Of a stretch of DNA of 64,000 bases, positions 1 through 64,000 are shown piece by piece; the stretch's first letter is position 1, and each line of letters begins with the position of its first letter. The DNA is from Octopus vulgaris. Taxonomy: Eukaryota. The translations under genes were made by a program, and so were the position numbers. The stretch lies in NCBI GenBank assembly GCA_951406725.2, contig OX597825.1:35712001-35776000 (forward strand). The letters run 5' to 3'. The notes beneath the pieces were generated by a model. The model made no database searches and was not told the origin of the DNA. It was given only the letters and a program-made list of their open reading frames with translations.

Positions 1-253
1 CGACTATTGATCAGTATACAGTATATAGAGGATTTCATTTTACTCCCCTCTCCTACTCGATCAATTGGTTTTATTCTCGGCTAGCCAACTAATCCATTTA
101 ATCTAAGCAAATCGTCTAATTCTTTGAATGTTTAGTTCCAGCTAAGTGATGCTCTCCCATCCCTGTCAAGGTAAGGGGTTTTGCTATCTTACGCCTCACA
201 TCATAAACGTCTTCTCTATACATACATACTTTTATACATAGGTGCATGCATGT

Positions 254-525
<272 letters not shown>

Positions 526-1489
526 AAAGGAAGTAAGGAATATTTCTTCATGTGTGTATTTAACCCGAGTGTCATCAGTAAATACAGAGAGAAGTCAGAT
601 GCAAGATAATAATAGTAAATAAATGCCAAAGTAGTCTTACATGCAAGGTTAATGAATGACAGTGAACTAATCCAATATGTCTGACAGACTATTTACATTT
701 GCATTTATAAATTTTATTTTGGGAAAAGTTCGTAGCATTGTTGTTTTCTGAAGCTCATCTGTTAAGCCTTTTCTTCTTTTGTTCAAAAAAGTAAGAGGAT
801 AAAAAAGAAATTCGATTGAACTGTAGCAGTGTCAGGAACAAAAGAAGGTTAAAAGATAAACTAAAAGAAAAACAATAATGAAGGCCAAATACAATATTAC
901 GGAAATCATTTTTTTTTTTAATCATACGGGCCAACAACGGAGTCTTTTCGTATTCATTCAGCCTGGTTGAAATAGTTATTTTATGTCCCTCAAGTAATAT
1001 CCTACCATCTTAAATAAAGGAAAAATGCAACGGACAATATCAATATAGTTTTAGGTAAACGAATATGTGGGGCAATGATAGTTAAAATGTCTTTGATCAT
1101 ATGTCTGTTCGACCAGGTTTAAGCTTGGTCTAAGCAGTAACAGCGAAAACAAAAAAATATACCACATTTTTTAAATTCAAAATTCGGTGAATGTCTATTT
1201 TTGTCTTTTACTGTAAAAATAGATGAATATTTTCTTTACGAAAAGGCAATTAAAATTTGTGTTAAAACGACCACGAAATGCGGTAGTTGTTGAAGAATAT
1301 TGTTCAGCTTTGTTTGGTTATATTTTCATCAGCGCTTATTTATTTCTAATTAGATTTGTCATGCTCTGTGCATTAAATTAAATACGTTTACATTGACGTT
1401 TTGTTTATTTCTACGCTGGAGATGTCATTGTTCTACTATATTTCTAAAAGATTTATTTTAACAAATTTTCAGACTGTTTTCTTTGATTG

Positions 1490-1935
1490 TCGACAATGCA
1501 AGTTAAAAAAGCAATAGATGGAGCAACCATGGGTTCTCCATTTTGGCTTACGTTTGCAGTGTTTTACGCGGCTACAAGAAAACACAGAAAAATTACATTA
1601 AGTCATGAACATACGTTTCGCATCATGTATATGGGTGATATAATCACCGTAATGGACACTCTGGAGAATGCTGAAAAATAATGGAAAACGTAGAAAACAA
1701 CTACGTACTCAAATTCAGTATCCACAATAAAAGCTTCATCAATTTAATTACTGACTTTCTAGACTTAAACATCTAGAGACAAAAAATCAAACCCCATCCA
1801 CACCAACGATACAATCAATTGCCTATAATTATGTGAAGATAGTGAATGTCCACACAGATATAAAATATCTTCGGTGAAATCCCTACTAAAAGGATCATTT
1901 AGATTCTCTACCACAAAGCTATACATAAAAATCTA
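1490..1935 (+). pseudogene. Degenerate Penelope-like element reverse transcriptase fragment
   Basis: Frame-broken translation gives IDGATMGSP (cf. PLE DG.AMGSP), MYMGDII (cf. RYVDDI), FLDLNI and DSECPHRYKISSVKSLLKGSFRFST (cf. PLE S.CP.RYK.SVI..L..RA). Confidence 0.75.
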
Positions 1936-1940
1936 CAAAA

Positions 1941-2097
1941 GGAGTGGCTGTGTGGTAAGTAGCTTGCTTACCAACCACATGGTTCCGGGTTCAGTCCCAC
2001 TGCATGGCACTTTGGCCAAGTGTCTTCTACTATAGCTTCGGGCCGACCAAAGCCTTGTGAGTGGATTTTGTAGACAGAAACTGAAAGAAGCCGATCG

Positions 2098-2100
<3 letters not shown>
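1941..2100 (+). mobile_element. tRNA-derived octopus SINE (family B, 5' part)
   Basis: Head ggagtggctgtgtggtaag...ggttcagtccc (A/B boxes), body ccaagtgtcttctactatagc..gggccgaccaaagccttgtgagtggatt. Further copies or fragments at about 2830, 7090, 7550(-), 8668, 11895, 12465(-), 23376, 29500(-), 40715, 42760(-), 43440(-), 44299(-), 44499, 49390, 53640, 56290. Confidence 0.85.
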
Positions 2101-2165
<65 letters not shown>

Positions 2166-2202
2166 GAAGTTTGAAAATGCCGCTATATTAGATAAATTTT
2201 AA

Positions 2203-2245
2203 TTTTACATGTTTCGGTTCTTGAAATAACGAACCTTATCAAAAA
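2203..2245 (-). ncRNA. Minimal type-I hammerhead ribozyme motif, U3-A8 core variant
   Basis: Minus strand TTT-TTGATAA-GGTTC-gttatttcaa-GAACC-GAAA-CATG-TA-AAA: perfect 5-bp helix II, palindromic CATG helix-III loop, weak helix I; insert abuts (TA)n ending at about 2159. Confidence 0.6.
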
Positions 2246-2460
2246 AATTTTTTTATATAATAAAGAGAGTCCATGCTATATGCTTAAAGAGTATGATGGA
2301 ACAGTTCATAATTGTGACATACATTCAATAGAGTCAAATATAAAAAATCCATGTTCTTGAAAAGGCGAGGAGTTCATTATAGATTTTACCTTGTGTTCCA
2401 ATGGGAGCAACAGTAATGATTCTTGGTCGGCGTCTGCTGGCGTAATATATATGTATATAT

Positions 2461-2655
2461 GTATTTCCTCCGTCTTACTTTTCTCTTGGACTTTCCTCTG
2501 TCGCCTGTTTCTGAAGAAGAGCTTAGCTCGAAACGCAAAACCACCTTTCTTTCCTTTCCTGAGCGTCTGCTAATACTTTGCATGTACCACGTCCTCGCGT
2601 TGTTGTTTTTTTCTTGTGTTTGTTCTTCGTTTTTTTTTTTTCGGATTTACTATAT
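2461..2655 (+). mobile_element. Non-autonomous PLE/pLTR-like insert with degenerate hammerhead (2506-2541)
   Basis: GTTT-CTGAAGA-A-GAGC-TTA-GCTC-GAAA-CG-CA-AAAC (U16.1 mutated to C); ends in a TA tract; diverged inverted copy at 3111-3290. Confidence 0.6.
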
Positions 2656-3059
2656 ATATGTATGTGTGTATGTATATATATGTATAACGGGAAGGTTTAC
2701 GAAAATAAACAAAAGACGAAGGCAGGTTTACGAAAATAAAACAAAAGACGAAGGCAGGTGGAGTACAAACAAACAATTGTATTAGTTATGTATGTGTGTG
2801 TATACGTATGTATATGTATTTATGTATTTCTGTCTGTGTGTCTTTGTGTCTGTATTTGTCCCCCATCTACCATCGCCTGACAGCCGGTGTTGGCGCGTTA
2901 GAGTCTCCGTAAACTAGCGGTTTGGTAAAAGAGACCGATAGAATAAGTACTAGGCTTAAAAAGAATAAATCCTGAGGTTGATTTCTTCGGCTATAGCCCT
3001 AGAAGGGTTATATGTATATGTATATATATTCACACGCACATACACACACATGTACACAA

Positions 3060-3110
<51 letters not shown>

Positions 3111-3114
<4 letters not shown>

Positions 3115-3316
3115 ATCCAAACATGAAAACACAAGCAGAAAGTACAACAACGTGAGGACGTGGAACAAGTATAGTATTAATGGACGCTCAGGAAAGGAAA
3201 GAAAGAAAGAGGATTTAACGTTTCGAGCGTTCTTCGTCAGAAACATAGGAAAAAGAAAGATCCAAGGAAGGGAAGACGGAGGAATAAAAAATCTTCAACG
3301 ATACACACGCGGTCAC
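3111..3316 (-). mobile_element. Second copy of the 2461 pLTR-like family with degenerate hammerhead (3213-3244)
   Basis: Minus strand GTTT-CTGACGA-A-GAAC-GCTC-GAAA-CG-TT-AAAT; shares cctttcctgagcgtc and ccacgtcctc blocks with the 2461 copy; 3' end abuts (TA)n. Confidence 0.6.
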
Positions 3317-3634
3317 AATGAGTTGAGAAGCTCCTCTAGTTTTTTAAGGATCTAGATTTTTGTGCCAAAGCAGTTATCAAATTCAAAAATTTGAAATTTG
3401 ACAAGTACACGAACTCTTGGTCTTTTAGTTGTACCTGTAATTCTACTCAAATGGAGACGAAGAATTGATTTGCAAGTGAACGATATAGATCAAAATCAAT
3501 AAATGTTAATGCAGTTTATGATATACATCATTACAATACAATAAGCTTCAAAATGGAAAATACTATTTATGAAGAAATAATCAGTGGTTCTATTATCATG
3601 GTTAAGAATATGTAGAATAGTAGAATTAAATTCT

Positions 3635-4030
3635 TTTCTACTCTAAGCACAAGGCCCGAAATTTTGGGGGAAGGGGCCAGTCGATTAGATTAACCTCTGT
3701 ACGCAACTGGTACTTAATTTATCGACCCCGAAAGGATGAAAGGCAAAGCCGACCTCGGTGGAATTCGAACTCAGAACGTAAAGACAGACAAGCTACCTAT
3801 TTCTTTACTACTCACAAGAGGCTAAACACAGAGGGGACAAACAAGAACAGACAAACGGATTAAGTCGATTATATCGACCCCAGTGCGTAACTGGTACTTA
3901 TTTAATCGACCCCGAAAGGATGAAAGGTAAAGTCGACCTCGGCGGAATTTGAACTCAGAATGTAACCGCAGACGAAATACCGCTAAGCATTTCGCCCGGC
4001 GTGCTAACATTTCAACCAGCTCGCCGCCTG
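3635..4030 (-). mobile_element. tRNA-derived SINE family A (Meta-like central domain), dimeric form
   Basis: Minus strand ggcgagctgg...gttagcacgccgggcgaaatgcttagcgg...gaggtcgactttacctttcatcctttcggggtcga...aagtaccag; core present twice. Confidence 0.85.
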
Positions 4031-4826
4031 ACTAATTCTTTATATTAACAAAAGACACATCGTAAACACTGATGGAGAACAACCAGTCACACGAATAGTG
4101 TCAAATGGATGGATTGCGTATGACCAAACAGCTCAGCTTGGAGATGTTTCACACTAGTGCGCGCGCACACAAAAACATACTTTTTCAGTCTCACCATCAT
4201 ATACTCTGAAACAGTGACTGGCCCGTATCACAATAACCAATGCTGTGATTCATCAATAGCCGTATAAAACAGAATATATAAATAAAAGGTACATCTGGTC
4301 ATTGAAGCATTAGCATTAACAATGTTTTTGATGTTCTAATTGCAGCAGCAAACAAGCATAATGGAAGCTGTGGAAGATTAAATGCCGTTCCTTTACGTAA
4401 CGTTGCAATACCTGGAATTGTCGCGGTAATAAACAAATATCAGAGACTCTCAAGAGCAAATATCCATTTAATTTGAAAGCAGTTTAAATTTCTGAGTTGT
4501 CTCCCTTATCTATATTGACAATATTTGTCAGTAATGCCAATGTAATTTCAAATGGTTTAAAATGCTTTTTGGCTCTTGACATTAAGTATCTTAGCCTGCA
4601 CTTCACCATATTTCCGTCATGCCGAAAACATCCCAGAGAAATGTTTGTATGTTCTTATTTAAGTATAATGACGCTTATAAAATATTTTAAATTAGAATCA
4701 CCGAAATATGAAGCCAGTAAATTTGAAAGGGATTATAACAAAAGTACACATATACCCATATACACAAGCACAAATAAGCAGGAGTATATATACACATACA
4801 TAAATGCCTATATATACGCCTGTCTA

Positions 4827-4877
<51 letters not shown>

Positions 4878-5546
4878 ATTTACCCATATACATATGTATA
4901 TTTGGGTGGGGTATATGTTCACACAGTATATATGTAAAATATATTTAATTAAAAGAGCAGAAGGTTTGAGAACATTCGAAGTGAACTAAGGAAAAGGTGG
5001 TGGTGGAAGTCTGAATCATCGGAAGTTTGGGCGTTCATTCATTTCTTGTAGAACGAGGTTGCCAGGTTGAAGATCAAACGCTTTTCGTTGCATCTATATG
5101 AGTCAGAAGACAATAGAGAGGAGGAAAAGAAGGCTAGTCGTCAGTCGAGTGGCCAAGTTAGTTCCAATAGCAAGGTCCGGGTTTGTGAATGCCTTGGAAG
5201 TCGTTACAGACACCGAGGAAATTTTCAAAAACCCGGTCACCCAAACAACATCCGTCTTGTTTGCGTATAGTGCATTTCAGAGTGTGCATGCAAGTATGTT
5301 TTTGGTTTAGTTTGGAGTTCATGGTTTTCGCCGCCCCTCCGTTGCTATTAGTCAATATGAATGATGTTTAGTGTAAGCTTCTACATGTTGGCGTCTTCGG
5401 GAAAATAAAGAAGGGGACTAGCATTGGATTCCAGAGAGTTGATTTCCTAAGTAAGAAGGATTAGACATTGTGGTGAGAAACTTCGCTGAAGACAAGCAAT
5501 ATACTTTACTGTATTAAAACAATCTAGCAATATTATTGTTATTATC

Positions 5547-5962
5547 AAGGTGGTGAGCTGGCACAATCGTTAGCACGCCAGGCAAACTGCTTAGCAGTAT
5601 TTAATCCGTCTTTACCTCTCTGGGTTCGAATTCCGCCGAGGTTGATTTTGCCTTTCATCCTTCTGGGGTTGATAAAATAAGTACCAGTTGAGCACTTGGG
5701 TTGATGTAACTGACTTAGCCCCTTCCCCGAAACTGCTGGCCTTGGCCCAGAATTTGAAACCAGTACCATTGTTATTATTCACTATACTTAAGGCGGTGAG
5801 CTGACAGAATCGTTAGCACGCCGGACAAACTGCTAAGCGGTATTTCGTCCGTCTTTACGCTTTGAGTTGTAATGCCACCGATGTCGACTTTGCTTTTCAT
5901 CCCTTCAGGATCGATAAAATAAAGTACTAATTGAGCGTGGGAGTCGATATAAAATTGAAACC
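5547..5962 (+). mobile_element. Two tandem SINE family A copies
   Basis: aaggtggtgagctggcacaatcgttagcacgcc at 5547 and aaggcggtgagctgacagaatcgttagcacgcc at 5790, each followed by the cttttcatcc core. Confidence 0.8.
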
Positions 5963-8820
5963 ATTATTCATTAGACTTCACAATAAATTTCAATTTTTTT
6001 CTGTAATAGACACATGTACAGTTGTTTCCTACTGAATCGATGATACTTCAGAATTGATAAGCAAATTTTCCTATCACATCTAAATGTTGTGTAACCCAGA
6101 CCCTCCTGACTTTTTTTTATCCTTTTCTTCTCTGGCTTCCGCTGCGTAAGCTAACTATGTTACTTTTTTTACAGCATATTTCATGTTAGTTATTTTAAAG
6201 TAATGTTAACATAGATATTTTTTCCTCATCTATTCTGGTTTAGAATTGACAGTGGAGTTTCTGTGGCAAAGTTCCCCATCCCCCTGTATCCAACTATCCA
6301 CCCTAAGCATGTAGATATTGACTTGTTACTACCGAAAGATTAATTGATGTTGTGGAGAGAAACTTCGTTATATTCTTCTCTTTATCATTTGTAGAATAAA
6401 GAGCTTTCTTTCTGCAGGAACCAAAAATTAGCACTAATCAATATTTCTGTTGAAATTTCATAAATTTCTACTTCCTCTGAGGGAGATATGAAAATGGAAA
6501 TGCTCCCCAAACTCCTTGCTTAAAGCTCTAAATTTGATAAGGAAGGAGCCTAGGTGAGAATGTAAAAAAAAAATGCATTTTTAAGAGACTTTTTCATCCC
6601 ATTCTCTAATGACGTTTTAACGTGTCTACCAGTTCACGATCGTTTTCGTCTTAGAAGTCACAAATTCAGTCGTTTTGAATAGTTTTTTTTTTTTGGTGAT
6701 CCTATGCTAATCAATATAGGATAGGTTTTGTTGCTTCTTTCTTGTAAAATGGTTTTATCCTTTGAGAATACCAGTGTCCGGTTTTTGACATATTTTTTTC
6801 CATTTAAGACGTTCTAATATTCAAGGCATGTGACTGCTACTCTCAGACGTGTTCTGGCTTCTTACACTGCCTGATATAATTCTTAAAACAGAGTTTCTGT
6901 GGTGAAATACTTATTAAGAATTATGATCATGTATATCTCCTTTATATCGTACATCAGAATCTAACTCCTTCTAGTTCGTTTTTCACTGTATAGGTGTATA
7001 TCGCAACCCCGGATAATTCATACTTTTATGAATACTTAATAACCTTTAGTGGAGATCCCACGTTCTGTCTAATTATGTATTTCACACATAGGCGGAGTTT
7101 TGGTAAGGAGTTTGCTTCCCAACCACCTAGTTTCAGGTTCAGTCCCACTGCGGGGCACCATCGACAAGTGTCTTCTACTATAGTCCCGGGACGACGAAAG
7201 TCTTGTGAGTGGATTTCGTAGACGTAAACTGAAAGAAGCCCGTCGTATATATGTGTGTAAATGTATGCAAATATGTGTCTTTTTGTTTGTGTCTGTCTTC
7301 ATCACAAGGCAGCCGGTGTTGGTTTATTTAGGTCCCTGTAATTTAGCAGTTCAACGAAAGAGAGCTTTCGGGCATGTATCAGATTTAAAAAATTAAGTAC
7401 TGGGTTGATTTGTTCGACTAAAACCCTGCAAGGTTGTGTCCCAGCATGGTCGCAATCCAATGACTGAAACAGATTAAATCTTAAAAGATATACGCGCATG
7501 TATGAATCTATGTACATCATTTATCTTTTATCTTTTATTTGTTACCTTTTACTTGTTTAGACTGCGGCCTTGCTGGGACACCACCTTGAGTTTTTAGTCG
7601 AACGAATCGACCCCAGTACTTTTTTCTTTGTGCGTGATATTTATTCTATCAGCTTCTTTGGCTGAACCACTACACGAACCAACACCATTAGTCAAACGAT
7701 TGGGGGGGACAAACACAGGCACAAAGACACCCACCATACACACAGGCGCACACACACACATATAAACGATGGGCTTCTTTCAGTTTCCGTCTACCAAATC
7801 CACTCACAAGGCTTTTGGAACTGAAAACAGAACCGTGTAGTTGGAAAGCAAACTTCTTACCACACAGCCATGCCTGCGCCTATACATGTATGTATGTATA
7901 TTTATGTGTATGTATGTAATGCACCTATACATGTATGAATATGTATGTGTATGTAATGCGCCTATACATGTATGTATGTACATATTTATGTATGCATGTG
8001 TATGTATGTATTTGCGTACATACATGCATACATGCATGCATAATTACATGCTTACGTACATAAATGACAATTTCTGTGCGTGTCTCCACATGGGTTCTTG
8101 TCTAATAGACTCAGTTTCGTACGATGATACATATTTGGAACGAGAGTGTTTCTATACTATAATTGTTCGCCGATTTGAACTAAGAAATACAACAATGGAA
8201 GCAGAAGTATGTAGAACAAACAAGCTGAATGTTGGTTTGAAAATCATATTTAGTCGATTCAGAAATTAGATGACAGGTATTGCGAATAATGAAGTTTTGT
8301 TGAGAACTCATTTAGCTTAAATATATTCTTTGGTAGATAGGCACCCTTCAAGTTGATTTGGGATAAGATACATCCAAGTAGCAATTTTGAAATTAACCCC
8401 CTTTCCCGCCATAGAAATCCATAGAAAATAAAGACGAGGTCTGTTTCCTTATATTGTGTCCATCTCCAAGAAGAAAAAGCTCATTCATGTAATGAATCAA
8501 CTCAATTTTTCTCTCAAACGGTTCTTATATGTAAAATCAGAATTAGCGGTTAGTTTCGCCAGTATTTGAGGGTTACTGTGCATTTTTAAACATGCTACGT
8601 CTTCAACACATCGATAATGCTAACATTATAGAGCTGCATCTAACTCCAAATTAAATTTATATATCAGGTGGGTGTGTGATAAGAAGAGTGCTTCCCAACC
8701 ACATGATTACAGGTTCAGTCCCACTGCGTGGTACCTTGAACTTCTACTATAGTGTAAGGCAGACCAATGCCTTGTGAATTGATTTGGTAAATGGACACTG
8801 AAAGAAACCCGTAGTATATA

Positions 8821-10089
8821 CAGCGGTTGGACAAAATAATGGAAACACCTAGCATCATATCATCATCATTTTGAAATATCTATAAAACCGTCAAAAGCTT
8901 GTTTATTTTAATGCTTTTTTGATTTATTATTAGTGTTGCTTAATATGCTTTGCCAAAATAGCTGTTTCTTTTAAGATATCATCAGAAAAAAGTAATTAAA
9001 ATTCATTAAAATGACAGATCTATCGGACTTTCAAAGAGGTCAAATTGTTGGTGCTCGTATGGCAGGCGTTAGCAAAACGAAAACAGCCGAAATGTCTGGT
9101 GTATCAAGAAGTATGGTCTCGAAAGTAATGACAGCCTTTGAAAAAGTGGGGAAAACCTTCCCATCGACCCGAAACTCCGGAAGAAAACCAAAACTTTCAG
9201 ATAGGGACCGTCGGACTGTTACACAAATTGTTAGAGAGGATCACAAAAGAACAGCTCTTAAAATTTCTGCAGAGCTTAATGACCACCTCGAGAACCCAGT
9301 TTCCACAAACACTGTTCGCCGGGAGCTGCACAAAGCTGGATTTCACGGGAAGGCTGCAATCAGAAAACCACTACTTTCAAAAGCAAACGTTGCAAAGCGT
9401 TTAGAGTGGAGTAAAAACCTACAGAATTGGTCCCTAGAGCAGTGGAAGAATGTTATTTTCTTGGACGAGTCATCCTTTACATTATTTCCGGCTACCGGCC
9501 GAGTATACGCGTGAAGACAGCCAAAAGAAGCATTTGATCCAGACTGCCTTCTTCCAACTGTTAAAATTGGAGGAGGATCTGTGATGATCTGGGGGCTATA
9601 TCTTGGAAATTAGCCGGCCCAATGGTTTCCCTTCGTGACAATTAATAGTCAAGACTATTTAAGTAATTTATCTGATCAAATTCCTCCTATGGTTGTGGAA
9701 CTGTTTCCGGAAAGAAACGCAATCTTTCAGGATGATAATGTACCAATTCGCACAGCTAAGGTTGTTACTGAATGGCACCTGGAATATTCTTGTGAAGTTA
9801 ACATCTTATCTAGCCACTACAGTCCCAGATCTCAATTTTATTGAACACTTATGGTGCATTTTAGAAAAACAAGTAAGGAGTCGATATCCTCCAACATTAT
9901 CACTACAAGAACTGGAGACTGTTTTAGCTGAAGAATGGACAAAAATTCATTTGGAAAAAATTCAAACCTTGTACAAGTCCATATCTCGTAGAAGTCAAGT
10001 TGTAATTACTACCAAAGGCGGTCCTACCCCATATTAAAATAAATTTGTTTGAAATTTTAAGGTGTTTCCATTATTTTGTCCAACTCCTG
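8821..10089 (+). mobile_element. Full-length but inactive Tc1 (DD34E) DNA transposon inserted in a family B SINE
   Basis: About 30-bp TIRs cagcggttggacaaaataatggaaacacct (8821-8850) / aggtgtttccattattttgtccaactcctg (10060-10089); TA on the left, TG on the right; the SINE resumes on both sides. Confidence 0.95.
9011..10037 (+). pseudogene. Tc1 transposase pseudogene
   Basis: MTDLSDFQRGQIVGARMAG HTH, GRKPKL, FLDES, FQDDN and PDLNFIEHLW catalytic motifs, C-terminal KGGPTPY; stop at 9512-9514 plus frameshifts. Confidence 0.93.
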
Positions 10090-10337
10090 TGCATGTGAGC
10101 GTGTGCGTATCTTCGTGTCTGTGTTTGTTCCCGCGCCGCTTGACAACTGGTGTTGAAGTGTTTATGTCCCCCGTAACTTAGCAGTTTGGCAAAAGAGAAC
10201 GTTCGAATAAATACTAGGCTTTAAAAAATAAGTCCTGCAATCGATTTGTTTGACCAAAAGACCTCAAAGTGGGGCCCCAGCATAGCCGCAATCAAATGAC
10301 TGAAAGAAGTAAAAGATTATATGTACACACACACACA

Positions 10338-10427
<90 letters not shown>

Positions 10428-10430
<3 letters not shown>

Positions 10431-11165
10431 GGAACTAAAACGCAATAGAGGACAATAAAGGACAGATAGACGATACAAAGGCGGATAAGAGAAACAACAA
10501 TTAGAAGGACAGGCAAAAAAAGACGGGTCATTTGTGGCCTTCTTTCCTCAGTCAAGTACCAGAAGTCACGACTGTTTCGGGAAGTTACACTTGAGACGGT
10601 TCGATCTGGTTGTCCCCCAAAAAGTCTAAGCTAAGAGCATTAGACCCCTTTGTAAGAAAGCTAGCGAATGTGTATGGCAACAAAGACAAAAGACGGAGAA
10701 CATGGTACACAAAAAGACAAAAACGGAAAACAGAGTACACAATTAGGAATACAAACAGTAAGAAAATAACAACAGGTGTCTTTCGACTGAGAACAAATCC
10801 AACTGAGCTGGCGTGTATGAAGTGAAAGCCTAAAGGCAGGAACATAAGAGATAGACATAAGCGGTGTTGGCGGTCAGCAGTCAGGTCAAGAAAGAAAGAT
10901 CATGTCTGGCCGAATACTGGTCACGTGGAAGGAGGAGAGATGGGTAGGGGGAAGCGGGATTGAAGGATTAGAAAAAAATCAGAGATAAAGAGAAGGGTAC
11001 AGGTGAGATAAACGAGTGGGAAATAGTGGGAATTAAAGAAAGAAAGTGCCAAGAAATGTGAAAGGGGGAGCGAGAAAAAGAAAAAAATGGAAGAAAATAA
11101 GAGGGGAACTAAAAGATAGAGTAAGAGTCGTACAAAATTTAGATACATCCCTACTATAAGGTGAG
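10428..11165 (-). mobile_element. TA-tract-anchored non-coding retroelement-like insert; terminal segment repeated at 11209-11380
   Basis: 10428-10590 and 11209-11380 are diverged direct repeats, each starting at a TA-rich tract; minus strand carries hammerhead half-motifs (CCGAAACAGTC/CCGAAACGGTC and CTGAGGA/CTGACGA). Confidence 0.5.
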
Positions 11166-11379
11166 CACAAGTCTGCACGTACGCCGCTATATGAATATAT
11201 AAATATAAAAAATGGAACAAAAGCGCAATAGAGGACAATAAAACATTTGGATAGATAGACGAATCAAAGGCGGAAAAAGAAACAACAATTAGAAGGACAG
11301 GTAAAACAAAAGACGGGTCAATCGTAGCCTTCTCTCGTCAGTCAAATACAAGAAGTCACGACCGTTTCGGACAGTTACT

Positions 11380-11417
<38 letters not shown>

Positions 11418-11424
11418 TATATAT

Positions 11425-11630
11425 ATACAAGAGTTAAGGAATGGAGTAGATAATATCCAGGTTACATGTTTCATAGCGAGCGGAACCTCGGAAGTGGTAA
11501 ATATCCAAGCGAGGCTGAAGAGTAGCCTGCGGTATACACCTTGCTTGGATATTTACCACTTTCGGGGTTCCACTCGTTATGAAACATACGTAGCATGGAT
11601 ATTATCTACTTCATTCCTTAACTCTTGTAT
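11425..11630. repeat. Fold-back (inverted repeat) insert overlapping a degenerate hammerhead
   Basis: Arms 11425-11514 and 11539-11630; CTGAAGA-GTAGC...GTTAT-GAAA-CATACG-TA at 11515-11592; abuts (TA)n. Confidence 0.8.
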
Positions 11631-11692
11631 TTTATTCGCATATCTGGCAACCCTGCCTGCCTACTGTGAAATATAAAACACTTTTCCAGCTT

Positions 11693-12168
11693 ACAGAGTT
11701 TCTGTGGTGAAATACTTATCAAGAATTATGATATGCATATCTCCTTTATATCGTACATCAGAATCTAACTCCTTTTAGTTCGTTTTTCATTGTATAGACG
11801 TATATCGCAACCCCGGATAGTTCGTACTTTTATGAATACTTAATAACCTTTAGTGGAGATCCCACGCTCTGTCTAATTATGTATTTCCCACATAGTTTTG
11901 GTAAGGAGTTTGCCTACCAACCACCTAATTTCAGGTTCAGTCCCACCGCGGGGCACCTTCGGCAAGTGTCTTCTACTATAGTCCCGGGATGACCAAAGTC
12001 TTGTGATTGGATTTCGTAGACGGAAACTGAAAGAAGCCCGTCGTATATATGTGTGTAAATGTATGCAAATATGTGTGTCTTTTTTTTTTGTTTGTCCTCA
12101 TCACAAGGCAGCCGGTGTTGGTTTATTTAGGTTCCTGTAATTTAGCAGTTCAACAAAACAGAGCTTTC
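11693..12168 (+). repeat. About 480-bp direct duplication of 6888-7369
   Basis: Near-identical sequence from acagagtttctgtggtgaaatac to agagctttc, including non-SINE sequence and part of a family B SINE. Confidence 0.92.
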
Positions 12169-12273
12169 TGCCTCAATGAACCACTATTGTTCCTAAAAGT
12201 TGATTTTCATATTTTCTACGGTTTGGTTACAGCTAACCATTATCCTGCACCTCGATCCTTGGATCTTACATTT

Positions 12274-12365
<92 letters not shown>

Positions 12366-12436
12366 ACACACACACGCACGCACACACACACTGACATACA
12401 TACATACATACATACATACATACATACATACATACA

Positions 12437-12468
<32 letters not shown>

Positions 12469-13339
12469 CGACGGGCTTCTTTTAGTTTCCGTCTACCAAA
12501 TCCACTCACAAGGTTTTGGTCAGCCCGAAGCTATAGTAGAAGACACTTACTCAAGGTGCCACGCAGTGTGATTGAACCCGGAACCATGTTGTTGATAAGT
12601 AAGCTACTTGCCACACAGAAGTCGGGTCTCTGTCGTTCAACGATAGGAATTCAGTTATTCGATCAACTGAATTACACGCCTCTGAATTAATGTGCCAAGC
12701 ATTTCACAGACCAGAAACGTGTACTATAAATGCAATTTTCTGGCAGAGTTTGAATTACACTTCATCTGATGGGCTTCTATAGTTTCATACTACCCAGTAT
12801 AATTTTCAAAATACAGATCGACTCGAAGCAGTAGAAAATGACAATTGCTCAAGATGCTACCAAGCAGGATCGAACCCGGACCTGGTGGCTCTGAAGCGAA
12901 CTTCGTAACCAGTCACCCATACCTCACTTACGTGCACACATATTCACACACCTATCTGTTTGTTTGTCTGTCTGTTTGTATGTATGTATGTATTGTGAAG
13001 TATCGGTCAACTTGACATTTACAATCAATAAATTTGAACTGCACTCTCAATAATGAGTCACCCGCTCAGTAAATGTTCCGTTGTTATCCTTAAACAAACT
13101 TTAAAATAGCCACCCCTCACACACACATAACATATTTATATGTGTGTATATATTATCAAGGACAATATTACCGAATGTGTCTTTTTTTGATAGGAAATGA
13201 TTTGAGAGACATTTAACTGCTATTTCTAGCATATCCTGTGACCACATAAAATCTCTCTCCTTGGCCCGTTAGTATACATTCTTTTATGACCTTGTAATCC
13301 GCCAACTGTAATACATAAATTATGTAAACCAGCCTACAA

Positions 13340-13630
13340 GTTAGGCCTCGACCTGGTATTTCCTTTGAGAACTGTGTATAATTATCTTGAGTGGGTGTGT
13401 TTGAAAAATTGCTATGTCCATCCTTTTTGTTAAAGGTGTTGCAACTAAGCGTAAAATTCCGTGTAAACTATCATCATTATTAATAAAAGTTGGAAGTGGT
13501 ATAATCGGTTGAGGACTAAGCAAAAGGTGTTCTTTTATTGAGTGATAACCTGTGATCTGTTGCATTCTCATTTGAAATTTCAGGAGTGTTTTTCCGTTTC
13601 AGTACTCCGGCAGTAATGAAATAGAATATT
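13340..13630 (-). pseudogene. Possible degraded GIY-YIG endonuclease region of a Penelope-like element
   Basis: Minus-strand MRMQQITGYHSIKEHL resembles the R...H....SIK.H segment of PLE GIY-YIG domains; weak. Confidence 0.3.
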
Positions 13631-14158
13631 TTTTTCGGTGCTAGGTCGCTTATACTCTTCCTTCAAAATTGTGTAACCTGATGCCAAGTTGAGCACTGGA
13701 CTCGATATAATCGAGTAGGCCCCTATCATAAAATTTCAGGGCTTGTATCTATAGTAGAAAGAATTATTAAATGACAAAGATGAAGGCGTGATTGTGTAGC
13801 TGAGAATCTTGCTTCCTAACCATACGGTTTCAAACTGAGTCACATTGCTTAAAACCTTGGGCAAATGTCTTCTACTATATGACCTTTTTTTTTCCTTTTC
13901 CTTTCGTTTTCCGATGGTTTCACCCTCCCACCTTTTACATCTGCTTTCTTACATTTTCTCTTATTCTATCGTCCTATTTTAGCTTCTATATGCCATGTAA
14001 TCACAAACCAAAGATTGCATGAAAGCATCAGACGAGGTCTGAAGAAACACTTTATGGGTGTGGAACCCCGAATAACCCCCATAGACCGGTCGTATCTATC
14101 TTTATTTGTATACTCTACTGCTGTATAACTTAAAGTGTCATTTCTCCTGATATATATA

Positions 14159-15290
14159 GGGTTGGCAACTGAGTTCCCGCCGTTTTTTTTAATCTAAATT
14201 TTTTAAAAGGTTTAATAAAAAATAAATAATTAATCAATAATGTATTCACCCTTGTTGTTTACAATTTCTTCCCAACGTTCAACAAGATGTTCTATACCTC
14301 GTCGGTAGAAATCCGTTGGTGCCACAGGAGTGTGCGACATGTGTGGCAGCACTTCCAAGCCATGCGCTTGAATGGCTTCCTTGGTCATATTGGCGATATG
14401 AGGGCGGGCGTTGTCGTGTAGCAGAACTCCATGCTGCTGATTAGGTCTTTTCTCTTGAATAGCCATGTTGAGTCGTTCCATCTGTTAAACAGAGTTCTGC
14501 GTTGACTGTTTGATTCTGTTCAAGCAATTCGTAATGGATAATCCCTTCCCAGCCCCACCATACGCGCAACATCGTTTTACGCGGATGAAGATCTTGCTTT
14601 ACGTGTGGTGTCGCTTGTTTACTGGGGCTAAGCCATTCCTTACGCTGCTTCATATTGATGTACAGGCACCATTTTTCGTCGCCAGTAATGATTCAGCAAA
14701 GAAATCGTTGCTTGTGTCCATGAGTTGAGCGGTGACGAGCAAGCAAACCAGCGGAGATTGTGGCTCGTTGATTATTATTGTTGTCACTTACAGCATGCGG
14801 AACCCATGCCCCATACTTCTGAACCTTTTCTTTCAAGTGAAGATGCTTCTCTATAGCAGTGTGGGAGCATTCCATTTTCTCTGACAGTTCCCTTGTCGTT
14901 TGACGAGAATTTTCGTGCAAAAGTTGGTTTAATCGAACTTCATCGAACTCAACTGGACGGCCAGGACGAGGTGCGTCTTCGATGTCAAAATTTCCAATTT
15001 TTGAACTTGGCATACCAATCACGAACGGTTCTTTCAGCTATGGCACCCTCTCCATACACAGCAGAAATGTCGCGAGCAGCGTTTGAGGCCTTAGAACCTT
15101 GATTAGAAACAAAAAGGAGGTGTCGAAAATGCTCGTTTTTCTTAACTTGACATTCCATTTTAATGATCTGAAAATAAACAAAAATTAACTAAAATTATCT
15201 AGAAAAAAACAAAATAGATTTCAAAATGATTCAAAAATGTAAAGAAAATGTAAAGATTTAAAGAAATTGTATTTTACATTGGTGGGAGGG
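14159..15290 (-). mobile_element. Degenerate mariner transposon (transposase pseudogene about 15158-14230)
   Basis: MECQVKKNEHFRHL start, DAPRPGRP, WVPHAV, KTML.VWW.WEGIIHYELL, LLHDNARPH, APTDFY, NNKGEYIID; left end ta-gggttggcaactgagttcccgcc; right TIR eroded. Confidence 0.9.
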
Positions 15291-15723
15291 GAAAACTGTG
15301 AAATTTGGTTTGATGTTACCTGCACATCTCTCTATGTGTTCACGTAAAGGAATCTGTCTGTATTGCGGGAGCCGGATCTGCTCTTTATGTAGAGTGGTTC
15401 GCCGTCTCAATGTCATACTCTTCTACCCTATATAGTGATGTCCTCAACCCGAGCAGGTTATTACACGTCTAAATATGCTCGTATAACCAACTTTGATCTC
15501 TATACATATTTTAATTCACGATTACATACCCGTCACTGTTCATATTCCTCTCCACTACTCTAGTTTTTAAATTTTTGCGTGTATATATATATATATATTT
15601 CTCCCCCCCCCCTCGAAAGATGAACAATTATCTCCCCTGTCCATAATAATAACGATAGCCAATTACTTCCCCTTAGATTTTTCTACTTCTTGAATCATTT
15701 ATTCATATATCTTATATTGTGAT

Positions 15724-15756
15724 TGTCGACCAGTTTCGCTTTCGCTAATCATGACA
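15724..15756 (-). ncRNA. Minimal type-I hammerhead motif, A3-U8 core variant
   Basis: Minus strand TGTC-ATGATTA-GC-GAAA-GC-GAAA-CTGG-TC-GACA: helix I TGTC/GACA, helix II GC/GC with GAAA tetraloop, GUC site. Confidence 0.7.
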
Positions 15757-15995
15757 TCAAAATTTATCTAAATACATATTTTTTTAGCAATTTTTTTGTC
15801 CATGTTGTGTGTGGAGTTTATGAATGAATAATTCAACAAGTAGAAAAATATATGGGAAGGTAATTGGTTATCGTTATTATTAGAGACAGGGGAGAGAATT
15901 GTTCATCTCTTGGTGGAGGGTAAGAAATATATATATACATACAACATGGACAAGAGAATTTTTCTTAGGAAAATACGTATTTAAATAAATTTTGA

Positions 15996-16028
15996 TATCA
16001 TGATTAGCGAAAGCGAAAGCGGTCGACA
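15996..16028 (+). ncRNA. Minimal type-I hammerhead motif, A3-U8 core variant (inverted copy)
   Basis: TATC-ATGATTA-GC-GAAA-GC-GAAA-GCGG-TC-GACA; the two copies imply an ancestral CCGG helix-III palindrome. Confidence 0.62.
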
Positions 16029-16151
16029 ATCACAATATAAGATATATTAAAAATTATATTAAAACTATGTAAAGTGTGTGCATTTTCCTTCTTTAATTTC
16101 TTTATATATTACAACTCGCCACGCGGGGACAATCGAAATTCTTCCCTTTCT

Positions 16152-16217
<66 letters not shown>

Positions 16218-16670
16218 GATAAATTTCCGCTGAATTCCAGTCTTCTAAATCTTCTAGATTAATTCACAAGTCGTTGACCCAAGACTACAAGTAGAAGTAA
16301 TCTGCCCAAAATGTTGCCCAGTAGAACTGAACCCGAAACCACGTGGTTGCAAAGAGAACTTAACCTTGCCCTGTATATCCTCTATATTAAACGAAAAGTC
16401 CTCATGGTGTTGTCTCTACCAACGAGACTGCTTGGATTTTTTATGTATCCCGGTCAGTTGATGACCCTTTGACCTTGTATGAATTTCTTTTTACAAGTAG
16501 CTACATGAATATGCTTGTAGACGACTCATTTGCAATATACAAATATACAAAAACAAAAAGAAAACAAGCAAATTGGGTTTTGAGATTAGTATGCAGCCAC
16601 TGGGCCACTCTGCTCAACGAGCAATAATCAAATATGTAATTTCTTATATTGTCCGTTCTGGGTTACATTT

Positions 16671-16860
16671 TTATTACGTTGTCCATCATACGGTATTTAT
16701 TCAATTATTTATTTATATGCACTGGACTGTGCAAAATCACAAAATGTATGAATGTATCCGCCCTTTATGCTAAGGTAAGAGTAATTTGCGTATTATTTAT
16801 AATACAACTTAATATTGTCAGCTGGTTTATATGCTTTATGTTTAATAATTGGTTGATGCT

Positions 16861-16959
<99 letters not shown>

Positions 16960-17207
16960 TGTATGTATGTATGTATGTATGTATGTATGTATGTATGCAT
17001 GTATAGCAATAGTATGACAACAAAAGAATGAATGAGACCTCGATATATAACCAAAGGAAGACACTTAAGGTGGTCGCTAGATCTTGTAAAAATTCTAGAT
17101 TATTACGTTGTCCATCATACGGTATTTATTTAATTATTTATTCATATGTACTTGACTGTGCAAAATTACAAAATGTATAAATGTACCCGCCCTTTATGCT
17201 AAGGTAA
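16671..17207 (+). repeat. About 108-bp direct repeat pair
   Basis: 16671-16778 and 17100-17207 (ttattacgttgtccatcatacgg...ccctttatgctaaggtaa). Confidence 0.9.
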
Positions 17208-18659
17208 TGAACATTGTAAATAAGTACCGAAGGTGATAGTATTGATCATGTACCAGACAAAAGGGTTTAAATCCGGATTTCCTAAATTGGGCGATATCGT
17301 CCCCACCGGCGAGCGATTTCAACTGTTGGATGAGTGATGAGTAACTGAATAGAAAATCGTGGGTGACCGGAAATTTTGGTGAGCGATATAGGATTTTGAG
17401 CTAACCCACAAAAATATGCCCAAGAAATATGTACATAATTCGTATGAAAAAAAAAACAGAAGGCTAAATGGGAATAACTGGACCAAATTCTTTGATAAGA
17501 TATATCTTCGCAAACAAGGAACATTTGATATCTTCTATTACTTTGAGGACGGTCATCGGATTTATTCAGTTGCTCTCACAGATTTCGTATTTTTTTCAAT
17601 TTTGTTCCAATTGTTCCCAAATTTGATTATACCGGTTTAGTTTTGTATGCCAATTATGAAAATGAAATTCAATTTTACTGTAAATAAATAAAAAGTTAAT
17701 AGCTTTTAATGTTTGCAAATTTTGGATGATTTTAGCCAATCGAAAACCACATTTATACACATAGCCGTAAATCTCATATTTGTGTGTTTTCATAATAACA
17801 AGCGAATCTGTAGTCTACTCAGTTTTCATTGTAACAAGAACACAGTACGAGTGCGACTCTGACACTTTCTCCACCGAAACCACCACCACAAGTTATGACG
17901 AGCGATATCATTTCGTGCCTGTTACTATTTTTGTCTGTCATTTTGTGAGAGACAGCTATCACGTAGAAAATGCCAGATTCCGATTCCTGTTTTCTGAATG
18001 AACTAAAAATGATCAAACTTTGAATTTCTGTCAGATTTTTCTGAATGTTTCTGAAAATAAATGAATCCCGAATTCAGGTTCAGCATGAAAAATTACATCA
18101 GTATGACAAATTTGAAAATTTTCATTTAATTTTAAAATTTTCAAATTTATGGCATCAGCCGAAAAAGGTCTAGATCATTAACGTTCAAATAGCTCTTCGA
18201 ACAAAATACCATTTGTTTGGGGTTTTTTTTGGTGGGGGTGGTCTTTTTATTTCGGATATAAATCAGACAGTGAAGACCATGAACAACTTTATCTCCAACG
18301 CCGCCAGCACCGAGAGGTCACACATAAAATTGACACAGGCATTGGTCTCTAAGAACTCTGCTGACAGACTGTAGATAAGGAGGCGCGGACGATAATGTCA
18401 GATAAAATTTGAGAATCCAAAGATGGAACTTGCTTGCAGCGCAATGCGCATGCTCATATAAACAAACAGCCACTTAAAGATGTTAGATTGCATTGAGCGC
18501 CAAGTGACTGCAACACTCTTGCGTTCTTGTATTTGTGGATTATTGAAAACAGGCTTCGAGTAACAATATAACTTGGTGAACAAAAATATTATCTGTTGTT
18601 CCGACTATTTTCTCTGCGTATTGTACAATTTTGAAACACCTCAATGCCTTCATTTAAGA

Positions 18660-18960
18660 AAATTTGCCGTCAGTTCTGCACTGATTATTTATCTTATAGT
18701 TTAACGTTTCCCCTCAGAGCAGTCACTTACCTCTGTGTCTCATGCGTAACCAAACTTAAATCAACGAAGCCATGAAACCTTCACGGTTCCAGTATCAGTT
18801 ATATTCTAAGCATGCTGACCAGAAAGAAAAACCTTTGTCATATTTCTTACAACTTAATACCTCATTTGAACAGCGGAAACCGTTGATCTCCGATATTCAG
18901 AAAACGACTGCGCAACAAGACAACTGGATGATTGCGACGTACAACATTGCTTCACTGGTC
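18660..18960 (+). pseudogene. hAT (Buster/Charlie-like) transposase N-terminal remnant
   Basis: NEAMKPSRF..QL..KH...KEKPLSYF...ATYNIASLV matches the N-terminal region of Buster/ZBED5-type transposases. Confidence 0.7.
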
Positions 18961-19411
18961 GAACCAGTAATAAACTTTTACCAAAACATTTCTGGTATGC
19001 TTTTGCATATTTGATTTACTGATGAGTGGAGGAAAGTCTTTCAACATGTAGTGGGCGACGATGTAAAAAACGTAGGCTGCCCCTTGTTTATAGTACCATA
19101 GAGTGCGGTCGCCGCCGCCATCGTCGTCGTCTACTTCAGTATAATATAACTAAAGGAAAGTAAACTATAAGTCAAATATAAATCCCAAACGGAAATTACA
19201 AAAATACACCCATCAAGTCAATATATTGCTTAATTATATGCATGTGTGTGAGTATTTATGCATGTATGCATATGTGTGTGTGTATATGCATGTGTGCACA
19301 CACACACACACACATATTTGTTTATATACATACATACAACTATCTATCTATATACATAGATATGTATATATATATATATATATAGATAATGTATGTAAGT
19401 ATGTATGCATG

Positions 19412-19445
<34 letters not shown>

Positions 19446-19622
19446 TGTATGTACGTACGTACGTACGTATGTATGTATGTATGTATGTATGTATGTATGT
19501 ATGTATGTATGTATGTATGTACGTACGTACGTACGTATATATGTATGTATGTATGTATGTATGTAAGTATGTATGTATGTATGTATGTATGTGTAATATG
19601 CGTTATTATTATGGAAGAAATT

Positions 19623-19842
19623 AAGGCGACGAACTGGCAGAATCGTTAGCACACCAGGCAAAACGCTTAGCGGCATTTCATCCGTCTTCACCTTCTGAGT
19701 TCAAATTCTGCCGTGGTCGAATTCGTCTTTCATCTTTTCGAAGTCGATAAAATAAGTACCAGCTGATTGATCACTGGGGTCGATGTAATCGACTTGCCGT
19801 CTCCCTCAAAAGTACTGGCCTTGTGCCAAAATTTGAAACCAT
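19623..19842 (+). mobile_element. SINE family A
   Basis: aaggcgacgaactggcagaatcgttagcac...ctttcatcttttcgaagtcgataaaataagtaccag. Other copies at about 30305, 33507, 44125(-), 50780(-), 63370(-). Confidence 0.8.
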
Positions 19843-20128
19843 TCTGATAGAAGGAATTATGCTTCAGCATTTACATACAAAGAATAGTCATCGTATAAAA
19901 TCTTTTAATGTTATAAAAATCACAATGGCGTTGCATGGGTTCGAGTGACCCTATGGGAAGCCGAATTCGACGACAGCAAACGCACGAACATATAGTGGCC
20001 GTCATGTGTGATCCACACACTCCGCGCGTTCCAATGTATGCCACTGACACTTTGTATATCATTGAGATAAAAGAAAATCACTTGCATCTTTTCTCTGTCA
20101 TTTTCCAACAGATATATGCAATATGTTG

Positions 20129-20508
20129 TGGAGGCGCAATGGCCCAGTGGTTAGGGCAGCGGACTGGCGGTCATAGGATCGCGGTTTCGATTCCTAGACC
20201 TGGCGTTGTGTGTGTTTATTGAGCGAAAATACCTAAAGCTCCACGAGGCTCTTGTAGGGGATGGTGGCGAACCCTGCTGTATTCTTTCACCACAACTTTC
20301 TCTCACTCTTACTTCCTGTTTCTGTTGTGTTTGTAATTCAAAGGGCCAGCCTTGTCACACTCTGCGTCACGCTGAATATCCCCGAGAACTACGTTAACAG
20401 TACACGTGTCTGTGGAGTGCTCAGCCACTTGCACGTTAATTTCACGAACAGGCCGTTCCGTTGATCGGATCAACTGGAACCGTCGTCGTCGTAAGCGACG
20501 GAGTGCCA
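20129..20508 (+). mobile_element. tRNA-derived SINE (family C)
   Basis: tRNA-like head ggaggcgcaatggcccagtggttagggcagcgg...ggtttcgattcc followed by gtgtgtttattgagcgaaa.acctaaagctccacg; related copy at 28121-28420. Confidence 0.8.
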
Positions 20509-21092
20509 ATATGCAATATGTAATTAAAATTACTGCTGACATCTCTCTCTTTTTTTTCTTTTTGTCTTTTTAGAATTTTTACAATGCGCATTTAGTCAAC
20601 AAGTCACTATCCCTTGAAACGCTAACGCTCGTTGCTGATCCATAAAACTTTCTATAAATTTTCGTTGCGGTTTCACCGTTAAAGGCGCTAATTACTTGTC
20701 ACTATGCTTCTCATATGTAGACCATACTCCTGAATGAATCACCGAACCAGTTTCACTCTCTCATTCAACGATGGGAATCAGATTGTTTCTGTCACGTCGC
20801 TGCACATAAAAATGCCACCGGGCGATGCCGATTGAGACGACAAAACCCAAGGCTCATTAATTCTTAGTAGGTGACTATCATATGCTGGATTTTATATTAA
20901 CAGAGGGAATAGCATTTTGGTTGCAGATAAAAGCAAATATAAGCCTACGTACAGAGCAAACCGTTCTCTTATCAAAGCTTTATTTATGTAGGTTTATGTT
21001 TAACGAAACATACTATTTCATTTGAAACCAGCGTACCTCTAACCTTTATCCTTTTTTACAATAAAATTATTATCATTATTATTATTATTATT

Positions 21093-21163
<71 letters not shown>

Positions 21164-21303
21164 TGTTGTTGTTGTTGTTATGGTTATTATTATTATTATT
21201 ATTTTTCAGTAGTCTTATTTTCTTTATGTATTTTCACTGCACTAGCGAGTGCAGCTCTGTGCACCTTGGTTACATGCTGTGGTTTGTTTTGGTATTGCTA
21301 CTT

Positions 21304-21975
21304 TCATTGTATTGAAAATGCTTTACGTATGATGTGTGCGATTCCTAGTAGTGCTATTATTTGTATGTTACATATATTCGTAAGTGCTGGTATATTGGTT
21401 ATGTATTTGTTCGTATGTTTTTCAATCATACCCAAAGCACCTATTATCAAAGGGATTGTTTCTGCTTTCAGAATCCACGTTCGGGTTATCTCTTTTTCCA
21501 TATCTTTGTATTTCGAAAGATTCTCCGTTTCTTTTAGAGTTAGTGTCATCTCTTGGAACTAATATGTTGATTAGAAGGCATTTTTGCTTGATAGTCTCTA
21601 ACAACTATATCTGATCTTTTAGCTTTGATCTCTTTATTTTTGTGTATTGGCATATCTCTGAGTATAGTTGCTTTATCGTTTTCTGAGTTCTTTTCTGGGA
21701 TATGCCTATGCCATCTTTTTACAGTTGTCTTCTCATAACGCTGGCATAGCTTCCAGTGTATATAGGTCCCTACTGTGTCATGTCTGTGAACATATTCCTT
21801 TTTATTCTAAACTGGGCAGCCAGGATCAATCTAATTTATTGTTTCTTCTCCTATCGAAACAGTTACCTATTGCATTTTTCTTCATTGTGTGTTTTTGGTG
21901 TTTTCTGGATGAGATGCTTTGATCTTGTTCCACAATTAAAAGCCTTTCAGTCTCTGCTTTGAGTCCCGAGTTTCT
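21304..21975 (-). pseudogene. 3' fragment of an R4/Dong-like non-LTR retrotransposon (REL endonuclease)
   Basis: DIVVRD..KCLLINILVPRD..KETENLSKYKDMEKEITRTW...IPLIIGALG...IQIIALLGIAHIIRKAF is the PD-(D/E)xK REL C-terminus; the 3' end abuts a (TAA)n/(CAA)n/(CAG)n tract at about 21067-21202. Confidence 0.85.
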
Positions 21976-22066
21976 CAACTATTGTTGGGATTATAATTTG
22001 TCAGGACAATGGTGACATACAAGGAAACCGAACGAAAACAAACATGGAGGGTCGATAGACCAGACG

Positions 22067-22191
22067 AGACATAAAAACACACACACATACATATACATAC
22101 ACGCGCGCTCACACACTTGTATGTATGTATATATATATATATGTGTGTGTGTGTATATATATATATATATGTATGTATGTGGCGTTGAATC

Positions 22192-22229
<38 letters not shown>

Positions 22230-22427
22230 GAAATTCGGGGTGAGTACTTGATAATTATAAGCACCTGTGTAACCCTGTGTAACCCATGTAACACATGTCC
22301 TTGTGGAAGCTGTTGTGCGCGGCTGAAGAAGGCCACAGACATACATTATGCATTGTTATAAATCTGTCTAATAAAGGCCCGAAACATATGTACCGCTAAA
22401 TCCTTGGCATTATGTTTTTATTTTGAT

Positions 22428-22476
<49 letters not shown>

Positions 22477-22487
22477 GCGTTCAATCA

Positions 22488-22536
<49 letters not shown>

Positions 22537-23178
22537 TATATACATACATATATGAACATACATATATATGTATATAGATATGTATATATGGGTACAGTGA
22601 ACGCTGGAGAAATATTGTCTTTGACGAGAAAAGATAAAAGAGGAGATATCTTTTCTCTAATTCTTTTTCTCCCCTTCACCGTTTTCTCTCTGTTTGCCTC
22701 TCTTTCTCCCCTCTACCTCCTTTACTCTCTCTCTCTCTCTTGTGGCTCAAACGTGACCATCGTCGATCTTTCTTTTTCTTCAGTGCTGTCGTACAGACTA
22801 CACGTATTCCTATCTATCTCCTCTTCTATCTTTTCTCTTGTTAAAGACAATATTTCTCTAACGTTCACTACTTTACCTCATCTGGTGTATCGACCCTCCA
22901 TGTTTGTTTTCGTTCGGTTTCCTTGTTTGTTTCCACTATCCTCTTTTTATTACCAAATTTGACCCTCTGCAAATCCCCAAATAAGGCGTAGAAGGGTAGC
23001 AGACAACTGATGAAGGGTCATTTTTATGTTACTTGTCTTATTTTCCATTTGTTTCTCTCGTTGTTTACATACCCAACTTCATTTTCGTATTTCATGTTGT
23101 TAACGTTTTGTGACGTCCTGTAGCCATATATACATATCTATATACATATATATGTATGTTCATATATGTATGTATATA

Positions 23179-23232
<54 letters not shown>

Positions 23233-23254
23233 ATTGAACGCCACATACATACAT

Positions 23255-23302
<48 letters not shown>

Positions 23303-23376
23303 GCATATATATATACATACATACAAGTGTGTGAGCGCGCGTGTATGTATATGTATGTGTGTGTGTTTTTATGTCT
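22067..23376. repeat. Nested inverted duplication around a pLTR-like element
   Basis: 22067-22597 (excluding the HHR insert) is the reverse complement of 23118-23376; inner IR 22596-22648 / 22815-22869; about 22019-22068 is an inverted copy of about 22878-22926; CTGATGAAGG half-motif at 23006. Confidence 0.8.
22319..22396 (+). ncRNA. Type-I hammerhead ribozyme motif in a TA-flanked insert (22229-22433)
   Basis: GCGG-CTGAAGA-AGGCC-ACAGA...TCTGT...GGCCC-GAAA-CATATG-TA-CCGC: helix I GCGG/CCGC, helix II GGCC/GGCC, palindromic helix III, GUA site after 22392. Confidence 0.78.
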
Positions 23377-23579
23377 ATGTTTGTTCCCCACCGCAGCTTG
23401 GACACCGATACTAGCGTGTTTGCGTCCCCGTAACTTAGCGTTGGTTCGGTAATAGTGATCGATAGAATAAGCACTAGGATTTTAAAAAAATAAGTACTGA
23501 GGTCGATTTATTCCATTAAACCCTTTAAGGCGATGCTCCAACATGGCCTCAGTCCAATGACTGAAACAAATTAAAGATA

Positions 23580-24215
23580 TACAACTACTTACCAAAAAAT
23601 CGGAATGCTACATTGACATACCGAAATGGTTTCTCATAGCACGAGCAAGCATAGGAGCCAAGACGTAAGCACTATTTTGCTAGGGAAATACAGGCCCATA
23701 AACTACCTTATCATTGTACACAAACTGAAGCACAAGTACCTTGAACCAATTCCTCCAAATCCACAGCGAGCCATTAGAGACTGTTGTCAAATCCTGGATC
23801 GAAAGAGATGCCCGGGAGAAGGCCGTACGTGTTCCAGCAAGACTGTTCCCTCCCACGAGCAGATGGCCGAAAATTTTTGTGATCGTGTTAATTCTACCTT
23901 TCCTGATTTAAACCCCCGGACTACCCTGTATGGGGCGTCGTTGAGAGGGAGACCAACAAGCATACCCACAATGTCAAGGACTCATTGATGTTTGCTGTTG
24001 GAGACGTTATGACCAACATGAATAAAGATCACCTGATCAACGTATTTAGTCGTTTCAGAAGTCCTATCGAGGCAGTAATCGAGGTTGGTGGCGATTATAT
24101 TAAACTGTCTTTTACTATTTGTATATAAGAATACGTATAACAAGTTCTCTAAATATATACAGAATTGACTTTTCTAATAAACATTCTTGTTTTCCTTAAA
24201 TTAAAATTTTATCCT
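23580..24215 (+). mobile_element. Internally deleted Tc1/mariner-superfamily remnant (DD37D/maT-like)
   Basis: FPDLNP..YPVWGVVERETNKH and AVIEVGGDYI across broken frames. Confidence 0.65.
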
Positions 24216-24249
24216 CAAATAGCTAACGCGCCAAGTACACACAAACACA

Positions 24250-24300
<51 letters not shown>

Positions 24301-24488
24301 CAATATTTCTGAATTACTACTATTTAGCGGTGGTTTGAGTCTTGGCTGCTCTTTCTAGTGGGTCGAATGGCCTATCGGGGTCGTTCCTTAATATTGTTGA
24401 ATTTATATATATATAGACCGCTGGTGGCGAAAAAATTTCTATTGAATTTTTTGCTACCCTTATATTGATTAATATATATATATATATG

Positions 24489-24520
<32 letters not shown>

Positions 24521-25152
24521 TGTATGTATGTATGTATGTATGTATGTATGTATGTATGTATGTATGTATGTATGTATGTATATGCATGTATATGTATATA
24601 GACAAGAATAAATATTTGTGTGTGTGAGTTTGTATGTTTGAATGTATACACATGTATATACTTTGAACAAAACTAAATATAACAACTACGCTCCCTTATC
24701 TAGTAAAGGTGACGCCCTTTCCCGTATCGCGTCCATAGATTTGTCTTTTAACTTTCAGTTCCCATCTATCATCTGACTACGAATAACTAAACAGTTCACA
24801 CCCTAAATACCATCCACCTGTACCTAAGCAAGCACGAGGTGAAACACGCAACCTCACTAAACTACAGAAGCATTCTATTTGGTGCTTCGGTGTGCTAGAA
24901 ATAGTAGCCTAATTCAATTTGATACCACTTAAATTTGTGTTAAAAGACAGCAAGGACACATCAGGCAATGATGGACAGATCACGGTCGTAATGCCTTTGA
25001 ACACAGGTCTGGTGGAACGATCACGGCCGTAAATCCTTTGAAAACAGGTCTGTCTGGTCAGATCTGACCTAGGGTTAAAGAACAAGAATCTTACATTTCC
25101 GCCTTGACGAGAAAATATTTTTAAAAATTCACACGTTACTCTACAAGTACAA

Positions 25153-25197
<45 letters not shown>

Positions 25198-25425
25198 GGT
25201 GGTGGTAGTGGTGGTGGTGGTGGTGGTGGTGGTGGTGGTGGTGGTGGTGGTGGTGGTGGTGGTGGTGTGTGTGTGTGTGTGTGTGTTTGTGTGTGTGCGT
25301 GTGTGCGTTCTCTGCGTGTGTATACATGTATATGAATAAATAGTATAGGCACAAGCAATGATACATATTCAAACCCATTCTCGCGCACGCGCACACACTC
25401 ACTCACACGCACAAACCTATATATA

Positions 25426-26640
25426 CAGGGTGTGACCAAAACGTGTATAAACAGATTGAATGATTATAAAGTAAATAATGTTTATTAACATACATTTTAT
25501 TCTCAATATTTTTTAGAATTCACGTGCAGAATTGAATATTTTCATGAGCACCTATTTTCGAAACGATGACCTTTCTGGACCAGACGCTGCTTAAAACTTG
25601 TAACAAGAAACATCAAGAAATATCTCGTTTGTTATTTGTGTGCATTCATGTTCAATAGTAGTTCTCATTTCGTCGGTTTTGTAAGGTAGACTTTATCGTT
25701 TAAATATCTCTGTAAAAAAAACGTCTAATGGTGTGAGGTCCGTTGAATGCAGAGGGTATTTGAGTGAGACTCTTTGTCCAATCCACCTGTCTGTCAAAAT
25801 TTAATGATTGTAGGCCCTTACCTTAGTATGGTAGTGTGGCAGTCCAATCTTGCTGACAGTATAACTCCACATCTTCTAAGTGTTCTCTTTAATGGTTGGT
25901 ACGACAAATTGTCTCAGCAAGTACCATAAAAAAAGAATGGCACATTTAATCTTTTTGATGAGCAGCACTATACTGTACCTCCTGGTTATCTAACATGATG
26001 TTCCTCCATAATATGTGGATTCTGACGTCCCGAATGGGTGCAATTGTGACGGTCAAATCAGCCATTTAATTTTAATGTAGCCTCATCACTCCAAATAATT
26101 TCTATTGGAAAGCGTGCATATTCTACACATCTTGCCATGTACCACTCACAAAAATTAACTCCTCGGTTCGGAAAGTCTTCATTGAGGTTATGGACTCTTT
26201 CCAATGGCAGTGCTTCAAAATGCAATAGACTCTTGACATTGAAATTCCTATATTATGTCTCACTTACCACACAGATCTTCTTGAATTATGCTAATACGTT
26301 TCTAGTATCCTTTCTTTCTTTGCAAGGCTCGTCCAAAGCCGCCGTCTTCCAAAACGTTTCCTGTAGACATTCTGAACCATTCCATTGGTTTCAAATTTAT
26401 TTCTAATCCGAGTGGTAGTAAGTCGCAATAGTGGATCCGTTTGAAATTCCCTCTTAAACTCTCTTTGCGCTTTGACAGTGTTTTCAAACTTCTAGTAGTA
26501 CTTTAGTATGAATTTCCTTTGTACAAGGTTTGGTCTAACTCCATTCATTATCTCTAATGAGTTAAATGCAAAAAGAAATTAAATTTAAATGAGTTCTCAG
26601 GTGTTAAAGTATATAACATTTTGGGGAGTTATCCCGCATA
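25426..26640 (-). mobile_element. Degenerate Tc1/mariner-superfamily element (DD41D/rosa-like)
   Basis: ta-cagggtg terminus at 25426; minus strand DLTPLDVF..YLNDKVY and KGHRFE C-terminal motifs. Confidence 0.6.
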
Positions 26641-26644
26641 TGTA

Positions 26645-26685
<41 letters not shown>

Positions 26686-26688
<3 letters not shown>

Positions 26689-27126
26689 AAGTGTGTATAA
26701 TTATGAACAAATCACAGTTATATCGGAGAGGGTTTCAGAAACCCTAACATGTCTAGAAATAGCAGTCAAAACCTCTATAAAGCCACTATAACCACTCATT
26801 TTTTATCTGTTCACAATAGAGCAGTCGGCGGGCGACATGACATAAGATTCAAAACTTTACATTTGTATCTACAGGAATGCTCTCCTGAAGAGAAGAGCGG
26901 AACCGTTTTTGGTTCCTAACTTCGAAACTGCAATAAAGAATTAACCTTTTGTTCAAGTTTTGAATTTTATGTCATGTCGCCCGCCGACTGCTTTATTGTG
27001 AAGAGATAAAATATGAGTGGTTATAGTGGCATTATAGAGGTTTTGACTGCTATTTCTAGACATGTTAGGGTTTCTGAAACTCTCTCTGTTATAATTGTAA
27101 TTTGTTCATAATTATACACACTTCCT
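26686..27126. repeat. About 170-bp inverted repeat enclosing a hammerhead motif
   Basis: Arms 26686-26857 and 26955-27126; spacer CTGAAGA-GAAG..GGAACC-gttttt-GGTTCC..CTTC-GAAA-CTGCAA-TA (26885-26935); abuts (TA)n. Confidence 0.85.
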
Positions 27127-27528
27127 TTATGAAATGTTTGATTGTATGTTTTGGCCATTGATATAATCGTAAATAATTATGAATTGTTAATGATATATCC
27201 TTCGTAATGTATTTTTACATCCCGCTTATGTATGTATGTATGTATGTATGTATGTATGTATGTATGTATGTATGTATGTATGTATGTATGTATGTATGTA
27301 TGTATGTATGTATGTATGTATGTATGTATGTATGTGTGAGTGTGTGTGTGTATGTATGTATGTATGCATACATGCATGTATGTATGTATGTATGTATGTA
27401 TGTGTGTGTATGTGTGTACGTATTCACAGACACACGTGCATATACATCCATCCATCTATCCATACATACATACATACATCCATACATACATACATACATA
27501 CATACATACATACATACATGCATACATA

Positions 27529-27559
<31 letters not shown>

Positions 27560-27562
27560 CAT

Positions 27563-27608
<46 letters not shown>

Positions 27609-28120
27609 TCCTTCGCACACACACATATAAGTTTTAAATTTTCACAGAGAACCTGTCTGAAACACGGAATGTAACACTCGATACTTGCAAAATACAAAAT
27701 GAAAAATAAGAAATTACAATACGAAGTAAGACAAAGCAAAATAAACAGTTATAGGCGCATGACACTTCCTTGTACAAACTAGCGAAGGATCCACCTGAAA
27801 GAAAGAACATACATGTCAATAGCTCCTCATCAAACGAAATGGTCAGATACAGCAAAATACTTCTACGAAGGAACAAAGCTACAGATCTTTTTGTACTGAC
27901 TCCCGTAGAAGGCTGACCGAAGTCTTGATAAACAAAGGTATACATCGTTCCTCGTTTAATACGGGAGTTAGATCATAAAAAAAGAAAATCAGTGATAACT
28001 GAATCATCATGGTCTTCATAAATGGAACGAATGGGAGATTCATTGACCTCGGATTCATGGGCCACAGCAGTGACGCTTCCACAGTTACGTATTTCTGTTT
28101 CACAACCACCGGAACGCGTT

Positions 28121-28420
28121 GAGGCACATGGACTAGTGGTGAGAGCAGCGGCTTCGTGGTCGAGGGATTGCGGGTTCGAATCTCAGACCGGGCGATGTGT
28201 GTGTTTATGAGCGAAACACTTAAGCTCCACGCGGCTCTGGCAGAAGGTAATGGCGATCTTCTGCTGACTCTTTCACCACAACTTTCTCTCACTCTTCCCT
28301 CCTGCATCTTGCGGCTCACCTGGAACGGACCGGTGTCCCGTCCAGGTGGGGAACCTATACGCCAAAAAAACGGGAAACCGGCCCTTATGAGCCAGGCATA
28401 GCTCGAGAAGGAACAAACAA
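28121..28420 (+). mobile_element. tRNA-derived SINE (family C variant)
   Basis: gaggcacatggactagtggtgagagcagcgg...gggttcgaatctc head; shares ctttcaccacaactttctctcactctt with the 20129 copy. Confidence 0.8.
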
Positions 28421-29714
28421 CAATAAACCATCGGAATGCGAAGCGCTCCTCGTGAACACATGTTCGTGAATGGTTGAGATCTATAAACAGTTTTGAGTAG
28501 GAACCGGAAAAAGAATGCACATGCATTGCACATGCGCACGCTGAGTTCGTAAAACGGAAGCGAAGAATAAAAACGCAAAGCCAAAATATAACAGAAGAGA
28601 GAAATAAAACAAGTTATATGATGGTTTGCATGTCACATCTGATACCACTATTACGCAGCTTTGCTTCAATTTTCTTATTGATCATCTCTACCTTTTATTT
28701 GAAAAAAATAGACTCGTCTGCGTCGTATTTTTTTGTCCACTTGTAGATGATTCGAATTCGTAAATGCATATAAAAAATATGCAGTCTAGCCGCAAGATCA
28801 TGTAAATACAAGCGATAGTCAGTATATTCTGGATAACTGAGCATTATGGGTTGTCACTTGGGCACCGTTTTTGCGGTACAAGCAGAATCGCTGACTGATC
28901 GCCGACCAACAGATCAATCCATGATGAACGTAACATGGTTCACAATTGAGCATACCATGTTGTTACATAACAATAGTGGATGAATCAGAGATGAACAGGG
29001 CTATATTGCACCAACACACATCTCTATACTACACAGGGTGTACAAGCATCCTCGACAATCACTCAGATTTTATTAAACATCCAAACTGGAAAACATCATG
29101 TATACAGCCACTGGCTGCATGACAAGGGTGTAAAATTGTAGAAATAAACGTATGTGATCTTAGATCAAACATGAGTGAAATTATTACCACTTACAGCAGG
29201 AGTTTCCGGTTTGGTATACTTAAGGGGTGAAAGGTGGCATTTCTCTGGGTGCGACAAACAGTGATAACATTTCAGTGGGTACGGCAAAGACTTTATTAAA
29301 ATCGCTTTTCAGAATAAAATTACTAAATTATTCATAAAAATAGTTTTGTGATAATGAACAAGAACTTTATTATTCCACAGTACTGTGTGTCGTTCGAGTT
29401 AATTTGTTTTTCTTTTTTTTTTGTTATTTTTTATATATATATCTTTTTTACTTTTTTATATATTTGTTTTTATATCTTTTGTGCTTTTTTATATACTCGT
29501 TTCCGGCATTAGACTGCGGCCATGTTGGGGAAACCACTTTAAAGACTTTTTAATTGAATGAATCGACCCCAGTACATTTTTCTTTCTTTAAAGCCTGATA
29601 CTTATTCAATCGGTCTCTTTTGCCGAACCGATAATTTATGAGAACATAAACACACCAACACCGGTTTCTAACGCTGATAGGAGACAAACACAGACACAAT
29701 GACACAGCCCTCTG

Positions 29715-29800
29715 TATCTGTCTTGGCGTTCACATCTCTTGCAAACTGACCGTACAATTTTTCCTTCCATGCTTCTTTTATTTTTGATTTTTTCTTGTTG
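29715..29800 (-). pseudogene. Small R4/Dong-like retrotransposon fragment
   Basis: KIKEAWKEKLYGQFARDV matches the W..K.LHGQF.R motif; adjacent to a (CAA)n tract. Confidence 0.5.
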
Positions 29801-29847
29801 TTGTTGTTGTTTTTGTTGTTGTTGCTGCTGCTGCTGTTGTTGTTTTG

Positions 29848-30250
29848 ACGGCAAGCTAGCAGAATCGTTAGCACGCTGGACGAAATGATTAGCGGTTTTC
29901 GTCTGCCGTTACGTTGTGAGTTCAGATTCCGCTGAGGTTGACTTTGCCTTTCATCCCTTCGGGGCCGATAAATCAAGTACCAGTTACGCACTGGGGTCGA
30001 TATAATCGACTTAATCCGTTTGTCTGTCCTTGTTTGTCCCCTCTGTGTGTAGCCCCTTGTGGACAGTAAAAAAATAGGTATTTCGCCCGTCGCTACGCTC
30101 CGAATTCAAATTCCGCTGAGGTCGTCTTTGCCTTTCATACTTAATTCATCGATGAATTAAGTACCAGTTGCGTACTGGAGTCGATGTGATCGACTTTCTC
30201 CCCCCCACACACACACACAGAATCCAGGCTTTGCGCTTATAGTAAAAGAG
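29848..30250 (+). mobile_element. SINE family A, dimeric form
   Basis: Same duplicated core and linker (cgtttgtctgtccttgtttgtcccctctgtgt..agcccctt) as 3635-4030 and 33975-34375. Confidence 0.85.
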
Positions 30251-30271
30251 ATTATTATTATTATTATTATG

Positions 30272-30306
<35 letters not shown>

Positions 30307-30741
30307 GGCAGCGATCTGACAGAATACTTAACACTCCAGACAAAATACTTAACGACATTTTTCCGGCTTTACATTCTGTTCAAATTCCGGCGGGGTTAGC
30401 TTTCCCTTTCACCCTTTCAAAGTCAATAAAATAAGTACCAGTTGAGCACTGGGGTCGATGTAATCGATTAGTTCCTTCCCCCAAAATTCCAGGCCTTGTG
30501 CCTATCGTGAAAAAATAATTATTTTTGCTGCTGCTGCTGCTGTTGTTGTTGTTGTTGTTGTTGTTGTTGATTATAACGCCTTCGAAGACAGAATCGTTAG
30601 GGTTTAACTGTTTTCCCCTTTCTTCACTACAATCTAATGTGTAACTTTTGGCCTATAGTAGGTATCAGGCACTGACTATTATATGGTTTTGAAAGCAGTG
30701 AATGACGGAATTCATACAGCCTCGGGTCAAATAACTTATGA

Positions 30742-31339
30742 CAGGGGTCCCTCACGACCAGCAGTGGTTCATTTGGTTTCGAGCCTCTCGGAAAGAATGT
30801 TTGCTTTACTTGCTTCATGCTCTTGTTTAGTGTGGTTGGGGGTCATCTCAGGTTAGTGGTTATCATGCGCAGAGCCGACCAGGTCCACCAGTGTCCTTCA
30901 TTGCTGGCAGTCTCGTGCCAGCCCCTCCGCATCTTCCAAGGTAACGTCGAGCGTCTGAAGAGCTTCCACAATCACATTCAGCTATCTCGTGCGGGGCCGG
31001 CCACGAGGCTTGCTCCAGCCCGCGGCTGTTGCATCGAATGAGAGTAGGATGATCTAGGGTGCAAAAATGAAAAAACACTCTCCAGACTGCAATGGACAAT
31101 AAAAGAGAAATAAAATATTTTAAATCTTATTTTTATTTCATTGACCATTGCAGCCTGCAGGGTCTTTTTTTTTTTCCATCATATGTATTATGTGTGTTAT
31201 ATATATGTATTTTATATGTAATAATTATATCACGTTATGTTGTTTACTGTGTTTTGTTATGCGCGTGATACCACGGTCCGCAGAAAAGTTATCTTGTATG
31301 AAACTGGTTCATAATGCAAATAAGGTCGGGTACCAGTGG
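30742..31339 (+). mobile_element. hAT/Charlie-type MITE interrupted by an RTE fragment
   Basis: 5' caggggtccc; 3' cggtccgcagaaaagttatcttgtatgaaactggttc...aaggtcgggtaccagtg resembles Charlie/MER1-type ends. Confidence 0.55.
30862..31050 (-). pseudogene. RTE-clade LINE 3' end fragment
   Basis: Minus strand WSKPRGRPRTR*LNVIVEALQTLDVTLEDAEGLARDCQQ*RTLV matches the RTE C-terminal RPRGRP..RW...A.DR..WR motif. Confidence 0.7.
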
Positions 31340-31722
31340 CTTTACAGTATTTAGGGTCTTCTCTTGTAAGAAATAATTATTAATACTACCTTCCTTTGTT
31401 TCTTTTTCTTGCTGGCAACACCTCTGCAATACCAGTTGAGTGTCTCAAGTCTAAAGGAGTGGACAGGCATTTTTTGGTTTATTTTTCTAATGCACCTAGT
31501 TTCGTTTCGTTTTATTTAATTCGTTTTCATCTGCTTTTGCTTTTATTTTGTGTTGTTTTATTTTTCCTTTTGAAAACGAAAACAACCTGATGATGGTTTG
31601 TGAAGGAAATATGACACGTTATTACGCAGTAGAGTCTTTCCTGGGGCCCTTTTGTGTTGAACTTTTGTCAACACTTCCCAGTCATATGACAAAGAAAGAA
31701 CTGAAAAATTCGAGCAAATAAG

Positions 31723-31759
<37 letters not shown>

Positions 31760-31871
31760 AGCTCTCCTTCTCTCTCCTATATGTATATGAGTGTATGTTT
31801 GTGTGTATGTAATATATATGTATGTTTATTTACATACATATATATACATATATCTATACACACATGTATAC

Positions 31872-31948
<77 letters not shown>

Positions 31949-31951
<3 letters not shown>

Positions 31952-33153
31952 TGTACGGACGGTGTTTGAGGACAGATTTATGGTTTTAAAAAATGCTTAT
32001 ATGATTACAGAAAAAAGCTTAATTTTTATAAAAATAACATAAAGTTAAATTATCAGTTTAATAATTCCATTCAATAAAACCATCATAAGCATCAATAAAT
32101 GACTCTTCGCGGAGTCGATATCGTTTACAAGCTCGGATTAAGTGATCCTTATTCATATCGGACATGACTCGAACTATGGCAGCTTTCAAAGAATCTTTGG
32201 TACAATGGGGGGGGGTGTTGACAATTTGCTCATCGATGCTCCATACATAGTAGGCTAATGGATTGGGATCTAGAGAATTAGGAGGTCAAATGCTGGGGGT
32301 GATGTGATCATGCAAATTACCGGCCATCAATTCTTGTATCATTTGAGCATTGTGTGATGGTGCAGAATCTTGTTGAAAGACGTAAGGCTTTCCATTACAT
32401 ACACTGTTGATCCAAGGCTTAACAACTTTATCCAGAACCTCAATATACGCAGCAGCATTCACCATAAGGCCTTGTGGAAAAAACGAGGAGGCATCACATG
32501 TCCTTCATTGCCAACAACACCCAAAACTATGACACTTGCAGGAAATTTTGTGTGCGCTACTCTTGGAACTTCAGAAGTGTCTGCACATAACTATCTGTCA
32601 TTTCTTCTGTTAGTTTTCTGGTCCTGGTCAAGATTTTTCTCATCTGAGAAACCTAAATGAACCATCTTCTGGTGGATTTGTAAGTTTGTTCAAAAGTCTT
32701 TTGGATCTGATTAAACGGTTTTTTTTTTATCTAACATGAATTGACCTCTCCTCGTCATGTAAGATTTGTTTCCGATGTCTCCATGCACAACATTTCTGGT
32801 TGTTTTTTCAGACACGAATTCTTTTGCAATTGGCCTCATTGATTTTCTTGGATTGTTTTCAATGTTTTACTTAACTTCCTGAATAAATTCAGGTGTCCTG
32901 ATAGAATAAGAGCGTTTGGAATGTTTCTTACGTTTTGATAGACGTGCTTCCATTTTGTTTCTCTAACTCAAACTGAATCTTGTGATCTTGCAAATTTCAG
33001 AGAACGAGAAATTTCTAAATCACCATGCTTAAACTTCAAAGCCACAATCACAGCATGACTTTTCATTTCATTAGAAAGAACAGGGCTCGTCATTGATATT
33101 TTCTGAAACAAAATAAAATAATGACTAAAAACACGTGACCTCAAATACCGTCC

Positions 33154-33161
<8 letters not shown>
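31949..33161 (-). mobile_element. Degenerate Tc1/mariner-superfamily transposon (DD37D/maT-like) in a TA tract
   Basis: TIRs cagtgtacggacggtgtttgagg / cctcaaataccgtccgcattctg with TA both sides; minus strand FQQDSAPSH and PPNSLDPNPLAYYVW. Confidence 0.88.
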
Positions 33162-33210
<49 letters not shown>

Positions 33211-33767
33211 ATATAAGCATACTTGTGTGTATGTATGTGAATAATATATTTATTTATTCATAACACACCACTTGCATTAGGAATCTAAGTTTGAAATAAT
33301 TAAACTGCAGCTAAACCTTAATGTGAAACTTCAAACAGATGTAAGTACACCTTATTATTCTCTTGGTCGAGGGAGTTGAGGAATAGGCTAAGTACGGGAA
33401 TGCATAATGCCTTTGCCTTATTTACTTACTTTTACTTGAGTTTTTAGTTTAAATACCACCAAGGATAAGGGTCTATACGCCACCTGTCATTATTACGGGT
33501 TTGGGAAGGCGGTGCATTAGCAGAATCATTTAACACCTCGAGCAAAATACTTAACGGTATTTATTCCGGCTTTACGTTCTGAGTTCAAGTCCCGCCGGGG
33601 TCAACTTTGCTTTTCATCCTTTCCGGAGCACTGGTGTCGTTGTAAACGTCTTCCCACTTCCAAAATATCAAGCCTTGTACCTGTTGTAAAAAGGATTATT
33701 ACATGACTTGTGGGGGAAATAATAGAATAAAGTGAGAACAGAGTTGCGAGGAAGATGAGAGTAATGA

Positions 33768-33814
33768 GAGAGTGAGTAAGTGAGGAAATTCAGGGAAGAG
33801 GGAGAAGGATGAGA

Positions 33815-33862
<48 letters not shown>

Positions 33863-34524
33863 GCCCTACTCAATAAATTCTATGAAAAGAGGATGAATGC
33901 AACGAATATGGTGGTTGTGCATGGCCCTCATTTGTGCATATACAGGCCTTAATAATAATGATAATAATAATAATCCTTTCTTCTATAGAAACAAGGTCTT
34001 AAATCTTGGGGGAGAGGACTAGTCAACTACCTCGACCCCATTGTTTCACTGGTACTTAATTTATACCCCTCCCCACCGGAAAGGATGAAAGACAAAGTCA
34101 ACTTCGGCGGAATTTGAACTCAACATAGCGACGAGTGAAATACCTATTTCTTTACTACCCACAAGGGGCTAAACACAGAGGGGACAAACAAGGACAGACA
34201 AACGGATTAAGCCGATTACATCGACCCCAGTGCGTAACTGGTACTTAATTTATCGACCCCGAAAGGACGAAAGGCAAAGTCGACCTCGGCGGAATTTGAA
34301 CTCTGAACGTAACGGCAGACGAAATACCTTTAAGCATTTCGCCCGGCGGGTTAACGTTTCTGCCCGCTCGCCGCCAGTATGAGGGCCGTTCACAACCACC
34401 ATATCGCTGCATTGATCCCTTTTTCATAAAATTTATTTGGTAGGGCAGCAATCTCTCTCTCTCTCTTACTCCTCTCATCCTTCTCTCTCTTCCCTGACAC
34501 TCATTCACTCATTCGCTCACTCTC
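33768..34524. repeat. Inverted duplication flanking a dimeric family A SINE (33975-34375, -)
   Basis: 33768-33931 is the diverged reverse complement of 34379-34524. Confidence 0.8.
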
Positions 34525-35087
34525 GATAGAATTTTGTTGATATTAGCACCCCGAACGAAATACCGCTAAGCATGTCTTTATGTCCTGAGCTCAAATTCCA
34601 CCAGACACATTGTTTAAGTCATCTAAAGTGCATTAGGACTGAACAAAAAAAAAAATATATATATATATAATAAATAAACGGAAAGGTCTGTTTGTAGTTT
34701 CTGTAATTGTAGGTCAGCTCGACCCAAGTCGAACCGACTTGATACTCAACAACAGCAGCATCAACAACAATAACCAATATCAACTTTCTGAGCAAATACT
34801 GAAAAAGAAATTTAAAAACAAGATGAACGTACGTCGATCTTCCGTAACAAAAAAAAACGTCATCACGATCAATATAGCACTAACTTTCAATCCTTAACTC
34901 TTTTACGACAACTGATCTCAATGAATAAACAATGCTATGTGTGTTCATTTGAGATTGTCTAGCATCTCTCTCTCTCTCTCTCACACTCTCTCTCTCTCTC
35001 TTTCTATCTCTGTCTTCCTTTCTTTCTCTCTCCCTTACTCTCACTATCAATCAGTCAATCTGTCTGTCTGTCTGTATGCATGTATGC

Positions 35088-35118
<31 letters not shown>

Positions 35119-35147
35119 TGTATGTATGTATGTATGTATAATGTATG

Positions 35148-35194
<47 letters not shown>

Positions 35195-35764
35195 ATATAT
35201 ATATATGTGTGTATATATATATATATACACACACACACATATATACACATATGTATTTGTATGTTTGTGTATGTGTGTGTGTGTACATATACATACATTG
35301 GTACATACATAAGCAATACACACATTCTCGCAAACATATATGCACATATATGCACGATGTGTTGGTCTGCTCGAGTGCATTACTAGTCACATGTAACCCA
35401 AAACAACTTATTGCATGATCAGATCGTCACCGACTAAACTGGTGTCTCTCTGGGGATGGCCTTGTAATGAGGGCCGCTAGTAAAACCAACAAGACAAAAA
35501 CCATATCAACCAAAAGGACGGACGGATCAAGTCTAAGGTCACTACATATACATACAAACATACATACATACATACATACATACATACATACATACATACA
35601 TACATACATACATACATACATAATACATACATACATACATACATACATGCATACATACATACATGCAAGCATACATTCATACATGCATGCATGTATCTGT
35701 CGCTAATATATGTGTGTGAATTTATATGTATATGCATGTATTTATGTGTGTATAAATATATATA

Positions 35765-37065
35765 CAGAGTGGGGCAGAGAGGACGGACGTTTTTGAAATG
35801 GCTATTACTCAGTCCCGGGCGAGAGACATATGTTTGGCAGGTACCATTCGGTCCGTGGTGTCTTAGCTTTTGTTTTTTGTTTTTCATTTCAGATTTTCAG
35901 ATTAAGTCATGGCGCTGTGGACAGTTACGTGAAGAATAACGAGTCTGTCACAGCAGTTCAGTGTGAGTTTCGGCACCACTTCAACATTCACTGAAATCAG
36001 GCTATTCCCACCAGTAACACAATCTTACTTTGGGTTAATGTACATCGTACGCGAGACGCACTAATGAATAGGATAACTGGTGGGGGCGCCACGAACGGTA
36101 TAGACCCTGGAAAATATGGAATGCGTCAGACAGGCTTTGGTATGGAATCCGAATCGCTCTGCTCGGAGGCATTTCACTGAATCTGTTATCGGTAATCGAT
36201 TGGTGAGACACATGAGGCATTTCCACCCATACAAATTGGATAACAGTTGAAACCATGGGACTATGCACAGAGGCTTAACTTTGCACGTCAGATGGAAGCA
36301 ATTTTTGAGGCAAATGACGACCTGATTTTGTTAACGAATGGTGAAGCTCATTTTCATCTCAATGCATGGTGAATCAACATAACTGTCGTTATTAAGCTCT
36401 TGAACATTCGAGAGAACTGCACGGACAGCCCAAAAGTGACGGTCTGGTGTGCTGTTGGGAAGCTGCCGTCGTTGGTCCTTACTTTTTTGAAGACAATAAT
36501 GGAAATGCTGTTACTGTGAACTCCGAGCGTTACATCGAGATGATAAACATTTTGTTTCTGCTTGAATTACGACGAAAACGTATGCCTATTCGACGTGTGT
36601 GTGGTTTTAGCAGGGTGGGATGAAGGACCACACAACCAGAGCATCAATGGACTTCTTCGCCCTCTTTTCGGTGACCACCTCATTCCCAGGTTTGCTGACA
36701 ATATTTTCACCCCACCCACGGCCACCTGATTTGTCCATGTGTGATTATTTCTTATGGAAAAACCTCAAAGCACGTGTGTATGCACATAAGCCCCGTACAT
36801 TGGACGATTTGAAGGAAGCTATTTGCGTGGAAGTCTCCAAAATCGACAGAGCAATGCTGGAGAAAATGGATACCAGCTTCCAAGAACGCCTTCAGAAATG
36901 CATCAATGAAAACGGACACCACATGATGGATGTTGTTTTCTACACTTAATTTTGACAAATGCTAATTCAATACGAACACATTGATGTCAATAAAATTTGT
37001 TTCCACCTAAAATTAATGACTTTGTGAAATTTTTCAAAAACGTCCGTCCTCTCTGCTCCACCCTG
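35765..37065 (+). mobile_element. Full-length degenerate Tc1/mariner-superfamily transposon (DD41D/rosa-like)
   Basis: TIRs cagagtggggcagagaggacggacgtttttgaaa / tttcaaaaacgtccgtcctctctgctccaccctg with TA TSD; GEAHFHL, PKVTVWCA, GPYFFE, PRPPDLSMCDYFLWKNLKARVY, ENGHH motifs. Confidence 0.92.
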
Positions 37066-37069
37066 TATG

Positions 37070-37150
<81 letters not shown>

Positions 37151-37349
37151 GAAATATGTTACAAAAAGAAAATAGAAATTACACGTGGTAATGTAAGAGG
37201 AAAGTAAGAAAAATAAACGAAAATGCACATTGTAAATCAAAAAAAGTAAAGGCTTTTTATGAAAAGTAATGATAGATATATACAATCAGATGAACTGAGG
37301 TAGGAATAAAAGTAATAAAAGTCATTATTTTGAATTGTTAAAGAGATTC

Positions 37350-37385
37350 AAGCATACCGGTTTCGTAAGTTACTAATCATTGCTT
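37350..37385 (-). ncRNA. Minimal type-I hammerhead motif, A3-U8 core variant (second family)
   Basis: Minus strand AAGCA-ATGATTA-GTA-ACT-TAC-GAAA-CCGG-TA-TGCTT: 5-bp helix I, 3-bp helix II, CCGG palindrome, GUA site; in an insert (about 37150-37420) flanked by TA tracts. Confidence 0.72.
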
Positions 37386-38689
37386 TGAATACAACTATTC
37401 ATTGCTTTGAATGCACACCGATTATATATATATATATCTATATATATATCCTCCCATTCTCTCTCTCCCTCTTTGTCTCTGTCTCTGTCTCTCTCTCACT
37501 AATGCACACATGTAGGAGAATATTTCAATTACTGTGGGCAATGTGTATCATAAGATTATCGCAGTACTCAAGTACATAAATACATGTAAAATGAAAATAC
37601 ATTACGGAAAAACAGTGTTCAAAGATCAATATATATAAAAAAGAAGGAAACGAACTGAACGCAGTTTGAAGTTTGCAGACGAAAAAAAAATAATAATAAT
37701 CAAATATTTTTAGTGTCATATTTTAAATATTGTAAAAATGTTATTTCGATTTTCCTTTCTTGTGTTTGGTGAACGATCTTAAAGCAGCGCTGTGCATTGC
37801 TTGCATTGCTCTCACCGCAATCTCCATCCATTTTCGTATGCTTTTCATATTCAAAGGTTCTTTGAGAATTCTTTCATTTGTATCTCAGCTTTAGCTGTTA
37901 TTTCTTGGCAATCATCCTCGCAATGCGCAGTTGCAGCTCTAACTTTAAAATGTTTTCATCATGCGACTCAAGCACGATTCCCTGACATTACCGTCGTCTA
38001 CTCTAGAAGCTTTCCTGTTTAAACAAGTTAAATGATCTCTAGTACAAACTATGTTACTTCAAGTTGCAATTTTTCTTTAATCATTTAATAATATTTTAGC
38101 TGGCATTCATTTTCGAGAACATTCTGTTTCGTTAGCAATGATAATTTATTCATCAACATAACTACTATTTTCTCTACAACATCAGTAACTTCTTGTAAAT
38201 TTTCTTTTTTCATTAAATAAATTTTAGTAGGCGTTCGTTATCAGAACAATTCTATTTCGTCACCATTTATGATTTATTCATCAACGTAACTACTATCTTC
38301 AATACTTTGTAAACTGTCGTGATATCTATCTGTTGAGCTGTCATTTCTACTTATATTTTCCCCACAACCTTGATGCTAAAGTACTAGAGAGAATTTTTTA
38401 AACCTGTTGACTTACACCTGTTTTTTTTTTGTGTTTTGGGGTTTTTTCTTTTGACTGCGACGAATTGTTAAACGTGTCGTATACTATATAATATTTCAAC
38501 TTAAATTAGTATTTAAGTTTAGTAACTACCAACTACGCTGCGAATTGGCAGAACCGTAAGATATGATGGTTTAGACAGGGCCCTTCATCAAATGCAGAAA
38601 ACTACTTCATTAAGCTTAGTTATTTGTATATCATTTTTTTAAAAAAGCAAAAAGAATATAGAAGTCATCAGAGATACCAATTAAATCGC

Positions 38690-39400
38690 TGGTCAAAATT
38701 CATTACAGTGCTTGTTGAAATGCTTCGAGTTCACTTCCCACTCAACTGAACCGTTCAACCTTTTAGTGTTGCTTAACTGAAGTATCTGTCCATATAACAG
38801 ATTTGCTGAATTGTTAGTTCTTCGAGTATGAGGCTTTGCAGGATCTGTTCTGGCTATTTGCATTCTGAGTACTTAGAGGTAGACTTATGCTGTCGCCCGG
38901 TTTAACAGCTCAGCCTAGTTCTTAGATGCCCGGAGGGTCAGAATAATGACGGGTACGTTTATTTTTAGCATGGCCCTGCGCACTACTCCTGCAGTGAATG
39001 CTATTCAATACTGGATTTTGCCTCGAGGAAGAAATTTCTCCCAGCAGACTGTGTGAAAAATTACACGAAGCTCCATGTAGCGTCATCAGATTAACCAGAC
39101 ACTGTGTTTCGGCGTGATTTCACCCCATCAGTGATAGATATCATCTTTGTCATCTGGAGTTGTGTTCTTTTATAGAAAACATCAAAACATACATTTACTG
39201 GTGTGTACTGAAGCTTTTGAATTTAAATCTAAATGGCCACACAAAGCAACGAAACACTGTATGCGATAGTCGGCTGACGTCGTTTGGAGCTTGGCATGTC
39301 TTTAGAAATAAGTTCTATTGGGAGAAATGTGTTCTTTGTTCTTCAAGCCAAAATCCTGCTGTGAGTGCCATTCACGTTCTAGTGTGCAAGACCGGACTAA
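38690..39400 (-). pseudogene. Possible heavily degraded Gypsy-like reverse transcriptase
   Basis: Scattered motifs in the expected order (AGFW..., GH........DP, W...LEAFQQ) across broken frames; weak. Confidence 0.3.
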
Positions 39401-40259
39401 AAATAATGCGCACATCATTATTTTGATCCTCCATGCTTCCGTATGCTTATATTGAATAAATTATGCTGTAAAACATCTTGGTAAGTCTCAGCATTCACCA
39501 GCAAACTTCTATATTTATTTACTTATTTATTTATTTATTTAATTATTTGCAATATAGGAACAGAAGTTAGTGTCTAACCTCAAATGACCATTAAGGAGAC
39601 GAAATCACTCCGTAACACCGTGTCTGACAGTCCACTGGCGTTGCTTGGGGCTTAGTGTATACTTACATACAAACTTTACTGGGATATGTAAATTTGTGCA
39701 CCGAGACATATGGCAGTGAATACCATTCGCGTCGCACCCTAATGTGTAGGAACGTATTAAAGAATACGAGTACACATCATTACACACATTTCGCATGAAG
39801 TCAAGTTATATAATAACAGCAATTCGTTACAAGTTGATTGTCATGTTTGAATTGTACCCCGCCTTCAGCAAAAGTGACTTTTTTTGCAAACAAAGTTCAG
39901 AGGGCGGGTGGATATCGGGTTTCTGTTTGTTTGCTTTTGTGTGGGTTTGGGAATTTCAGTGCTTGTCGCCGTCGTCATCATTGTCCGCGCGTTACCTATG
40001 TTCTTGTAGTTGTTGTTCTCTTCGCTATTGTTGTTGTTGTTGTTGCTGTAACAGTTATCGTCGTCATCGTTGTCGGTGTCATCACGGTCGTTGCTGTTGT
40101 TATTACTGTTTACCTTTGTCTTTGTCATCATCGGTTTCGTAGTGATTGTTGCTGTTGTTGTTGTCGTTGTCATTGACACGTTCGTTGTAATTGTTGTTGT
40201 TGACGACGTTGTCAATACCACCGCCACCGCCTCTACTGCCACCACTACCAGAACTACCA

Positions 40260-40325
<66 letters not shown>

Positions 40326-40420
40326 ATATATAAAATTTAATAAGGGTAGAAATTGATATTAATCAATTAAAACCAGTGGCCTAGCATATTAAGAAAATCC
40401 GAAGATTAAAATATTTTTAC

Positions 40421-40614
40421 ATACAAAATTTAAAGGACTGACCACTAAAAGTGGACGGTCAACATGCTAGATATAGGCGTCAAATCGGTATTTTCCACAA
40501 AGAATATGTTCTCAAATATTGTATTTTAGAACATATTCTTTGTGGAAAATAGCGATTTGACGCCTATATCTAGCATGTTGACCGTCCTTTGTGTCAGTCC
40601 TTTAAATTTTGTAT
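40421..40614. repeat. Near-perfect hairpin insert (about 90-bp arms) between TA tracts
   Basis: Arms 40421-40512 and 40528-40614. Confidence 0.9.
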
Positions 40615-40615
40615 A

Positions 40616-40714
<99 letters not shown>

Positions 40715-41293
40715 ATGGTTGTGTGGTAGGAAGTTTGCTTCCCAACCACTTGGTTCCAAGTTCAATCTCACACCGCAGCAACTTCTGCAAATAGCTCGTA
40801 CTATAGCCCAGAGTTAACCAATGCCTCGTGAGTGATTCTGGTGGACAGAAACTGTGTGGAAGCCAGTTTAATGTATGTGTGTGTGTGTGTGTGTTGTTGT
40901 TTATACATATATCTATGTTATTGTGTTTGCACTTGTTCCAACTATCACCGCTTCTCAACCAAAATGGGTTTGTTGACGTTATCATAGCTTAAAGACCGAT
41001 AGAATAAGTATCAGATTTATAAAAAAAATTAAGAACTGATATCGCTTGTAAATGCATGAAACTCTCAGTTCTTGAGTCACTTTGTAACTTTATTGATAGA
41101 AATTTACACACATACACACACACACACATTATTGTGTCTGGGGCGAGTCATTCTCTTTTAGTGTCTTATTACTTAACACAGTCACCGGTTCGATGTATAT
41201 GTGAATACCATTCGCGTCGCATCACTATGGACTCCGTGTGGGCAGTCATCTAAATGCTTTTGTTCGTCATGATGCTAACATAAGTTCCTTGTC

Positions 41294-41374
41294 TTTCCTG
41301 ATGAGAAGGCGGCATAATGCACCCTTTATTCCTTCGGAATTAAGAATATGCAGTCTTCGAAACATATGTCGAGA
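41294..41374 (+). ncRNA. Canonical-core type-I hammerhead ribozyme motif
   Basis: TTTC-CTGATGA-GAAGGC-G-GCATA...TATGC-A-GTCTTC-GAAA-CATATG-TC-GAGA: intact core, long helix II, GUC site after 41370; host insert (about 41130-41570) ends in (TA)n. Confidence 0.85.
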
Positions 41375-41568
41375 ATAAAGGAATTTTGTTAAATCGTCGT
41401 TCGACTCCATTCTTTCATTTATCTATAGTAAAAAAACACAAATTTCCACACGAAAGCACGTGATTTCTGCCCTTGGCATGTAGCTTTAACCGTGCTTTCT
41501 GACGTAAATTTGCTACCGGTTAACCGAATTATCCATACTAGGTTAATTCATTCAACTACTTAAACATT

Positions 41569-41607
<39 letters not shown>

Positions 41608-41609
<2 letters not shown>

Positions 41610-41704
41610 GGTATGAGAGGTAATATCCATGGATAGACTAGGTTAATTTTCTTTATAAACCTTCTGATTCAGCCTTGGATTTTTTATCTATTCTGTCAAT
41701 TTAT

Positions 41705-41781
<77 letters not shown>

Positions 41782-41924
41782 GGTATGAGAGGTAATGCTA
41801 AGTAAGTGCTATGGATAGACCACAAAGTGATATATAAAATATCCCGGAAACAGCTGTAAGACCTTTTCTTTATAAACCTTCTGGAAACTATTTCCAGCCT
41901 TGGATTTTTTATCTTATTCTGTCA

Positions 41925-41930
<6 letters not shown>
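41608..41930 (+). repeat. Two tandem TA-separated copies of a pLTR-like tail fragment
   Basis: atggtatgagaggtaat...cagccttggattttttatct..ttctgtcaattt at about 41608-41701 and 41779-41928; the second copy has an HHR 3' half GAAA-CAGCTG-TA. Confidence 0.7.
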
Positions 41931-41968
<38 letters not shown>

Positions 41969-42100
41969 CAAATAAGAAAATGGAGAAGCACATTTGTTGG
42001 CTCATCAACTTTAGGACATTAAAATGTTGACTTATTTATTTATCAAAACGACAACCATAATAACATACATACATATATAGTTACATACATACATATATAC

Positions 42101-42196
<96 letters not shown>

Positions 42197-42704
42197 GTAA
42201 AAACGGTAAGATAACAAAAGAAATATATATATATATATATATATAGATATATATAATCAGTTAAGAGGTTAATATGTCCTCTAATTAACTTAAATGTGTG
42301 TGTGTGTAAACATATTTACAAAAGCCCCATAGTTAAAGTGTGAAAGTGGACAAAAACCCCATGGTTATATTTTGCTAAAATTTTTGAGTTTTTTTTTTTT
42401 TTTTTCACCCTTTACTTGTTTCGGTCATTAGACTGAGGCCACGCTGGGATTCGCCTTGAAGAATTTTTAGTTGGACATATCGACCCCAGATTTTTTTTCC
42501 TTTTTAATTGTTGCAGTTATTAGACTGCGGCTATGCTGGGGCACCACCTTGAAGAATTTTTATTCGAATGTAACGACCCCAGAAATTTTTTTTAATGATT
42601 TTCAACCAGCGCATAAAGTTAAGCCTAGAAGGTATCTCCACATGCTAGAAATTACAACCAAATCTCATGAAATTTTTTCATAACCCCCTTAGTTATTTAT
42701 TTAC

Positions 42705-42735
<31 letters not shown>

Positions 42736-42968
42736 TTTGCAATATAGGAACAGATGTTAGTGTCATTTGACTTGCGGCCATGCTAGAGCACCGCCTTTAG
42801 TCGAAGAAATCAACCCCAGAGCTTAATTTTTGTAAGCCTAGTACTTATTCTATCGGTCACTTTTGCCGAATCGCTAATTAACGGGGTGTAAACACACTAA
42901 CTCGGTTGCCAAGCGAGGGTGGGGGGACAAGCACAGTCACACAAGTACATATATAAGTACATATATAC

Positions 42969-43114
<146 letters not shown>

Positions 43115-43695
43115 GTATACGACAGGCTTCTTTCAGTTTCCGTCTACCAAATCCACTCACAGTAGATTTGGTAGACGCTTACCCAAGGTGCTACGCAGTG
43201 GGACTGAACCTGGAACCATGTGGTTGAGAAGCAAACTTCTTACCATACAGCCACATACATATGTGTGTGTGTGAGTGTGTGTGTGAGTGTGTGTGTGTCT
43301 GTGTGTGTGTATGTGTTTGTGTATACATATATATATATATATATACACACACATATACAAACACATATAATTATACAGACATATAATTATACACAAACTA
43401 TATACATATATATCTCTAATTTTCTAATTGTTGCAGTCGTTAGACTGCGGTCATGCTGGAGCACCACCGTGAAGAAATTTTAGTTGAATGAATCAACCGC
43501 ATTACTTTCTTTAAGCCTGGTACTTATTCTATCCTCTTTGCCGAACCTCTAGGTTACGGAGACGTAAACACACCAACACCAGTTGTTAATCGCTGGCGAA
43601 AGGACAAACACACACACACACACAGATATATGCACATCTCTCTCTCTCTTTCTCTCTCTCTCTACCTGTGTCTCTCCTTCTCTCTCCATACATAG

Positions 43696-43745
<50 letters not shown>

Positions 43746-43962
43746 ATCTATGTATGTATGTATGGATGGATGGATGGAAGGATGGATGTATGTATGGATG
43801 GATGGATGGATGGAGCAATAAGAAAATGGAGGAGATCAATAGGTGGTTCATCAATTTTTAGACATTATATTATGTCAACTTATCTATTTACTAAAATGAC
43901 TATTACAAGAATATACATACATGTATAACATATGCTTTACATATAAAATATATTAATATTAA

Positions 43963-44011
<49 letters not shown>

Positions 44012-44053
44012 CGGTGGTGCGGCCTTCGGGCTAAAACATTTTTAAGGATTTAA

Positions 44054-44126
<73 letters not shown>

Positions 44127-44298
44127 CTGTTATAGGCACAAGGCCTGAAATTTACAGAAAGGAGGTAAGTCGATTACATCGACCCCAGTGTGTAACTAGT
44201 TCTTATTTAATCGACCCGAAAGGATGAAAGGCAAAGTTGACATCGGCGGAACTTGAACTCAGAACGTAAACGGCAGACGAAATATCGCTAAGCATCGT

Positions 44299-44461
44299 TT
44301 TCGTCTACCAAATCCACTCAAAATGTTTTGGTCGGTCCGAGGCTATGGTAAAAGACACCCAAGATGCCACGCAGTGGGGATGAACTCAGAACCAAGCGGT
44401 TAGGAAGCAAGCTTCTTAGCACACAGCTACGCCTCTGCCTATATACGCACGCACACACACA

Positions 44462-44499
<38 letters not shown>

Positions 44500-44880
44500 G
44501 CGCAGAAGTGGCAGTGTAGTAAGAAGTTTGCTTCCCAACCACATGGTTCCGGGTTCAATCCCACTGCGTGGACCCATGGGCAAGCGTCTTCTACTATAGC
44601 CTCGGGCCGACCAAAGCCAGTGAGTGTATTTGGTAGACGGAAACTGGAAGAAGCCGCCGTATGCATGTGTGTGTTTGTGTCTATTTTGTCTGCGTTTGGT
44701 CCCCCATCACTGCTTGACAACCTGTGTTGGTGTGTTTACGTCGACGTAACTTAGCTGCTCGGCAAAAGAGAATGATGGATTAAAGATATATATAAGAATT
44801 GTGGTCGATTTATTTGACTAAAAATTCTCCAAGGCGGTGCCCCAGTATGGCCGCAGTCCAATTACTAAAACAAGTATAAA
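44299..44880. mobile_element. Head-to-head pair of family B SINEs
   Basis: Minus-strand copy 44299-44440 and plus-strand copy 44499-44880 separated by (CA)n. Confidence 0.8.
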
Positions 44881-45239
44881 AGGTAAAATAAAGGTAATAT
44901 TAATTTATATCCTTTTTACCTTTTTGATTTTGTTTCAGTCATTAGACCACGGCCATGTTGGGGCACCCGCTTGAAGAATTTTATATATACACACACGCAC
45001 ACACACACACACACACAACACAAATACACACACACACATAATATAAATAATATATAAATAAATGCATATATATATGTACATACCTAAATATATATGTATA
45101 CATACATTTACATATACATATGTAGGCATGTACATATATATATGTATATATGGGTATATTTATATACTATTTATATTAATATATGATCGCAAGCCACGCA
45201 TCCATTTCCAGGTAATTTTTATCTATCTATCTATCTATA

Positions 45240-45372
<133 letters not shown>

Positions 45373-45388
45373 TTGTATGTATGGATGG

Positions 45389-45440
45389 ATGGACATTTTA
45401 TAACGTGCATACATACATACATATATATATACATATAAAT

Positions 45441-45480
<40 letters not shown>

Positions 45481-45612
45481 GTTTGTATGTATGTATGTAT
45501 GTATGTATGTATATGTATATATATATATTTATAAATGGACATTTTATAACGTGCATACATACATACATAAATATATATATATATGTATACACATTTATAT
45601 ATATACATATAT

Positions 45613-45645
<33 letters not shown>

Positions 45646-45698
45646 AATATATACATATATATACACACACACATATATGGACATTTTATAACGTGTAC
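45389..45698 (+). repeat. Higher-order tandem repeat of compound microsatellite
   Basis: atggacattttataacgtg recurs at about 45389, 45535 and 45677, separated by TACA/TA/CA tracts. Confidence 0.8.
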
Positions 45699-47203
45699 AC
45701 GAATGTGACTCCGTATATATTAATGTGCGTGAGTGAGAGAGAGAGGAGGGGAGGATGGCATAGTAATGTGTAAATGTAACCAATCGCAAAGCAGTCGTTA
45801 GGGTTGTCCTGCAGTCAACGTAAGGCCGTGTAGGTGTTTGTAGTAAAGACAGTGGCAGTATGAGGATGAGGTGTGGGTGGAGGAACGTGCGAACATGAAA
45901 AAAGGCTGAAGGGGAGACAGGTGTAACAAAAAAAAAAGCAATTTCATATACAAATAAATAAACAAATAAATATATAAACAAAAGAGGAGGAAAAGCGAGA
46001 GGAGTCAATTGCAAAAAAAGAAAAAGGCAAGACTTTAAAAAGAAATAGGAAGTAAGATGGCGATGGTGGTAGCGGGTCTGTTGGGCTGATAGTCGATGTT
46101 GATAGTGGTGGTGGTGGTGGTTTCTTTCCAAGTGGTTCCAGATGGGAATTGCGATGACGTCAGCAGGTTGTCGGCCAGGTTGACTTAGCCAAGGTATAAT
46201 AGGTGCCACTCACATCGAACGCACATCATTTCAACGCTGGTCTCCTGCCACTGCTGTGTACAGCTCCGTCGTCGTCATCGTCGGCAAACACTAAAAGCAA
46301 TAAACAATAACAAAAAGAAGCAAAAACATTTACCGAAGCGAATGAAGATTAATGAAAGTTAGCTAAAATACAACCGACCAATAGTTAAATAAACTAAACC
46401 GAATTTTCTAAACTGGAATTATTATATTTTATTGTCTGAAATCCAAGGACGCTGTGAAGTGGGAGAAAATACAAAACAAAGCAAAAAAAAAAGAAAAATA
46501 TTCGACGAGGTGGTCACTAGAATATGGAACAGTAGAGGAGTAACAATTATTTTGAAAGAATGTTACAACTAGACGGCGATCTTTCTGTTTGATATCCTTC
46601 TTTTCTTTATTTATTTCTTACTTTCAGAGTTTTCTTTACATAGAGTAAAGATCGCTAAATCTCTTCGCTTTAACACCACTACCACTGCCACTATCACTAC
46701 AACCACCACCAACAACAACAACAATACTACCACCACCTCTTCCCACCAACTTCAAGCCTTGTATAAATCTCGAGTTGATTCCTCGGTCTAATCCTTATTC
46801 TAAACTCACTGAGTATATTTGACAAACTTGCTTGAATACACAGTCGCAGTGAGAAAGTGTGTCAGTTTGCGTGTTTGCTCCAAACGCGAGCTCATTGAAC
46901 AAGATTTACAAAAGTAAAACAGCGCTGTTAATCACTTGAAGGTTGTACATATCAAGAGAGGTGCACCTAAACATTTTTTTTGAGACCCTTCAATATTTAC
47001 TCATCTGATCAAATAGCCAATTTTCTTTCGTATTTGCTTCGTGTTCTCTTAACAGTCTTCATTCAGTTTACTTATTAAAGTATTCACAGCAAAGATAAGT
47101 TCACTGTTAACAGTCACAGCATCTTATTCTTATTTTCCTTTTCTCTGATCATATTTTATAGACATTGACAGTTCTTTAGGGTATCATATATCCACTAAAC
47201 ACA

Positions 47204-47753
47204 ATGCATTTACATCATTACAGCAATCTACTTCTCAGCTCCCTTATTCTTCTTTTATACGTACCAACAGCACACCTTACGTACAGCCCTAAATATCCTT
47301 GTCGTTCTACCAGACCAACACAATGGGAAAGAGACCCACAAAACTGTAGCAAGTATTACTTCTGCATTTACGGACGACCAATATTAATGCCAGCGTGTGC
47401 TTATGGTCTGGTCTGGTCACAAAGTGGTTCGGCTTGTGTTGAGGTTAATTCCTACTGGGACGACTGCAAGCCCAGTGCCTCTGTGAGTCCTACAACTGTA
47501 CGTTCAACAAATATACGTTCTACCACTACAGCTCAGTACACTGATTACACAGTTCCACAAACAAAACTACTTGCAACAGGAAGCAGAATAACAACCGCAC
47601 CACCATCACCACCAACAACAACAATAACAACAGAAGCAACAACAACCAGAGCATCAACAACAGAAGCAACAACAACAACAACACCAACAACAATGACGAC
47701 GATATTAACTAGTACAATACCCACGAGTACACTAAACCCCAAAATTCCAAAAG
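47204..47753 (+). CDS. First coding exon of a secreted chitin-binding (CBM14/peritrophin-A) mucin-like protein; gene continues downstream
   Basis: ATG at 47204; hydrophobic signal peptide (LLLSSLILLLYVPTAHLT); six-Cys domain CRSTRPTQWERDPQNCSKYYFCIYGRPILMPACAYGLVWSQSGSACVEVNSYWDDC with CBM14-type DP.NCSKYY.C and C..GLVW motifs; Thr/Ser/Pro-rich stalk; strong donor AAG|GTATGT at 47753/47754 (phase 1). Candidate upstream acceptor (polypyrimidine + TAG) ending at 47161. Downstream exons not identified. Confidence 0.88.
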
Positions 47754-48879
47754 GTATGTAAATTTTCGTTATCATCACCATCAGCATTATCATTGTTATT
47801 GACAATATCGTTTTATAGGAAATGTCTAATTGTATGTATCACCATCGTCAACATCATTATTTATATCGTCGTCATTGACACTACCATCATTGTCATAACC
47901 ATCATCCTCGTCGACATGATCATCACCATCATCAGTATCACTATCATCATCGTTATCATTGATACCATTATCACAATCACCGCCACCTTTATCATTGTTA
48001 TCCTCCTTATCACGGCTACTATTATCACCACTACCATCACCATCATTCAGGTATCACAGTGACCATAGTTGCCATGGCTTTCATCATCATCATCGTCGTC
48101 GTCGTCGCTGTTGTCATTATGGTCATCAACGTTATCATTGTCACCTCCGACACCGTCAACAATCCTAGCCAATGAGGGAGCCCTTATGCGGTCACTCAGC
48201 CAGCCAAATATTGCAACCAAACTTCTTTAGCATTCAAACCGGCCAAATCAGGCCCAAACACTCGACCCGCTTTGTGTTCAAACTGACCAGATTCAGGCCT
48301 ATCACACTTACCCTGCAATGTCATTTTGAAAATAACAAACACATCATCAAAATCTTGAAGCTTTTAATTCAAACAATGTGAATAAATAAACATTACATTT
48401 GGCAGAGTGATCTGAATGCTAAAGAGTTACATTACATCCTACTATTTCCAAGAAGGGAAGGGCAAGTGGAATAATGTAACCTGATGCTCTGTGCCTATAT
48501 ATACATATAAATAAAGTATATAGCAATGCTGTCCCATTGGATGCTTATTTATTTATATATATGCATATATATATATATATATTATATTTTACTTCTTATG
48601 GTAAATGCTTTATATGGAACGTATATCATTTAACTACTTATCTTCATATAGAGAGAATGTTTCTGAAACCTTTTTCCCTCGTATTTTCAAACAACCGTTA
48701 GCCGCATCAGTTATAGTTAATACACAACTAGACTCAACACTACTTTAGCATGTTTTCATCTTTCATTTTTCATAAGCACATTATGCATGTCCGAATACGT
48801 TACGTGACACTCACTCCATCTAGTCTTCTGTTACAATATAATATTCTTCTTATGTATTCTTTTTGATGCATTATTCTTT

Positions 48880-48995
48880 TGCACTGAAGAGAACAGTAAT
48901 ATGTAATGAATTTAATTATAATTATAATTAAATTAATTTATAATTTTTCCATGTTATTCACATGTTAATATTACCGTTCGAAACGATCGTATGCA
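48880..48995 (+). ncRNA. Canonical-core type-I hammerhead motif, sense orientation in intron
   Basis: TGCA-CTGAAGA-GAAC-A-GTAATAT...ATATTAC-C-GTTC-GAAA-CGATCG-TA-TGCA: all core nucleotides and helices present; GUA site after 48991. Confidence 0.85.
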
Positions 48996-49225
48996 TGGAT
49001 TAAATTTTTCTTTAACTTTTAACACCTTCTCCTCTCCATCTTTAATTGTCTGTTGAGTTTCTATAGGATACGTGTTCTATAAATGCTCATAACACACCTT
49101 ATACGTATATGTGTGTGTGTGTATGTGTGTGTGCATGTGTGTATGTGTGTGCGTGTGTGTGTATATGTTTGTATATATGTGTGTGTGTGTGTGTATGTGT
49201 GTATATATATATATATAAATGCATG

Positions 49226-49277
<52 letters not shown>

Positions 49278-49346
49278 CATACATGCATACATACATACAT
49301 ATATACATACATACATACATACATACATACATACATACATACATGC

Positions 49347-49377
<31 letters not shown>

Positions 49378-49910
49378 CGCTTTCTTTCCTGTCTCTGTTT
49401 GTCCGCCCCCGTCACCGCTTGATAACAAGTGTTGATGTGCTTGCGTCTCCGTAACTTAGCAGTTTGACATAGAGACCGATAGAATAAGTACTAGGCTTTA
49501 AAAAATATATTAGTATTGGCGGTCGATTTGTTCGACAAAAATTCTTCCTGAGTATGATGACTATTGACTGAAGCAAGTAAAAGAATGAAACATAAAATGA
49601 ATGTAGTCTTGATCAGAGAGAGGGGGGGAGGGACCCAGCTGAGACTTTCACCTTGATCCAGCGGCACATCCGGAATATGAGAGTCGGAAGGAGAGAAGGC
49701 TGCATCAGTATTAGGTAGGCACTCGTTTCAAGTGAATAAATTGGAACAACGTGAAACCCAAAGCACCTTACTCTTGTCCAAAGACACAACGAGCTGTCTG
49801 ATTCAGGGATCGAACCCAACGTTTTATGATTGTCTGCCCAACAACCTTAACAATTAAAACTTCGTAAATAACGATTAAGCTGTTTAGCGCATGTATGTGT
49901 GTGTGTGTGT

Positions 49911-49970
<60 letters not shown>

Positions 49971-50061
49971 CTCCTTGTTTGTACTAGAGAATAAACGTCA
50001 AGAATATTTTGCGTATTTAATAATTCCGTAGTTGGATTATCATTGTAACATTCCCACATTG

Positions 50062-50098
<37 letters not shown>

Positions 50099-50115
50099 GT
50101 ATGTATGTATGTATG

Positions 50116-50173
<58 letters not shown>

Positions 50174-50748
50174 CCTATCTAACTATGTCTGTATGTATGT
50201 GTGTCTACGTATATATGTTTGTGTGTATTTATACATATGTATATATGAATGTATATATGTGTGTATCTATGCATACATGTATGTATGTATACTGAACTAA
50301 CCTCTATTGTTAAAAGCAGCATTGTTTTTTAAATACCAACATTAGTAATCACCAAAAATGACAATATTTTCATTTATATCAGAAATTCCATCAACAAACT
50401 TGGTCCTTGACAATATCAAAATTTACAAAAAAACATTTAACAGAATCATACTCTTATATTTCCATATCTAAAGGTGTATTTTATAAACAAGAGAGAAATA
50501 GCAGCAAAATAACCTATTGTCTTTAGTAACAAAATAATACATATGAGATCAGTATTTCGTTGTTTTGTTTTGTCCCACACACCCGCTTCGATTTTCAAAA
50601 CAAATAGTTAAATAAGTAAATAAAAAGGTGAAATAAAAACAAGGTAAAAGAATTTAGCATATATGTGGAATGAACAAAAAAAACAAGAAAAAAACACAAG
50701 TGGGAGAAGTCTTATACATACATACACATACATACATACATACATACA

Positions 50749-50779
<31 letters not shown>

Positions 50780-50995
50780 TCTTTTCTACACCAGGCACAA
50801 GACCCGAAATTTTTGGGACGTGGGGGCCAGTCGATTAGATCAACCCCAGTACGTAACTGGTACTTAATTTATCGATCCCGGTAGGATGAAAGACAAAATC
50901 AACCTCGGCAGAATTTGAACTCGGAACGTAGCGGCAGACGAAATACCACTAAGCATTTCGCCGGGCGTGCTAACGTTTCTGCCAGCTCGCCGCCT

Positions 50996-51181
50996 TATTA
51001 AAAATGGGGAACGCCGGTTTATGGGATTACGCTAGGTTTCCCGTCTATAAAGGGCGTATAGTTAGATCCCAAAACATGTTGGCCCACGGCCTTGGGATCT
51101 GACATTATGCCATAAAGCCAAATCCTTTATGGAGTGGAAACCTAACGTAATCCCATAAACCGGCCATCTCCATTTTTAATA
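50996..51181. repeat. Fold-back insert with degenerate hammerhead (51093-51155)
   Basis: Arms 50996-51041 / 51136-51181; TGGGAT-CTGACAT-..CCATAAAG..CTTTATGG..-GAAA-CCTAACG-TA-ATCCCA (6-bp helix I; core G8A9 lost). Confidence 0.7.
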
Positions 51182-51241
51182 TATACTGTTCTACATCTTA
51201 GAGTGTGTTTCTTATTTCGGATTTTACAGACGATATATATA

Positions 51242-51285
<44 letters not shown>

Positions 51286-51324
51286 AGAGAGAGAGAGAGA
51301 GAGAGAGAGACTTTGAACTCTGTT

Positions 51325-52023
51325 GTACATGCATACTAAGTTTTAACGTTCTAGCTCATTTCCGCTGTTTACAACAGTGTTTGGAAGGAAGGTGCGTAGC
51401 GTGTGATCGGCGCGTTGACCATGACAGAGAACGTTGTTATGGCGATACCTGCTAAGAGGCTTACGCAAAGTTGCAGAAAGTGTATGGAAAGGAGTGTATG
51501 AGCCGCACACAAGTGTACGAGTGGTTCAGACGTTTCCAAGATGGCCGAAAAAATGTCGCTATTGACGAACATTCTGAGAGACCCGCAGCCAGCAGAACTG
51601 AGGAAAACATCGCAGATGTGCGTGCAGCTGCGAGACGAAATTGTCGAATCTCCATCTGTGAGTTATCAGAGCATGTGCAGATTAGTTGCAGTTCAGTTCA
51701 GTTCATTATCACTGAAGATTTGGGTATGAGACGCGTATCTGCCAAGTTTGTGTCAAAACTGCTTTCAGATGACCAAAAAGACACTCGGGCTTCAGTTGCA
51801 CAAGATCTCCTTGATTGAGTCGAGAACGATGAAAACGTTTTGAAAACTTTGTGTGGGCCTCTGAGCAGGTATCTCCAAGCTTTTGGCAAAAGTTAATGCA
51901 GATTCTCTGCTCTACTTTCTATGTTATTGTGAATGCGACGATCACACGCTACACACCTTCCCTCCAAGCACTGGTGTAAACAGCGAAGGTGAGATGGAAC
52001 GTTAAAACTTAGTGCGTATGCAC
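51325..52023 (+). mobile_element. Internally deleted mariner with long (about 85 bp) inverted termini
   Basis: Inverted ends about 51325-51409 / 51938-52023; residual N-terminal transposase LQKVYGKECMSRTQVYEWFRRFQDGR...LGMRRVSAKFVSKLL. Confidence 0.88.
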
Positions 52024-52231
52024 AGCAGTGTTCAGGGTCAATCTGTACCAAGCGGCTTCACTGTCCATGCCTTAGCTTCGTTAATATAGCACAGACTATA
52101 TATATATATATATACATATATTACATATATACATATATATACATATATACATACATACATGCATGCATGCATGCATACATACATACATACATACATACAT
52201 ACATACATACATACATACATACATACATACA

Positions 52232-52267
<36 letters not shown>

Positions 52268-52289
52268 TTTATATATATATATATATACT

Positions 52290-53600
52290 TTGGGTATGGT
52301 AGAAAAAAATTAGATTCAGATGAATATGGTACTTAAGTTGAGGCACCAGAATTTAGTACGGTATTATCTATATAATTTCAAAGTAAGGAGATAAAAATCA
52401 AAATAAGCTCAAGGATATCCAGAGGTAATGCAGTACGATCGTTTCATGCAACTCCTTTTAATTGAACAATGCAATCATTACATCAATTTAAAATGTAGAA
52501 CAATCTTCAGCTGCACAAAGACACAGAATTTAATTAAATTAGAACAGATGGACACATTAGTATAATTATACCTAAAATCTCCAAGAAGTTACGGAGATAG
52601 ACAAATAACATGTCTCTACTCCAGCATAGAAGTTACTAAAATTATCAAGAAGACTCTGCCTGTCACTGATTTTTTGTCTTTATGGAGTCAGTTTTAATTT
52701 ATAGACTAGTTTATCAAATCCTTTGTACATCTAAGGCTGAGAGAGTAGAGGGCATTATCTGTTAGGGGTAGGGCTGAGGGAGTAGACACACATTCTAGTT
52801 AGTATAGTCATAAAAAATCAAGATTTATTATAAGCAATATCATGAGGTTTAGAAGGGGAAAACTTAAAACAAGATGTTAGCTGATAATTGAAGGGGTCGC
52901 CCACTAGCAGACTATTGATAATGAAACAGGGGAAGTCTTATCATGTGGTACTATAGTTAAATATTTTAAACAATGTTGCTATATTGTATACAGTTAAAGT
53001 TTATGGTTATTTAAATGATTATTAAGAAGAATATTATAACAAAAGGATAGAAATTTATGAATACTTTTGAGTATATACCAAATTTTTACGACAATAGAGG
53101 GAGGAAAAGAAATTATCTAGAAATAGTTTAATATTTATACATATTGTATAGTTAAATACTAACTCATCAGATGGTATCTGTGAATATTGATTCATTGGTA
53201 TATACTGGTATTAATAAAGGAGTATTGGGGTAAAGGAAAATACTAATTATATATTAATAAAATGTTAATCTAAACAGTATTTTTTTCATAAGTAGTGAAT
53301 ATACCAGTATAGTTTTATATAAGCTAAGTATGAATTTATAGAGATACAAAAATTAGATTAATTTTATAAATAAATAAAGGCTAATTATAAAATAATAAAG
53401 AAATAAAATAAAATAATCAAGTAGGGCAGAACACCATAGAAAAGGAAATAAAATGGGTTAATTACTAATACTATGGTAAAGTATATACAGCTTGCTAACA
53501 CCAATAGAGAAGATTTTTAGAAAAAGTATAATAATTCAAAATATATTACATTAAAAATTATATATTTACTTATTTAGCTAATATCAATAAAAAACTGATG
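52290..53600 (-). mobile_element. AT-rich PLE-like element body ending in an HHR-bearing tail at a TA tract
   Basis: 1.3-kb AT-rich block between TA tracts with the hammerhead near its minus-strand 3' end; no intact ORF. Confidence 0.4.
52429..52515 (-). ncRNA. Type-I hammerhead motif with eroded helix II
   Basis: Minus strand TGCAG-CTGAAGA-TTG...GCAT-GAAA-CGATCG-TA-CTGCA: perfect 5-bp helix I, palindromic helix III. Confidence 0.68.
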
Positions 53601-53602
53601 TT

Positions 53603-53646
<44 letters not shown>

Positions 53647-54029
53647 GCTGTGTGGAAAGATGCTTGCTTCCCTACCACATGGTTCTGGGTTCAGCCCCAC
53701 TGAGTGGCACCTTGTCACGTGCCTTCTCCAATAGCCTTGGGCCGACCAAAGCCTTGTGAGTGAATTTTGTAAACCGAAACTGAAAGACGACCGCCATGTG
53801 TGTGTGTGTGTGTGTGTGTGTGCTTGTCCCAACACCATTTGACAACCGGTGCTGGTGTGTTCACGTCCACGTAACTTAGCGGTTCGGCCTAAGAGACCGA
53901 TAGAATAAGTACCGGCTTGAAAAATATCTCGGGGGCAATTCATTCGACTAAAACTCTTCAACGTGGTACCCAAGGATAGCCACAGTCGAATCACTGAAAC
54001 AAGTAAAAGAAAAAGATAAAAGAGATATA

Positions 54030-55258
54030 TCAGATCATAAGAATAAAATGTCCGATTTTGAACTGAAAGTTTATTTTACTTTATCTCAACAAAAAGCTAT
54101 GCATTTAATCAAAGTATGCACCTAAATTATCAACACAATTTTACCATTTCATCATATTATCGGTAGCTTATTTATGTGGCAGTGAAGAATTTTGGAGAGC
54201 AAGAGGTGAGAAAATCACGAAAGGCTGTTTTGGCATCTTCTTCAGACTTTAAGTTTTTCCTTACAAAAGTTGTCTAATGGCGGGAAAACGTAATAGTCAG
54301 TAGGTGCAAGGTCTGGTGAATATGGTGGATGACAGAGTACTTCCAAGTTCAGTTCCTGTGACTTGAGTAGCGTTCTTTGTGCAACATGTGGTCGAGCATT
54401 GTCTTGCAAGAGAATTGGCATGTCTCTATAGATCAATCTCGGTTGTTTAATTGCAAGTTCACTCATCATTTTATCTAAAAGGTTGACGTATACACCCGCT
54501 GTAATTAACTTACCAGGTTTCATGAAGCTGTAGTGAACGACACCAGCGCTGGACCGCCGAACAGACTCTAGTAGGTTGTGTTTTGGCACTTCGTTGCTAT
54601 TCAAGCACCGTGCAAAACGCTTACTTTTGTTGAAAAGAATCCATTTTTCATCACATGCAACAATACGATGCAAAAATGTTTCGCTTTTATGCCACGACAG
54701 CAAGTTTCAAGACCACGTGACATTTGATGCTCGTTCAGATCGTGTGCTACCCACTTGTTCAGCTTCTTTACCATGCCGATTTGTTTAAGATGGTCCAATA
54801 CAGTTGGTATTGAAACAGCAAACCTTGCTGCTAACTCACGCGTAGTTTGGGATGTATCCGCTTGCACTACAGTTTCCAGCTCGTCATTATCCACCTTGGT
54901 TTCAGGTCTAACACGGGGCTGATTTTCAAGAGTAAAGTCACCTGACCGGAACTTCTCAAACCATCCACGTACAGTGTGCTCATTCGCCACATCTTCAAAT
55001 ACCTCATTGATGTTTCGAGCCGTCTATTATGCATTAGTTCCACGACGGAACTCATTTTCATAAACAACAGGAATCTTGATCTATCCATGGGTTAAAAAAA
55101 ATTGAATTACAAAAGAAAACTCACAATATAATCAGACGCCATGAATTGCATTACTATTAGTAATGATGTAACTCTTCAAGGAATTGTCAGGATAAAACAT
55201 TAGAGTTAACGACTGTCAAATTTGGTGCATAAGAATATCGGAATTTCATTCTTAATGA

Positions 55259-55263
<5 letters not shown>
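54030..55263 (-). mobile_element. Full-length degenerate mariner (DD34D); transposase pseudogene starting at 55088
   Basis: TIRs tcagatcataagaataaaatgtccgat / atcggaatttcattcttaatgatctga with TA TSD; WFEKFRSGDFTLEN, WVAHDL, ACDEKWI, LQDNARPH, HPPYSPDLAPTDY. Confidence 0.93.
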
Positions 55264-55346
<83 letters not shown>

Positions 55347-55350
55347 TATA

Positions 55351-55386
<36 letters not shown>

Positions 55387-55412
55387 CATATACATATATA
55401 TATATATATATG

Positions 55413-55456
<44 letters not shown>

Positions 55457-55939
55457 TACAATAAAGTTTTAATTAATTCACACGCACACATTCACACACA
55501 CATACACACACACAGATATATATGTGCGTGTGCGTATGTAAATATATTTGTGTCTGTATGTTTGTGTGTGAATTAATTAAAACTGTATTGCACTTAAAAT
55601 TTTTGCTTCCGCCCTAATTCGAAGTAATTTATGCGCCCGCAAAACATTGTCACGCCCCACCATGGGAAATACTACATTAGATATTGTCATCTCGCACACC
55701 TTTAAAAAGACGGTATGTTGATATCTAGAATTCCAGTTCATTCTGGGCTGACCTAAATCTAAACAACAATTTATAAATGTAAGACTCTACCTTTTGTCTT
55801 TTATATGTTTCGGTGTTTGGACTGACACGTCGCTGTTTCTTTTTGTTTGTTTTTTTAATTAGTTTTTATTTACTTAGATGCATGTGGAGGCATTGCTGTG
55901 TGATAAAGAAGCTAGGTTTGCAAACCACTTTGTCTTACT

Positions 55940-56070
55940 TTCAGTCATTCAACATATTCCCCTCTCAGATTCACACACTTAGTGCAGCGGTCTTTCAGTT
56001 TTTCTAAGCTCTGTAAAAGAACTCGTAAGGCTTTTCCCTTAAAGAACTTTTCAGCATCCTCTCGTCTGCA
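55940..56070 (-). pseudogene. Mariner transposase C-terminal fragment
   Basis: [20 protein letters not shown] matches the mariner end motif RW.KCV...GEYVE. Confidence 0.7.
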
Positions 56071-56088
56071 TGTGTATATGTGTATATA

Positions 56089-56269
<181 letters not shown>

Positions 56270-59167
56270 TATACATATATATGTTTGTGTGTGTGTCTTT
56301 GTGTTTGTCTATCCACACCACTTGATAACCAGTGTTTTTTGTTTACGTCCCTGTAACTTCACAGTTCGGCAAAAGAGAGTACGAATCTTAACAATTAAGT
56401 ACTGGGGCTGACTTGTTCCCCTAAATTCTCAAGGTGCCGCCCCAGTATAGCCGCAGTCCAACGACTGACACAAGTTTAAAGTAAACAGCTGCAGTACTTG
56501 ACTGACACTTGATTTTTATCATTGATCCCGAATGGGGGGAAAACATATTTGATTTAGATGGAATTTGAACTTAGTACGCTGCCATTTTTTCCGATGCTCT
56601 ACCGATTGGCCAATCCTCTATCTTCGTTGGTGATATTTAGTCCACATCCGCTCTAGTTTGATCGAACAGATCAACGATGTTCTAACCGAGATTTCCCCTC
56701 TCGTAGATGCCTAACTTGTTACACTACGCCTTTGATCAAAGGTTTTCCAACCATGACCAGATTAAAGATATACTTTTGCTTAAAGACATACTATAACATA
56801 TCTAGGTTTGCATTATCCAATATATGCTCCCACTCCCACTTTTTTTGGATTCCCTAGTTTTATAACTTTTCAGCCGCCGTATCATAAAAGATGTTTCAGT
56901 CATTATCACTCTCTTTATTCGTTTTCAGACAGTTTATCTGATGCATCCCGCCTTTTCGTTGTTGAAAGTGTTATTGAGGTTGTTTAACCCAGACCATACT
57001 TTACAGTGCAGACTGGTGATTAAATGTTTACCAGGCGTGACATTTCCGTTTCATTTCAGTAAGAGTGTATATAGGACTAGATTAACCAACGTGTTTCTGG
57101 TTATTATTCCGGTGATTGTTGTGCTTGTTGTTGTTGTTGCTGTAGCTAAGTTCCAAGCCAACTTTAGTCCAGCTGACTTATGGTCATAGGTGTTCTAGCT
57201 ACGACTGTCCTGTCTTATTTTAGTTTACATAACAACTTTCTCATCTCGTTCTTAAAATGATTGACGAGCGTAACAGAACCTGGGGTAATTTCGCAAGAGT
57301 TTTCAGTCGGTACCTAAAGCCGTTTCGTTTCAAACCATTTTGAGAGTTTTTATGGTCACTCTACCTTCTAAAATTGGCAGTTAAACCACCCTCAAATCAT
57401 AATCTATCGTCTTTTGAAATAAAGGAGAGTCACCTTGAATAATATTATTCGGTATACAAATGAGTCTGAGTTTCTTTCGTAGAAGGCTTTTGATCATATT
57501 TTTGCTCATTTATCTATGACCTAGAGTTAAAACAACTTTATTTGGGAACGCCTGACAAATATTACCACACATTATCACCCTACATGAGAATATAGGGACA
57601 GTTTGTGTGCTTGGTCGTAAAAAAAAAAAAACAAGAAAGCAGGGTACATTAAATTATGTAGCCCGAGATAAACTGTGAAAAAATAATAACAGAATGTTCA
57701 GGAAAGGAACATTTTGGAACAAGTCTGACCTGGGGCTAAGTAACGCTTAGCAACACAGCATCGAAGAGTGGTTGTATGCTTCTGAGAGAAATCGGCAGGT
57801 TTCGCTTTCCGATTAAAACCTGCTGTTTCCACATACACCATTAGCTTTCTCACGAAATTTACTAATGATCCACAATCCTGTACCCAGTTACCTTCATAAA
57901 TATCCGATCATATTGTCTTCTCTTAGGTTAGTTTCTACTTTTTTGTGTAATTGGGCCATCCAGTAAAATATCAGTTTTACCAAAAGAGGGTTGCTAGCCT
58001 CCCGCTAGGGAAAGGGACAATATGAACGGCGTTAGGTCTTTCATGAGCCCTAGCACTCATATGAGCGGAACTTTACCCAGTTTTTGTGGTGTATAATTGA
58101 CCGAGATAACAACTTTCCCTCCCACTAGATTAGACACCAGTCCATGTCAAGGGTAACTTCCCAACTATTTCTGCAGCTCATTTATAACCGAGTGGACTGC
58201 TGCAACGTGAAAAGAAGCGTTTTACTCAAGAACAAACTTACTGCTCGTTCAAGGATTCGAAAGCACGATCTTACGATCAAGAACGCAGTGCTCTAGGCAT
58301 TAGGCCACGCGTCTTCACCAGTCAATGGTCCTTACAATCAGATTTCCTACGGTATAACATAACCCATTCAGTGAGTAATGTGAATTTGTGTACTGAAACA
58401 GATTTTGTTGTATCTTGGGAGAATCCTTATGCCAATAATAAGCACACACACTAATTCCATTTCAATTCTTTTATTTTTTTTTACTAGTCAACTACTTAAA
58501 CCATTTAACCAATTAATTAATCTATCGTTTGATCAATTGTCCAGTCAATCAATCAGCTATGTTCTGTCAGAGTCCTTTACTTGCTAATTCGCAACTTCGT
58601 CATTGAAATGCCATCTCTGATAAATGGAAATTGTATTGGAGCTTGTTGAAACTAAAGTTCTAGTTCATTAACGTGGCTTTAATCCATTACCGGGTTTAAT
58701 ATCACTACTTGGCTTTTGATGCCTTTAGTAGAGTTCCCTGTTGCAAGCATTCAGGTCAGGCTCCTGATCTAAGGATTATGTCTGCTCTTTCTCTCTTTTT
58801 TTCTCACCAATTTTAGAAGCCATGGGGGGAAAACCCAGAAAACAAGAAATCATATGTGTTGCCCATCATCATTTTATTAAGCCAGTGAGTGACAGAAAAA
58901 GGTATGTTTGTTTTACTGAGAGTAAGAGGGAGAGGTAATTAGCCATGGTCGTTTTAGTGTAATAGTGAACACAATCTTCAGGACTGGATAGCTACTCGTA
59001 TGTGGATCGAATCCCGCCAGTGGGCCAATATCTTTTTTTCCCTTTCTCAGAACCCACACACATATACACAAACATCCGCACACATGTAGGTAAGTAGATA
59101 GGTAAATACGCGTGTGTATGCATGCAAGCATGTGTTTAGCTGCCCGTGCGAGATTGTGGGGGGTGGG

Positions 59168-59207
<40 letters not shown>

Positions 59208-60866
59208 CTACAAACAAAAGAAAACATCGCTCAGTACATTACACCAGCTTCTGATCCTGGAGGCTTGTCAACTTCGACCTTCTTCGGAACGTCGATTGTT
59301 GGTATTGTTGCGGCAGATGTCTTTCGGGATAAACGTTGTTGTCGAAGGATAATATTCTAACCTCAAGTGGTTCTTACTTCCACAAATCTAAGAAATTGGC
59401 TCTCTGCTTTGCACCGCCATTTTCATTGCTTTGGTTTTGCAGCAATAACAGTGCACAGCTCTGGAATAGCCCCACGGTTTTCAAGGATCAATATGATTTG
59501 TAAGCCCGTATTTATTTCTCTTAACCATTCCATTTATCGCGATTCTGCGCTTACCTTCGTCCATATTGTGCTAACTATGTTGACAACGATCCAGGGTTTA
59601 ATATCACTGCCAATGTCCCTAGCTATTTCATTTGTGTTACGCTAGTCCATGGCAAATATTTGCTCCCCACTTTCAATCTTGTATATCAGGTTTACCTCAT
59701 TTAAGGTATAAGACTAATACACATGTAAACAATACATCTTGTAGTTGCTTTCGTGAGAGTATAGAGAAAATTCTTCTTCCTTTTATTAACCAAACAGTAA
59801 ACAAGTGTTCTGGTTATTACAAAATGCAATGAATTTGCAGAACCTTCTATGTTCATTTGAGAGTTTAGTCTTTGCTTTTTCGGTGTCGATATGGGTTAGA
59901 TAATGAGTTATTTAAGGCAGGATTTTGAAGCTGCATAACCAACCCTTATCTATTTTTCAAGCATAGGAATTTTTATTCCAGTAGAGAAAGAGTACAGAAT
60001 TTCTAGTTCTGTAATTCTTTCTTGAGCTGAAGCCTGGCCACAATCAAAATGTCTTTGGCATCTGTAACGAAGTTCCTTTTCTCGTTTGGCTTTTGTCTCC
60101 TAATCTTTGTGTATTTTATTATGGATATACTTACTCGTGTAAATTCCATTTCTTATTGTGAATTTTTAAAGCTACAAATGACTGTGATGTATTGTTCACA
60201 CGATTTATATTTGTTTTTTGTTTCTTTTTTTAACTTTCTTGGCGGATGTTATCTTTTAGTTTTGATACCATTATTATGCGTAAGACAGGTCAAGCCAAAA
60301 ATATTTTTGACTTTTAATAGCGTATAGATGAGAGTAAATATGTTTATGTAACATGGTACGGAATAAAAGGAGTCCGATCCCAAGCAAGACAGAACAAAAT
60401 CCAAAAGCCTTAAAAGGCAAAAGCGACACCAAAAGAAAATACATCTTGTCGGTTAAATAATAATTATAATAATCAGTTTTACTATAAACACAACACATGA
60501 CAAAATATATTAACTGTCAAGGACGAGCCGAAATTTTTACCTCAAGGTAATGTCTTGGACGATCAAACGTCCTGAAACCTTTTGTTGACATCATAGAAAG
60601 AAAGTAAAAGAAAACCCATCAATCTAGTAAATGTAGCAAAAGCTCAGTTTTGCGAGGGCTCTATTACAGGCATTCCTTCATAATAAACAACAACGACAAG
60701 TGGATCCATCATTATAATCGTACTACGGCTACTACTATTATAAGTACGATAATTGTTAAGTTTCATGGACGTAAAAGTACATCGGCTCGTCTTTAATATG
60801 TGCTGTTTTCTTTTATTCGTTTGCGTGCCCCACCTTTCCTGTACAAACGTGCGCGGGGACGCGCAT

Positions 60867-60907
<41 letters not shown>

Positions 60908-60930
60908 GTAAAGTTTGTCTACCAAATTTC

Positions 60931-61254
60931 GGTGCAGGTGTAGTATGTGATCTACATGCCATTGTGATCTACAGCACCTTAAATCTAGACTAGCTTGTAT
61001 TCTACATTCAAAATTTTGTTTTAAATTTGCAATTATAATTAGATGAGTGAGTTAAACATTTAAAAAATAAACTAAAAGTGTTTAAATCATAAAAGTTTCT
61101 TTGTTTATACACCTAACCAAGTAACTGAGTAAATAGGTGAATTTTAAATGTAGATCAAAAAGTCGGTGTAGATTACAAACTATACCATTTGAACTAAAGT
61201 AGATCACAAGCTATGCCAGAAACATGTATGTAGATCACATACTACACCGGCACC
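60931..61254. mobile_element. MITE with 8-bp TSD inserted in a SINE (Merlin- or Mutator-like)
   Basis: TIRs ggtgcaggtgtagtatgtgatctacat / atgtagatcacatactacaccggcacc; TSD caaatttc at 60923-60930 and 61255-61262; internal gtagat(c/t)a(c/a)aa subrepeats. Confidence 0.85.
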
Positions 61255-62537
61255 CAAATTTCTCTCATAAGGCATTAAACAATTCGAAGTCGTAATAGAA
61301 GACGCTCACACCATGTGCCACGCTATGGAATCAAACTCGAACCCATGTGTTGCCAAGCGAACTTTTTAACCTGATGGCAATGTCCGCTCTTAAAAATCAT
61401 GCTTTGTGTTGAGGGCTTATTAATTTGTTTGTGTGTGTGTCTATGTATGTGTGTACACGTGTATGTACGTATGTATATGCCTACTCATGCGTTGTCTGTA
61501 TTGTAAAGTACAAATTTCACTATCGCTCAGCATGGCGAAGCACGTGACTGAAAAAATTCGACGACAACAACAAAATGTCGACAGACAATGTATTTCCATA
61601 ATGAAATACAGAAATATCGAACAACATTCATCAAAAATATTCATTGAAATCTATTCTCGGCGCACATATATAAATATTTCAAACAATTGAGATAAACACT
61701 CTGAAAGTTATATAGCGGAACAATACTGTATTATTTCCTTATTCTCAACGAAATATTACGAGAGCCTTTCTATTCGCAAAATGTTTGTTATACATTTTCT
61801 TTTTATTTCTATTATTTCTATTCTTTCCTTTTCCCTTTGTCTCTTCCTTATCTCTCACGCATTAAAAATTAACCTGACTGTGGGAACCTTCTGAGAAACT
61901 ATTCTTTACGGAAAGAGAAAGAGAAAGCAAGAGTAGGAGTGGAGTTCTATTTAGAAAATATATTTATAGATTTAGTTCTAAACATAGTTACACACACTCA
62001 CACACACAGATATATGTATCGGAGTGTGCATACAGACACAGTCAAACACAGTCAGACATACATATATATACATAGGGTGTGAAAGAAAGAAAAAAAGAAA
62101 GATAGAAAGAGTTTCACGTGTATCACGAGTTTCTGCACATGGTATGCATAGAGGAAATTGTGGCACGTTTTCTGACATTTTTGTTTCTCCGTTTATTGTT
62201 CGTTTCTCCTCGGACCCCAAATAAATCTAAGAAATAATCATATTTAGAAATTTTTTCCTTAGGGTATTTTTCTTATTACCTTTTCACACCGCTATCATTC
62301 ATTGATCGTTCGAACAATTGGAACCGTAAGACTTAGAATTACGATTACTTAAGCTTCCCATTCTTATAATGATGGAGGCATTCAAATCGCGTTGGCGATG
62401 CTACATTATTTTCCTGTCTTCTTCCACATTATTTATCTATCCTTAAATGTCTGCATATTTCTTCATCTCCTTTAAAAATCACGATCATTTAAATCCATTC
62501 CAACAAATTGCATTCCTTTGGCTGTGAACCAAACTAT

Positions 62538-62875
62538 CGCATGGCTCAGTGGTTAGAGCGTCGAGCTTACGATCGTGAGGTTGTGAGCTCGAATCCCGGA
62601 CCGGGCTGCGTGTTGTGTTCTTGAGCAAAGCACTTTATTTCACGTTGCTCCAGTTCACTCAGCTGTAGAAATGAGTTGCGACGTCACTGGTGCCAAGCTG
62701 TATCGACCTTTGTCTTTCCCTTGGATAACACTGGTGGCGTGGGGAGGGGAGGCTGGTATGCATGGACGACTGCTGATCTTCCATAAACAACCTTGCCCGG
62801 ACTTGTGTCTAGGAGGGTAACTTTCTAGGTGCAATCCCATGGTCATTCATGACCGAAGGGGGTCTTTACCCTTAC
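62538..62875 (+). mobile_element. tRNA-derived SINE (fourth type)
   Basis: atggctcagtggttagagcgtc...gagctcgaatccc head, then gttgtgttcttgagcaaagcactttatttcacgttgctccagttcactcagctgtagaaatgagt core. Confidence 0.8.
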
Positions 62876-63003
62876 ACGCACGCACATACGCACGTCACGC
62901 GCATACATACATACATACATACATACATACATACATACATACATACATACATACATACATACATACGTACATACGTACATACATACATACATACATACAT
63001 ACA

Positions 63004-63034
<31 letters not shown>

Positions 63035-63049
63035 GTATGTATGTTCGCA

Positions 63050-63370
63050 AGGAAACAGGAATACCAAAATTACACACAACCTCTTTGTAGATGACTTGAA
63101 ACTGTATGCCAATGTATGCATCAGATGAAAAAGAGCCTTGATCAGGTTACAACATTCTCAAAGGATATAATGTTGGAATTTGGTCAATATAAATGTTGCT
63201 CTATGGCTGTGAAGAGAGGGAAAACTGTAAACTAGACTAGCAGTATCTACAACAATGGCTTAACTGTTACATGTACCTAGGGGTAGATGAAAATATATCT
63301 TACGACGATACCTGTAACAAGACACAAGTCATTAAAGAATATTACAGTCGGATAAGCAAATTATGGACAA
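63050..63370 (+). pseudogene. R4/Dong-like non-LTR reverse transcriptase fragment
   Basis: KITHNLFVDDLKLYA, TFSKDIMLEFGQYKC and YLGVDEN...IKEYYSRISKLW motifs. Confidence 0.82.
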
Positions 63371-64000
63371 TTTCGGGGCAGGGGACAAATCAATTACATC
63401 GATCCCAGTACTCAACTGATACTTATTTTATCGACCCCGAAAGGATGAAAGGTAAAGTCGACCTCGGCGGATTTTGAACTCAGAAAGTAATGACGGACGA
63501 AATACCGCCAAGTATTTTGCTCGGCGTGCTAATGATTCTGTTATCCCGATAATAACGATACTTACAAGTTGCTGGGACTACTTTAGTCGTATCTATTTAG
63601 GAATTGGAATAAATATGCGTTCTTGTTGGAAGTTGTGTAATCTGAATAAGAAAAAGGGCCCTTATTAACGAGTATTTGTTCTCTTCTAATAATATTAAAC
63701 TAGACAATAGAAGCATGGGTTGTGGAACGTATATGTGTTATTTTAAAATAATGCTCGCAAATGTTACATGCAAAAAAGGGTAAAACAATACATGCATCTG
63801 CATTAAAGGAAAGATAAAGAAACCTAATGCGAAGAAGTGAGACAGTGTATAGTATTGCAGAAGGAGAGAATATCTTCAAAGCAGTTTTAATCAAACACAA
63901 ATACAGGCATATATAATACTAAATACACATATAATAAGCAAAAACAGGTACATACACACAGGACGTACGTCCAATACCAATAGCACATACATGTACGTGT

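Follow-up and report, generated by a model that had tools for sequence, protein, structure and literature searches.

In the hammerhead ribozyme, the nucleotide at position 8 contributes its 2'-OH, and a Watson-Crick pair with position 3 keeps it in place, so the identity of the base is free to change as long as the pair is kept. Przybilski and Hammann are said to have found in 2007 that any Watson-Crick pair at 3:8 is tolerated, to a degree depending on the ribozyme. The closest described systems are the hammerheads of Penelope-like elements. According to the accessible part of PMC4209133, they cleave poorly in vitro, and Schistosoma has U3-A8 families of the minimal form (min-HHR). In a reconstituted Penelope element (PMC11167929, accessible part), cleavage required protein and insertion went ahead without it; none of the RNA-seq reads had an end at the cut site. 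There, C3G or G8C alone abolishes cleavage, which is partly restored in the double mutant. In one mutational scan, G3-C8 was the only rescuing swap, and A-U swaps did not rescue (Roberts et al. 2023, PMC9901934, accessible part).

The window analysed here is a stretch of 64,000 nucleotides of the Octopus vulgaris genome (OX597825.1, positions 35,712,001 to 35,776,000). It contains three minimal type I hammerheads, two of family F1 and one of family F2, within the following remains of Penelope-like elements.

15259..15465, minus strand: F1 Penelope-like GIY-YIG endonuclease region, an inverted fragment interrupted by stops (tblastn to an intact relative: 55% identity, E 6e-20)
15463..16216, plus strand: 3' UTR (pseudo-LTR) of a 5'-truncated F1 element, by blastn to genomic copies; TA run at its end; split near 15707/15937 by the inverted second 3' fragment
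15694..15941, minus strand: second F1 3' fragment, inverted, containing hammerhead copy 1; about 85% identity to the plus-strand copy
15724..15756, minus strand: F1 hammerhead copy 1; A3 at 15752, U8 at 15747; helix I UGUC/GACA; helix II GC-GAAA-GC; stem III CUGG, decayed from the palindrome CCGG of the family; GUC triplet, its cut predicted between 15728 and 15727
15996..16028, plus strand: F1 hammerhead copy 2; A3 at 16000, U8 at 16005; helix I UAUC/GACA with one A-C mismatch; stem III decayed to GCGG
37140..37424, minus strand: F2 Penelope-like 3' end (pseudo-LTR), 5'-truncated, continuing into a TA microsatellite
37350..37385, minus strand: F2 hammerhead, intact; A3 at 37380, U8 at 37375; helix I AAGCA/UGCUU; helix II GUA/UAC; stem III palindrome (A)CCGG(U); GUA triplet, its cut predicted between 37355 and 37354
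37395..37412, minus strand: the F2 hammerhead's 5' half, duplicated upstream (helix I strand and AUGAAUAG), also A3-U8

Positions 3-9 of the core read AUGAUUA at all three sites, as the preliminary description had noted. The window copies contain the core N3-UGA-N-N8-A ... GAAA ... UH and three helices in type I order. The canonical C3 and G8 are absent from all three; A3 and U8 stand in their place, and the pairing potential is kept. The scan pattern ATGANTAGN{4,14}CGAAASNNGTH has three matches in the window, which are these sites, and none in 100 shuffles. The helices had been described as largely intact. This is true of the F2 copy, but UGUC/GACA is found in F1 copy 1 only, and stem III has decayed in both F1 copies. 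F1 copy 2 is probably inactive. All three window copies are truncated relics, and the two F1 copies are probably dead. Because the F1 copies lie on opposite strands, a single transcript of the locus cannot carry both in the same sense. The region 15259-16216 shows 5'-truncated copies with inverted segments and a hammerhead in the pseudo-LTR. In other F2 copies, the 3' end is linked to GIY-YIG fragments. The upstream duplicate of the 5' half is a feature of the F2 family, found in 23 of 30 F2 hammerhead copies scored. A direct-repeat search of the window was swamped by microsatellites.

A3-U8 is the family state. It is found in 34 of 35 F1 alignments covering both positions, the remaining one being C3-U8, and in 30 of 33 F2 alignments, the others being one A3-G8, one G3-U8 and one deletion. 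These copies were fetched by DNA similarity with the core not fixed in the query, from 58 loci that are the best-scoring matches of both family searches, the window's own loci excluded. On this point the preliminary description is borne out: A3-U8 in these families is not a product of sporadic decay. At the unfixed positions of F1 and F2 genomic copies, G5, A6, G12, A13, A14, U16.1 and non-G17 are the majority state, and stem III is ACCGGU in both families, although it is disrupted in the two F1 copies of the window. Identity of F1 copies to the window is about 83-89%. F3 is a third A3-U8 family, with 315 copies and an extra U after G12; when searched with positions 3 and 8 free, 98 of the 100 matches listed are A3-U8. 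Helix II of the A3-U8 families has just 2-3 bp. The near-identical open frames for which a hammerhead could be traced are from a U3-A8 family. Opposite-strand motif pairs are seen at 7 of the 58 loci and same-strand neighbours at one. F1 and F2 are dispersed copies tied to coding frames and do not fit non-LTR retrozymes, which are non-coding tandem repeats of 200-400 bp with a hammerhead in each. Another family, C3-G8 and with tandem units of 359-360 bp, does fit this form. The F2 family is also present in contigs of four runs (organisms D, E, F and G), with no difference at positions 3 and 8 among the 40 of 65 matches listed, in which cover at these positions is low. Four runs presumed to be RNA have contigs that cover parts of F2 and that cannot show ends.

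One hammerhead scaffold has 7125 matches in the genome and 16 in the control. U3-A8 is seen in 5235 of them, A3-U8 in 1204 (control: 1), G3-C8 in 109 and C3-G8 in 107. All four Watson-Crick forms together account for 6655 matches (93.4%), a count of sequence complementarity only. U3-G8 and U3-U8 make up 253 matches; among the first 100 listed, U·G accounts for 92, most of them from two recurring subfamilies. The remaining 217 are scattered over ten combinations, and those listed are single mutants of large families. A mismatched subfamily may exist, because the searches by which the 21 subfamily representatives were chosen were pair-specific and five non-pairing combinations, with 104 matches, lie outside the listings. 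Copy counts reflect family expansions, not independent events. The sequence of helix I varies between subfamilies, and at least three contiguous pairs are present in 16 of the 21 representatives by a strict count. C17, which would trap G3, is absent from all 100 G3-C8 matches listed; an unpublished remark in PMC3884650 can be compared with this. Since C3-G8 is found in just 107 of 7125 scaffold motifs, CUGANGA searches would miss most hammerheads of this form here. The preliminary description had anticipated that this descriptor would overlook the window motifs, and "cuganga" strings were used by Craig 2021.

Rfam models listed no hammerhead among the top 150 matches in the window, which are dominated by microsatellite matches (227 weaker ones lie beyond), and had no match at the gathering threshold at five loci including a C3-G8 control. 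As the control locus also lacks a match, these models miss this minimal form.

The two families had been called unrelated, which does not hold. A Penelope GIY-YIG/RT frame of one and the same kind lies upstream of both motifs, and F2 and F1 copies carry homologous frame fragments upstream of the motif. The host proteins of F1 and F2 are 51-58% identical and fall inside one clade with 100/100 support; just the 3' UTRs fail to align. In longer copies, the motif is 170-360 nt downstream of the GIY-YIG frame on the same strand. The copy L201, of the A3-U8 subfamily F1b, has an open frame of 635 aa with RT followed by GIY-YIG (RVT_1: E 1e-6, 28.9 bits, slightly below the 29.6 cut-off; GIY-YIG: E 2e-6). 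The C-x4-C-x2-C linker in the frames of L201 and L222 fits CX2-5CxxC before GIY-YIG, which by definition marks the Neptune (or Nematis) clade (PMC8557442). Based on this linker and the TA-microsatellite flanks, the host elements could be considered Neptune-like.

Stem III is a short palindrome, and two copies of the motif are predicted to pair into a double hammerhead. For F2, the minimum of the prediction is this dimer, at -11.7 kcal/mol; the monomer, in which stem III is open, comes to -1.0. Of four motifs, F2 is the one whose minimum is the dimer; the F1, F1b and G1 dimers are 1.0-2.5 kcal/mol above the minimum. Our main reading, to which we give a probability of roughly 70%, is that the motifs of these two related Penelope-like families, with A3-U8 as the family state, self-cleave as dimers and that A3-U8 replaces C3-G8. 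The pair-preserving change at 3:8 likely reflects selection for the cutting fold. Selection would act on a few transposing master elements; subfamilies would then keep a pair (A-U, U-A, G-C, C-G or U·G) while single inserted copies decay. Cleavage would require tandem copies on the same strand, and perhaps the element's protein too.

It is conceivable, if unlikely, that the 3:8-paired fold has been retained for a role with little or no catalysis, for example as a binding site of the RT-endonuclease or as a dimerisation signal, and that A3-U8 preserves the shape while cutting poorly. Mutants unable to cleave still allowed insertion in vitro (PMC11167929, accessible part), and the failure of A-U swaps in the scan cited above (PMC9901934, accessible part) points the same way, as do the extra U tolerated after G12 in F3 and the helix II of just 2-3 bp in the A3-U8 families. 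However, the 3:8 pair belongs to the active conformation, and shape alone would not obviously need all of G5, A6, G12, A13, A14, U16.1 and non-G17, the majority state.

The preliminary description saw a pair-preserving change recurring in two families as a sign of selection. The pattern proves much wider, but the independence of the two gains does not follow. In the rooted protein tree, U3-A8 is at the root and two purine/pyrimidine inversions are needed. Two gains of A3-U8 and one gain followed by one reversal in family Y are equally short, and the deciding branch has support of 60/35. The protein tree points to at least two inversions (2 changes; p=0.012 by AU test), a p value that is optimistic because the tested group was chosen with the first tree already in view and L232 was included before the state of its family was known. 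The trees omit L049 and L180 (long branches, low identity), L037 (an endonuclease fragment from a neighbouring V-family insertion), rows with <90 aligned residues and other short rows. Within F2, F3 and G, an A-U clade is not rejected (p=0.37, DNA tree with F3 and outgroups). F2 may have come from G3-C8, as one DNA tree hints; a second tree with F3 and outgroups gave this no support. A third origin of A3-U8 within a U3-A8 family was dropped, A3-U8 being seen in 1 of 13 non-U3 copies and therefore sporadic.

A single origin of A3-U8 by drift in an AT-rich element, with spread by successful masters, sharing through common descent and ribozymes that are now relics, would agree with the equally short history of one gain and one reversal in family Y (branch 60/35), with the ambiguous order of A-U and G-C within F2, F3 and G (p=0.37) and with the seemingly greater age of the A3-U8 families compared with the U3-A8 ones (about 83-89% identity of F1 copies to the window, and near-identical open frames in a U3-A8 family), but it is improbable, as it accounts for the sharing and not for the pairing: the U-A reversal, the A-U/G-C switch, the related retrozyme-like families with C-G and with U-A and the subfamilies with U·G are all pairs, and drift without selection would leave mostly mismatched subfamilies.

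Beyond self-cleavage of the two families as dimers, it can be speculated that one Penelope-like radiation inverted the catalytic 3:8 pair repeatedly, with active ribozymes on all four Watson-Crick pairs and U·G, and that no large natural families with purine3-pyrimidine8 precede these, one of which has an additional U following G12. The preference for C3-G8 might have been relaxed by dimer formation or by the element's protein. This proposal is tentative, and we hold it to be somewhat less probable than even.

In contigs that are probably host DNA in metagenome bins, related frames have a hammerhead candidate at 3 of 47 loci, and all three are C3-G8 and distant (27-30% protein identity). The closest related frames in those contigs gave no hammerhead candidate, and most contigs stop near the end of the frame. 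Viral contigs contain no related protein. Matches to an A3-U8 pattern in 41 of 64 metagenome parts were put down to chance: both helices are present in 4 of 119 scored matches, and they form no family.

No report of a natural A3-U8 or G3-C8 hammerhead (purine3-pyrimidine8) was found in the accessible literature; Lünse 2017, figures and supplements may hold such variants. Nothing on purine3-pyrimidine8 is in the accessible parts of PMC6155905, PMC7229834, PMC10085705, PMC13725137, PMC7461866, PMC12192606 and bioRxiv 2026.07.22.740005.

In both chemistry and biological role, the motifs belong to a known class. With the min-HHR of Cervera and de la Pena 2014 (PMC4209133, accessible part), the octopus motifs share the type I order, short helix I, G10.1-C11.1 and a palindromic mini stem III. 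They also share the pseudo-LTR place downstream of an RT-GIY-YIG frame, the many truncated single copies and the opposite-strand pairs 100-700 bp apart. Helix II is shorter in the octopus motifs (2-4 bp), and there is no extra nucleotide after A9. As far as Fig. S3 of that paper is accessible (56 rows by its legend), all are C3-G8 except two U3-A8 and one U3-G8, with no purine3-pyrimidine8. The Penelope hammerheads of Lünse, Weinberg and Breaker 2017, as presented in the accessible part of PMC6765202, are also type I with a very short palindromic stem III and cleave as dimers. Perreault et al. 2011 (PMC3088659, accessible part) report natural U3-A8 covariation and a U inserted in the GAAA strand (U13a), similar to the case here; the statement of the preliminary description that natural U3-A8 variants are in print is borne out by this paper and PMC4209133. 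The pairs in that accessible part are pyrimidine3-purine8 only, and the insertion in F3, after G12, precedes U13a by one position. Roberts et al. 2023 (PMC9901934) and Frangieh et al. 2024 (PMC11167929), in their accessible parts, found that G3-C8 restores some activity. Those engineered 3:8 swaps are laboratory mutants, whereas the octopus swaps have become fixed in families that occur naturally and number hundreds to thousands of copies. The octopus elements bear on whether Penelope hammerheads are selected for cleavage, which was dispensable for insertion in vitro. They form a natural series of every 3:8 pairing on closely related elements, in which the effects of the pair can be measured on matched backgrounds.

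Three hammerhead motifs in the window carry the core AUGAUUA, with an A3-U8 pair at core positions 3 and 8 in place of the canonical C3-G8. They belong to two families, F1 and F2, located in the 3' ends of Penelope-like elements.

15259-15465: inverted endonuclease fragment of the F1 insertion
15724-15756, minus strand: F1 copy 1, minimal type I hammerhead, core AUGAUUA
15996-16028, plus strand: F1 copy 2, minimal type I hammerhead, core AUGAUUA
to 16216, plus strand: 3' UTR of the F1 insertion, enclosing an inverted second 3' end
37350-37385, minus strand: F2 copy, minimal type I hammerhead, core AUGAUUA
37395-37412, minus strand: partial duplicate (5' half) of the F2 hammerhead, directly upstream of it

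Other elements in the window are as follows.

~2205-2250, minus strand: hammerhead-like motif of another family, U3-A8, CATG stem III, at 2242
~3210-3245, minus strand: hammerhead-like motif of another family, C3-G8 plus one additional A, at 3240
8996-9511, plus strand: Tc1/mariner-type transposase fragment, matching HTH_Tnp_Tc3_2
54245-55023, minus strand: Tc1/mariner-type transposase fragment, assigned by eye from the translation

The window is AT-rich, microsatellite-dense animal sequence from a genome of 2.8 Gb. The core reported at these sites in the preliminary description holds; a scaffold pattern matches exactly these three sites in the window, and none in 100 shuffles. The F2 hammerhead is intact. 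The two F1 copies lie on opposite strands, both have lost the CCGG palindrome, and helix I of copy 2 contains a mismatch. Penelope-like elements typically leave inverted truncated copies (Craig et al.). The upstream half-hammerhead is present in 23 of the 30 F2 copies scored, and could be a competitor for helix I.

A3-U8 is a real family-level variant of the core. DNA searches that left the core free returned 1528 (F1) and 2000 (F2) dispersed candidates, and 40 of each were scored. Among 58 fetched loci, excluding those of the window, A3-U8 is seen in 34 of 35 F1 and 30 of 33 F2 alignments spanning both positions. CUGANGA is thus not the consensus of these families.

In longer copies, a GIY-YIG endonuclease frame, itself preceded by reverse transcriptase, lies on the same strand as the F1 and F2 motifs and ~170-360 nt upstream of them. 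One A3-U8 copy of subfamily F1b (L201) retains 635 open codons matching RVT_1 and GIY-YIG, with a C-x4-C-x2-C linker, a type given for Neptune and Nematis by Craig et al. The two families had been considered unrelated but are related: their proteins are 51-58% identical, although an attempted alignment of their 3' UTRs yielded none. Among the named protein relatives, 44-46% identical, are two bivalves and bins from symbionts of bivalves. Penelope-like RT frames also occur at 47 loci in records labelled bacterial metagenome bins (L399-L445), which are probably host DNA.

The genome was scanned for exact matches to N3-TGA-N-N8-AG-N(4-14)-CGAAACCGGT-H. Because this scaffold demands CCGG and admits no additional base after A9, hammerheads of other forms, some with C3-G8, are undercounted; its counts represent family expansions, not independent events. 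There are 7125 matches, against 16 in the control. Watson-Crick 3:8 combinations make up 93.4%: U3-A8 (5235), A3-U8 (1204), G3-C8 (109) and C3-G8 (107). U3-G8 and U3-U8 together account for 253, and 92 of the 100 listed are U·G, mostly from two recurring subfamilies. By subtraction, 113 matches carry G3-U8 or combine purine 3 with A8 or G8; those listed are single mutants of large families. The remaining 104, outside the matches listed, are other combinations.

The G3-C8 matches (L146-L165) form several subfamilies related to F2. F3, a third A3-U8 family, is missed by the scaffold, since it has an additional U between G12 and A13 and its stem III is longer, in many copies the palindrome CCAUGG (L369-L398; L232, L239, L248). 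With positions 3 and 8 left free, F3 has 315 matches, and 98 of the 100 listed are A3-U8. Tandem units of 359-360 bp with a C3-G8 hammerhead (L091-L115; L135, L142) are retrozyme-like and sometimes inverted, and their relatives carry U3-A8. One insertion (L065/L123/L166, ~1400-1650) contains a U3-A8 copy and an A3-U8 copy as an inverted pair; the latter is the only A3-U8 among 13 non-U3 copies of its family group.

Protein trees were built from individual copies with eight outside proteins as outgroup. All sampled coding families form one clade (100/100), and the U3-A8 family V branches first (99/98). Three lineages follow as a polytomy: U (U3-A8); a clade uniting F2 and F3 with the G3-C8 families (100/100); and a clade uniting F1 with Y, another U3-A8 family (95/98). 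Y is young and Penelope-like, with many near-identical open frames of ~750 codons and the hammerhead ~630 nt downstream (L220-L228, L229-L231). Grouping all purine3-pyrimidine8 rows, a group defined after the first tree, was rejected (AU test, two models, p=0.012). The early branching of V and this rejection indicate that the ancestral state was most likely U3-A8 and that the pair was most likely inverted twice, either by two gains of A3-U8 or by a single gain followed by reversal in Y; the branch deciding between these has support of 60/35. Within F2, F3 and G3-C8, the change could have run from A-U to G-C or the reverse. This history would be blurred if families had exchanged 3' ends; adjacent insertions from different families are seen in L063 and L037.

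It can be supposed that transposing masters needed a paired 3:8, any pair being sufficient. The active conformation contains the 3:8 pair (PMC3884650). Catalysis uses G12 as general base and, as general acid, the 2'-OH of nucleotide 8 (PMC12192606). Transitions could pass via U·G or G·U. The two U3·G8 subfamilies (L244 and others) are close to U3-A8 families; their existence fits this route, and they are possible intermediates. Inversions would require a mismatch step, and no mismatched-pair subfamily was seen among the scaffold matches listed. C17 occurs in none of the 100 G3-C8 matches listed, as expected if G3-C17 pairing traps the site, and shared descent from an A17 ancestor explains this as well.

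Judged from sequence, A3-U8 motifs are likely to self-cleave, although the two F1 copies in the window are probably inactive. Minimal Penelope hammerheads are thought to act as dimers, with slow cleavage. The double hammerhead is the predicted minimum-energy dimer for F2 (-11.7 kcal/mol), and lies 1.0-2.5 kcal/mol above the predicted minimum for F1, F1b and a G3-C8 motif (G1). Evidence against cleavage comes from a complete double-mutant scan of a type III hammerhead, where only G3-C8 gave rescue, and from a single reconstituted Penelope element, where hammerhead activity depended on protein and insertion did not require cleavage. Same-strand hammerhead pairs were seen at 1 of 58 loci.

Both the ribozyme and the element type are already known. 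No natural purine3-pyrimidine8 family was found in the published literature; Lünse 2017, Przybilski 2007, figures and several supplements lay outside the coverage. The extra U of F3 differs from the U insertion of Perreault 2011, which is one position later. U3-A8 has been known in nature since 2011, and from Penelope elements since 2014. The 2014 Penelope alignment has U3-G8 in one row, and A3-U8 and G3-C8 are absent from it. What these families add is the full natural series of 3:8 pairs within one radiation.
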